A stretch of DNA of 64,000 nt from assembly GCF_032062105.1 (NCBI RefSeq), contig NW_026940419.1:1-64000 (forward strand), read 5' to 3'. The notes beneath the pieces are model-generated. The model made no database searches. It was not told where the DNA came from and saw only the letters and a list, made by a program, of their open reading frames with translations. Below are positions 1-64,000 of the stretch, in pieces. Numbering within the stretch: the first letter of the stretch is position 1; every line of letters starts with the position of its first letter. The translations under genes and the position numbers were made by a program. The stretch is from Saccostrea cucullata (taxonomy: Eukaryota).

Positions 1-1679
1 ATGTTACACATCATTGAAAACCATGTCAATAGCACTTGGATTCACATCAATTCACATTTCAAATTAATGAGGAATTAACTTTGCAAGAAACAAAACACAT
101 GTTAAGTCAAGAATCCTGATTAACATCAAATTAAAGTATACATTATACAAAGAGCCACCATTTTCTCAAACCCCCAACATTAAATGAAATTCACAAAAAA
201 TAAGCAAACTGAAAATGCAATTTCCTATAATCATACATATATATCAATAATTTTCTTTTGATAACCAGTAGATAAATATTCAATTTCACTTTTTCCCTAC
301 AGTACCCAGTCTCAGCATTTCTTGAGACCCCTCCCTGATTTCTCATTACCTATCTAATCCTGCCAGCCACATGACCGCTTAATGTGTCCAGAATATTGTA
401 TTTTTTGCTGGATTCCTACTGCCTCTCTTTCCTTATCTTAATGCCCACTAAATCTTAAATCCACAAGGAGAGAAAAACAGTGCAAAAAACAAAACTTCTG
501 AGATTTCAATTTGTTTTAATGTCTGAAAGGCAACCAAACTGCTCTAAGATTTCTATCCTATGTTGGCAATGGCTATGGTCTTACAATATATGTAAAGTGT
601 GAATACTTTGGGACTCAAGATATATGAACTCTTACTGAAAGAAAACAACATGAAATATGTGCTCTGTATTAAAGGTATAAATTATGAATTTCCTTTCAAA
701 TTATATAAACTTTAAAAAAGTATACTGCAATTAAATTTTCAATTGGATACTTAACAAAAGAATCTGTATATAGCATGCAATATACCTTGCAATATAAAGT
801 CCATTAAAAAAATACATCTAGAATCATAATTTGTCAGGTAGTTGCTCCAATTATAATTAACATGTAATTTAACTAAGCAATGATGTTAATGTTTCACTGC
901 TATAAAAGCATCTCAAGTTCTGCAGGTTCTTGATAGTTGGCTGGCACAATTTGTCTCTGCATGGTTTGAAATATGCACATTCATTATTTTCTTTGAAACC
1001 TACCGCATAGCTCATTAAAGAGCTGTCTTTCAATGTTACAGAAAAAACAAACAAACACAATAAATTTGCATGAAATTATCTGATGTCATAAAAATTAAGT
1101 TTCTTAAAATAAGTGTAATGTTATTTTGATTTAATGTAATTTGTAAATTTAAATAAGAACTTTACTAGAATTTACCACTCTTAACAAAACTTCAGTATTA
1201 CCAAGATTTTATAAGGAATAAGACTACCATATCATACCTGGATAATTTTATCTATTATACCCATCTATGCCCTATATCCATACACTGTATGTGACATGCT
1301 AACAAAATGTGAGACATAGAGACAGAGAAGGGGGAAGGAGAATTTGAAATATTAACACCCCCCCCCACCCCACCCCAAAAAAGAAGTGTGATAGTGTATT
1401 AACATGTATCATATTTAGCGTGTATGATATTTGGCAGAAATTGAATTTTGAACAAGTTAGTGTAGATTTGCTTTAGCACATTTCTTAGTACAAGACATTC
1501 TTGTGCAAAACATTTAGGTATTTTACTTAATTAAGCGGAAGCTCCTTTCCGCCAAAGGTGCTAAAAAGAATACAGAGCCAAATGTAATATGTTTACAGTA
1601 ATTTGACAGAATATTTATTTATTTTGTTTTATATTCCTAAGATTCTTTGAAACTGAGCTAAATGCAAAATGAAAAATAA

Positions 1680-2150
1680 TAACAAGGTCAAGGTCATACC
1701 CTGTTCTAACAAATTTGTTTTTAACTATTTTATTTGTTTAGATTAAAATATGTTGAATAGTTTCCTTTAAACTAATAAACAAAATTAAATGAAATTTCAC
1801 AGAAACTGAACTTAATTAATGCAAAGTAAAATACATGTGGTAAAGTTAAGGTCACAAGGAAGGTCAAAATAAAAAAATTCTAATGAAGTTTAATAGCACT
1901 TTCCAAAATGTCTCAGCATATGAATTTAATGAAAAAAAAATCATTTGTTTGTTTAAATTTGAGCTGTATGCAAATTTAAGAAAAATAAATTGTCACAGGT
2001 AAGATCAAGGTCAATTTTTTTAGCAGTTTTGGCTGTAGTCTAACGAAGATTGATTTGAATATCTAGCTGTTTCTTTAAAGCTGAGCTAGACAGACAGATG
2101 GACAAACATGTAATTGCCCTGAGCTATATCAATTAAGGGACAATAAAAAA
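1680..2150 (+). mobile_element. degenerate HINE-like remnant
   Basis: Repeated AAGGTCAAGGTCA-like motifs, then a GACAGACAGATGGACA microsatellite and a weak terminal stem-loop with A-run. Boundaries are approximate. Confidence 0.35.
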
Positions 2151-2625
2151 GGTTATACATGCTGCATCAAATTAATTTTGCCAATTTATCAGTCCACCTT
2201 AATGTATACATGAGTAAAGCATCAGAGACTGTAAGTATCTGACACAAAACAGAAACAAGAAAACAATCTGAACACACCAGGACTTATCAGCTCAGGCCTG
2301 AACCTCCTCATCAAACAGCTGTGGGGAGGGGTGTCAGTGAACCCCCTCTAAAATGGTAAGAAACAATTGAAAGAAAACATTAACACCACTAACTACAAGA
2401 GGAATATATAAACAGTAGGAGAAACCCTTCTAGTCTAAATCAACAATCCCCTGAAAATGTGCAGATTGCTCATGTCGCCACATGGTTTCTTGTACTTCTT
2501 GCTCAACAACAAGCTACCTCAAGTGGATAAAAAACATTAAAATCACCAATTCACCAATTGCAGATCAAAATCAAAATAATAAATGTGTTCACTGTTGAAG
2601 TTCAGAACAAACTACCTGAGGAAAA

Positions 2626-3656
2626 ACCAGAAGTCTCTGTCGAGACTGAAGCTCTACTGGTTTGAACTTACAGCAGAAAAGTACAAGCAGCTGGGATTTC
2701 ATAATGATCGTTGATAAAATGTTCTTAGTGTAGTCTACTTGTGTGCCAAGTTATACTGAAATCAGACCAAAACTGTAGGAGGAAGCATTTTGAAACAATT
2801 TTACAGACATTTCTATTTTTAGTAACCACGGCAACACCGTTCACCAAAATTAAAATTCAATACACAGAATTATGTATCTTAGTGTTTTCTACTTATGTGC
2901 CAAGTTATATTGAAATCAGACCAAAACTGTAGGAGGAGTAGCATTTTGAAACAATTTTACAGATATTTCTATTTTTAGTAACCACGGCAACACCGTTCAT
3001 CAAAATCAAAAACCGATAAATAGAATTATGTATCTTAGTGTATTCTACTTGTGTGCCAAGTAATACTGAAATCAGACCAAAACTGTAGGAGGAGTAGCAT
3101 TTTGAAAGAATTTCACAGAAATTTCTATTTTTAGTAACCACGGCAACACCGTTCATCAAAATCAAAAACCGATAAATAGAATTATGTATCTTAGTGTATT
3201 CTAAAGTTATAATGAAATCAAACCAAAACTGTAGGAGGAGTAGCATTTTGAAAGAATTTCACAGAAATTTCTATTTTTAGTAACCACGGCAACACCGTTC
3301 ATCAAAATCAAAAACCGATACACAGAATTATGTATCTTAGTGTATTCTACTTGTTTGCCAAGTTATACTGAAATCAGACCAAAACTGTAGGAGGAGTAGC
3401 TGAAAGAATTTCACCGAAATTTCTATTTTTAGTAACCACGGCAACACCGTTCATTGAAATCAAAAACCGATACACAGAATTATGTATCTTAGTGTAGTCT
3501 ACTTGTGTGCCAAGTTATATTGAAATTAGACCAAAACTGTAGGAGGAGTAGCATTTTGAAAAATTGTTTACAGACAGACAGACGGACAGACGGACGGACG
3601 CCGGACGCATTACTATCGCATAAGCTCTTCTGGTCTCTGACCAGTAGAGCTAAAAA
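2626..3656 (+). mobile_element. pearl/CvA-like non-autonomous element (Helentron-associated, HINE-type) carrying about 5.5 copies of a ~156-bp core repeat
   Basis: 5' hairpin AGTCTC-tgtc-GAGACT. Subterminal inverted repeat AGCTCTACTGGT (2650-2661) / ACCAGTAGAGCT (3640-3651). Core anchor TCAGACCAAAACTGTAGG recurs at about 2762, 2916, 3072, 3218, 3374 and 3526. (ACAG/ACGG)n microsatellite at about 3570-3600, then a 3' stem-loop and A-run. The modular layout matches the oyster CvA/pearl family. Confidence 0.88.
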
Positions 3657-6600
3657 ACCACATTGGGGGAAAAAAGAACAGAAATCTTACCTCACAAGAC
3701 ATCCTGTCACATTAAAAACTCTAATGTACTTTAAAGATACAGTGCAGCAAAAAGCAAAATCTTGTTATCTTCTAGCAGAAACTGAATTTTTTGTCAGAGA
3801 GGTGACAAGTTCATCATATCTTCTGCTTATGAAGAGAGAGAGGTTGGAGAGAGTCTTAAATCAGGAGGTGCAGTCATTCTTACACGAGTGTGCACCTGGA
3901 CGTTATGTCCGATTTATCACCTTCTACCAGGCACCGAACATGATGATGGGTCATTAATACAGTAAATCATCCAGACATGGGCTCTAAAACAACATAAAAG
4001 TCAAGCTAGGGGATACCAGAATTTTCTCTACAAAAAGTACTCCTCAGTAGCCTTTGCTTCCCATAGATAATGAAGCAAACAAACAAAGTTAAAAAGGTCT
4101 TTAAAAAGTATTGCAATGAAGATGTTCAACTTCCTAAGAATACAGTACTTTTATTTCTGACTTAACTGTCCATTTAAATTCAATACATTGATTGAAAAAT
4201 CTCATAGGTAACTCAACTGTTAAATAAAACATGCATAATTAATTTTTATTTAGGGGAGATATGAAAGAGGAGCATATAATGGCTTTTCAGTATCAAGGTT
4301 TTTATGTGGATCTGTCACTCGTGCAAATCTTTGACTGGGTTCTGCAAAGCATCAGCTGCTTCAAATCTTTATACCCTTTGCTTCAGAGATAGGGAATTCA
4401 TCAGGGCTCGGCCACTGTGCCACTGCTTTTTATGCAATACCGGTATCTTAATGTTAATCAGAGAGACTACAAAAATCCGGGTAATGGAATATTTTCTTAA
4501 CTTCCTGCCTTAAAAGTTTCAATTTTTATTTTATTATAGTTGAACTACAATATCTAAAACATAATTCCAAATGCCAAAAATATGTCAGCACTCTGCAGTC
4601 CTAGCTATATTGTATATAATTTAAAGTCAAGCATTTTTCTTCAATGCCAAAGTAGTCCTTATTTAAGTTTTGGATACAAATTATTTTAGAAAAGTTATCA
4701 CTTTAATACAGATGAACCTTTAGTTAAAAGATTTATCAATTAATTAATACATATTCTACTATATCTGTCAAAAACTGTCTCTTTTTATCCAGAAATATAT
4801 ACGTCTTTAAAAAGCAAAATGCAAATTTCAGCATCACAAATCATTAATAACCTTGCACTTTTATTTCAGACATCTAATTAATGAAATTTTGTCACCTTAA
4901 AAAGCACAAAACACTTAAATAACAAACCTAATATTGTCAAACAAATCCACACAATTCCACTTAACAGCATGTCAAAACAACTTCACCCAGGTCACACTGC
5001 TGCACCAAAGTCAAAATATTTGGAGAAATAAGCAGACCAAGAGCATCCCTCACTGAGTTATAATCGTGATCCTGGCCATTTAATCCCTGTGACTGGACAC
5101 AGGACTTGGGGCTTTGTTACGCTGACATTATTGGTTTGTTCTCAGCACGATACCCCCCTCATTACTACAGCCAGATTAGACACATCTATTCCACATAATC
5201 TGCCATTCATGTCTGATCCTCATCCATCATTATATTTTTAACACTTCATTTATGACCACTTCCACGTCCATTCTTCATCATCACTAACCTTATTAATTCA
5301 ATTTATTATCAGCTAATTTTTGTATCAAATTTTCAAAATGATTTTTGGCACAATTAAAGTACATAACAGTATAAATCTAAAACTGGCCAGATAAAACAAG
5401 TCCATTAACATTCATCTGTTTGGTGTATACTTGCATGATAATAGTAAATCTTTAATTACCTTTAATTGATCTTTTAAAACACTATAATGTGCGACACATA
5501 TAAGACTAACATGACCTTGAGAAAAGGTACCAGTATATTCCATATATTCTTTATAATCTGACTTTGTCTTCAAGACATAGACATCTTTTTTCAGACATTT
5601 TTCTATTAATTAAGACACTGCCAGACATTGCACAGTAATGATGCACAGACTATAATTATGTTGTCAGTCTTTTGCTATAACGGCTGGCCGGCCTACTCCC
5701 TAGTTGAGGAGTGATTTACTATGGGGGACATCCTATTAGTGATTTTTCATGCATCTCAAGTGCATTTAACGGGATCTTGCACACACCTCCCACCATTCCC
5801 AAGTAACATCTTGACATGTATTTAATTTTCTGAGATGTCATAGGACAATTTAATCTCAACTCTTGTTATTGCCATATTGGGAGACAATGGATCTGGCAGT
5901 TGGAGAAAAGGGAAAGAAGTTTAGAATTTCTCTTCTACATTTATCATGGTTGATGAATTTGAGAAAATATATGGGGGTAATCAGTGACCTTTTGTTTTTC
6001 TGCACAAGGACGGCAGATTTGAGACATCTGTTCAATTCAAGCCTTTCATGTGTCTCATTTATCTACTTATTAAATTATTTTAAAACCATTTTCAATCAAT
6101 TTCACAGAATAACATGACAAGTAATTCTAAGAAAAGGTTCTACTTCCATATTTGCAATGTGTTTTGGTTTACAACAATTTTATCTGAAATTCCAAATACC
6201 AGTACAATGTACTTCAAAGCTATTGGAATACTCAAAGTGTATGACAAGTTTTTCCATCAAGACTCACTTCCAGCTTAGAGCAATGCCCAGTTTTACAATG
6301 TGTACAGATCTTACAATAGACAGAAAGGAAAATAAATAAATACACACTACACCATCAAACTAAACAAATCCAATGTTCCCAATGATTGTATTGCAGTTTT
6401 CTCACAATATAAACATGACACAGTTAGCACTAAAACATATTAAGAAGGAGAAAAATATGCTAAAAGAAATATTTATTTAAGACAGATTTCCATCAGCGCA
6501 TGTCAAAAAATTTAAGGACAAATTCTGTATTCTTTACATTGTTGTTTTCCTATTCATCAGTGTCATCAACATTTCTCTGAACAATAAAACAGGTGAAAGA

Positions 6601-9600
6601 AGACAAGCCTCTTTTTATTACAATTGATTTATTGCCTGTGATGAATTTATTAATCAGTTAATTCTCACAAGAATGAAGAAAATACAGGACAATGGAGAGA
6701 ATAGTGGACCGAAAATACTAAAGAATAATAAAACCATCAGCCATCAACAATGCTTTTTTACCTTTATAAATATTAACAGCCTCTCAATGTAACCTTGAAG
6801 CCAACTTTTTACGAGTCCACTTTCAGCAAGTGAATATATATCTTCAATAGCAGTCTTCTAATTGAGGCATTTAAAATCATGCATGCACGTATACAAATGC
6901 AAAATCATGTTTCAACTTTTAATTCATTCTATTTTTATGTATTTAATCATTAAAGGGACTATGACCAGTTATTTTTTTAAAAAGTCAGTAAATTCTGAAA
7001 AATGAGGCTTGCAGTGAAAACTGTTTGAATTTGCAGGGTTTAATTCACTGACTGGTACAATGATACAGCAATGACAGCATTAGCTGCTTCAACTTGCAGA
7101 GAGTTTGTGATAAGATCTGATGGTTAGACAGATAAGTGGAGGAGGTTTAATCCCTAAGTTAATCAGACAAGATCATCTACCAAGATAATCCAGTACTTGT
7201 CATTGATCAAGGCAATCATTAACAACATGTAGCATTTACACCCAGTAGAACCCACTATTTGTTTATATTCTAAAACATTGAGTCCTGCTTACCAGCATAA
7301 ATACTTATAAAAGGTCTTTTAGTGCAAAATGTAATTTGAAGTCTTGACTTTATTCCATTTCTTGTAGAAATTTCCCTTGTTCTGAAACATTCTAGATCCT
7401 GAAAGAGATTTAGTTTTATTGATACAGCTCTAAGCCTTGGATTATGTTGAAGACAAGTAGCCCGCTAGAAGCTGTGCTTTTGTACAAGACCTGCTGAGGA
7501 CAGCTAGTACTGGATATACAAACATAAACAGCTTTGAACAAGACTTGAACTAATTGGTATAGTCAACTTTTGTCAATTTACAGCCAATTCTAATGTACTT
7601 TCAGATAAAATATATAATTCTCAGAACCTTCACAATACATGTTATTCCCTTTTCTGCATCCATGCTGAACCAGACTTCAGTGCCTTGAGTAAAACAATCA
7701 AACTTGATTTTTTTCTGTTAGTTGCTTCATATAATTTTCTTACGATCTTCCAGAAACATGTTTCTAAAGAGAAGACATATTTTCAGTTGTCACAGTATTT
7801 TATGTTGACAGTTTGTGAATTATTTCATATAAAATCTCATCTCTGACACTTAGACACAGTCTGTGCCAACTCTAAAAACCAAAATAACAATGCTACAGCA
7901 ATTAGCATTATCCCAATTAGCTCACAATAACAGCATCTATTAATTGCCAAAAACATCTTGGGTTACTGAAATTAACATGAACCATATAAATCAAGTTTCA
8001 TGTGCATTTGATGAAGATTTGTAAACAATGAAAGTACAATTTATTGGTTTGTACCGCATGCCTGCAGATTTACTTTTCTGACGTGGTTACAACACATATA
8101 CTACGTAGAAAGTCTGAATTAAAGTGTCGCATTGATTTCAAAATATATCTTACACAAAACAACAGATATGTTTGTTATACATTATTATTACCATGATAAA
8201 ATGATTAAATTAATGTGGTCTTTTCATGCTTTAGTACAAAAAATGATCATGTGAAAAATATATTAATTAAAGTCATAAAATTATATATGCTTCCACAAAT
8301 TCAGCATCAAAACATTTTGAATGAAAAATAATTTAAATTGCAAGAATTTTTCAGAAACAGTATGAGATAAAGTACAAAAAGATCTTAGAACAATTGTTAC
8401 ATGTACTTATAGATGTTTATGCTCACTGCACCTTTATTTATGTTTTTGGCAAACTTTTAAATCGTACATGTAATTGAGGAACTGTCCACCTAGATTCTGA
8501 GATATCTTTTTTCAGTATGTGAATAACAGGATGCACTAAGCCCTCAGAGTTAAGCACTCTAGGAAGTATTTAACTCTAACTTGTTAACAGAATCTGATAC
8601 TTAATGTTTCTGGTCCCTGATAATCCAGATTCTGACAATGACCATGATATGGGGACAACACCTCACAATTATCTGCTCTAGTAATTAAGTGCTTGTAAAT
8701 TAATGCATTCAACATATTTACTACAAATTTTATTCAAAATCTTTATCCCTATTTTGAATAATCATGCAAGTAAGGATCTTGAAGACTAAAAGCTAAATAT
8801 ACACCAAAATCTACATGTATATGCTTCCTGAATGGATGATTACAGGGGCCTAAAAAGATTACTAAAATCATCAATGTAACTTATGCCACCCACTGGCATC
8901 AATAAATTATGCTGATCTGATGACAAAAAGACACGCAAGAGCTCTAATATGGCTTATAAACACAATTTTACAGTTCTCTTTTTTGAAAATCATAATAAAT
9001 AAAATCTCATTTATAAATCCTTGATAATATAATTATTAAATCCTTAGTCATCCATTTTACATTCTATCTTAGTCGTACAAGAAGCTGAACCCAAATAAAT
9101 TATCACTGTGGCTTTAACAATTAACTTAATTACTGACGCTGATGAGATTATATACTTCACATTTTATATATTATTATTAAAATGCGGACTGATCCCAATT
9201 AAGTTCCCCTTAGCATGTTTGTCAGATATAAAATAGTAACAATGAACAAAGAGACACCCTTAAAACATATCGTGACTGGAGAATTATTTTGGATGGAGTC
9301 CATGTAAAGAATAAAATGATAGCACCATGTGTCAAAACTGACCTGGTGTCTTCTTATACAATGAAATATGAAAAACAAACATATCAGAGCACCTGTAATG
9401 TCAGGTTAAGTCAGAATAAATGTCACACAGTGCTACAATCTTTGTCTGAATTAGGACGGATATATATTGTCATTTCTATCTGTAATGAGCAACAAATGAC
9501 CACTTAAACTATGATGTATATCTATCTATCAATAATGAAAATATTGGATCACTCTGGTGCACTGACCTAATTTAAGAGGGTTAAAAAAATTATCACAATC

Positions 9601-12600
9601 AAAGGGAGATAACTTTTGCAACCTTTTGCTCTTTTTCCAGTAACCTGCTCTTACAAGGAATTTTTTTTTTTAAATCTTGGGGTATTTATAATGATCAATA
9701 AGGAAATATCTATGCAAAATATGACCAACCATACACATTTGCTTGTGAGGTCTGAATATCAAATAAAATATCAAGTCCAAGAACTGCTCCATAAAATCAT
9801 TGTATCTGATTGACTACCACCTCCAAGGAATGTTGTTAATTGAAATACCAACACCACAGCTTAAAAGCAAGTCATTAATCTTTCAACAATTAAAATAAAC
9901 TTAAACAATGAGGTCTTCAGAAAATTATGTAACTCTGTTTTGTTAATTAAACAGATGATTGTAATCAAAAACCTTAAGATTTTTATTTTGGTTAGTTATA
10001 TAGACCAAGTTATACATTCTATAACCACACACTAAAGAATTAATGCATATGTTATCAAACGGATCATCCGGATATAGAATTACAGTAACAATATCATAAA
10101 TCTGTATCTGGTGTTGTTTTGACTGTCTTGCCAGTAAACAAACAGCAGATACAAAAAACTTTTTTCTTGTTTTTTCAAGGAAGAATAATATTTAACTTTA
10201 TATGAAGCACATTTTGCCTTGTCTATATCCTTTGGTATTTTACAAGCAGCTCTCAAGTGTAGCCAGCAATCTGGGCCCTCATAACCTTTTTTTTATCTTA
10301 GTGATTAATATTTTAGTGTGTCAATCAAAAATCTGAAGTTCAAATAATATTTTGAACCTCTCTAATTACATAAACTTTACTGCTGTAAAAGAACTAAAAA
10401 TCAAAGACTTTTAAAAATGTCATATTTCTCAGCTTTATACAATGTGACCAAGACAGACACACAGACAATCAAAAGTTTATCAAGCATACAAATGACATCC
10501 ATTGTTTGGGCACCTCCAAATTTTACTTTCAAATACATGTAGATATATATTAATCATGTCTTTAAACATGAAAAAAAAATTCTTAAAAAAAACTTTAAAA
10601 TATACTACAAAAACAGAATCCAGATTAAATTGAAAATAATTTTCCTCATGGTGGGTGAACTGGGCATTCCCCCTGAATCCCCCATAGAACCATTGCATGT
10701 GATGTTTCCTTTGGTTTTGTCAAAGGAATGAAAATTTCTAAAATGTCCATTTCAGAAAACTGTTTCCTCTAATATGTCCAAACCATTAGTTTCTAAGACC
10801 AAGTGAAAATGATTTCTCTCTGTCAGAATATGTGCATGGATGTACAATTCAGAGCTTGATGTGTCATCACTAAATCAATATACCCTAAACTACAACACTG
10901 TCCACTCAGGATCTTTACACAGCCAAGACAAAGTCTTTGCCAAATTGTACTGTTCAAAAATTATTTCAAATGATATTTAGTTTCCTTGCATGATGGTGTC
11001 TTCTAAGTTTGACAACTGTGTTAAAGGGTGGGAAATCTATGACACGTTCACTAGACAGCTCGCACATACACTCTTATTTGTAACATGCAATCATGGCAGT
11101 GCAATCTGACACGTACTTTCTGAGGTACTGACAGACAGACCCTGCTAGGCCACCCAGGTATTTGTCACAATAGATACACAAGCATCGTAAATCCACTGAA
11201 GTCAGTGTACTCTGTGTAGCCTTCAATCCTCAGAGAATCGGAATTCTAGTCAGTTTTAATGACCCCTTTGATTTCTTGGGTTCATTACCTTGAAAGGGCA
11301 GTAAAATCAACTGCATGTGATTAGCCTATAAAAAAAATGAAGTGTCCTTTTAGGCCATGCAGTGAACCAGACATTAAATCTAGCAAGCATGAAGAAAAAA
11401 CAGTCTGGGGATTAAGATAGAAGTACATAGACCTTATAACATCCTCACAATCGGGACAAAATTTCCATTTCATTCCATACAAGTCTTCCTTAATATATCA
11501 GCCTTTACAAAAGCCTTAAGAATGTCTATTTTTCACTTCCTAGAACAATGTCTGGTCTATTTGGTTTCCTGTGAAATTCCAAACATCTGCAGGTGAAGCC
11601 TTTGCAAATGGCTAGAGAGTAGTAATTATTCTGCTTCATATAGAAAAGCTGTTGATCTCTGTAATCATATTTGTAAAATTCCCTACTTGAGCATTGGGCG
11701 AGATGCTCAAAACAAAGTGAGAACTAAAACAGGAGCAGGCTCTATACAGTCCAAACAATGCTCTTACAGTGAACTTCATCAGATACAATGGAAGGGTCTT
11801 TCTTACAACATAATGAAACAACTTTTGTAGCCTATTTAAAATCATAATTCTGCTGTTTCTTGTATGAAAATATTGAAAAATACCTATTAACTTCATATTT
11901 GAAACAAAATGTAGAATATTTCTTTACAAATATCTTCAGCTATGTCAAGCATCTTAACAAACAATGGTCTGCTATCCCATCAAAGATGAAACAATTTTTC
12001 TTCCGGAAATTTAAGTACATGCAGAAACTTACCAAAGTGAAACATTGATTTCTTTGAACATTATATCAATATATCCCATTATGAATAGTAGCCTAAAGCT
12101 GGCACTAAAAATAAAAATAAATGTTTAAAATCTGTGTTTCATTAGAAAACTTGAGTTCATCTTTCACCTCAAAATGATGTCCCAGGTCAACAACAAGTCA
12201 TAATCTTCACAGTTTTACATGCACTCTCAAACTTCATTTTCTCCGAAAAACAAAAGACAATTTGCATGTTAGTTGTAGCAGGTGGGGCATGCCCTCTGTT
12301 TTTCCTTTTCCAGACTGTCAGTGACTTTATCCTCAAAATTATACCTCTGACACTAATAAGGACAAAATTCTATGCTGATCCATCCAAGAAAATCAATATG
12401 GTTTTTTTCCAAAGACTAACATCGTTTTTCTCCTCCTTTAATGCTGTGAATTGCTTGTGATTTTAATTCGCTTCACACTTTGGAAATTGAGAAGGGACAC
12501 AAAACATTAAACGAGGGAGATAACGGCAATATTAAACTTATTGTAATTTATGCAAATTCTGGACATTATTGCCGAGATTTTGTTTGCATACACTGAAGGA

Positions 12601-13990
12601 GATAAATGATTGGACAAAGACTTTGTCAGCAATACGATGTGTTTTATAATAGTTTGATTTGTTGCCTTTGTTTTTCAGGCATATTCAATTTCACATTCAC
12701 TTACAAGCAATATTTGAGATGGAAATGATATTTTCATCCTTTTAATAGATTTCTAAGCATTTTGACTATATCTCTATGCTTATCTGAATATAAAGACTAT
12801 AAAATGAAGGTAAAATGTTCCTTTACGCTGAAGAAAACCTCATATTCTAGAAAGCCTTATTCTTTTAGTGCAAGTGATTAAAGCTGTAGGATAGGGTTTT
12901 CTTGACTAAGATAAGTTAATAATTTATCTATCTGAACTTGGCTCTAACCACAAATAAAAGGTTTAAATTTTTACCACGTCACCCTAAAAAAAGATAGACA
13001 AACCATTATTATCCTGATAAAACCTAAAGATATCTACATACTTTTTTTTCATTTTCTGAAATTTCTTTCACAGAAAACTGGAGGAAGGAATTTTGATTTC
13101 AAGTCCTTCTTTAATGCATTAAAATATCAATATGTTAAAAGATGATTTGATCTATCTGTATAAAAGTAATTCAGAGATACTATCTATTCCTTTATAAACC
13201 TATAAACTGTCTAGTAGAAACAAGGTACAGATAGATAAGTACACTGCTGAAGGTCTGGAGAATGCTTCTAGAGCAAGTCACGGAAATGTTTCATTTTTAT
13301 CCTGCTGTGATTAAAATAAAACTCAAAGAATCAAGATTTTTAGTCAAAAATGAATTGTCTTAAAATACAAATACCTGCTTATTCTTAATGAAATAAGGAT
13401 ACTTAATAACAGATGGAGAAAACATGCTTGAAATGAATTCACATTTGAATTAGAGATATGATATTTTCATTCCCAGTGATGTTTTCAGATAAATTTATCT
13501 GTCCCTTGCACTTCACTTTCAGCATTTTACTGTAGTGGTGCATGTATATGTATGATAAATTTCATATAAAATATGTAAATTTCAAAAGTATATTGATTTA
13601 ATCTTTGGCTAAATCTTAAATATAGATTTTGAAATTTCTTTTTTGTGGTAAAAAGACAAACTTCTACTAATTTAAAAGCATTCGATTCTGGCCAAGCCCA
13701 TCTTTGATATCCAAATACGCTTAATTCTTTTGGATCCATGAAACAAAAATATTAAATTTTAGAGAAATCAACTCATGTATGTTCAAAACATAAAAGTTGT
13801 TGATTATAATACATTGGCCACTTTTGGTAATCTTGGCTAGCTGCTCTATTCCAAACAAACTGAGTAACAGTAAATAACTTCTTTGTATTTTTTCTGTAAA
13901 ATAATAAATGCAGACTCCCACCCCTTGTCACACTATGCAGGTGAATTGACTGGGTAATTAAGTACCACTGTATATACACCTGTAACTTAC

Positions 13991-14344
13991 TTGATTTTCA
14001 TTCTCTGCCTCTGCTATTTCCCGGGGTTGTCTTGTCACCAGTCTATCACATGATTTTGACTGCTGCAAGAAGCCACCCTCTGAGGGTTTTCCTTTCCGCA
14101 CTTTAACTTGACCTAGTCCTTCAGACGACTGCGGATGTTTCTTGTCTGTGTTAGCCAGCCATTTCCCTGATGGGCTCCTGCCCTGACTGGTAGAGTCTAC
14201 CTCTGAAAGGTGGCCTTTTCCCTCCTGACCCTGAAACTGGTCCCTTCTGGACAATCTTGGTGGAATGGGTTGAGAGGCACTTCTTCGAATGTGACGTGGG
14301 ATTGGAATACCTGAAGGATGTGGAGATTTGACTTTCCCATCCAT
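13991..14344 (-). CDS. first coding exon of an unidentified gene continuing off the left edge; disordered Ser/Pro/Arg-rich N-terminus with an SxIP-like motif (SGIP)
   Basis: 118 open codons MDGKVKSPHPSGIPIPRHIRRSAS...EAENENQ ending at a strong phase-0 donor CAA|GTAAGT (13991). Acceptor TATCAG| at 14380. GC content is higher than the flanks. Candidate upstream UTR exon with donor |GTGAGA at 14709. Confidence 0.6.
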
Positions 14345-15234
14345 CCTTCCATTCCTATCACGTGGTTGTCAATGTATGCCTGATATGATAAAAAAAATTT
14401 AAATAACAAATATAAACATACATGTGTAAAATATTTCGTATAAAACGTGCAATCCATTATAAAAAACCTAAGCCCCCATGGTCAAATGTACTGACGTTTT
14501 TAAAAGTCCGATGCATGTGGTCACTCCCAAGTCCGATGGCTTGTTCCCTACCAAATTTAGGATCCCCTAAACTCCATATTTTTAAAATTAAAATCCTTTA
14601 CAACTTATTTCGTCCCCTACTTCCAGCTACTAACCCAATGTGAATACTTCGTTATGTAATAATTTAAGAAACAGTATTTTGCCGTGGACATGTCCTCAGT
14701 CATTCTCACCATCGTTTTGCTCAACATCACATCTGATAATAAGATTTTTATCCAAAAGTACGAGGGTCTACAGTAACATATGTCACTATACAATCTTTAG
14801 ATTAATCAACAGATCGACCGTATTTTTTCTATGTACAATTGACCGTATTCCTTCTGCACGTTGATAGACCAATTTCCCGCGTTTATGTCACATGTAAACG
14901 AGAAAATTGAAATACAGGTTCAAGCATTAAATTTCCGGAAAAGGAACATCTCAAGTGTTTTTGTCCATTAACGTGAAATATGAACAGAATGCATTGAATT
15001 TACAATTGATTGAACACAATGAAATAATTATAAAACAAACAAGAGTAACAGAAGACAAAGTTCAGTTAATAATACATGTGTAAAATATGTATATGTCTGA
15101 CATTATACAGTTATATATTACCTAATGCGTAGGTTTTGTTTTTTTTTAATTTTAGGTCTCCTTTTTGTTGTTAAAAGGAAATCGATTTCATTTAATGATT
15201 ATCTGTTGGATACAGTTATTCCTGTGCTAATATA

Positions 15235-15529
15235 CAGGCGGATCCAGGATTCCCAGAAAAGGGGGCAAGTAGGAATTTCATCTAAGACTTGGCTTTTTTT
15301 AAATGAAGAAACCTTTTACTATTTTGTGAAAAGCCCTAAGATGTTCCGCGTCCCAACTCAGGGGGCGCAACCCCATAGGGCTCCCAGATTTTAAGTCCTT
15401 TTATGTACAATGTATGTTTTAAAAAACAGTATCGGACGATAAAAACATTAATTTACCTACTTTACTACATGTAAATTGGGTAACAAAAGATTAATCCTTG
15501 GGGTGATACTCTCTCTGAATCCGCCACTG
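15235..15529. mobile_element. MITE with CAG(T)GGCGGATCCAG-type terminal inverted repeats (hAT-like)
   Basis: CAGGCGGATCCAGGA at the left end and TGAATCCGCCACTG at the right end. Related ends occur at about 48030 and 49640-49795. No clean TSD seen. Confidence 0.5.
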
Positions 15530-18500
15530 AATGTAATTATGTTTGAATACCGGTATATACCGTACAACTCTCATTCTCTCTCTCTCTCTCTCTTTACATA
15601 AAACACATGGCTATCAAAGCTTTCATATTTTACATTAACCTGGTCAAAGGGATGTAAACCTCGTTACTCTCATTAAACAAATTGACAGAGAATAAATCCG
15701 AAAATATCTTAATTTACCATCGTTAATTGATGATTATTACGAATTCCTGACATTTGACATTTATATCTATTCCAAAATACATTACTAGAAAAAAAAATTA
15801 CGTTTTGGTGTAACAATATATCATGTTCAAATAACTTTTTCGACCATACTGCTGCGTTCAAACATACTGAGTAGTTTCCCTAACAAACTGAACAAGCCTC
15901 TATGATTACTCTTGAATAAAAGTAAGAATATTTTGACTCCAGTATTTTCACGGAATGATTTCAAAGTTTATATTGTTTTTCTAACTGAATCTTGTTACTT
16001 TGCGGGTTAGTCATTCTAATCGTTTTAAAGACACGAGCTGAGTACCAAGATACAAGCGAAATGGTGTATATTATCAGTCATTCATTATTTCTTTAGGTAT
16101 TTTAAGCTATCACACAAATAGTTGGAACATCCTGAAAATTTTACGATGGAATTTGATAAACGTGTTTCCAGAACTGCTGCTAACAGGCGGAAAAGTTGTT
16201 GCCATGAAATAACCTCGCAAACGTGGACTTAAATCATCTTGTAATGAAGGGCAATTGTGCAGAAAATTGCACCTTCAAAGTCAACCAGTATAGCTTAGTA
16301 GACGAAATATATATGCTTCGTTCACCAAAAGTTTGAAATAGCATGGCCAATGTTTACTTATCGAGGTAGAATGTTCACATGGAAAATCACTTAGGACGGT
16401 AAGCAGGAACGCCAGAAAACACTCGTCCTATTTTCTAGTGGCCTCTTCCGGGATTTCGCGATCCAAATAAACAAACTTTTCCTAATTAACTTTTCGGGAC
16501 AAAAACACTAAATCAAATCTACATATCTGTTGCTATCACTCATAAGAATGTAATTTAACAAAACTTCACGCTACTATGGGGAATACGAGTTTCATAAAAG
16601 TTTCTCGTTTTTTTCCCTTACACTTTTTTTTTTTTGCAACAAATGAAGTTAATTCAAACCATATTCATCCATGCAGATAATTTTTTTAAAGAAATTATTC
16701 AAGCTTTTAAAGTGACTTTTTAAGTTGTGTCAGTCTCAACTAAAATGATAAAATTTGTTTTGAAAGACAAAAAAAAAAAAAATAATTCACTTCTTTTTGT
16801 ATTTAATAAGAAGGTTAATAAAATCACCAGTATCATACATTAGTACAATATTTTGGAAAAATAAAATCGTATGAAATAAATCATTGAGGAATTTTGGTTC
16901 ATTTTATTTTATGAAATAATATCTTTCGTAAAATGTAATTATAGTAAGAAATCTTGAATCATTCTTGTGGATCAAATAAATTAACTAAGACATGAAACTT
17001 AAATAATAAATGTTGTGAAATGGCATAACAAATATTTTGTTAAATACCCTATTCTGGGGAATAAAATAACACGATAATAATATTTACACGATACAGTGCG
17101 GAAAGGATATACATTATATCACCCTTCCTCCAGCCTCCCCCCCCCCCCTACACAGACACACATAAATGAAAATTAATTTTACTTACCCTTTTGAATTCAA
17201 GTGTTTACATATCCTTTATCGAAAAAAAATGTAATTTTTCTATTTTTTTTAACAAAAGAAACAAAATGAAGGAAGTCTTGAAGAAACCGCGGGAAAGTTG
17301 ATCAGGCCTGCGACCTGTACGCCACCTCACCAAGTCCCTCAATGACCCGCCGAGTTTATCGGGCAAAAGTAAACGTTACGTTTCGTTGCAAACTCTCGTA
17401 TCTCATCTTACGGCATCTCTACAGGTAACGGGAGGGGTAGGAGAAATGAAATTTTTTTTATCATAGATAGGAAGCCCTGTTAGATAAGTAATGAATTTAC
17501 CTTGCCACATGCGGCTTAATTTTGATTTGGAATCAACTGATATGATGACCCTCTCTCTATTGTTGCAGATACGATCTTCCGCGCGACGCTAACTTGTGAT
17601 GGATTTTCTAATTTAACGAATACACCTAATATTAATTTTGTTCCTTTTCATCAAGACACAATATCCAATTGTACAAATAGTACCCCTTCAGTGACGTTTT
17701 GCGTTATCGTGAGCACTGGGTGGCCTTCTGGGACACCCCATGCAAATCAGTAGCCAGGGAGACTTGAAGGACCCACTTGTGGACAAAGAGAAATTAACAT
17801 CATCAGTTCTCTTCAAGACTGGATTGTAAATTTCACTTCTCAATAACGCCGCGAAACAGCTTTAAGTCACTCTTATTATATCATTGAAGAAAGTAACGAT
17901 TAACCAACACATAAAATATTTATATTGAACAAACAGTCGTAAGGAAAAGTTTAATATCATTTCACATTTTCCGTTATCCAAAATAATCTCCCACACTGCC
18001 ATTAACTCTTCAGATAATCTTTGGTTGCAAATCCAGAAAACTCAAGTAAAGTCGGTTTCCTGTAGACAAAGCAGTGATATATAAAAACCTTTTAACACTC
18101 AGAAGATTCCACTTCTAAGCCCTGGACTCGATCAAAATGTCATCTGCAACAGATCGCTTCAGCAAAAGTCTGGCTTTATAAAAAAATATATATATACGAA
18201 TTTATCAGTAAATGAACCATTAACAAATAATGCACATACGGCAAAGTAAGTTCCCCTGAGTGTCACTTCATTCTTTGGAAAGCAATTGGCAAAGACCTTC
18301 TTGGAGCAAGAATAAGAAGCTGCTGTAAACCTTGATGGCTCTCACTGACGGCAAGAAAGGGTTGTCCACATATGTTCCGTAGGTAATGACGTCTCAAGTA
18401 TGAAGACACACGGCTGTCTGTTCAATTTAGCGTTAAAAAAGAGGTGGTTTATAATTATTTTACTTCCGCACGAATGATAACATATGTATAACGATGTAAA

Positions 18501-19340
18501 CCTGCAGTTTGCCTGGATGCTTCCAAACTGGGGGACACTGGGTTTTTTGTTATATGTCGACAATGACTCCAATTTCTTTCAAATATTCTCGTTTCGAAAA
18601 GGTTTGTAATCTTTGGCCATTTTCTAAGGTGTGTGAATAAACTAATAAATTATTTTATCAGGATATTCGCGTCCGGTTCCTTGATTTTAACCAAAAGGGG
18701 CGTTCAAAGCAATGAATGGTTCTAAAAAAAAATAAATGTAAAATGTCATAAATATATGCATCAGGCAATTTTGATTGTGAAACATAGATTCTTGTTCACT
18801 GCATCACTGTAGTTTTCTTTCCCTGGTGTATAAGAGTAATCACAAGTTGATATCTTTCATAAATGCTTGACAGCAATAAGCTAAAAATATACGAAGCTCA
18901 TCCCAGCGTCCAATATAAAATGAACGAACCCTAGATTCTGACCCTTTGAACTGATGCCTATCTAAAGTAACACGAATCCATTCATCTATTGTATGCTAAT
19001 GTTTCATCGTTATCTCTCGCATAATTTGATAATGTGTCATTTAATTTCTTTAAGATTTTTATCCCCCTCAAAATATGAAAAACGTCGCAACTCACTCGGC
19101 AGTGAAAATCACGTGTGTCCCGATCTGGGAACAAAGATTATTTGAAATTAATATTTAATACAATGGCAGCGGAATCTCTCGCGACAAATTAACGAGATGA
19201 TCGTGATAGCGTTCTGTCCTCTCTGATTTTTTTATGCGGTAATAACCTGAAGGATGAGACCCAAGCACGCCATCTTAACCCAAAAAATCATTAATTTTTA
19301 CTGGAGGTCAATATATTTTTCTGCATGTGATGTCATTTAA

Positions 19341-19825
19341 GGTCAAGATCTAGTAAATGGAAGGTGCCTACAGATTTTTCAAATTTAAGAAATTAATTCA
19401 ATTAATGATGCTTTATAATATTAGCTTGGTCAAAATAGATGTTTCGGGGCATAATTTGTAGAAAAACAAGATGAAAAACCATATTTTAAACTGTCATTTT
19501 CAATAAAAAATTAAGAAAACCAGTATTGAAAATGGGAGTTTTTTCCATATCAGGCAAAGAAAATGTATCCTGATTGCCTACAGTTTTTCAGAAAACGGTT
19601 ATTTGTGTGTTCTTAGTCTCTACTTTAAAATACTGTCAAATTTAAGATAGGTATCGGGACTACTTTTCATGTGATTTCAGATTGAATTCCATGGAAGTAC
19701 TCTATTTTCTACATAATTCTATTAAAGCCGTAAAGTACGGGAAAAAGAAAGTTGAAAGTGATTATGACGTCATAATGGATTTAGCACTGAAAAGTTACTC
19801 TAAAGTCATTTACTAGATCTTGACC
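19341..19825. mobile_element. non-autonomous DNA transposon, Kolobok-type (TTAA TSD, GG...CC ends)
   Basis: Perfect 19-bp TIR GGTCAAGATCTAGTAAATG / CATTTACTAGATCTTGACC, flanked by TTAA at 19337-19340 and 19826-19829. No ORF. Confidence 0.8.
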
Positions 19826-21906
19826 TTAAAACCATCGATAATTGAATAAGATAATTTTTTGAAGAGATATGCTTCCCGTTGTGCATGCAAAAGGAATGTT
19901 TTTTTTGGGGGGGGGGGGTGTTAGAGGATTTGTTGAAAATCAAGATCTTGGTATTAAATCAGTAGAATCTGTCCCTTTTTTATAAAACAAAGCTTAGCTG
20001 TTCTATTTTTGTGTTATTTAAGATTTTGGCCTTCACAAAAAGTCATTGTAATGAATGAAACAAAATTCATATAAAAATTAACCCGAATGAATTCCTGGGC
20101 AGTATTGACCGTTTTGCCCGTTTCACTTATAAACACATATATCTGAAGTCAACAAGCCAGAGTGACACGGGAATAAATGATGGATATTAATCATGTTAAG
20201 GAGAATAAGATAGTGGTCAGTTCACGGACTTGGGTCAGTGTGCTTTATTGTAAATAACAAGTTCCGGTCATGAATAGGCCCAACTTTGTTACGATAAGGC
20301 CGTTGTAATTCCTTGGGGTTAATTAATCTTTGGTTGGAATGTAATATGACATTGTAGCAGTATTAAAAACAAGCAAACAAACAAACAAATAACAACTTTA
20401 ATTAAAAAATTTGCAAAAAGGGTATACAAACTATTCTGATTTCTTTTTCTAAATGTCGACAAGAATACTCAAAATTGATTACAGTATCAAACAAAAGTAT
20501 GCATGTTTACAAAAAAATTCTACTTTATATGCTTGCCCCCCTCCAGTAATAACGTCCGATGACTTTTTTCATTTCAGTACTGGTAATGTTATTTATTTTA
20601 GAAATTGCATTTATCCCCAAAAAAAATTTTTGTTTTCAAACTTTCAATATTTGTTTTGTTTTTTACAAAACGGAAAAATACCCAATCTATACACAAAAAA
20701 CCCAAAGTATTTCATTCAAATTGCTGAGAACACTGCCTTTGATTTCTAATAAGTCTATACTCTCTGGTTTTGAGCTTGCTTTTTTTGTGGATAGTTTTTG
20801 CCTTACCTTACTGAGAATCTATTGAAGTTCCTAGGACAAAATGATAACTATTTGTGAAAACTTTTCGTTTTTATTCATGCAAACCTGTCGTGTTTAGCTG
20901 TATTTTGACAACCCTATCAAGTGCTATGTTGCTTAATTGGCATGCATATCTATTTTCAACTGGACACACGTTGAAATGGAACAAATTTATCATCATGACA
21001 CCTTTTGTCCGTACATCGCCATACTCCCACCCGCAACATTTATAACAATGGCGATAGCCTCTGCCTTCATCCAGTTATTTAGGACAATTGTAACAGTTTC
21101 CAAGGTCTGCCCAAAATATTTAAATCTCGAAACTTCAAAACGTCCCAGTTTATGAAACTAATTTCGTTACCTAGTAACCGAAACATAACGTATAACCTGG
21201 ACCATGTTAGCTTAATCAATGTAAATTCTATCAAGGAAAAAAGTAAATGCATAGATTAAATGTTAAATACACAATTAATGTAATTAAAGTGTGTTAAATA
21301 CTTTTAAATCTTGTGATTGCAACGTTTATGATAGTACAGTAGAACTGATAGTCCAACATCTTATCGTGCAACCATATATACAGATAGAATCTAAATGATT
21401 TGTGTGCTTTTGTGATTTTTTTTATTTTCGATAAAATGTAGATTCTCGAAAACGGACCATGGAACGTTTTGATAAAACTTTGGTTCTTGCTTTAAACGCT
21501 ATATATTTAAACTGACCAACTATGTTTAGTTTCATTAGAACTTTGTTCTCTGATACTGTAATTTCGTACACAATTTTTGTTATTTCCAGTACATTATGGT
21601 GTACCATATGTATAAAATAAGAGATGGATCTTTAAGACCAGTAATTGTATGTTTTATCGCTCCATGGCTGTACTCAGAAGCCTTGCTTTCAGCTGATTGT
21701 TGTTTATAGAGACATTAGAAAATTAAGTAACACCTTCGAACCTACGCTGGAAAATAAAATCTGACAGATTTTCGGCAGACGGCCTAAGATTCAGAAATAA
21801 AACTCTTGTATAGTTGAATTATTAATGTAACGTTAATATTGAGAGGTCCACGTAATTGCGGAGATAAAGAATATTCCATGAAAAATGCTTTCATTTACCG
21901 GTAGTT

Positions 21907-21909
<3 letters not shown>

Positions 21910-21942
<33 letters not shown>

Positions 21943-22148
21943 AAAACTATAGCGTTATGGTTGAACATTTGTCTTTGACCATAAACATATAAAATCACAA
22001 CGCTGTACTTCTGCAGCAAGAGATAGAGAGAGAGAGAGAGCTGAAAACTACAGCGTTATGGTTTAATATTTGTCTTTGACCATAAATATATAAAATCACA
22101 ACGTTGTACTGCTGCAGCTAAGAGAGAGAGAGAGAGAAAGAGAGAGAG
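21910..22148. repeat. (GA)n microsatellites alternating with two copies of a ~76-bp unit (period about 101 bp)
   Basis: AAAACTA(T/C)AGCGTTATGG...CTGCAGC at about 21943 and 22044, each bounded by (GA)n. Confidence 0.85.
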
Positions 22149-23243
22149 TTTGTAACGTTCTTGCGAATAACTTAATTGTTTCGATTTCAATAATTAAATA
22201 ATGATTCATTCTTGATTTTTTTCCCTAAATCAATCATGCTTTCATTGCCAAAAAATACTAATTGTAAAATGTGGGAGATGAAAATTTTAAATAGGGCCTA
22301 ATCGGAAATGAAAAATTGAATATTTCAAAAAATTAATGAAATGAAATGCAGTCTAATAATTATTCATTTCATTACTTAATGCCCAGAGCAAGTTAAATAA
22401 GAGTGTTTGGAATAAAATTCCATTTTTTTCATTTTTAGGTCAATTTTACAAAAGAAGATTTTATTGAATTATTTATTTAATTTTTTTCTTTAAAAAATCG
22501 AGCCGGTAGGTAAAAAAAAGAAATATTTTCTTAACCGCCTGAAGTTGTTTTACAACATAAAAACGGACAATAGCCCTGTCTGAAGGACGCGACCTTTTAC
22601 GTCCTGGAAAAAGTTGTGGGTTCATTTCAATTGTTTTGGTGAATCTGGGATGGTTTACATTATAAATATATACTATGATCATAAAACAAATGGACGACTG
22701 CCAAACACAGCTTACGATGACAGACAAAGTAGAGCAGTTGATATTTTTGTTGTACAGGTGTCTATGTGGAGGCAAAACATTCAGATTAGTCCGATAGGGG
22801 TTCCCACAGCTAATCAGAGTTCAACGCCGGAAAAAGGTCCTCGATATTCTAATACAGCGTATAATTTTTAAAACAATGTTTAAAATTTTCTATTATATTT
22901 ACACGATTCGCGATCTGATCAGCATATAGAATATTTTTTTTACCAACCAGGCTGCTCCAAAAAGTGAGAATCAAGGAGGCTTTAGAGTTTTGGAGGTTTA
23001 AATGCAAAAAGAGATGAAAAACTGAAGAAACTGAGATAAATAATTACAGAGCAGCAACTGTTTCGACAATTGTTTCAGCCATCAATTCAAGTACCAGCCA
23101 TCTCCGACAGCTGCGCGAAACGTGCAGGATCCCGAAAATACAAATACTGCGGGGAGGAAAATTCCTGTGGATTATCAAATTGGGAGAAGATGGAATCTTA
23201 TTACTGATTTAATCGTTCATAATGATCTATAATAATCCGATGC

Positions 23244-23245
<2 letters not shown>

Positions 23246-23299
<54 letters not shown>
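23246..23299. repeat. (TC)n microsatellite
   Basis: Uninterrupted TC dinucleotide run. Confidence 0.95.
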
Positions 23300-23303
<4 letters not shown>

Positions 23304-24728
23304 GCTTTTCATGGTACTGTTTAAGAAAAGTAAGAATAAACAGACCCCTAGAAGACAGACTGGTATCTACATGGCTTAGTGATGAGAAATTAATTCTCTC
23401 AACTCTTTAGTATATACAGCTGTCTAAACAAATGGAAGATGCACGCTTGACGCAATACACGTGATAGTCAATCCAGCCAAACAAATATTTTAAATGAGAG
23501 AATCAAAGGAATTCTGTGTATCTAAATATTATTTTGAACTCGAGGGGCTCAATTTAAGATACAAATGGACTGATGCAAATGTTTAGCATTTTGTATGAAC
23601 CCAGCCTTCAGCAGATGAAAACACGTAAGGTTAGGTTGTCTAATGGTATCGAATCTGATTTTTAATTGTCACTTTAGGTCTTCAGATTATTTGATTACCG
23701 GTAGTAAGAAACGATTGCTCAGAGATTAAGTGTTGTGTGAGAGTGAGATTGTTTCATAAAATAGGCACGTACAGAGGCACAGCAATATTGGTTTCATGAA
23801 AATAAAGTACGCTACATATACGTTAATTTGTTAATATATAAAAGATCTTCATTTAAAATTCTTTTTAGTTTGAAATATTAAAAATCATCTTTACATTAAT
23901 TATACAATAGAATAGTTAAAATATAAAATTTCTGCAGTAAAGATATATAAAAATTGTTGTTGTTTTTTTTTTAAACTACAGCAATAGTAATTACTATACA
24001 TATATATACATTTATGATTATTTTCTTTTTTTATTTTTACTTTTTGATTATTTTCAAAAATCCAGGAAGTTGGGAAAAATTGATAAAGTTGACATGCAAC
24101 TCGGGAATAAATTATCAAATGTGCAGCTTATTTGCATTTAAAAACAGATGAAAACAGATGTACAATATGTTTCTCTTTATTTAAAAAAAACGTATAGTTT
24201 CAACCCCTGGGTTACTAGTATTAAAAAGTAATTTTATTATACATGTACATGTTTTTTTTTTTATTCAGACAAATAAGCGTATGTTTAACTGCACATGGAA
24301 GATTTTTCTCCTTCCGATATGCTCGTGTTGACGAGGAATCTGTTTAAATTTAGAATTGCATGTGCGTACATTTTTATCTTTTCAACGATTAGGAAATAAG
24401 AAAGTTGTATGTAAGTAGTCGAGAACTGTACATACAATGTTGTAGTAATCTATATTGTTTATCTTTTTCAATGTAAAAACGTTTTACGATCAGAGATAAA
24501 TGGGGCGTAATTTTAAAATTAAATTTCCCTCATATCTTTAAGTAACACTTTTTTTCGAAAGCGTCTTGAAAAAAAGGTCATAGCTAACATCTTATGAAAA
24601 AATCTCTTTATTCAAAATCACGTCATGTATTCTTTATTAAATCATAAACTGTTTTAAAAAGTTTTAATTTTTTATTTCAAGAATTGGAAGAACAAAATCG
24701 TATGTAAAACCAAGGATATATCAAGCCG

Positions 24729-26450
24729 TTACATTTTATATTTGACTCTCACAATATGGGCATCTGTTCTATTAAAGTATCTATGTTTGGATACACCTCC
24801 AACCCAGAGACATTCCGAAGAATCCACAGCGAGCGTGGTGGGAGATAACTTTGTATTGTAGTAAATGAACACATCGATAAAGCGCAAGAACTTCCCATCC
24901 TTAGAAAGCATATGAACGCACTGGTTAGTCACATCAGACATGAGGATACAGCCCTCTCCGTCAAAAGTTATGTCAGTCAAGTTACAAACCTGTCCTTCGT
25001 TTTGTTCCAGACCGTTGTACGTAAACCTCGTGGTTCCTTCCGAGTTCAGAACAACTAGCACTCCTTCAGCATCATCCACGTGATCTATGACGCCAATGTC
25101 ACCATTTATATTTTCTCCAACTCGGAACGGATACACAAAAATATCATGTCCCTCTGTGTCTTTTTCAATAATCTGGCGCGTAATACCGAAATTGGTTATT
25201 CGAGCAACTCGACGCTTTCCAGAAGGGTTCATTTCGTTTGGGTACGATTCGGCAAGGCAAAGCAAAATGTCTCTGTTTTTGGTTACCGCGATACCTAAAG
25301 CAACAAATGGTCGAGTATCATAAATCTTTTCAACTGAACCGTCCGTCTTTAGCATAAGGACTTCATTACTTCCATAGATGACCATGTACACATCGCCCTC
25401 TGGCGTGGCTGCCATGTTCAAAACACCAGATTTTCCAAAACCTCCACCGGGAACGAGATGTTCACATTCGTCAACTTCCAGAAGCTGTATGCCCCTGTGC
25501 TTATAATGTCCATGCCATGCAGCAAATGGCGAAACAGGACAAATGGAAGACACTTCCGGGAACCCAGTTGAAGACCTTGCTATTACTTCCGGTTCACATT
25601 CGACAACTTCTTCAAGATCCCCAAAGATATCGGAAATTGAGCAATTTCCATGCGTATTTAACATAAGTCTGTTAAAACTTGGAATTAACACTTCTGGTGT
25701 ACTTTCGATGTCATTTTCTAACATACGAGCGTACTTTATGTCTCCTACATCGTTTTCGCCCTCAATACGTTTCTCCCCTACAGACAAGGTTGACTTTAGA
25801 CGTGATATATGAAAATCTATAGACTTTCCTAGTGCGTCTATAACCTCGACATTTGCCTTGCCAGCATCAGCGAGACCAGACAATGTTGTTTGATAGTGCT
25901 TATCTAATTCCTTCCGAAGTTCCTCATATCTGTGCTTGACCGTTTCCTTTTTACCTTGAATGTCGTTTAGGACACTTTCTCTAGCCGTCGTCAGCCGCAT
26001 TTTTTTATCGGTAAGATATGGTAAGATACTGTTCTCGATTTCCTCTCGACTTCTCTCTGCCTCTTGACGTTTGAATGACGTAAGGATGTCATCAATCTCA
26101 ACGAAACGGTGTCCTTGATGATAATCTAAAATGCAAACTCGACAAACAAGACAGTCACATCCACGTGTTACACAGTAAAGTATACACAGTTCCCCGGAAT
26201 GTTCCTCGCATAGTTCATCGATGTCATCGCTTTCCGGATTAGAATCCTCGCGGGGTTGGTACGGCACGAGCGCTGTCAACTTCTCGGAGTCAGCGATGGT
26301 TATGATGTCATGGTCGCGAGACTGTCTGCTCTTTAAATGAATTCTGCTGCAGTTTTCACACATGAACTCGTCACACGTCAGACATTTTCTGCTGATTTCG
26401 TGCTGGCCCTCACATAAGTCACACGGTGCCGTGTTTATGCCTTCAGCCAT
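24729..26450 (-). CDS. RING-less TRIM-like protein: two B-boxes, coiled coil, NHL-type beta-propeller; 573 aa, coding region in one exon
   Basis: B-box1 CDLC...CLTCDEFMCENCSRIH...H. B-box2 CEEH...YC...CDCLVCRVCILDYHQGH. Heptad-rich helical middle. NHL-like blades (YPFRVGENINGDIGVID, LTDITFDGEGCILMSDVTNQCVHMLSKDGKFLRFI, PTTLAVDSSECLWVG). Confidence 0.92.
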   Translation of the reverse strand: MAEGINTAPCDLCEGQHEISRKCLTCDEFMCENCSRIHLKSRQSRDHDIITIADSEKLTALVPYQPREDSNPESDDIDELCEEHSGELCILYCVTRGCDCLVCRVCILDYHQGHRFVEIDDILTSFKRQEAERSREEIENSILPYLTDKKMRLTTARESVLNDIQGKKETVKHRYEELRKELDKHYQTTLSGLADAGKANVEVIDALGKSIDFHISRLKSTLSVGEKRIEGENDVGDIKYARMLENDIESTPEVLIPSFNRLMLNTHGNCSISDIFGDLEEVVECEPEVIARSSTGFPEVSSICPVSPFAAWHGHYKHRGIQLLEVDECEHLVPGGGFGKSGVLNMAATPEGDVYMVIYGSNEVLMLKTDGSVEKIYDTRPFVALGIAVTKNRDILLCLAESYPNEMNPSGKRRVARITNFGITRQIIEKDTEGHDIFVYPFRVGENINGDIGVIDHVDDAEGVLVVLNSEGTTRFTYNGLEQNEGQVCNLTDITFDGEGCILMSDVTNQCVHMLSKDGKFLRFIDVFIYYNTKLSPTTLAVDSSECLWVGGVSKHRYFNRTDAHIVRVKYKM

Positions 26451-27112
26451 TTTGTGACTTAATCACAGGTTTATGTCCATCACAAAACACGTACATATTC
26501 TTCCAAAACATTGAAAAAAGGTATGTTATACATGTTGAAAAAGAGTATTTTTAAATCATAAAGGACACAGATTACGTGTGCAAGTTTGCGCAGGCATTTA
26601 AATCAGCCTTCTCTTTGTTTGGTTGGTTACAACCTATGTCGTTAGATCGATCAATACAGAACGTTTGTTTGTTTAATTCGCTACCTTTAACATTTTTTCT
26701 TTCAATGATACATGTAGGCTGACCCGTCCAAATACTCTGAGTTCAGACTGTTTTGTATTTCTGTATATGCACTTCTTGAATGCATTTCACACCTCTGATG
26801 TTTAATTCAATTTCACTGATTATGTACCTCATAAAAATAAAAAGTACATATATATATATACTAGTAACCCGGTATATTTTCTTGATCATCAGACATAAAC
26901 TGATACATAAATAATACTAGTGTTCATTTTTGGATATTAACCAATCAGAGGCTAGAAAATAAACAAAATTGATTTACATTCTCAAAACACTAATGTTTAT
27001 TGTAACAAAAGATATATTTTTAATTCATTAAAAATTGATTTACATGTAAATGAAAGAGGCACATTGAATCCGCCGTGCATCGATCTGATCAACCGCTATC
27101 AGGATAAAAATT

Positions 27113-28560
27113 TTATTCCTGACCTCGACCTCTACCAGGATGTGAATCTAGTCTATTTCGTCGACCTTTACCAGGATGTGAATTGAATTTAGCTTGTCGA
27201 CCTCTACCAGGATGTGAATCGAATTTATCTTGTCGACCTCTACCAGGATGTGAATCGAATTTATCTTGTCGACCTCTACCAGGATGTGAATCGAATTTAT
27301 CTTGTCGACCTCTGCCAGGATGTGAATTGAATTTATCTTTTCGACCTCTACCAGGATGTGAATCGAATTTATCTTTTCGACCTCTACCAGGGTGTGAATC
27401 AAATTTATCTTGTCGACCTCTACCAGGATGTGAATCGAATTTATCTTGTCGACCTCTACCAGGATGAGAATCGAATTTATCTTGTCGACCTTTACCAGGA
27501 TGTGAATCGAATTTATCTTGTCGACCTCTACCAGGATGTGAATCGAAATTGTTTTGTCGACCTTTACCAGGATGTGAATTGAATTTTTCGTCTCTCCTTT
27601 ACCAGGATGTGAATTGAATTTGTCGTCTCTCCTCTGACCGGGACGTGAATTTAAGTTATCTCGCGGGCCTTTACCAGGACGAGAATCTGGTTTATCTTTC
27701 CGACCCTTTCCAGGGTGAGAATCGGATTTCTTTGTACCAAGACGAGAAGTTAATTTATCTTTCCCTGTATCCTTTTGACTTTTTGGGTTAACATCCGGTT
27801 TTTCCTGATGACTTCCCGAATTTAACTTGGTTTCCAAGTCACCGATTGCCCATGGGGTAGGAAAATCGCCATTTTCTCCGAAAAAGTGTCGGAATAGGTC
27901 TCTCTCGTTAAATTTCTTTGAATCATTGATTTTCACAGGGCCCTTTTCATTTTTCTCTGAAATATGAGCTTAGTGTTTATTTTCGATACGTATTTTTTTT
28001 CCTTCTAAATTTTAAATCTGAGATTGAAATATTTGATCACATGACAACTATAAATATTCATGTAAATATCAGGTTGAAAATTATTTAAGGAAGCTCTAAA
28101 CACTAACAAGGACTTGGGAGAAAAATATCTGACGTAAAGGTGTACATATTGAGACTTTTTCATCATTTATAAAATAGGCTACCTGCCTTATTCCTGCATG
28201 AAAAATGTTCAAGGACAATGGACTATTTGTGAGCTGAAATCACTGCTGATTACTTACATTGGGAAAATAAATTAAAATACTAGTAATGAGTTAAATTATT
28301 TATTCTTGGTCTTATATAATGTTAAAACATTTTATTTTAATACAAATCGTTTAATTCACAGTAAATTAGTAAATAACTTTTTTTTCAATTTACCATTTTA
28401 GTTGAGCAGAGTTTAGAGCTTTCTTATCGACACTTATATATTACACGTTTTAAATTCATATTTTTAAAAAAAAAAAAAGTAATGGGTCAATTCAGTAATC
28501 ATTAATACCTTGACAAGAAACAAGAATGAGGAAATAAATCAGGAACACAATTCTCCACAT
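27113..28560 (-). CDS. secreted repeat protein 'A' (signal peptide plus 12-aa SHPGRGRQDKFD repeats); apparent 1-nt frameshift at about 27598-27600
   Basis: Exon 28560-28509 encodes MWRIVFLIYFLILVSCQ(G) with a phase-1 GT donor. Exon from 27956 (TTCAG| acceptor) reads EKNEKGPVKIND... The frame-corrected end is ...HPGRGRGQE* with the stop at 27113, about 298 aa. As assembled the ORF shifts to INSIHILVEVDK repeats and stops at 27148. AATAAA at 27001-26996. Confidence 0.72.
27125..27745. repeat. 36-bp coding tandem repeat (about 14 near-perfect plus 3-4 diverged units)
   Basis: ACCAGGATGTGAATCGAATTTATCTTGTCGACCTCT recurs every 36 bp from 27134 to 27566, followed by one 35-bp step to 27601 and then diverged units. 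Confidence 0.95.
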
Positions 28561-28768
28561 TTCCTCTATAACAAGAGGTTACCGTTGTTATGAAGAATAT
28601 TAGAGTTATCTTTCTTTTCCTGCAAAAAATTTTTGAGAATTTTGAGAATTAGATTTATGTTTACATTTTTTGTTATAATGATTGCGACACTATCGTTACA
28701 TTTCTTTATGCTTCTCGGACATTGTCGACTGAATTTATGTATATACTGGTATCTGATAAGAACCCCTC

Positions 28769-29161
28769 GCCCGCGTGACGCAGTGGTTAGAGCGTCTGCT
28801 CACAGGCACTTGTTTCGGGAATGAATTTAACCCATAGTATTATAATGTTATTGTACCACTATGGGTCAAAAATTTATTACAGAAACAAATGCCTGTGCGT
28901 CTTCTCTAGAGTCGCGAAGTAAGGAGTTGATCCTTACGTCGCGGGTTCGAATCTCACTGAGGGATGTGGAGACCGCGATGCTTTAATGACACCGTATAAC
29001 CGAGGTCCTCTGTTGCAGTAGGTGTTGACGCGAAAAAGATCCCTCAAGGCTCAATGGCTCTGAGTGACGAGCATAGGACAAAATTTGCAGCGCTCCAACG
29101 GCAGGTGGTGGCGTCTCCATATGAGTGAAAAATTCTCGAGACAACATACAATCAATCAATC
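28769..29161 (+). mobile_element. tRNA-derived SINE (interrupted by a 97-bp MITE), in intron 1 of gene A
   Basis: A box TGACGCAGTGG (28776), B box GGTTCGAATC (28944). The 3' part GTCTCCATATGAGTGAAAAATTCTCGAG is shared with copies at 53.5, 56.7 and 63.8 kb. (CAAT)n tail. Confidence 0.85.
28801..28897. mobile_element. 97-bp foldback MITE with 8-bp TSD (P- or hAT-type)
   Basis: TIR CACAGGCACTTGTTTC / GAAACAAATGCCTGTG. Inner IR ACCCATAGT / ACTATGGGT. Flanks CGTCTGCT (28793-28800) and CGTCTTCT (28898-28905). Confidence 0.8.
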
Positions 29162-29202
29162 AGTCTGATAAATGCCACTTTTCTTTCACCAATACGGGTA
29201 TT

Positions 29203-29630
29203 TATTATGCGGCCGGATTGATAGATCCGGTACGTTTATTGTTTTTGTCCTGTCTGCCTGATTGTCTGTTTACCTGTTTGTCTGTCTGTCTGTTGTCTAC
29301 TTTAAACTTAGCCATAACTTTTGAACCGTGAGATATAGAGACTTCATATTTCAAATGCATACTCCTCTAATAAAGTTCTTTCAAATAACACCAAGGTCAA
29401 TGACCTTGTGATCTTGACTGTGACCTATATGCTAAAAACTTTCGCCATAAACTTTGAATCAAAGAAGATAGAGACTTCATAGTTAATATGCATACTCCAC
29501 TCATTAAGTTCTCCCAAATGACACCAAGATCAATGACCTTATGACCTTGACTGTGACCTATATGCTGAAAATAGATTTTTCAAACGTTGTTGCCGCCGGG
29601 CGCATAGTGTTTCACAAACACATCTTGTTT
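29203..29630 (+). mobile_element. HINE-type element with (CTGT)n microsatellite and two ~130-bp internal repeats
   Basis: 5' stem-loop CCGGAT..ATCCGG and TGTC microsatellite. Duplicated ...GATAGAGACTTCATA...CAATGACCTT.TGACCTTGACTGTGACC... unit. 3' palindrome GTGTTTCACAAACAC followed by a T-run. Confidence 0.7.
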
Positions 29631-30074
29631 TAAAATGTTCTTAGCATAAAATTACCCGCTGTATGATTTGTAGCTTTGGTAGATATTGTTTCCAGAATAT
29701 AATTACACTATAAATGAAAGCATTTACTTTGAACAGCCGACAATGGATAGACAATAAAATGAAAGGGAGGGGATCCACTAAAACTGCCTGTACCGTAAGA
29801 AAGTACGATATATTTTGTCATTAATCTCTACACAAAAAGTAACTATTGTAACGCAATATTTATGATGAATATATTGCAGAAAATTCTTAATAAGTGTCGG
29901 AAACACTACTTTATTATAATGTAATCTTTGAAAACTCGAGAATCTAGTATGGAAGTAAGTACTATGCTTTGAATATTGTAAATTTCTGGTTTCTGGTTTA
30001 CAAACATATTAGGTTGTTTGTACTTTTTTTAAAAGACAATTTTTTTGAAAAAATAAAAAGGTAAAGAATCTTAC

Positions 30075-30142
30075 CTGCTCAAAAATCCTGCATTTAGGCC
30101 TTGTGTTATTAAAACCACAGTTAGAGAAATTTGATATTTATA
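30075..30142 (-). promoter_or_regulatory. TATA box and non-coding first exon of gene A
   Basis: TATAAATA at 30142-30135, donor CAG|GTAAG at 30075. Same layout as genes B, C and D. Confidence 0.5.
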
Positions 30143-30256
30143 AGAAAACTGTGGGTGTCAGTCGTGGCCTAGTCACACCTAGTTACATATCACTTCATGC
30201 TAATTATATGTTTTGTTGTGTTTCATGCATATTTAATGCAGATAAAAACAATACTC

Positions 30257-30595
30257 TAGGCCATCATTAAAAAAATTGTTTTTTGGAATTGCCGCCTGAA
30301 GGGTTTCAGATACAGGAGGGAGGGAGGGAAATTATTATTTTTTTAATTGAAGATAAATTTTAAATTTTTGATAAAAATCTCAGTAAACAGTAAATACAAT
30401 TTCTGACTTTTAAGATCTGACACTATATTTCAGCGTTTTGTATGGTGCATGTGATACATGTAAGGGGCAACAACATTGATTAAATAGAAGAAAAAAAAAT
30501 CTTCCTACTTTTGGTCAATAACATTTTTTTCAGGAGGGGGCATTTCAATGAGGCTGGAGGCAATTCCAAACAAACTAAATTTTATTTTGGCCCTA
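30257..30595. mobile_element. MITE with imperfect TAGGCCA...TTGGAATTGC terminal inverted repeats
   Basis: Left TAGGCCA..AAAAAAATTGTTTTTTGGAATTGC, right GCAATTCCAAACAAACTAAATTTTATTTTGGCCCTA. Confidence 0.55.
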
Positions 30596-30729
30596 TTAGA
30601 TTGTTTATTACAGGCCCAAGGAAGCGGTCGTTACATGTACGTATTCATGTAGATTTGCGCTTGTGTTTTGTATTTTAGAGAGAGAAGGGGGGTTGATGAA
30701 AAACTAGTACTTTTCGTTCTAAGTGCATT

Positions 30730-31140
30730 AGAGGTGGGATCAGGTGCCTTAAAGTAAAGCATCGCCTTCATAATGGATAACAACCGCCGTGTGGTACTTG
30801 TTCATAATCGAGAGAAAAAAATCTGTCAAACATTCTGTTTGTAAATAATATTCTATCAATATTAGTAGGAAAAACGTCAGTCAGCATTTGACTTATTAGT
30901 GATAGATTTCCTTTGCTTACAAGGTCATTGTATAAACGAGTCCGCAGGTGTGAATCATCTACTTATTTGTGTCAAAAGCTTGCCTGAGTTGCGTCGTTTT
31001 AAGAAATTGTACGTACATGTAGAGCATAATCTTGCATATTTAGTCATCTGGAAGACAAAATTCAAATTCTTTAAAACAGGTGTGTCATATTGCGTGGTAT
31101 CTTTTATTTTAATTTCACTGTACGTAACAGGCATATCTTC
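30730..31140 (-). mobile_element. highly decayed Penelope-like retroelement fragment
   Basis: GAGGTGGGATCAGGTGCC...CCGCCGTG and AAAACGTCAGTCAGCATTTGAC...CAAGGTCATTGTAT blocks are shared with the 42 kb and 45 kb copies. Confidence 0.55.
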
Positions 31141-31673
31141 GGGATCGGTGTCAAAAACTACCTTGTTTTATAATTGTGGCTCTTTGCATGCAGATGCTCC
31201 GCCTTGCAGTGTCCTTGTTATGATATTTACAACTAACGACATTTCCAACAGAACTATAGTTGTTGTGTGAAGAACTTGAACACGTAGGAGGATTATATTT
31301 CATATGTTTAATGTCTGTGTCCTCTACAAAAACTTGAATTTTTCAATTAAAATTTGTAAAATTTAAATTTTTGTAGAGTACATAAGCACTGAATGATTTT
31401 TTTTGTAGTTGAAAGGTGTTGAAGCGATATTGAAAACTATGCTCGATAACTTACATGTTTGAAAAATATTAAACATTTGGATAATTAACGCAAACGCTTT
31501 TAGTTGATATTGAAGACAAGGAATCCTTTATTTTATGAGCAAAATTTACGAAAACATGGTATAGTAGTCATATACCTCATTGTTAAAATGAGCAATGCAA
31601 TGTTCTAAATAAATCAAGGTCTTTCATCTTCGACGGAAGACCTTTCTGTTATTAATAGGTTTCTTTTCCACAG

Positions 31674-32248
31674 TTTTTAGCTCTACTGGTCAGAGACCAG
31701 AGGAGCTTATACGATAGTAATGCGTTCGGCGTCCGTCCGTCTGTCTGTCTGTAAGCAATTTGTCAAAATGCTACTCCTCCTACAGTTACAATATAACTTG
31801 GCAACAAATACACAAGTAGACTACAATAAGATACATAATTTTGTATATCGATTTTTGATTTTGATGAACGGTGTTGCCATGGTTACTAAAAATAGAAATT
31901 TCTGTGAAATACTTTCAAAATGCTACTCTTCCTATAGTTTTGGTCTGATTTCATTATAATTTGGCACACAAGTAGACTATACTAATAACATAATTCCGTG
32001 TATTGGTTTAGGATTTCATTGAATGATGTTGCCATGGTTGCTAAATTTGAAAATACTGTAAAAGTTTATTTAAAACTACTCTTACAGCTGTAATCTTATT
32101 GCAGTATCTTGCCACAAAAAGAGCTCAATCAAGCATCATTATTCTATTTATTGCTGTTGTAAAGTTTCAAGTCCCAACTGCTTCTTTTCTATTCATTTGT
32201 TATTAGTACAGACCAGTAGAGCTTCAGTCTCGACAGAGACTTCTGGTT
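31674..32248 (-). mobile_element. second, shorter copy of the pearl/CvA-like element (about 2.5 core repeats)
   Basis: Reverse complement of the 2626-3656 termini: TTTTTAGCTCTACTGGTCAGAGACCAG... and ...ACCAGTAGAGCTTCAGTCTCGACAGAGACTTCTGGT. Same microsatellite and core. Confidence 0.88.
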
Positions 32249-32433
32249 ATTATTTGTTTTCTGACATAAATTTGTGCACATTCTCGTTAACAGCTTGCTC
32301 GATTTTCATGAAACGTTCAGGACTGATAGAGCATAAAAAAAAAACTAGACATATAGTTTTTGTTTTAATGACGTAACTTTCGGTTCCGAGATTTTTGCAT
32401 TTGAATGAATTTTTCGGGGGTTAGTTTGTCCGC

Positions 32434-32464
<31 letters not shown>

Positions 32465-33140
32465 AACTTGAGTTTTTCAGCAATGATAGAACATTATACT
32501 ATAGTGTACATGTAGATGTGACATACGTATTTCATTTTCACCGGAATTACTGCACGCCGACGCTCGCTATGGTTCGAAAAAAGGCATATGGAGAATTTTT
32601 AAATTTCTTACACTTTTTCAATGATATCTTTTTACCTAGAAACTAATCAATATACGCCTACACTCAGCAACTTTTCAAAATAAAACTTTCAAATTGTATT
32701 CACAGAAGAAAAAAGAAAAGAAAAGAATGAAAATATGCTAACAACCTCAATGTTCTATTTGTTTTGTTTTCTTGTTTGTGTCTTTACACAACATTTATAA
32801 CATGCTACTAGCTGGCTCTAATATGATAGATCGTCATTGATTTTTAGGTTAAGGGTCCCGCTACCAAAGTCCGAGGAAAAAAGTAAGGTTAATATTGTTT
32901 CAGTAACTAGGTGTATATAAATTTTTTTTAAATAATTGAACCGTTTTTGTTCACACAAACCATTCCTTGCAACTTTCATTATGTAATATGTCTATGATCT
33001 ATCGAAGAAGAGGTAGCTATAGTTTGAGAATTTGTTTTCCTATCATCACTGTTAAGCTTGACCTAGTAGGAAATATAAAGTATCTGTCATCTGTTACTCC
33101 TCTATTTACATACATTAAAAGATCGATAAAAAAGATTTTT

Positions 33141-33525
33141 GGCACTCGGAGTTCCTCGGATGACTCGTACCTCGCACATAACCTCGGACGTCAACGGTGA
33201 TCTACCATCTTGCTGATTCAGTCATGTGATCTTATTTGAAATTCTTTCAAATTTCATACATTTGAAATCAAAGTTAATTTGTGGCACACGCAACAGTTTT
33301 TTCTTGCTTTCAAAGCATATTAACTTGAGGCTGTAATCAAAACCTGTCTACGATCAAGAATTGTACAAATTAAGAAACATTTTCGAAGAACGTTATGCAG
33401 AGCGCAATATGAAATGAGTGATAAGGCAGTTTCCGGCGGAGAAATGTAAGGATCTGATGCGTATTCCTCCACTAATCACATCCGAGGTTTGAATGGAGCG
33501 TAGCGGAGTCAGCCGAGGATTGCCG
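33141..33525. mobile_element. putative MITE with ~45-bp imperfect TIRs
   Basis: CCTCGGATGACTC...AACCTCGGACGT at left versus ACATCCGAGGTT...GAGTCAGCCGAGG at right. Confidence 0.45.
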
Positions 33526-33618
33526 ATTGGATTTTTGGTGTCAAGGTGTCAACAACATAAATCCTCGACTCACTCACCCCTCGGGCAGTTGAACGTTACA
33601 CTTGCTGATGTATAGTAT

Positions 33619-34075
33619 TATTAGTCCTCTACCGGTGAAATCGGAGGGGACTATAGGTTTCCTCTGAGTCTGTCTGTTACGCTTTGGGGCCCATCTATTA
33701 TCCGCAACTCTTCTACCACTGGATGAAATTGATAAGAATTTCACAGAATCTTTGTTACTAATATATATATATAGTGCTATTATGTACATCCTATTTTACA
33801 TTTTGATCAGATACATATTTTGGGTATCCCAGAGCAAACCATGAACATGGCCATTCTGTCTAAAATATTAAATGGTACCTATCTGTTATCCGCAACTCCT
33901 CCTATACCACTGAATAAAATCTAACGATACTAGTACTTTCACAGATGCTTTATCAAATGCCATTGTGCACCTCCTATTTTACCTTTTGATATGACACTAT
34001 TTTCGGGTCATCCAACGCAAAACACGGGACTTTGCCCTTATAACCAGAAGGGAGGCGATGTATCATTTAGTGTAT
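33619..34075 (+). mobile_element. HINE-like element; related fragments in both orientations at about 36375-36575 (-) and 36885-37080 (+)
   Basis: 5' stem-loop TAGTCCTCT.CCGGT..ATCGGAGGGGACTA and CTGT microsatellite. The unit TTATCCGCAACTC(C/T)TCT..ACCACTG.ATGAAAT is repeated twice here and again at 36.4-37.0 kb. Confidence 0.55.
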
Positions 34076-34811
34076 CTATTTTTTTTTTATTAAGTCCTGC
34101 TTTAGATGAAATTAAAAATTGTTGGCTAGTGAAGGGGCACAATGAGTGTCTTATCTCTATAAGCGAAAACCAGAAATCCAAGTTAATGAATCAGATGAAA
34201 ATGGTCTAAAAAATTTTTAAGCAGTTTTACTTTGTTGTATTCTCTTCTGTTCTAGTTTTTTTTATTCTCTTGAAATTTTGACAGCTATAACTTCCATATG
34301 TATATAAGGATAAATTCAGTAAGATTTTTCATTGTGGTGATTTTGAAGTCGCATAGAATGAATAGTTGGTTAAACCATGCATGTTCTCAAGATATGACAA
34401 TTTTTAGATGTACCTGAGTACGACGTACGGCTATAACCTAAAGAACAAATCTCACACTTGAAAATTATTGTATCATTTTATTCAAGAGGGTGACATTTAA
34501 GGCAGGGAGAAAAACATGATTTTTAATACAGCTAGAGAAATATAAAATGAAGTCCCATTTTACAACTAATACACATGTATCACCCTTTTTATAAGCTCAT
34601 TTCCCCTGCTTTTCAATATCATTTTATATATTAACCAGGCGGCAAGTACCAAAGTTTTCATTATTTTTAGCAATATCCTTAAATATAACTAATTTTATGA
34701 AAGAGTTCTGTTCAGTGGCTGAATTTGATCCCAATTCCGTTATCTTTCCCTTGTCAGAACTAGTTTCAAACGTGTTCTGGTGTGTTTTTCTCATATTATT
34801 ACTTTGCTCAA

Positions 34812-35714
34812 TTACATTGGTCCATCTGTTCTCTTTCCAAACATTTTCATTATATTCCTTCGGAGTTTCTCTTGAATTTTTCTTTGAATAGCGCGGAATT
34901 TTCTCCAGTTCTTCCTTCGTAGTCTTATGTAAGTTCCTTTTGGTTTGCTGTTGTTGACACTGGGAAAAAATTGACTAGCTGTATCTTTATCTACATTTGA
35001 TTCTGGTGGATCATAGTTTTTTTGAGTATCATTCTTTGATAAATTTTCCACTCCTTTCGCTTTTGGTGTAGTTAATTTGAGGTTTTTGGAAAGACTGGAT
35101 TCTTCCTTCTTATATGTTTGGTTCTGCATTGTGCCACTGTCTTTTTGTTTCCAGTTCTTTGTTCTACCGAGTTGACGCGTAAACACTGGAGATGGACAAT
35201 AAAACATGCATTTCATTAATTACCCATCAAAGGATTAGATTAATAGAAAATTAATTTAAATTTGTTCAAAATATAATCTTTTAAATAATAAAATGTGTAC
35301 GTGTTTCTGCAAATCGGTTTCTTCTTCCAATGTTTAATTTGGATTTTAAAGCATCCCCCTGTTCTCTTCTTCCAACAGGATGCGAGAACTTAAGAGATTC
35401 TAAAAGAAAGGACATTATTTTCAACAGTGTTTACAAATCAATTATCTGAAGACATATTCAAAGAATTTCCACCATTATAATATTTACTTATTCTGTCATT
35501 CTTTTCTTTTCCATTTTCAGCAGCTGTGTCAGATACCACAGAATCTAAAATTACACGCAGAGGACAACTGTTGTAAAGGTCCATGAAAACTTAAAACTCA
35601 GAATTTTTTTCAGTTCTGACATATTTTTTTTATCCACTTTAAACTGTATTAAGTACCTTTGGAGTAGACAAAGATGATGCACTGCGAATACAGAATTATT
35701 ACCCATGTTCTCAT
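34812..35714 (-). CDS. secreted Lys/Asn/Ser-rich protein 'B' with a basic C-terminal helix; 195 aa as assembled
   Basis: Four coding exons 35714-35657 (MRTWVIILYSQCIIFVYSK), 35544-35488, 35399-35301 and 35185-34812. All introns are GT-AG and phase 1, with internal exons of 57 and 99 nt. Ends RLRRKNWRKFRAIQRKIQEKLRRNIMKMFGKRTDGPM*. Confidence 0.68.
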
Positions 35715-35972
35715 TATGCCTACAAAGAAGACATGGTTATTTATACATATACATTCACTTTTTCTTAGATCAAAAAGCATTAAAATCAATTTATTTAAAC
35801 CAGTTTAACTCTGAATTTATATATTCATTAAATTCATTAAATTATCTCTCTTACATGTTTCAAGAAATATTCGTTGTTTTTAAAGCGTGTCGAGCATGTT
35901 ATGTTATCGATGTATGGAAGTTTTTAAATCTACAAGATTGGATATGACTTAGAAATTAACTCATTAACTTAC

Positions 35973-36041
35973 CTTTCTTTCGTGTGATTTCCTATATAGG
36001 TACGAAAAGATTGATCCTGCAAAAAATATAACTACTTTATA
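35973..36041 (-). promoter_or_regulatory. TATA box and non-coding first exon of gene B
   Basis: TATAAA at 36041-36036, donor AAG|GTAAGT at 35973. Confidence 0.5.
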
Positions 36042-38280
36042 TGAGAGCCGAGGGTGTTTTGACTTGGTCACATTTTGATCAATGACTTTGTCAGTTTTGT
36101 CATATGTTAATTAAGACGTTACTGGTTTTATACGAACGTGCATAACTAATAATAAATGTTGCGAAAATATCAATTAAAACAAAACGGGGGATATTGTGGG
36201 CAATGGCCTCACTAAATAATACCCCTGTCTGCCAAATGTTTATTAAGGCAGCAAAGCCTATGTTTTGCACTGAAAGATCTGAAATGAGAGTAAGATCAAA
36301 AAATAAAATAAGAGATGCAAAATGGCTTTATGTAATAAAGAATCTTTGAAAGTATCATTATATTTTATTCAATGGTATAGGAGGAGTTGCGGATAAGAGA
36401 TGGGTACCCTTCAATATTACAGAAAGAATTGCCGTGCTCATGCTTTACTCTGGATACCCAAAATATGTGTCTGATCAAAAGGTAAACTAAGAGGTCACTA
36501 TGGCACTGTATAACAAAGACTCTCAGAGAGTCTCAATAAATTTCATTCAGTGGTAGAGGAGGAGTTGCAGATGAGATATGTAACCCCCCGGGCATATGTA
36601 ACCCCCCGATCACTACATACCCTCCCACTTTTTCAAGCTGGGGGGGGGGGGTGTATAAATATTGCGAAAATATCGATAAAAATAAAATCAAAAGGACGGA
36701 TAAGAAAGTCCACAAATTTGCTTTAAAGTCACGGAGTAAGGAGTTGACCTTTACATAGTGTGTTCAAATCCTACTTCGGGACGTGGACCTTCTATTTTTT
36801 TACTTTTTATCCGACACATTTTTTTTGGGTGCCCCATAGCTAAACACGTACACTGTCATTCTTACAGTGTACTACAATACTGAAGGGTACCCATCTCTTA
36901 TCCGCAACTCCTTCTATACCACTGAATGAAATTAAATGAGACTTTCACAGATTCTTTTTACGTAGTGCCATGTCCACCTCATTTTCGAGTTTTTGATAAT
37001 TTATTTCGGGTCTCCCGAGGCAAAACATGAACATTGACATTATAAAGAAATGGGAGGTGAGGGTATCATTTTGTGAGCTCATTCATGTTTACCTAAAATT
37101 CCATAAACAAAAGAGCTTTGTGCCTTTGAAGAGCTTTATTAAGATGCAAATGACTTTGAGTGTTCTTGAACTAGAACTCGTAGTAATTTGAATAATGATG
37201 AATCTTACCATCAGTTAGTGATGAATTTGTGTCAAAACTATCTGTCGATATATCTTCAAACGAAAATATGCCACTATGTCACACATTGCTTCATTTAGCT
37301 CGAGGGGTATTAAGGAAATCTAGACACTGGACAGAAGTGAAAATTTTTCATCAATTATCATTCATTTACTTGCCTCAAGTTAGATTTTTGTCAGCATTAA
37401 ACCGATTTTTAACAGCATAACTGTACTAATAAAATATCTGTCATATCTATTATGAAAGATATTTATGGTGTAGAAAATATAACCTTGAAACTAGACAAAA
37501 ACTTCAATCAAAATCATCGAAGATTATGCACATCGAACCTATGGAAAAGCTTTGTATTCTGTTGTTAATCTAAACATTGTACAACTAATAGTCTTCAAAC
37601 AAAGAACACAAAGTTACTTCAGAGAAATGTATTGTATTAATTTAACCTCTTTATTAAGATCTTTACCAGTTTGTTTTTTTTCAAAGAAAATGTGCAAGTT
37701 ATAAAAATGTAATCACATCTGATAAATACCTTTGAAAGGTAAGCTGAATTATCAATACCAATTCAAAAGTCTGCCATACAATTGGTTAATGTATTGATCA
37801 TACATAAGACACAGTTATCATTGAATATGTTTCAGTTTATTTAGAACATGTACCTTACAGTCCTTCCTTTCCAGTCATGCCTTTTCTGCCATTAATTCAA
37901 TATTAATCACAATAGTTCCCAGTAACGCATTAGTATAATGCAACTTATATCTCAGAAAAATTGCATAGCTAAATACATCATGTCCTTGGACAAAAATTAA
38001 TTTCATTTGAATAAATTACTTTTATGCATTGTCATTTCGTAGACCAGTAAATATATACACTTGTGTAATCGATATCTTTGTCTTGTTCCATAAGTCACTT
38101 GCAACATTTTAACAAAATTGAAACTTGTAGCACTGACACAAAACGTAAATTGCAATGAAAAGCACAAAACGAAGCAAAACACATAAAATTTTGGATTTCG
38201 CCTTAAGTGCGTCTTTGGATCTACTGACCAAGACAGTTACACGTAGTCAAAGGAAGTTTGTTGGCGTCCATTTGTTTCCA

Positions 38281-39103
38281 CTAATATCTTTTTCCATATT
38301 GTCTGTGTGCCCTTTGTTTTCTCCTTTGGTTCCTCTTGTGTTTCCTCAGGGCCTTATTTTTTAGTTTCCTTTGCCTCCTTTTGTGTTTCTTTATCGTCTT
38401 CTTTATTTTCTTTTGCACCTTCCTCTCATTCTTCCTGAGTCTTCTCTCGTGTCTGTTCGGTCCTTTTCCGTATTTTCTAGGATTGAGATGAGGGTCGACA
38501 TGAGGTCTAATTGGTACGTGTGGTTCTGGGAAATCTATAGGGTGGCGACCTTGTATATCTGGACGGAGTGAATCAGGAAAACGACCACGAGGTCCTCTGT
38601 GATTTTGCACACCCCTGTTGACAAGATCACGTAGTCTATTTATTCCTTGTTGTGGCCGATCAATACCCCCGTCCCATGGTCCCTGTCGACCTGGGACAGT
38701 TCTGGCACCCCAGGGAGCGCCACCTACACCTGGTACCGGACCCAGGGGTTCTACATTCCAGGGGTCAACTCCATGACCTCCATGTGTATCGTGTCCATGA
38801 CCTCCATGTGCATCGTGTCCATGGCCGTGGTCCCCATCTACAAAAACAAAACCAACAACCAATTATTCTATAATTTGGCATACTGTCAGTCTTCGAGAGT
38901 ACGTAGCATACGTTTTAAGAAACAAGAGACAATTCCATCGTATATTTTCCAATGTTCATTTTTATTTTGATGTGATATATTTTGTTTAAATTTGCGATTT
39001 ATGCATTTTATATAAATTATCAAGACTTTTTTATGTACATGTACTTACGTATTTGACCTTGAGTTCCCAGCAAACATGCTGCCAAAACTATGAAGGAAAT
39101 CAT
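38281..39103 (-). CDS. secreted His/Gly-rich, Pro-rich protein 'C' with a Lys/Arg-rich tail; 203 aa
   Basis: Exon 39103-39049 encodes MISFIVLAACLLGTQGQI with donor |GTAAGT, phase 1. Exon 38837-38281 follows TTTTGTAG|. The two total 612 nt in frame. Contains GHGHDAHGGHGHDTHGGHG; 30 K/R in the last 54 residues; ends YGKRY*. Confidence 0.85.
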
Positions 39104-39224
39104 CCTACAAAAAAGAGATAAAAACATAAATTCTGGCATTGTGAAAATGTTTCATCATTGCTACAGTTTTCAATAAGTTTTTACGAACAATTAATTATTC
39201 ATGATAAGGAATAAGATTTCTTAC

Positions 39225-39286
39225 CTGTTGATATTCCACAAATGTTCTGACTGTAGATGTAAACCAAGAATACTGTTATATATATA
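39225..39286 (-). promoter_or_regulatory. TATA box and non-coding first exon of gene C
   Basis: TATATATATAA at 39286-39276. Exon ends GAATATCAACAG|GTAAG at 39225. Confidence 0.6.
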
Positions 39287-41056
39287 CTATCCCGTAAGAG
39301 GAAACATTTGTAAAAATGTCATTTATAGACATATGTTGATAAGATAATTAGACATCTTTTAAATTTGCTATTTATGGACAGAGGTAGAGGGAAATCCAAA
39401 AACCATATCCTAGTTTGACATTTTATACGTAGTATTTCAAATTTTTTTTAAAAACTTTCAAAGTTTTCGAACGAAACATTGCGTTTAAATGTTATTCTGT
39501 GTATTATTTGTGGTTTGCACCTATCAAATCCAAATATTTACATAGATCTTTAATGCATAATAAATAAAAACACGTAAATTTTTGGACGAATCTGTACTTG
39601 TTTAATTATTATTGATTTAAAATCAATTGATGACATACTCAATCTACATGTACGTCACAGAGTTTTGATTGGAGAATCTTTTTCTTTCTCCAGCGCGATA
39701 TTGATGAATGTACATGTAATTAAACATTAACATAATACACCAATGATAAAGAGATTCAGCAAAACTAGGGGGATTCCCTGGAATATTGCTACATTCTTAT
39801 TCCTTAATCCGAACCTGTGAAAAATAAGTGAGTGTGCAATCTACATTTTTAGTATGTCGAACTTTTGATGGTTGATAAAGCACGATGATATTAGTTTAAT
39901 TTTAATTTGAATTTCCTTTTTAAAAAAAATCGGGTTACTTTTTTCACTCTAAATCAATACATATTTCCTAGAAATTGCTCTTGCTGCTTGTTAAGAAATA
40001 CTGGTATTTGAATAAACTTACCAAGTGTGAATAATGGCAGCAAATACAGCTTTAACAATCGCAGTGAAAATAGTCCGCAAGTTCTATAAGGACCACACTA
40101 ATTAAGAAATACAAATCAAATCTGTTGTTTCTGACATTTTTGACATTTCATTTTGGAAATCTTGTTTGTTTGATGAATTCAATTTAAAGTAACATAATTT
40201 CTCTTTCTATGTTTGAAGGATAAATTTTTGTAGGTCTCACTAGTTTTTCACCTGACAATCAGCGTGTCTTAGTGAGAGCTTTCTGATTTTTTTCCTGGTT
40301 TGGTTGGTTTATTTATAATTGAAAAGAGGTTTGAAAATTTAGTACGTCCTCTCTTAATTGTCTTCTCTGATGGAGGTTAAACTTATTTCTAGAGACTGAT
40401 TAAAATATTGGGGTAGATTTTCGACTGCACTTTAAATATATTTTACAGTATTGTATAGTGTTAAGTGCATTGTATCTCATTTATTCTCATATGTACAGAA
40501 CTGTTGTGGCTTTTGGTCTCATATAAGAAATTCATTATCCGAAATAAAACTCTTGAAAATCTTTATATCTAAATCAATTGCATGCACCTACTTCTATTTC
40601 TTTATGCCACACAACGCTGTAAAATTCAGTAAGAATTCAATTACTGTGATATGGTCAATGAATTAAAAAAAATGAATGAATAAATAAGAAAATTAATTAT
40701 GGTCTTAAGTCAATGACAATTTTTTTACTATACAGATTAATCAAATATGTTCTGTTGTCTTTTGTTTACAAGTCACTGAATGGAATGTTGTCGTGCATTA
40801 ATTACAGAACAATGGAAATGTGAAAGAGAAGAGACCGCAAACAATTGTTATACGTCATACTGATACTTATTTCCTGCAAACTATGTCAAACCAAAAAAAA
40901 GCACAGAGAGAGAGAGAGAATGAAAGAAAGAGAGAGAGAGAGAACATAAATACACAGAATTTGTTATTATATATTTTTAAAAATGGGACGTTCGCATCAG
41001 TCTTTCATTTATTTTAGATTTGCCATTTTTCTTATATTATGTTATGGCTTATGGTT

Positions 41057-41311
41057 TATGAGATGCCGTTTAAATATTTTTAAGGTATTTTCTGATATCA
41101 AAAAATCATTTTGTGATATCAAAAATTCGAATTTCTGATATCAGAAAATCATTTTTTTGATATCAAGAATTCGAATTTATGATATCAGAAAATGATTTTC
41201 TGATATCAAAAAAATCTATTTTCTGATATCAAAAAAATCTATTTTTTGATATCAAGAATTTCTTTTTTAATATCAGAAAATTCTTCAAAAATATTAAAAC
41301 GGCGCCTCATA
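41057..41311. mobile_element. MITE with an internal array of TGATATCA palindromes
   Basis: TIR TATGAGATGCCGTTT.AATATTTTT / AAAAATATTAAAACGGCGCCTCATA. About 9 copies of (T)GATATCA spaced 21-24 bp. The terminal TA could be the TSD. Confidence 0.75.
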
Positions 41312-42169
41312 ATGATTGCAGTATTATTTCAGGTAAATTACTTATATACATTGGTATGTATAAATTTAGAAAACTAACATTGTAAATCGGTATTTGGCGA
41401 GAATGTTTATCAGGAATGCTTTGTCTAAGTATGCACCAAATTAATTTTCATGCATTCTTTTTTGCAAAACAGAATTATAAAAAGACGGAGTAGAGCTTCT
41501 TGATGTTATATATCAAGTTATAAATATTTAATAAAGAGCTAGAACATGTTGGTGTCTTTTTTTTCATGTAAGAAAAAATGTTGATTTAATTTTGTCTTTG
41601 TTTTTAAAGATGGATTAAAATGCTTGGAACAAATACAGATTTTCATATTAGCAGGTGGAAAAATACAAATAGGAAATTATAGATCAACTCAGGAAAAAGG
41701 AAACACAATGTGTGAACACCATGAGACCACTAACAGATAACTAGTGAATCTTATTGGACAAAGCCTCTATACCAGAACTTATCAATCTTATTGGACAAAA
41801 GAAAACCAGAACTGCAAATCTTCTAATGGATACCTTCGACGTCAAGACTGGTCAATGTTTTATGGTAGTAATGATATGTCAATGGTGTTGGGAATTTCTC
41901 AAGGTCACAATGAGGTATTTTGAATGTGATGGGACTCCTTAGAAATACGTAAGCGTAGTCATAAACATTTTAGACTTTAAGTCTTAAACAATCCTATTTT
42001 TTACGATTTCCCTTTTGATTCACCATTGCTAGTTAATTCTTCATTGAATATGCACCAAACTTCACTCGGCTAATTGCAAATCACATTTATTTAAAAATTG
42101 CATCATTTTACGATAAAAAAAGCGCCTAATCTTGCAATCTCTTATGATTCAAGTTTAAATACATTTCTT

Positions 42170-42800
42170 GCATCCCCTGCCCACCGGTTTCACCCGCCGT
42201 GTGCTCCTTGTCATGATCAGGAAATATCGGAAATATCCGCTGTCAACCTAATTCGTCAGTCAGCATTTCACTCAATGATAAATTGTATTAGCTGACAAGG
42301 TTATTGTATCGTCCATAGAACTCAGAAATTATTACTTTAAACGAGACTGCTGAAATTATTGTTTCATCAACTTGTTTGTCGATAATTTACCTCGTTTTAG
42401 AAATTTGTTCATACGTAAAGCATTATCTTGCGTATCAACTGAGATATATATAAACTCCGTAAGCAGGTGATGAAGGTGTATTGCTGCATATAAAAGTAAG
42501 GCAAGTTGACGATAGGATAGACAAAGTCATCACGTTTATCATAAAGCTTGCTTGTTAGATAACCATTGACGTCTTCTTCAAGAAAAAAAATCAAAATATG
42601 ACAGAAATGTGTCAGACTCTGTGGTATTATTTTTCATCTCAAGCTCACCAGGATATATCGTATCGACTTAGGAATGGAAATTACCATTGTTAATTGATAA
42701 CACGTCGTTGATAAATCTAAATGTCGAGTTGATGGCCACAACAAGTGTTTTCTTCTTTTCACGCATAAGATTTTGCACAAATTGTGCTTAATTCAGAAGT
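42170..42800 (-). mobile_element. Penelope-like retroelement RT C-terminal remnant (pseudogenised)
   Basis: Decayed frames reading TFRFINDVLSIN and GYLTSKLYDKRDDFVYPIVNLPY...YISQLIR. Terminal block GCATCCCCTG..ACCGGT..CACCCGCCGTG. Confidence 0.75.
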
Positions 42801-44085
42801 GAAAAAATAACATGATCAGCATGTTTTGTGGCCCCAGCTGGCCATAGGAAGTTTAAAACAACTAACCACACTCTGCCCTTTTCTGTTTTTGTAAGGCTTG
42901 TAGAGAGGATACAGGAGTTTATGTCAGTTGATTTGAATGGCATGAGCATGCTGTAGATACATGTGTGTTAATTTCTAAAATGAGGAAAGCTATTGACAAA
43001 TAAGTTGATTCAAAAGAATATTAAAAGTTCTGTTTAAAGTTAACATTTCGCAAATTCTTTGGTCGATACAATGGGACTGTAAGCAAATATATAATTTTTT
43101 TTTAAAAGCGAATGTACGAACTCTTCAATAAATATTGTTAGACATTATTTTCACATTTGTTTTGTTTGTCCGATGACGACAAGGACCACACGGCGGATGT
43201 TACCGGTCCACGGGGGTTACTTCCGCTTCATGATCCTGTTTGATGCTTTTAGAGATCCGTTTTGTTCTGCTCCAATTTGTTTCATTCCAAAAGACTTTGA
43301 AGTTTAAATACAGGTCATTATCTTTATTTTTTTATTTTCAACAAACAAGAAAGATCATTGGTTTAACAAAACAATAGATATATAAGAATAACAATCTTTA
43401 TTGCACAAGGCATGCATTTTATGTTTGTTATATTAAGGCAATATAACAAACATGAAAAATAGATTGTGTGACATGGTAATATAAACATATGTAGTATATG
43501 ATGTTAGGTTGTCATCAACTTCTTAAATAAATGTATTATATACAGTTTGACCTTATACATTAGGCAGAAGATCATTTTGTGACACTTTCACGTACTTCAA
43601 AGGCATGTTGAGGGTAGAATCTGTACCTACATTGTAGATGGCACAGTTCCTTGACTTTTTTTTATCTAGACTGAGCAGCTGTATTAATCTGAAAACGGAA
43701 GGCTTTTTGTTCCCGTAACATTGATTAATTTTATTGACATGTTATTTCTAAATTTAGGATATATTAAAATAAAATGAACTTCATTCTCAATACATGTATC
43801 TAATTATAAATGACAGATTTAGCTACTGGTATTTAAGGACCATATTCAATAGGTCTTTTAAAAGATGACATACATATTCTACGTAATTACTCCTTATATT
43901 TGATAGGAATAACTTGCGTAATAAAAAAACATTAATTATAAAATAAAATAAAAACATTCATTAGGGATATGGCACAAGAATTTCATCTACATCTACCAAA
44001 TGATATTCGATATGAAAGTCATTTCAATGAGAAATTACTCTTAGATATTTCATAAGCATTAAAAAGAAGGACCTTTTTATTCTAG

Positions 44086-46637
44086 CTAGTCATCTCTATA
44101 CTGAGCATATGGGCTCTGTAACATTTTCCATCTCTGCATTTGTTTCTTTAATGCTTTCTTTTTATTCTTTCTTTGTTTCTCTAGGGCTTTTCTTATTTTC
44201 TTTTGCAGTTTCTTCTTATTTTTTCTCAAGCGTTTACCGAGTCCTCCATGTCTTTTACCAGGCTTTAGAGGTTTCTGAAGGGGGCCAATATGAGGTGTCA
44301 AAAGTGGATGTTGGTCTGGGTAATGGATGGGTCGAACTCCATGTGTACCTGGTCGGAGTCGTTCAACCCTGTTCAGGAGACGATCAAAATTTGGCGGAAT
44401 CCCATTTTTAGCAGAGCCTTTGCGAAAAATTTCACGAATATTTTTCAGTCTGTCCAGAGTATGTGGTGGTAAAGACCTAATTTTATCTAACAGCTTTGCA
44501 TTCATACCACTTCCCCATTGTCCTGGTTTGAGCCTCGTATTCCAGAGGGCGCCACCTGTTCCTTCATTTACTGTCCGTACGTTCAGAGGGTGAACACCAC
44601 GGTCCAGGTGTGTTGGTCCTTGTTCTAACGTTCCTTTCTCATCTGTCAACACAAAATATTACTCAGTTTGGCGAAGTAGAAGACGGATAGTGGACTTTTA
44701 CGAGAAAGGCTGACTTTTATGTTGACGACTTACTTTTACACTGGGACATTGAACGGAAACTCTTTTACGATATAAATATTTAGCTCAACATTTCATTCAA
44801 CAAAATAACGGGTTATTTCAAAGCACAAATAAGTTGTCCTTGAAGACAACGACAACCATACTACATGTACCCATAACTCTCGGCCTTCACATTTTAGTGC
44901 CCCTAATACCATTACTATGACCACTAGAAAGGTTTTCTGATCTATTTTCAATTCTGTACCTCCGTAGACGATATAGGTTTAAATGTCCATGTAAACAGTC
45001 AACCGTAAAAGCCAGTGCTTCTCGTAAAATTCCAATAGTAACATGTATTTTCATCATAATTATATCTTCTATGGAGATAATGAACAGTGCCCAAGCTCAA
45101 AATTCCACGAAACAAGGAAATCAGGAGCAGAACGAACACAGACCTCATAAACCTCAGAGGTGGGATTAGGTGCCATGAAGGAGTGAGTAACCCTGCCGAT
45201 TGGTCACACCCACCGTGCACTCCTTGTCATGATCGAGAAATAACGGAAAAATCCATCCACAATTCAGAGTAAAAATAATGACCTTACAGTCAGTATGAAA
45301 AAACGCCAGTCAGCATTAAACTTAAATATAGCTTGTATTTGCTGACAAGGTCATTGTATCGATCACAGAACTCACGAAATGATGATTTTTAACGAGTCTG
45401 GTGATACTCGTGTTTCATTAACTTGATAGTCAATATTTTACAAAGTTTTTGAAATTGCCTACATGTAGTGTATACTCTTGCGTATCGAATCAACTGAAAG
45501 ATATAAACTCCGCATGCAGGTGATAAAGGTAATTATATTGCTGCATAAGTAAAGGAAATTGACTATTGAAAAGTTAAAGGCATCACATATATCATAAAGC
45601 TTTGTTGTTGATTTACCATAAACGTCTTTTTCTAGGAAAATATCTAAATATGAAACAGATGTGTTACACTCCGTGGTATCTTTTCTTTAAGGCTCACAGT
45701 GATATGTTGATATGAATGGAAATAACCATTGTTAATTGACAATACGTCGTCGATATATCGAAATGTCGAGATGAAGGTCACAACAAGTGTTTCCTCCTTT
45801 TTACGTATCAGACTTTGAACAAATTCTGCTTCGCAAGAATACAAAATAAATCTGTTTATAACGGGACGCAATTGGTACACGTGGAAATGGCAACAGATTT
45901 TTGTAAGACCTGGCTTCGGGGCCACCAACCTATAAAAATCTCAGCTCAAAACTCAGCCTCAAATCTCAGAATTATGCCTCACCTGAGATTTTCCAAAAAC
46001 ACTGTGCCACCAACATTTCATAGATTGGTCTCACGTGAGCTGATATTTGAGAAAAATCTTAGATATATTTCCGTTGTCATATGCGGCCTTTTTTCGAAAA
46101 ATGTAAGGATTTGTTGAATCAATGATTGAATTTTCCTTTTATACAGTGGTCTCAAAAAACTGCATAGATATTTTCAATCATAAACTCCAGAATCTTTTCA
46201 ATATAAACGTCAGAGTACTTGCGTGCACAATCAGATTTTTTTTTTATCAAAGTAATTTTGCAGATGACCAATGAAAAGGTTAGTAAATTTACGAGTTCCA
46301 TTTAATTATATTGAAAAAGTAGTTCGCCAGTTGTCAATTTTTAATTTGAAGTACTCCTGCCTGCATTTTTCAAGGTGATTTTTCTTTCAAAAATTTCTAA
46401 CTCACTAATAATCATCGAAATAATAATTTTGATCACTCATTACCAATAATTGTCATACAAAAATAGGAAAACTGACTACAAAATAGATTAATTAAAAAAT
46501 CATAAAATCATGAAAAAAATTAATATAAAAAGTATTTTTAAAAGATGAAATGTTCAGGGCTTTTTATACTTACATTTGCTTATTTCGCCGTACGCGCCAG
46601 CCAAATAACAAGTCGCTAAAACAATGAAGATACCCAT
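44086..46637 (-). CDS. secreted Pro/Gly-rich protein 'D' with a Lys-rich tail, paralog of C; 206 aa
   Basis: Exon 46637-46574 encodes MGIFIVLATCYLAGAYGEISK with donor |GTAAGT, phase 1. Exon 44642-44086 follows GTTGACAG|. The two total 621 nt in frame. Blocks alignable to gene C. Confidence 0.83.
45060..45900 (-). mobile_element. Penelope-like retroelement remnant (RT core to 3' terminal block) inside the intron of gene D
   Basis: LYSCEAEFVQSL...TFISTFRYIDDVLSINNGYFHSY contains the RT YxDD motif, with frameshifts downstream. Terminal block CAGAGGTGGGATTAGGTGCC...GGTCACACCC.CCGTG. Confidence 0.8.
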
Positions 46638-47077
46638 CCTAAAAAAATAGTTTAAATTAATTGTCGAGGACTTAGTGATATTCAAAATGAAACCATCATT
46701 TAATTTAAAGCAGTATGAGCTGCATTTTTGAAAATTTTATTCTGCTGTTAATATTAATGATATTATTTTATGTAACTTAAACCATATGATTAATTAGACT
46801 GAAATAAAGCAAAAGAAAGACCTCTAAATACAATCCAATATACAGTTTTATGTACGAAATCATTATTGTACAGGACGATAATAATGAAATTTTTGATTCA
46901 ATCAAAGCTTATAATTAATTCTTCCATCGCAATCATGAGCAGCATAAGTTTATTTATGTTATTTTTTCTGTCATATTTATTTACAATTTTCCAACATCAA
47001 AGTTGCAGCTCAGGTTGCTTTACACATGTACATGCAAGTCACAAATATAGATAGGTATTCTGCTTAAAAAGTCTTAC

Positions 47078-47136
47078 CCTATATTGATATTCTAGTGCAC
47101 TATATAAGATTTTTGATTTTTGACAATATTTATATA
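47078..47136 (-). promoter_or_regulatory. TATA box and non-coding first exon of gene D
   Basis: TATATAAATA at 47136-47127. Exon ends GAATATCAATATAGG|GTAAG, sharing GAATATCAA with gene C exon 1. Confidence 0.6.
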
Positions 47137-49837
47137 TTCTTTCTATAAGGAAACAGTATGTGTGTGACGTATGTAGGTCTTCTCGTCAGTGACAGCTTTA
47201 AATGGACAGTGTAGTAAAGGGGAGCGCAGAAATTAAAACCTAATTCCATCTGTAAATTTCAACGTAGTACAGTTAGATTTTCAATCTTTTTTATGTGGCT
47301 AAGTATCTATTCATTATAAACACACTTGATAGAGTTTAATGTATTGGATAAATCTAGAAACTCAGATATTTTTATGATTACATCTGGAAATCCTTTAAGA
47401 GATTTTGGACGGTACTGTACAGGTCAAGGTAATTGGGAAATGGATTGCTGACCAATTAATCCTAAATGTGCGTCAATATACGGGAAGTTTTTTGATTGGT
47501 CATTTATTTTTATTGATAAGTAAAACACTTTGAAAGGTACATGTACATACACATATACATATATTGACCTACGCCTATTGTTTACCATTTTTAGACGGAG
47601 GCTGTATGACAGCCTCCGTGTATAGGGATTGTCTTGCCCATGGAATGTAAACAGGAAAGATTTTCCAAGCACCATCTATCGGTGGAATTGTTTTCATCAC
47701 CTTGAGAATTCTATTTTTAGAGCGACTCTGCGTTACACCGACCGCAAGGATAGGCATAGTCTAAAACAAAGATCGCGTCACATACAAGTATAAATAAACA
47801 GTTCTACTTTTTCTAAATAAACAGGATTTGTCTAATATTTTTTAAAATGACGTGTATATAAATACATTTCCTACGGAATATGTAAAAAAAAAATGTGATT
47901 TACTATTAATTTTTTATCAGACAGAATATTAGGAGATTTTGTTCCAACAGACGATGATATAGCATGTTTTACAATATGCCGAGCCTTTTCCCGCCGGTTC
48001 TCACACCAAAACAAGAACGAGAAGAAATGAAGTGGCGGATCTAGAGGGAGTTGGGGGGGGGGTGGGTTTAACATCCGCGGAGAGTGATCGAGGAACCCCA
48101 CTTATCAATTGCTTCTTTTATTAAAGTAAAAACTATCTCTAGTTACAGATAAGTTTAAACTTTAGTTTTATATTTAATTGTAAAAACTTCCACCAGAATT
48201 CGCCTGTGTATCAAACTAAGTGTGGAGACGCAGATGTACCTGTATTATGTATTGAAGAAAATCCTGCTATGTCGCATGCAAATGTTTTATGTCGCAGGTA
48301 TAAATATAAGATATTTTAATAATAGATCAAGCATTTCAGTTTTAATGGAATTTTTTGTGCTTGATTGTTGTTTGTAATCTTATTTTCATTCCTTTTCTAA
48401 TTTCTTTTTGAAAGGACCGATAAATTGGTTTGCGGCCGATTTTTGACGTTTGCATCAATAGGTTTCATGGAGTTTTTTAATCTGACAAGGATCGATGAAT
48501 AAACAAATGCATAGTATTTTTATATGTAGGAATATTAACAGTCTAGTTTTGAATTGTTTATTTGATATTATGTATAATTTCAGGAAACACATGAAAATAG
48601 ATTTACACTTTCTACAAGCGGTTTGAGTGTTTGGGGTACCCTCACATTAGATAAGAGAGAAACAAACGGCAACTCTGATATTGAGATCAAAATGCATTTG
48701 TAACGTTTGACCCTAGGGTACAACCCAAATCTTGGTTCATAGGATTTACATGATTTATCACATAATATCCTAATTAATAATTAAAAATCATATCTTCTGA
48801 AATAAGTTGTCTTATTGTCATATCGTTGATCCTTATTTGCATTTGATACTTGTGTTTTACCTCTTTCACATCCCAAACTTTAATTATTTTTTATATACAA
48901 GATTACATGTATTTCTGATCATTGGTATTCATGTCAATTTTTTTTAACCTACATCATTGGTAAAGTGATTGTTATAACTGAAAATCAGAAATCATAGTTA
49001 TATATTTATAACTTTTCTCTACGTAATTTGTAATTATGTCTCATTGTTAATGATTGTTTTAAACAGATAAACTGAAAAGGACAACCATTTCCACTGGTAT
49101 ACGAGTAAAGAAAGACATTTTTTAGGTTAATCTGTCATATGATAAAATACTACATTTAATAATTCCAGAAATATTGGTTGTCAAATTTGTCAAGATATAT
49201 CTTTGTTATTGTAAGCAATACTCCAGTTCTCCAAAAACAATTTAAACTTGTGAAATAGCAAGTCTTATGAACTTGATTGTTCTGTTTACATAAAGTAAGA
49301 AAGTATATTTTATTCCACTCAAAAAATTGTGTTCTGGCACGAACATTTATTGCATGTTAATGAAGTTGTATTACTTAAAGAAAATTCTGTGTTGCTTTCA
49401 AGCTAGGTCACCCCATTTTGTATCACAAAGTTTTAAGACAAACTGTACTATATTATGTTGTTCATGTCCAATTACCTGGCTGCTTCTTTTTCCATGTTAG
49501 CTCATATCATAACATTATTACAATAAGGCCGAGAAATTTTGATTTTGGTAGCTGTTACATGTCATAATTATGTTAACAGTAGGTCTCTGTGACCTATAAA
49601 TAAGATATCTTGAAATATGGAGACTCCTGACAGGCTGAGGCCTAGTGCTGAATCCAGAAATTCTGAAATAGGGGGACCAGTTTGAGGTCAGGGAAGGGGC
49701 CCACAGCCACAATTAAAACACTCATTTTTCAAATATTGCGTATTTTTTGGACTCAAAAGGGAGGGGGCCAGGGGCCCCTTTTAATTCCGCCAGTGGACTC
49801 ATGACTAGAACATACTAAACCTACATTCATCAAACCG

Positions 49838-49960
49838 GGCCTGGGGGCATACAACTTAGACAAGCTCACTTTTGATCTCAGTCTCACTTTTCCACTATAT
49901 ATTCCTTAAGTGAGACTGGGATAAAAAGTTAGCCCGTCTAAGTTTTATGTCAACCAGGCC
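49838..49960. mobile_element. ~123-bp foldback MITE
   Basis: GGCCTGG..CATACAACTTAGAC...AGTCTCACTT pairs with AAGTGAGACT...GTCTAAGTTTTATG..CCAGGCC. Confidence 0.65.
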
Positions 49961-50751
49961 TAGTCAATTACTGTTTCTTACTTTGAAAGGTTTAATATTG
50001 AAAGTATCTCATCTAAATAACAGTGAACTTTAATCAAGGCGAAGTTTACATTACAAAGATGAAATTATAATATCCCAAAAACCTCATGAATATTGGAGTA
50101 TCCTTTGAAAAAAATGTTGAATTGAAAAAAAAACTACACATTATTTCTCATAATATTCTTTACAGCAATGTATGACATATATATTTCTTTTGTGTTCTCT
50201 CATACATGAAGCCTCCGTCTAACAGTACTTTCAGTACTTTGATTTATTTTATGAAATGAAATTGTAATATAAGTTTCAATGTCACTATCCTAAAAGAACA
50301 CGGATAATCACTGCACGGGGAAAAATTGGTTTGCAAAGCAATACTGGCAATGATTCTGAAAAATAAACGATAAAGAATCTGTTCAGACTAAGACTCCATT
50401 TCCAGCCATCCTGATTATTAGATATTATGTATATAAATAATATAATACGAATTCATGTTTGTATAAGTGTCCAGGGGGGGGGGGGAGGGGGGGGGTTCAA
50501 ACATAATCTTGAAATTTTGTGACGGGTAATTATAAGGAAATCAATCAGAAAATTCGAACATTTTAATATACGAAAAAGCGATAAAATTCCTTGTCCTTTT
50601 CTTTAAAAAGTCAAAACTATTCTGTATCCTTTTTATTCCTTTTGTGGCGCTTGACAACAGTAATCCATGTATTTTTTTTTTCAGACCCCATTCTTGTCCC
50701 TTGCAAAATCTGCATTCCGAAAAACTAAAAAATTACTCTGTCATATCTACA

Positions 50752-51706
50752 AGGTCCGTGTAACATTTAACAATTCAAATTTCTAAAATGACTTAGAGTT
50801 TTAGAATGTTAATATATTTGTTCAAATTTCTAAATTTCAAAAACTCAAACCGATTTAGTATATTGAAATTTAATATTGTAGTTCAAAAATCTAAATTTTT
50901 AAATTTCCAAACAGGTTTTAGAATTTTGATATTTTAGATTTTACCTTAAATGTTCAAAAATCAAATTTCCAAAAACAAATTTTGTTATTCAAATGTTTGA
51001 GTTTTTAGTCTAGTTTGTTTAGAAAGATTACACTTAATCTAAAGTTCGGTAATATTTTTCGTCTTTTGGTTATTTGAAATTAGCTTCAAACTTCTAAAAT
51101 CCAACTTTGAAACGGTTTAGATTTTTAGAAATTTAGAATTTTGATTCAAATGTTTTAATTTCAAATAATCTAAACAATTTGAGTTTTTAGAATTTTACTT
51201 TAGATATCCAAAATTTAAACCAGATATGGAATTTTATATTTTGGATATTTGAAGTAAACAAATAAAAACTCAAAATGTACAAAAGTGTTCTGGTTTTTTA
51301 AAATTGAGTGTTTGAATAAAAATTCTAAATTTCTAAAAATCTAAAACGTTTGAAAGTTGGAAGTTTGAAGTAAATTTTAAATAATCAAAAGACGAAAATG
51401 GTATCGAATTTTAGATTGTTAAGCGTTAACTTTCTAAGCAAACGGTAGATTAAAAACTCAAAAGTTTGAAATACAAAACTTGCTTTTGGAAATTTGAATT
51501 TTGAACATTTTAGGTAGAAATATAAAACTCAAAATGTTAAAACCTGTTTGGAAATTTGAAAGTCTAGGTTTTTGAACTAAAATATCAAATTCTAATATGC
51601 GAAATCAGTTTGAGTTTTTGAAATTTAGAAATTTGAACTATTATATTAACATTCTAAAACTCTAAGTAATTTTAGAAATTTGAATTGTTAAGTGTTACAC
51701 GGACCT
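50752..51706. mobile_element. ~955-bp foldback (whole-element palindrome) DNA element
   Basis: AGGTCCGTGTAACA.TTAACAATTCAAATTTCTAAAAT... at left is mirrored by ...ATTTTAGAAATTTGAATTGTTAA.TGTTACACGGACCT at right. Complementarity continues for more than 400 bp per arm. TACA on both flanks. Confidence 0.88.
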
Positions 51707-53329
51707 TACAAACTAATGGTGTTTAAAAACCCAAAACAAAACAAAAGCAGATTTAAAGTCATATCTAAATGGCACTCATTATTGGACAGCAGGTATCTGA
51801 TCTATATAATACTAAATAATGAAGGGGATGGTCTTTTAAATACCCATTTAAAGACCAAAGTAAAGTTGTGTGTTTCCGAGACATATGTAAATAAATATAT
51901 GTCCGTCTCCAATGGACACTATTTTGGACTGGGATCGTTAATCCGATGGTGAAGCGGACAGCATACATTTCTTGACTGATCACAGGTGAGTGTTCAATAA
52001 TATTGTCAATAATATCTTGTTTCACGTTAGATTTCCTTATAATGATTTAGAAAAATCTATTTCTTTTAAAGACAATTGGTTTATGGATTTAAAATTATAA
52101 TTGGAATTCTTATTGTTTAAAGAGTTAATTTTCATTACAAAAGCTAGATATAACATGTCTTCTATTGTACATGTGTAACTGATATAAATATTATAAGAAA
52201 ATAAACTTTTAGTAATTTTTTCACCATAATGATGGGTTTATTGTTTGTTTTAAAATTTTGGTATGACCTATATTAAAAAAAATTCCAGGATGTTTTACGA
52301 CATGCTCCTTTTTTCTGGTGTGATGTCAATATTTTTATGAACATTTCACAATCGGCATTCAGCGATTCCTTAGCTTTCCGGTGCCATTTCTTTACTTCAA
52401 GTGATTTTTTGAAAGTCATCACCAACTGTTTCGCCATTGTGAAAGTAGCAATATTGCTTAATAAATAAGAATGATCCGATAGGGATTTTTTTTTCTTACG
52501 TAGAGACATTTAAAAGCGAATCAGACATAACAGAGAAGGTACTATTTTGCAATCAATGTTTGAATTAAAAAACAACAAAGCACTAAATTCTTCCACCCTC
52601 TTACCGAAATTTAATCTGGCTTTTAAAAAATAAATAAATGATCGGTCACTTCACAATCATCTTCTTAAAATATTATTTCGCTGTCCAAAATTTTTAAATT
52701 CAAATAAAGCCATCATAGTTTTCAGCATATTTTGCGATTCTTTTTTTTAAATTGATTTGTATATAGTTCTTAGGACTATGAAATTATGGTTTAAAGATAA
52801 GATTACATTAAAGTGAACAAAACCTCAGACAAGTTTCTATAAATAAGTAATAATTACTATTAATTTCCCAAAAATACCTACATGTAAGTCTACATTAAAA
52901 TCTCCGTTGAAAATAATAAAAGAAGCGTAATATCTCTTATAAAATATTGATTGCAGTTTGATGGGTTTTTTTTTAAATAGAAAGTATCATTTTGTTTTAT
53001 TTTGTTACAATAGCACGAAAAAAAAACAACCTGAAATAACAATCCAACTTTAAACAATATAAATCTATTTTCTTCTTGAGACAACATATCAATTTTTTTT
53101 GTTTTTATCCAAGTCAGTTTGAACGGTTTTGCATTGTATGATTTGTAATCAAATTACAAGATAAGGGTATACCCGTTAAACAATCTAAATTGATATTTCT
53201 GCACCGTGTTTACATCAAGAATAAGGATTTTTAATAATAACATTCTTTGGTAAGAAAATGTGATTGGTTTATCTTGAAGTTCCTGTCTCATATTAATAGT
53301 TATTCTATTTCATGTTTTGTTGATGTATT

Positions 53330-54530
53330 TCTGCTCGAAATATGATGCAGAAAAACTTGAAAAAGTACAATTAACCGCCGCTAGAATCGTAACCGGACTT
53401 CCTATATTTGTGTCTAGAGATGCACTTTATTCTGAAACTGGGTGGGAAACTTTAAAAAACAGACAATATATTGCTAAAATGACTACTTTGTGCAAAATTC
53501 ATACGGGACGAGCACCGGAATATTTGAAAGATTGATTGATTGTATATTGTTTAACGTCCCTCTCGAGAATTTTTCACTCATATGGAGAAGTCACCGGATG
53601 CCGGTGAAGGGCTTCAAATTTTGACCTTTACTCGGCACTCAGGGCCATTGAGCAGTGAGGGATCTTTATCATGCCAACGCCTGCCGCTGACACGGGGCCT
53701 CGGTTTTTAAGGTCTCATCCGAAGGACCCGCAACTTTCACTTCAAAGTGCCGAGCGCATGGCGAAGGAACAGTTGCTACCCATTTTATCGACTGGGTCAG
53801 TCGCGGCAATATTTGAAAGATATTGTCCCCAATAAGCGTGAACATGTATCCACATATAATACCCGTAACAAACAAGATTTTATTGTTCCTAGGTGTAGGT
53901 TAGAACTATTTAGAAACTCATTCGTACCTGACGCTACAACACAAGGGAATTTATTAAAAACAGATACGAGAGAAGCCGTTTCAGTCAAAACATTTAGAAA
54001 AAACTTGACAACAAAAATTGATATTCCACCACCATACTTTTCTTTTGGCAAACGATACACAAATATCATTCATACCAAGTTAAGACATTACTGTATACTA
54101 AACCATGTTCTATATAAACGAAATATTGTAAGTAGTCCATTATGTTTATGTGGAAAAAATGAAGATGTGTATCATTTCTTTTTTGCATGCACAAATTATT
54201 CCAGTGCTAGAAGTACTCTTTTTAATCATTCGTTCATGCTTGACTTGGTTTCTATTGATATTAATGTATTATTATGTGGTGATGTTAATTCGCCTTTACA
54301 GATAAATAACAGTATTTTTGCTGCTGTTCATAAATTTATTGACGAAACATGTAGATTCTCCAAATGATGTATTACATTATATTGTGTCTATTTATTCATG
54401 TATCGATTGTATTATTTTTTTTCTTTTTGCATGACATATTGTATTATATAAGGAGAGGAATTCACTAAGTTATTTAGAACTTGTTTCCAATCCTTTTGAT
54501 TGATATCAATAAACTACGTTCAAACAAAAA
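53330..54530 (+). mobile_element. 5'-truncated CR1/L2-group LINE (post-RT C-terminus and 3' UTR), split by a SINE
   Basis: KLEKVQLTAARIVTG...GWETLKNR...APEYLKD | IVP..YNTRN..FRNSFVP...PLCLCGKNEDVYHFFFAC. Stop at 54367. AATAAA and A-rich end at about 54510-54530. Confidence 0.8.
53533..53807 (-). mobile_element. 5'-truncated SINE with 14-bp TSD
   Basis: (GATT)n tail and CTCGAGAATTTTTCACTCATATGGAGA. TSD AATATTTGAAAGAT at 53519-53532 and 53808-53821. Confidence 0.9.
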
Positions 54531-56149
54531 TAATTTTTGGAAAAAATTTTCGTAAATTTTTGCTGTTCATACAAAATTAAGATACTTGAAAAAAAATTAG
54601 TATATTTTTTTATGTATTGTTGAACTTACTCTTAGTTCACGTTAGATTATCGTTTTATTGAAAATTTATATTGACGAATTCTGTAATCATTTTCCTTTAT
54701 GGATAATCAGACATCTATAATTGAGACAAAAGTATCCCATTTTCCCTTTTCATATCACACATCATTTTTTTAAATCACAAAGAACGAGGGTGCTTTTGAT
54801 TGACATTCGGCAGGAATCTTGGGCGTAATTGAAAAGTGAAAATTTTATCGACATGTCACAGGAAATTTTAACATTTGTTTTATCTATTGAGTTCCTGTGC
54901 AACAGGAAAGGAAAACATTTTCCTGAAATTTAGCTTTGATTTGCTAAAAAATAACTTGAAGATTGGCCAGATCAGACAATTGGGACAAAATGGTACATTT
55001 TTAAACACTTTTTTCTAAATTTTTTCTGTCTCTGGGTGTTCTCTCCATGATTTTATTTGTGTGTATTCTAATTCAAAGAAACGAATACACTTTTTAAAAA
55101 ATGGAGAGAAGACCCAGAAACCACGAAAAATGAACTTTTCCCCAAAAAATCAAAATGTGTGAATGTTGTGCTTCTTTGTCCTTTGAAAATCATCTGTGTA
55201 TGTATAGCGGTGATAGCTCAGTGAACTGGGCTACCTGTTCAGTGCACTGGAAACGGAAAGTTTTTGGTTCAAGCATGGGATGGGGCGTTACTTTTTTTTT
55301 TGTGAGTGTGAGCGAAGTGCGAAAGTGGGTGGGTGTGAAAAGTTTTCTGTGCAATTTTGATAAATATATTTGATTGTATTGAAAGCATGGAAATAAAGCA
55401 TTAAAAAAAGTTTTTTTTTCATGCAAACAACCATTTATTTTGTCAGTTTCGTTTTATGTACTGATGTATTAAAATTTTGAATTAGATAAATTTTGGTTCA
55501 GTTTGGTTCTCGAGCGACATGAATTCCAATCTTCTATTCTATAATGTACATGTACAAGTATCATGCATCTAAATGCATTAAATATTTTAGGTGTTTATTT
55601 TTCGTGAAACATTACTATTTTATAGTACCCTCTAGGAAAAACGATGACAAAAAGACAAAAATGTTTTAATCTCACACTTTCAAACTAAATGAAAAAAAAA
55701 ACCTATGGACGTGTTTGTAAAATCTGACCAGCTATGGTCAGCCAACCAAATCATGGACATCATGGACATTTAAACCATAAATGTTTCGTACAAATGATTC
55801 CTGCAGATCACACGCCAAATGCGCCCATCTTTTTAATTTTTTTACTTACTCTTTAGCAAAAGACTGAAAACACATGGTCATTTTAAGGTGGTAAAGATTT
55901 CTTTTTGTTTTTGTATGGCTGCTATCGAATATTTTACTTGACAAAGCAGTATCAAAGTATTTAAAGATCATTAACATTTTGCTTCGATTTTATAAAAGAA
56001 AAAAAAATCATGTTGATCCAACTAGAATTTATAAAACAAAAACAAATAATGAAACATTATTTTTTATTTCTTTGATTTGTTTTATATCGAAATTCCAAAT
56101 CCAATTAAGGAATCATTTTATTAATTTATTGTAGATAAAACAAAACAGA

Positions 56150-58801
56150 ATGGGGTGCGGATCATCCTCCCCAACAGCCTCAACCCCTGTAAAAAACAGA
56201 GACAAGGGCGGAGTGCTTCAGACGTCCGAAGTTACAGAGGAGGACTTTAAGCAAACTGTGGCACAACCACAGAAAACAGTAGCACAACCACAGAAAACAA
56301 CACTGCACAGCAATGGAGTGATAAAACCAGCTAATAATACAAAAACAAACCATGTGGTAACAGTAAATGGTACATCTGAAAAAGACCAAAAAACGTCGTC
56401 CAAGAATTCAAGCAAGGATGAACTTTTGGTCGAAAATGTCGAGGAAGTGACAGGCAGCAATGTAATTCCAAAGCCATCAAGGAAAAAGAAAACACAAATT
56501 ATTCCGAATTCCGAAATGTTTAAAACAATAGACAGTCATGTTGCAAGGGTAAAAATTCAAGTATTTTACTTCATTATTTTCACAAATATTAAAAATGGAC
56601 ACCGATACATTTCGAAATTATAAATTTTGGGTAGGAAGTGTTCACATATTAAATGACGAATACTCTAAAATAAATTCCACCGGCAAGTGGTGGCGTCTCC
56701 ATATGAGTGAAAAATTCCCGAAAGGGACGTTAAACAATAAACAATCAATCAATCTTAAAAGAAATTAGATTTTAAACTTTGTAGACATGCTTAAATTTCA
56801 GACACCAGCCTCTGTGTGTAATTCCATCGCAACTCTGGCAGAGTATCTCATCAAGCCAGCAAACACACCTCTGGAAAGAGCGAGAGCTATCCACAAATGG
56901 GTTACAACTAATATAATGTAAGCAGCTCTTCATGTTTCAGTAAAGCTACGCTTAGTAACTTCTCATCACATATCTTTACCTATGTCAGGTGTTAACGGAA
57001 ACATTTTTTTCTTAGTTTTTTTTTTAAAATCAGTACCTTATCTACATGGCATTTGCGGTTTGCAGGAAAGAAACAATTACCATTGAAAAACGGAAAGAAA
57101 ATATAAAAGTTATAATATTTTTTCTTTAATTTTTTAAAAGGTATGATATAGATGGATACATGGGAAGAAGTGATAAAAAGTCATGTGATTCTGGGGATGT
57201 TTTGAAGAACCGCTCTAGCGTATGTGCCGGATATAGCAATCTCTTCGAATCCCTGTGTCGGTAGGTCCAGATGATATCAATTTGTATTTTCAGATTTCTA
57301 CTGATATAGAGTCATTAAAAGTTAAATAATGAAGTTTTTTATAATTAATTTCTGGAATGAAATTTGACATGTCTCTTTTACTACCGACATGTGTAGTTAT
57401 TCATTACAAACACCATTAACAAGACTTCTTTACAACTCGTTAGGAAAGAATAATTAAGTTTTTAATGAGAAATAAAGCAGGCTCTTTTTTTCCAGATGTG
57501 CCCATATACCTGTTATGGTAATCTCTGGCTATGGCAAAGGATTCGGTCATAATGACAAGGAGGATGTGGATATCTCTAATCTGAGCACCAACCACGCTTG
57601 GAATGCCATATTTCTTGAAGGAGAATGGCGGCTACTTGATTGTACGTGGGACGCAGGTTACGTTGACGGCAAGTCATTTCATTGGTACAAACGAGATTAT
57701 TACTTCCTTATGGATCCAGAATACTTCATCAGCTCACATCTGCCTTTCCTAAACAAAGATCTTAAAGCCAGTGAACCATGGCAGCTACTGGATAAACCTG
57801 TAGATCCAAAAACATTTTTCAAATCATTGAAACTGGAGGACGGTTCGGTGAATTATGGGATATTTCCTCTGAGTCATAAAGAAACTGTAGTTCCTGTTCA
57901 TGGAGAAACGTATTTAGAAATTCAGAAGTGTGTTCCTGGCGACATTGTAGATACTTTGATATCATTTACAGACGATGAAACTAAGAAGGAATACCAGCAA
58001 TGTGTGGCTACCGAAAAATCCGGAAATAACGTTATTAAATTCCACGTCCGACCACCCAAACCTGGCATTTTCAAACTGAACATGTTTGTAAATGCACCTG
58101 GAGAAGAGAAAAAATGGCCACAACTTTTTAAATACGTCATTCACTGCACGAAAACCCTGCAAAATTTGGTATTATTTCCTAACCACCGTCAATTATATGG
58201 TCCAAGGCATGGCTACAAAGAACTGGGATTCGACAAAGGTATAGAGGAGAAATCAATTTACTCAACCAACTCAGGAGAACTAGAGATTGTCCTTCCAACC
58301 TTGAGACAAATGTCTGTATTATGTACGCTGGAGAGTCAAGACTCGTCTAAAATACAGAACGCTGTATTTCAACAATCAACTGCAAACTCGGTGTCCTTAT
58401 CCACCAGACTTCCTACAGCAGGAAATTATAAGCTTATTGTCTTTGCACCAAAAGAAAAGGAACATGTGGTAGCTGTCACCTATATGATTCAATGCACCAA
58501 TGTTCTCAATGAATTCAAGCCGTATCCTGTTGTATATGGAGCTGCCTCCTCAAAATATCAAATCATTCTTCACGAACCAAAAGTCAAAGGAGTACCCGCC
58601 AATACCCCTGTTGTTTTCAAATTTTCGTCTCCCGTTCTAAAATCTGTACAAATTGGAACAAAGGTTTTCTTGAAAGAGGACGATAGTGACGTTTGGGAGG
58701 TTACTTTTGACACCCCCGACTCTGGGGTTCAGGTGAATCTGTTTGGAGGAGCTGAAGAACAAGGAAAAAGGGATGCACTTTTCGGATTTCTAACAGCGTA
58801 G
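56150..58801 (+). CDS. kyphoscoliosis peptidase (KY)/hillarin-like transglutaminase-fold protein; 646 aa, 4 coding exons
   Basis: Exons 56150-56548, 56802-56917, 57141-57260 and 57496-58801 join in frame (GT-AG; phases 0, 2, 2; 1941 nt). Motifs ERARAIHKWVTTNI.YD, SVCAGYSNLF, ISGYGKG, NHAWNAIFLEGEWRLLDCTWDAG and YYFLMDPEYFISSHLP, followed by repeated beta-sandwich segments. N-terminal MGCGSS. Confidence 0.9.
56677..56754 (+). mobile_element. SINE 3' fragment in intron 1 of the KY-like gene
   Basis: GGTGGCGTCTCCATATGAGTGAAAAATT...(CAAT)n. Confidence 0.8.
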
Positions 58802-59028
58802 TATTGCTAGTCTTAAATAAAACTCTCAACGCAATTGTTATTTAACTGATGATGATTGACTTCAGTAAAATAATTTAACTGATAAGGACTTCACTAAAAC
58901 CCCGTTGTACATTGATTCTGAGCATGTAATAACATAGTTGTATTTTCTCTGTACATGTACTAGAAGCCATTTACCTAATTATGTACAAGTGTTAATACAT
59001 ACTACTGCGTCTCATTTTCATAAAAAAA

Positions 59029-61049
59029 ACATAGGTAATCAGAGATTACAGAGCTCACCTCAACGAATGTTGTCTTTAAGTAAGGCAAAGTCACACAATT
59101 AACCAACAAAAAGTATACATTCCAAAAATGAAAATATTTTTAAAAGCAATTTTGATCTGATACTTTGAGATAGACCTACATAAAAAATTTAAACTACTTC
59201 TTCTTCATGAAAATGTAATGAAAATCCAGCATCTGAAGCAAATTTGAGAGTTTTCATCTCTTGATGCAGCATTTGTGCAAGTTTGGTTTATACAATGTTA
59301 TATAAGCCTTATAGTTTTTGGTAATAGACCTGCAACCATAACTTTTACCTTGTCTATTATCTGAAAAATGTATGTCCAATTCAGCATCCGAAGCAAGTCC
59401 ATTAGTGTGCATCCTTAGATGTATCATCCATGCAAGTTTGCTCATTACAGGGCTCATAGTTTATTGGAAATGAAACATGCATTAAAACTAACATTTTCAC
59501 TCATCCACAAAAAGTAGGTCAGATTCAGCATCCGAAGCAAGCCTGGAAGTATGCATCCTTAGATGTATCATCTATGCAAGATTGGTCATTAAAGAACTCA
59601 TAGTTCCTTGGAAATGAAACCTGCACCAAAAACTTTTAACTATTCACTCAACCGGAAAATGTAGGTCAGATTCAGCATCCGAAGCAAGCCTGGTAGTGTG
59701 CATCCTTAGATGTATCATCCATGCAAGTTTGGTCAACATAGGGCTTAAAGTTACTTGCAAATGAAACCTGCACCAAAAACATTAACCTGTTCGCTCAACT
59801 GGAAAATGTAGGTCAGATTCAGCATCCGAAGCAAGCCCGGTAGTATGCATCCTTAGATGTATCATTCATGCAAGTTTGGTCAACATAGGGCTTATAGTTA
59901 CTTTGAAATGAAACCTGCACCAAAAACTTTAACCTGTTCACTCAACTGGAAAATGTAGGTCAGATTCAGCATCCGAAGCAAGCCCGGTAGTATGCATCCT
60001 TAGATGTATCATCCATGCAATTTGGTCAACATAGGGCTTTTAGTTACTTGGAAATGAAACCTGCACCAAAAACTTTAACCTGTTCACTCAACTGGAAAAT
60101 GTAGGTCAGATTCAGCATCCGAAGCAAGCCCGGTAGTATGCATCCTTAGATGTATCATCCATGCAAGTTTGGTCAACATAGGGCTTATAGTTACTTGGAA
60201 ATGAAACCTACACCAAAAACTTTAACCTGTTCACTCAACCGGAAAATGTAGGTCAAATTCAGCATCCGAAGCAAGCCCGGTAGTATGCATCCTTAGATGT
60301 ATCATCCATGCAGGTTTGGTCAACATAGGGCTTATAGTTACTTGGAAATGAAACCTACACCAAAAACTTTAACCTGTTCACTCAACCGGAAAATGTAGGT
60401 CAAATTCAGCATCCGAAGCAAGCCCGGTAGTATGCATCCTTAGATGTATCATCCATGCAGGTTTGGTCAACATAGGGCTTATAGTTACTTGGAAATGAAA
60501 CCTACACCAAAAACTTTAACCTGTTCACTCAACCGGAAAATGTAGGTCAGATTCAGCATCCGAAGTAAGCCTGGTAGTATGCATCCTTAGATGTATCATC
60601 CATGCAAGTTTGGTCAACATAGGGCTTATAGTTACTTGGAAATGAAACCTACACCAAAAACTTTAACCTGTTCACTCAACCGGAAAATGCAGGTCAGATT
60701 CAGCATCCGAAGCAAGCCCGGCAGTATGCATCCTTAGATGTATCATCCATGCAAGTTTGGTCAACATAGGGCTTATAGTTACTTGGAAATGAAACCCACA
60801 CCAAAAACTGCACCAAAAATGTTAACCTGCTCCAAAAACATTAACCTGGTAATTCCTTTGCTGAAATTGCAGCATCTGAAACTTTGTCTGGTACAATAAA
60901 ACACACTAAAACCATCTTCCATGCATATCTAATCAGTATAGGACATAGAAGTAATTAAAAAGAAAACTGCTCCAAAAAACTTAACCTGGGACGCCGACGC
61001 CGAGGGTATCACATAAGCTCCCCCCAACTTCGTTGAGGTGAGCTAAAAA
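59029..61049 (+). mobile_element. HINE/pearl-type element carrying a 147-bp satellite-like array (10 conserved plus 2 diverged units)
   Basis: 5' hairpin GTAATC-aga-GATTAC. Perfect 16-bp subterminal IR AGCTCACCTCAACGAA (59052-59067) / TTCGTTGAGGTGAGCT (61029-61044). Anchor TCAGCATCCGAAG at 59381, 59525, 59672, 59819, 59966, 60112, 60259, 60406, 60553 and 60700. (GACGCC)2, 3' stem-loop, A-run. Confidence 0.9.
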
Positions 61050-61925
61050 TCAGTACTATCTGTATCAGCATTTAGCTTACATTAATATTTATCATTTCAA
61101 TAAGAAGTTACTTGAAGTGCAATTGATAAATAACACACTTTGATACTTACTGTGGATTACTTATAACTTCACTTATAACAAAGCTTCAGTTGAGCTCTTC
61201 CCATCATTTGTCTGATATTGTTCTTTCTTCAGCATTATTTTAGCAAAATCCTTGAGCAGTTTCAAAGAAGATGATTGAGATTTTCTTTTTATGTTGATAT
61301 TCAAAAAGTATACATTCAGGTGTGTTTAATTCCCGAGGGAAAAACCCTTTTACATATAATGTACATTCAAAATCTCTGAAAATTAAGTAGCAAGAGAATA
61401 AAATCCACTAAAAAAACTAGAAAACATTAGATAAACCTATATTTAACATACTCTTTGGGTATAAATTATATATTGATTGCACACGGGCGAGAGGATTGCT
61501 ATTACAGGATTTACGAAGAATTAAAAAGGGATCACATATATAAGAACATCTGAAAGATTTAATTGCTACGTGAAATCTAATGCACATCTAAGTATCACAT
61601 TAAAGTAGGAGATAAGATTCAGTGGGATTGGGTTTGGACACAATAACAGTCAAGTTTTACAAAGTACTTGAGCAGAGAAATTGGCTATAATAGATGATTT
61701 TCTTCAGAGCACTAGTGCTACAATTAGTTACACTGAAATACAAGAATATATGCACTACATGTAGTACCCACAGGTTTTTCAAGACCATGTGCTTAGGAAC
61801 AATAGTGGCAGATGAAAAGAAACAATAAGATTTTTTTACATTTGAGAACATGACCCATAGATCTTTCATCAGAATATAGATGCAATAAATTCGAGTCGGT
61901 TTTAACGGTGATATCTCATGTTGTT

Positions 61926-64000
61926 CTAATCTTCACCGAATTCATCTTCTTCATCCGGGTCATCGTCTGGATCCTCGTCGTCTGCGCTGTGAGGCGTAGG
62001 TATAGTGAGATCAATCATTCTGTGTCCTATAAAGAGAAATCCGTAAAATAGAAGTAATGTCATTTAAAATAAATACATCTTCTTTTTGGCAATTATGACC
62101 ACATCTACTTAATTATGAAAACTGATGTTTACGAGCCTTTTGAGGACTTTCAAAAATACCTTAATTATTATTTTTTTTATATATATTTACTCACCAGTTC
62201 CTTTGTATAATTCTCGGCATCGTGCAATGTCTACATCACAACCCAATCCTTTTAATGATAAATAGTTTACATTCACCGGTGAGAATCTGAGAGTGTAAAG
62301 CGACCTGAGATCACCACAGAAATCCACCAAAATATTCTCCTGAAAGAGAAATCTTGTTACCAGAGCACCATTCCAAATAAGGACAAAATAGTAACCTAAA
62401 ACAAAAGCTTTGCTTGTATCAAATATACGGATTTAACGAACAGTATTTACGCTCAAAAATCCATTCAAACAATTATCAATGAGGAGCAAAGCAAACATGG
62501 ACCCGTAAAACATGAGAGGTGGAATCAGCTGTCATGGAGGAGCGAGCATCCTCTGCCGACCGGCCACACCCACCCTGTGCTCGGAAATCGGAAGATAACG
62601 GGAAAACTGTTGACAATTCGGTGTGTAAATAATGACCTAAAATATTGTTTCAGAGGTCTGTGTTTGTTTTGCTCGTGATTTGTATTGTTTAAATTGACTT
62701 CGACCTTGGATACCGTTTGTTGTCTCCAAATATTTCACTTGTCATTTTTAGACTTAATCTCCCAACAATCTATTGGGATTCCCATGGGCACAAATTGTTC
62801 CCTGTTATAAAAAGACATATTCTTGAATTCCTATGAAGCAGACAATATTTAAAATAAAACATACCGTTTCCTTCAACTTGACATTTAGATACTAGTATAA
62901 CGACAACGTATAATCGTTCAACAATAATAATTTTCATACATATGTCGACATAAAATATCTCACAGTGAACACCAAAAATTAGTCTGACACATCTGTATCA
63001 CATTTAGATGTGTGTTATTTTAATTGTAACTCAACATTATTTTTACAATAAACGTATTACCTTCTCTTTTTCTAGTGTCAACTTTCCTTCCTTATGTACA
63101 GTAATTAGATAGCCCAATAGCCAACATAGCAGGATTTTGTCTCTCATTAATTCATTTGTTTCGTGATTTAAGAGCACGCTCTACGTACAAACGGTTTCTA
63201 AAACGAAGCAAGCTAGTGACTGAAATATTGACGTAGTCAAGTAAATCACTTGGTGTATTCAAAATTAAGCGAAATCACTTGGCATTCAGTTATTGGCGTA
63301 TTCCTGAATTAGCGCTACACACTTCCGCGCTGTATATTGTATTTATAAATTGCTTTTAGCGGTATTCATAGATTAGCGTACCGTTGTCCGCACCCAAGCG
63401 CTAAAATATTAAGCCCACTTTTTAAAGTACATGTACATCATCTTACGCTTTAAACAGAGACAAGGTGTAATGTACCAACACTGGGGCATGTATTGGCAAA
63501 GAGATCTTTATGCATGTGTTCTATTTGACATAACAATGAACATGACTCCAAAGAATTATAATTATGGATAATGATGTTTTGTGCCTTTGTCTTTAGAAAA
63601 ATAATACGCAAAGAGCTAAGAATAAACAATTGTTTTATAATTATGTTTATGAAAGCAAAGTGAGGGGTTCCTTTAATTGCTGGCAAGAGAAAGATATCCC
63701 TTTGATCAATGAGACTAATATAAGTTCCAGGAATAGGCACAAATTTGCAGCCTCCCACTGGCAAGTGGTGGCGCCTCCACATCAATGAAAAATTATAAGA
63801 GGGATGTTTTAAAACAACACACAAACAAACTTACGTTTCCATCTAGTTTAAGAGATGACACACACTCCATGGTTTTGACATTCCAGACCCGGATGGCATT
63901 CTCTTCCATCAGCCTGCTGTGTGTAATGAAATATTTTGCTCCTTTCCTCAGAGGCGGTATAGTCACAGGAACAGCATGTCCACTCAACCGATGCAAAATG
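61926..64000 (-). CDS. 3' end (last three exons) of a WD40-repeat protein with an acidic tail; partial
   Basis: Exons >=64000-63835 (LHRLSGH...NAIRVWNVKTMECVSSL, WD40 signature), 62339-62195 and 62026-61926 join in frame through GT-AG introns. Ends DDEDPDDDPDEEDEFGED*. Confidence 0.78.
62510..63230 (+). mobile_element. Penelope-like remnant: inverted terminal block followed by decayed RT, in an intron of the WD40 gene
   Basis: IGIPMGTNCS...IFLNSYEAD at about 62772-62845 and FNLTFRY downstream. Terminal block GAGGTGGAATCAG...CCGGCCACACCC at about 62516-62575 lies in the opposite orientation to the RT. Confidence 0.7.
63733..63830 (+). mobile_element. SINE 3' fragment abutting a splice donor of the WD40 gene
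   Basis: AAATTTGCAGCC...GGTGGCGCCTCCA...GAAAAATT...(CAAA)n. Confidence 0.7.

Follow-up and report, generated by a model that had tools for sequence, protein, structure and literature searches.

A conserved cluster of genes for secreted, cationic low-complexity proteins in oysters

Four signal-peptide genes on one strand

Examination of the window, a 64-kb stretch of Saccostrea cucullata DNA that is free of N, revealed four minus-strand genes with ATGs at 28560 (A), 35714 (B), 39103 (C) and 46637 (D). The exons opened by these ATGs measure 52, 58, 55 and 64 nt, respectively, and each encodes a hydrophobic, signal-peptide-like stretch ending in phase 1 at a GT; the ATG positions are the same as those given in an earlier reading made without database searches (the sequence-only reading). 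A scan of both strands for an acceptor, an ATG, an uncharged hydrophobic exon of 46-70 nt and a phase-1 donor returned exactly these four, compared to 0.55 matches per order-2 Markov control, although the criteria were chosen with the genes already known and the scan is a sanity check carrying no p-value. The predicted products are 195-298 aa long, and their mature bodies are basic (pI 10.6-11.7) and free of Cys, as had been described, with 0-2% Tyr and 0-2% Trp. The basic helices quoted earlier for B, C and D were all found, and the C-terminal regions of these three carry a net charge of +12 to +27. The evidence supports A to D as real and conserved genes whose products are secreted and cationic. 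The architecture said to be common to them extends to the signal exon and its phase; B has four coding exons, and A is frameshifted.

Genes C and D comprise the following features.

47078-47136, minus strand: TATA box of gene D with its non-coding exon 1, which ends at 47078; conserved in S. echinata
46574-46637, minus strand: gene D exon for the signal peptide (64 nt), ending in phase 1
44086-44642, minus strand: gene D body exon, completing a 206-aa product; paralogue of C
39225-39339, minus strand: gene C promoter, with the variant motif TCAACATATG at 39339-39330, TTTCCT element, TATA box at ~39286-39276 and non-coding exon 1 ending at 39225
39049-39103, minus strand: gene C, 55 nt of coding sequence in the exon for the signal peptide, ending in phase 1
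38281-38837, minus strand: gene C body exon, encoding a His/Gly head, Pro/Gly/Arg linker, helix 147-201 and C-terminal Tyr-Gly-Lys-Arg-Tyr

Gene C encodes 203 aa (RefSeq LOC134255381, "uncharacterized"). In members of its family a head rich in His is followed by a disordered linker and a polycationic amphipathic helix of 30-65 residues, the amphipathicity of the tail reaching p<=0.005 in all nine members tested. The AF2 model of C predicted helices at 3-11, 82-92 and 147-201, with low confidence for the remainder; the basic helices of the C orthologues and D have a net charge of +17 to +33. The dN/dS of gene C was 0.20 overall and 0.06 in the tail helix, indicating strong purifying selection on the tail. 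Gene D, with a dN/dS of 0.40 against S. echinata, has an intact 95% copy on contig C873, and is apparently unannotated in both Saccostrea genomes. G-K-R and G-R-G-R motifs, to which attention had been drawn earlier, do occur in A, B, C and D but are largely a product of composition, and conservation is limited to the Tyr-Gly at the C-terminus of C. This dipeptide was found at the end of all five C orthologues, where the Tyr is continued in four different ways (G, GK, GKY and GKRY), and the protein terminates in Tyr in three of the five species. A possible function for the C-terminal Tyr-Gly, predicted from the sequence, is that of an amidation signal.

The longest exon series belongs to gene B.

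35973-36110, minus strand: gene B promoter, with the motif TTAACATATG at 36110-36101, TATA box at ~36041 and non-coding exon 1 ending at 35973
35657-35714, minus strand: gene B, 58 nt of coding sequence in the exon for the signal peptide, ending in phase 1
35488-35544, minus strand: gene B coding exon 2, 57 nt; RNA joints 35544/35657 and 35399/35488
35301-35399, minus strand: gene B coding exon 3, 99 nt, opening with the [FY]-x-[HR]-P-[VIL]-G-[RK] motif
34812-35185, minus strand: gene B last coding exon, with a second, degenerate copy of the motif, a linker and a basic helix

Every intron of gene B is in phase 1, and the 195-aa product (RefSeq LOC134255386, XP_062593886) is annotated as "uncharacterized". 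For B and C the RefSeq models agree with those given here. The dN/dS of B was 0.49. The [FY]-x-[HR]-P-[VIL]-G-[RK] motif is repeated at the starts of successive exons in four species. A stretch of 4,801 nt covering B and C was compared with RNA contigs of a related Saccostrea from four runs bearing no tissue label, which were chosen because they contained C. All three coding introns of B were spliced exactly as modelled, the joint 35185/35301 appearing in each of the four runs, and the body exon of C was covered. Expression is thus demonstrated for B and C, the two genes within this stretch, only.

Gene A required a correction of frame.

28699-28745, minus strand: gene A candidate TATA-like site and non-coding exon 1, donor 28699
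28509-28560, minus strand: gene A exon for the signal peptide (52 nt), ending in phase 1
27113-27956, minus strand: gene A body exon, a unique part and then ~17 repeat units
27598-27601, minus strand: gene A frame break, a 1-nt shortfall in a short purine run

The repeat unit is 36 nt, encoding 12 aa of the D-S-H-P-G-R/K-G-R type. Read as assembled, the gene leaves the repeat register near 27599, and when read with X at the frame break gives a product of ~298 aa. The 1-nt shift is probably an error in this assembly, a null allele being the other explanation. A test of silent versus replacement changes among the repeat units could not distinguish the frames, and the frame was settled by the orthologues, called at 392 aa in S. 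echinata and 360 aa in C. angulata; L048 has the same frame and C-terminus. The signal exon shares 15 of 17 residues with S. echinata and 14 of 17 with C. angulata. A word-based search with gene A found no match, a result that is uninformative since the S. echinata orthologue, already known, escaped the search as well. The repeat gave a sub-threshold glutenin match in Pfam and no informative match in the ESM Atlas.

Relationships, promoters and range in oysters

Paralogy can be demonstrated for C and D only (34% identity, E 1e-27), and the proposal that A to D arose by tandem expansion of a single family is therefore not upheld. Comparison of B with the C family gave an hhalign probability of 2.6%, and shuffle tests of this pair were borderline and biased, as any amphipathic basic helix beats its own shuffle. 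Gene A has no detectable relation to C or D. The sequence comparisons thus point to at least two and probably three small families (C/D; B; A).

In B, C and D a TATA box lies 57-69 nt before the first donor, and orthologues keep this spacing; that of B, 69 nt, is equal in S. echinata and O. edulis, and the promoter layout of C is kept in four other oysters. The TATA box and non-coding exon attributed to all four genes are thus confirmed for these three, while those of A are candidates, its DNA similarity to S. echinata being limited to 28486-28626 and the candidate TATA and exon 1 not being conserved there. The sequence TTA[AG]CATATG occurs upstream of the TATA box in five of six C-family promoters of the C-type layout and in the B promoter of S. 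cucullata. S. cucullata C and S. echinata B each deviate from it at one position, and with one mismatch allowed the motif is no rarer than chance. The motif was not found in the D and A promoters. B was found in all four RNA runs, which had been picked for holding C. Co-regulation, proposed earlier for the whole cassette, has modest support from the motif common to B and C-family promoters and from the shared runs; the lack of the motif in D and A speaks against it.

The order D-C-B-A is retained in S. echinata. C. angulata has C, a C-paralogue, a B-like gene and A; O. edulis has C-B; and C. virginica has C plus a paralogue. Order and orientation are kept across three genera, and in another oyster gene A adjoins a TRIM-like gene. 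C appears to have been duplicated locally more than once among oysters, with one or two copies per genome; the C-family tree is compatible with one or with independent origins of the second copies (AU p 0.07-0.43). Neither the genome nor the remainder of the contig yielded further paralogues. C orthologues among the uncharacterized RefSeq proteins include LOC105339576 (C. gigas), LOC128177378 (C. angulata), LOC111129586 (C. virginica), XP_061174468 and XP_048736097, none with an assigned function. The labels "PP1 regulatory subunit 10-like" and "splicing factor 3B subunit 4-like" seem to be driven by composition.

A C/D profile searched against 1.84e9 proteins gave four matches, every one from an oyster. 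As far as detected by sequence, the cluster is Ostreidae-wide and confined to true oysters, a range that fast sequence change may explain; the description of it as lineage-specific holds at the level of the family and not of the species. No informative match was obtained in Pfam (single exons and the C alignment), among PDB sequences, or in the ESM Atlas for C, and the literature searched by ID, run accession and motif did not mention the cluster genes, in keeping with the earlier failure to recognise a family.

Comparison with known secreted proteins

The suggested likeness to mussel myticalins did not extend to gene layout. Myticalins have a non-coding exon 1 with an intron directly before the ATG, an exon 2 carrying signal peptide, mature peptide and dibasic site (PMC5577615), and a hypervariable central mature peptide of 23-47 aa followed, after a Lys-Arg site, by an anionic C-terminal pro-region (PMC5577615, PMC12294457). 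Myticalins also have gill-specific expression and antibacterial activity. The cluster proteins share with myticalins and modiocalins secretion, a Cys-free cationic character, a phase-1 intron and possible amidation (PMC5577615, PMC12294457), and B, C and D also have the intron right before the ATG. In A-D, however, the phase-1 intron comes after the signal peptide and exon 2 stops there; the central mature peptide and the anionic pro-region are absent, the signals depart from the myticalin consensus, the cationic part is conserved (as in the C tail) and copy number is low. We therefore rejected identity with myticalins.

The low-complexity shell-matrix class is matched in a signal-peptide-like start and a low-complexity or disordered body. 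Shematrins have Gly-Tyr (GnY) repeat domains and an RKKKY-type C-terminal signature, and KRMPs are ~10 kDa with a Lys-Trp domain directly after the signal peptide (PMC3896809). Both share with the cluster a signal peptide, low-complexity body, basic C-terminal region and lineage restriction (PMC3896809), and the terminal Tyr of C in three of five species resembles theirs. Identity with shematrins was rejected on the lack of GnY repeats and of an RKKKY-type signature: C ends in G-K-R-Y, basic plus Tyr without being a listed signature, and the ends of A, B and D differ. KRMPs were rejected on length, the cluster proteins being twice the size, and on Trp content, with no Lys-Trp domain. The cluster proteins also differ from both in having a basic amphipathic helix of 45-65 aa rather than a 5-residue motif, and a His-rich head.

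Signal peptides argue against a sperm nuclear basic protein, and this assignment was rejected for that reason. Molluscidin, a short dibasic-repeat peptide without a signal peptide, and Cg-Prp, a short Pro/Arg haemocyte peptide, are likewise Cys-free cationic oyster peptides, and are set apart by these descriptions (PMC5577615); identity with molluscidin was rejected since A-D all have signal exons.

Possible functions

We consider it somewhat short of an even chance that the products are secreted polycations binding and condensing extracellular polyanions, the likeliest site being a secretion of the mantle (shell organic matrix, periostracum or attachment cement), which is the tissue that we infer. 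The genes would be transcribed together from TATA promoters with a common upstream motif, and the signal peptides would send the products into secretory granules. C would lose a few C-terminal residues and receive an amide on Tyr; after release, the basic helices and A repeats would bind acidic matrix proteins, sulphated glycans or the surfaces of mineral and rock, giving a coacervate-like binder, with metal-ion cross-links from the His-rich head of C. Low copy number and the conservation of C, unlike hypervariable antimicrobial families, favor such a role, and restriction to cementing oysters agrees with it. The signal peptide, basic low-complexity body and terminal Tyr resemble in kind those of shematrin and KRMP (PMC3896809). 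DOPA-type glue chemistry is unlikely given the low Tyr content predicted. Lys/Arg-rich proteins are easily lost in trypsin proteomics. The available portions of the shell-proteomics supplements, including the C. nippona shell proteome, contained no cluster IDs or motifs, and other IDs might have been used there.

A cationic amphipathic helix with an amidated end would suit an antimicrobial just as well, which counts against a binder. We regard as unlikely, if credible, a mucosal defence function in which the tails of C and D (and B) act as membrane-active helical antimicrobials, intact or proteolysed; in this case C would be amidated and would bind zinc through its His-rich head. The amphipathic tails (net +11 to +33), the persistence of Tyr-Gly despite its changing contexts, the myticalin-like exon 1 and the local duplications of C are consistent with this. 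An anionic pro-piece that would neutralise the helix is lacking, however, and clean release of the helix is doubtful because the basic pair before it is missing or followed by Pro. Low copy number and strong purifying selection on the tail also argue against defence, A does not fit, and the available portions of the supplements to two haemocyte studies did not contain the cluster.

We consider improbable a role in gamete or gonad secretions, as acrosomal or sperm-surface proteins or spawning cues, for which lysin and the N-terminal part of oyster bindin are basic secreted precedents. In C. virginica gonad RNA-seq, the part of the tables available lists LOC111129585 and LOC111129582 as male-biased (logFC 5.6-7.0) among testis genes; they are numerically next to the C orthologue LOC111129586, adjacent numbers being no proof of adjacent genes, and LOC111129586 itself was not found among the gonad genes listed there (PMC12040131 S2/S3). 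B and D do evolve fairly fast, as their dN/dS values indicate.

It is quite improbable that the genes are neighbours by history only, making separate secretions (mucus, gut, larval) without common control. The absence of a demonstrable relation of A or B to C/D and of the promoter motif from A would suit this, but retention of order and orientation, the motif common to B and C and their presence in the same four RNA runs argue against it. Very improbable are precursors of peptide-hormone or neuropeptide type, from which short amidated peptides (the B motif, A repeats and C terminus) would be released: despite the repetition of the B motif and the Gly-basic motifs in A, dibasic-flanked repeats with Gly were not found, as the B motif lacks an upstream dibasic site and keeps neither its flanks nor its second basic residue, one copy has Trp for Gly, its spacers are basic rather than acidic, and a dibasic pair is missing from most A units.

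Molluscs frequently have clusters of lineage-restricted genes for secreted low-complexity products, and the kind is thus already known; the A, B and C/D families themselves appear undescribed. It is possible, but doubtful, that the cluster is an oyster-specific co-regulated secretion kit in which the C family is a new amidated class with a long amphipathic cationic helix, serving as an oyster-cement binder or as the first bivalve amphipathic alpha-helical antimicrobial, none having been described from a bivalve as of 2025 (PMC12294457). Oyster larval adhesive proteins are not yet known (PMC6337334), and few of the organic constituents of oyster cement, or of the shell layers peculiar to oysters, have so far been well identified. 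The analysis provides a short list of conserved candidates with IDs in a model species (LOC105339576 of C. gigas), together with a gene that is apparently unannotated (D) and a probable error of assembly (in A).

Gene models and their transcripts

A protein database search with the body exon of C (ATG at 39103) returned RefSeq LOC134255381 from S. cucullata (100%) and a S. echinata protein (79%), and the 203-aa protein of LOC134255381 is the spliced model of C. The last exon of B (35714) led to LOC134255386, whose 195 aa are those of a four-exon model of B. With A (28560) and D (46637), these minus-strand genes lie in the first 64 kb, containing zero N, of a 120-kb contig and are flanked by the following genes:

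24729-26450, minus strand: B-box (TRIM-like) gene, intronless, 573 aa, starting 663 nt past the stop of A
56150-58801, plus strand: KY-like gene, Pfam Ig-like_KY

Further along the contig, at about 103498 (L018-L019), is a second long ORF whose start looks similar to that of the KY-like gene.

The four ATGs and their signal exons of 52, 58, 55 and 64 nt, every one ending in phase 1, are present as the sequence-only reading described, and the mature proteins are indeed Cys-free and basic, with pI values of 10.6-11.7. A mechanical scan for such signal exons, using criteria picked with the genes already known, found exactly A-D in 128 kb of strand versus 0.55 in Markov controls. The proposed TATA box and first exon hold for B, C and D, where TATA lies 57-69 nt before the first donor and is mirrored in orthologues; those of A are candidates only. 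The uniform architecture attributed to the cluster breaks down at B, with its four coding exons.

Four runs, drawn from three studies, yielded RNA contigs that match the B and C region at about 93% identity and are therefore assigned to a related Saccostrea. For B they join 35185/35301 in all four runs, and 35399/35488 and 35544/35657 in two of the four, matching the predicted introns exactly. Three of the runs had only been guessed to be RNA, which the spliced joints confirmed. The same contigs cover the body and 3' UTR of C; coming from runs that carry no tissue label, they indicate presence rather than an expression ranking. The C signal/body joint is absent among the listed RNA joints and is backed by RefSeq and by eleven Logan contigs of the C. 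gigas-type orthologue. These eleven (L029-L039, compared with L026:8116-11519 of the C. angulata locus) precisely lack the second intron of C; ten retain intron 1 partly or wholly, and most extend up to 2.1 kb beyond the TATA box. Contigs L021-L023 retain the second intron. The contigs without it may stem from read-through RNA or from an allele that has lost the intron. A 199-aa C. angulata gene called by NCBI (L026:13399-16925) has the length of a C-paralogue signal exon fused to B-like exons; such a fusion is possible because all introns are in phase 1, and would be either read-through splicing or an annotation artefact.

The A frame is short of one base near 27599, with a 36-nt repeat out of register in the S. 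cucullata assembly. A is a basic polyampholyte built of 12-aa repeats. Each of its orthologues can be read in one uninterrupted frame (392 and 360 aa), and in a further oyster contig the A-type repeat frame continues to a similar Gly/Arg end. An assembly slip appears the likelier cause of the frameshift.

Conservation and kinship

The cluster is real and conserved. Order and orientation in S. echinata are D-C-B-A, as in S. cucullata; the C. angulata locus carries C, a second C-type gene, a B-like gene and A; that of O. edulis has C then B; and in C. virginica C is accompanied by another C-type gene within 10 kb. The orthologue models match called lengths of 196, 258 and 148 aa, and A and the TRIM-like gene are also adjacent on a contig from another oyster. 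A profile of C and D searched against 1.84 billion proteins gave four matches, in oysters only (S. echinata, C. gigas/angulata, O. edulis and C. virginica), with no D protein among them. No further copies of A-D were found in S. cucullata. Upstream of C in C. angulata (L026:1-6678) are two tandem genes for Cys-rich single-pass membrane proteins with Pro/Tyr tails, which have no match along the S. cucullata contig; this flank is thus not conserved.

Intact copies of D are present in S. echinata and, at 95%, on the further S. cucullata contig C873. Its dN/dS is 0.40, yet D apparently lacks a gene call in both Saccostrea genomes. Its second intron measures 1.9 kb in the window (44643-46573), about 1.0 kb on C873 (L014) and about 0.16 kb in S. 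echinata (L001:5558-5713), the two S. cucullata copies carrying different repeat insertions.

The genes do not form the single family that had been envisaged: C and D are paralogues (34%, E 1e-27), and A is unrelated to the other three. B resembles C in its basic amphipathic tail, and the two share a promoter motif, but profile comparison of B with the C family (C, D and their oyster relatives) was negative, at 2.6%, and shuffle tests were borderline; a remote kinship is no more than possible. Animal genes for secreted proteins commonly have a phase-1 intron following the signal peptide, and the shared layout alone is therefore no proof of common descent. Relative to C, the second C-type gene is on the upstream side in Saccostrea but on the downstream side in Crassostrea, and the C-family tree is compatible with single or separate origins.

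The exact motif TTA[AG]CATATG has a single site in the window, the B promoter; four C orthologues and one paralogue also have it in theirs. It is absent from A and D. One-mismatch copies, whose frequency is at chance level, are found at S. cucullata C and S. echinata B. Since the C copies share the motif by descent, the independent evidence is B versus C only.

Protein anatomy and proposed function

C comprises a His/Gly head, a Pro/Gly/Arg linker containing a short conserved helix, and a long helix (147-201) that is predicted with high confidence, the remainder being of low confidence. The tails of C orthologues carry a net charge of +24 to +33, and their narrow, heptad-like hydrophobic stripe was significant in 9/9 family members tested. 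Within C, constraint is strongest in the tail (dN/dS 0.06 versus 0.28 in the middle, by a simple counting method on a single species pair). Each of the five C orthologues has Tyr-Gly at its C-terminus, either bare or extended by Lys, Lys-Tyr or Lys-Arg-Tyr, a pattern consistent with trimming and amidation; Tyr-Gly is missing from D and from the C. angulata paralogue. In B, a short motif, [FY]-x-[HR]-P-[VIL]-G-[RK], recurs where successive exons begin.

Drawing on the gene structure, conservation and charge pattern observed, and inferring tissue, processing and binding, we tentatively favor A-D as a co-expressed set of secreted polycations that would bind acidic proteins, sulphated glycans or surfaces in mantle secretion, with C contributing His-metal links. 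The main rival, mucosal defence, seems rather unlikely: a helix that is cationic, amphipathic and amidated follows an antimicrobial design, but an anionic pro-piece is missing, release sites are doubtful and variability is low. The suggested likeness to myticalins fails as membership, on exon content, pro-region and variability (PMC5577615). A gamete role is improbable; two male-biased C. virginica genes (PMC12040131) carry LOC numbers adjacent to that of the C orthologue, which by itself does not place them in the cluster, and the C orthologue was not found in the available part of those lists. That A-D are simply unrelated neighbors we regard as slightly less probable again, and neuropeptide precursors as the least probable reading.

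Compared with shematrins and KRMPs (PMC3896809), the oyster genes fail on Gly-Tyr repeats, Lys-Trp domain and size. A-D gave no match in Pfam, PDB or Atlas; they resemble low-complexity matrix proteins in kind while falling outside any named family. The general kind of cluster is familiar, and its genes are less uniform than first described. No literature naming the A-D identifiers or motifs was found, within incomplete coverage in which older C. gigas studies use other identifiers, and the cluster is apparently undescribed so far. Were C a cement component or a helical antimicrobial, the cluster would be of greater interest.

Other features of the contig

An open frame of 136 codons at 13961-14368 (minus strand), basic and Ser/Pro-rich, has no Pfam match and is probably an internal exon of some further gene. 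Immediately upstream of B is an inverted, dispersed repeat element (36200-37080 and 33690-34070), heavily covered by RNA contigs from other loci and probably a non-autonomous transposon. At 53711-54364 (plus strand), 42254-42789 and 45304-45831 are fragments resembling reverse transcriptase (weak zf-RVT match), together with a duplicated repeat relic. Tandem arrays of 156, 147 and 22 bp occupy 2719-3565, 59365-60809 and 41087-41283, respectively; S. echinata contains copies related to the 147-bp array.
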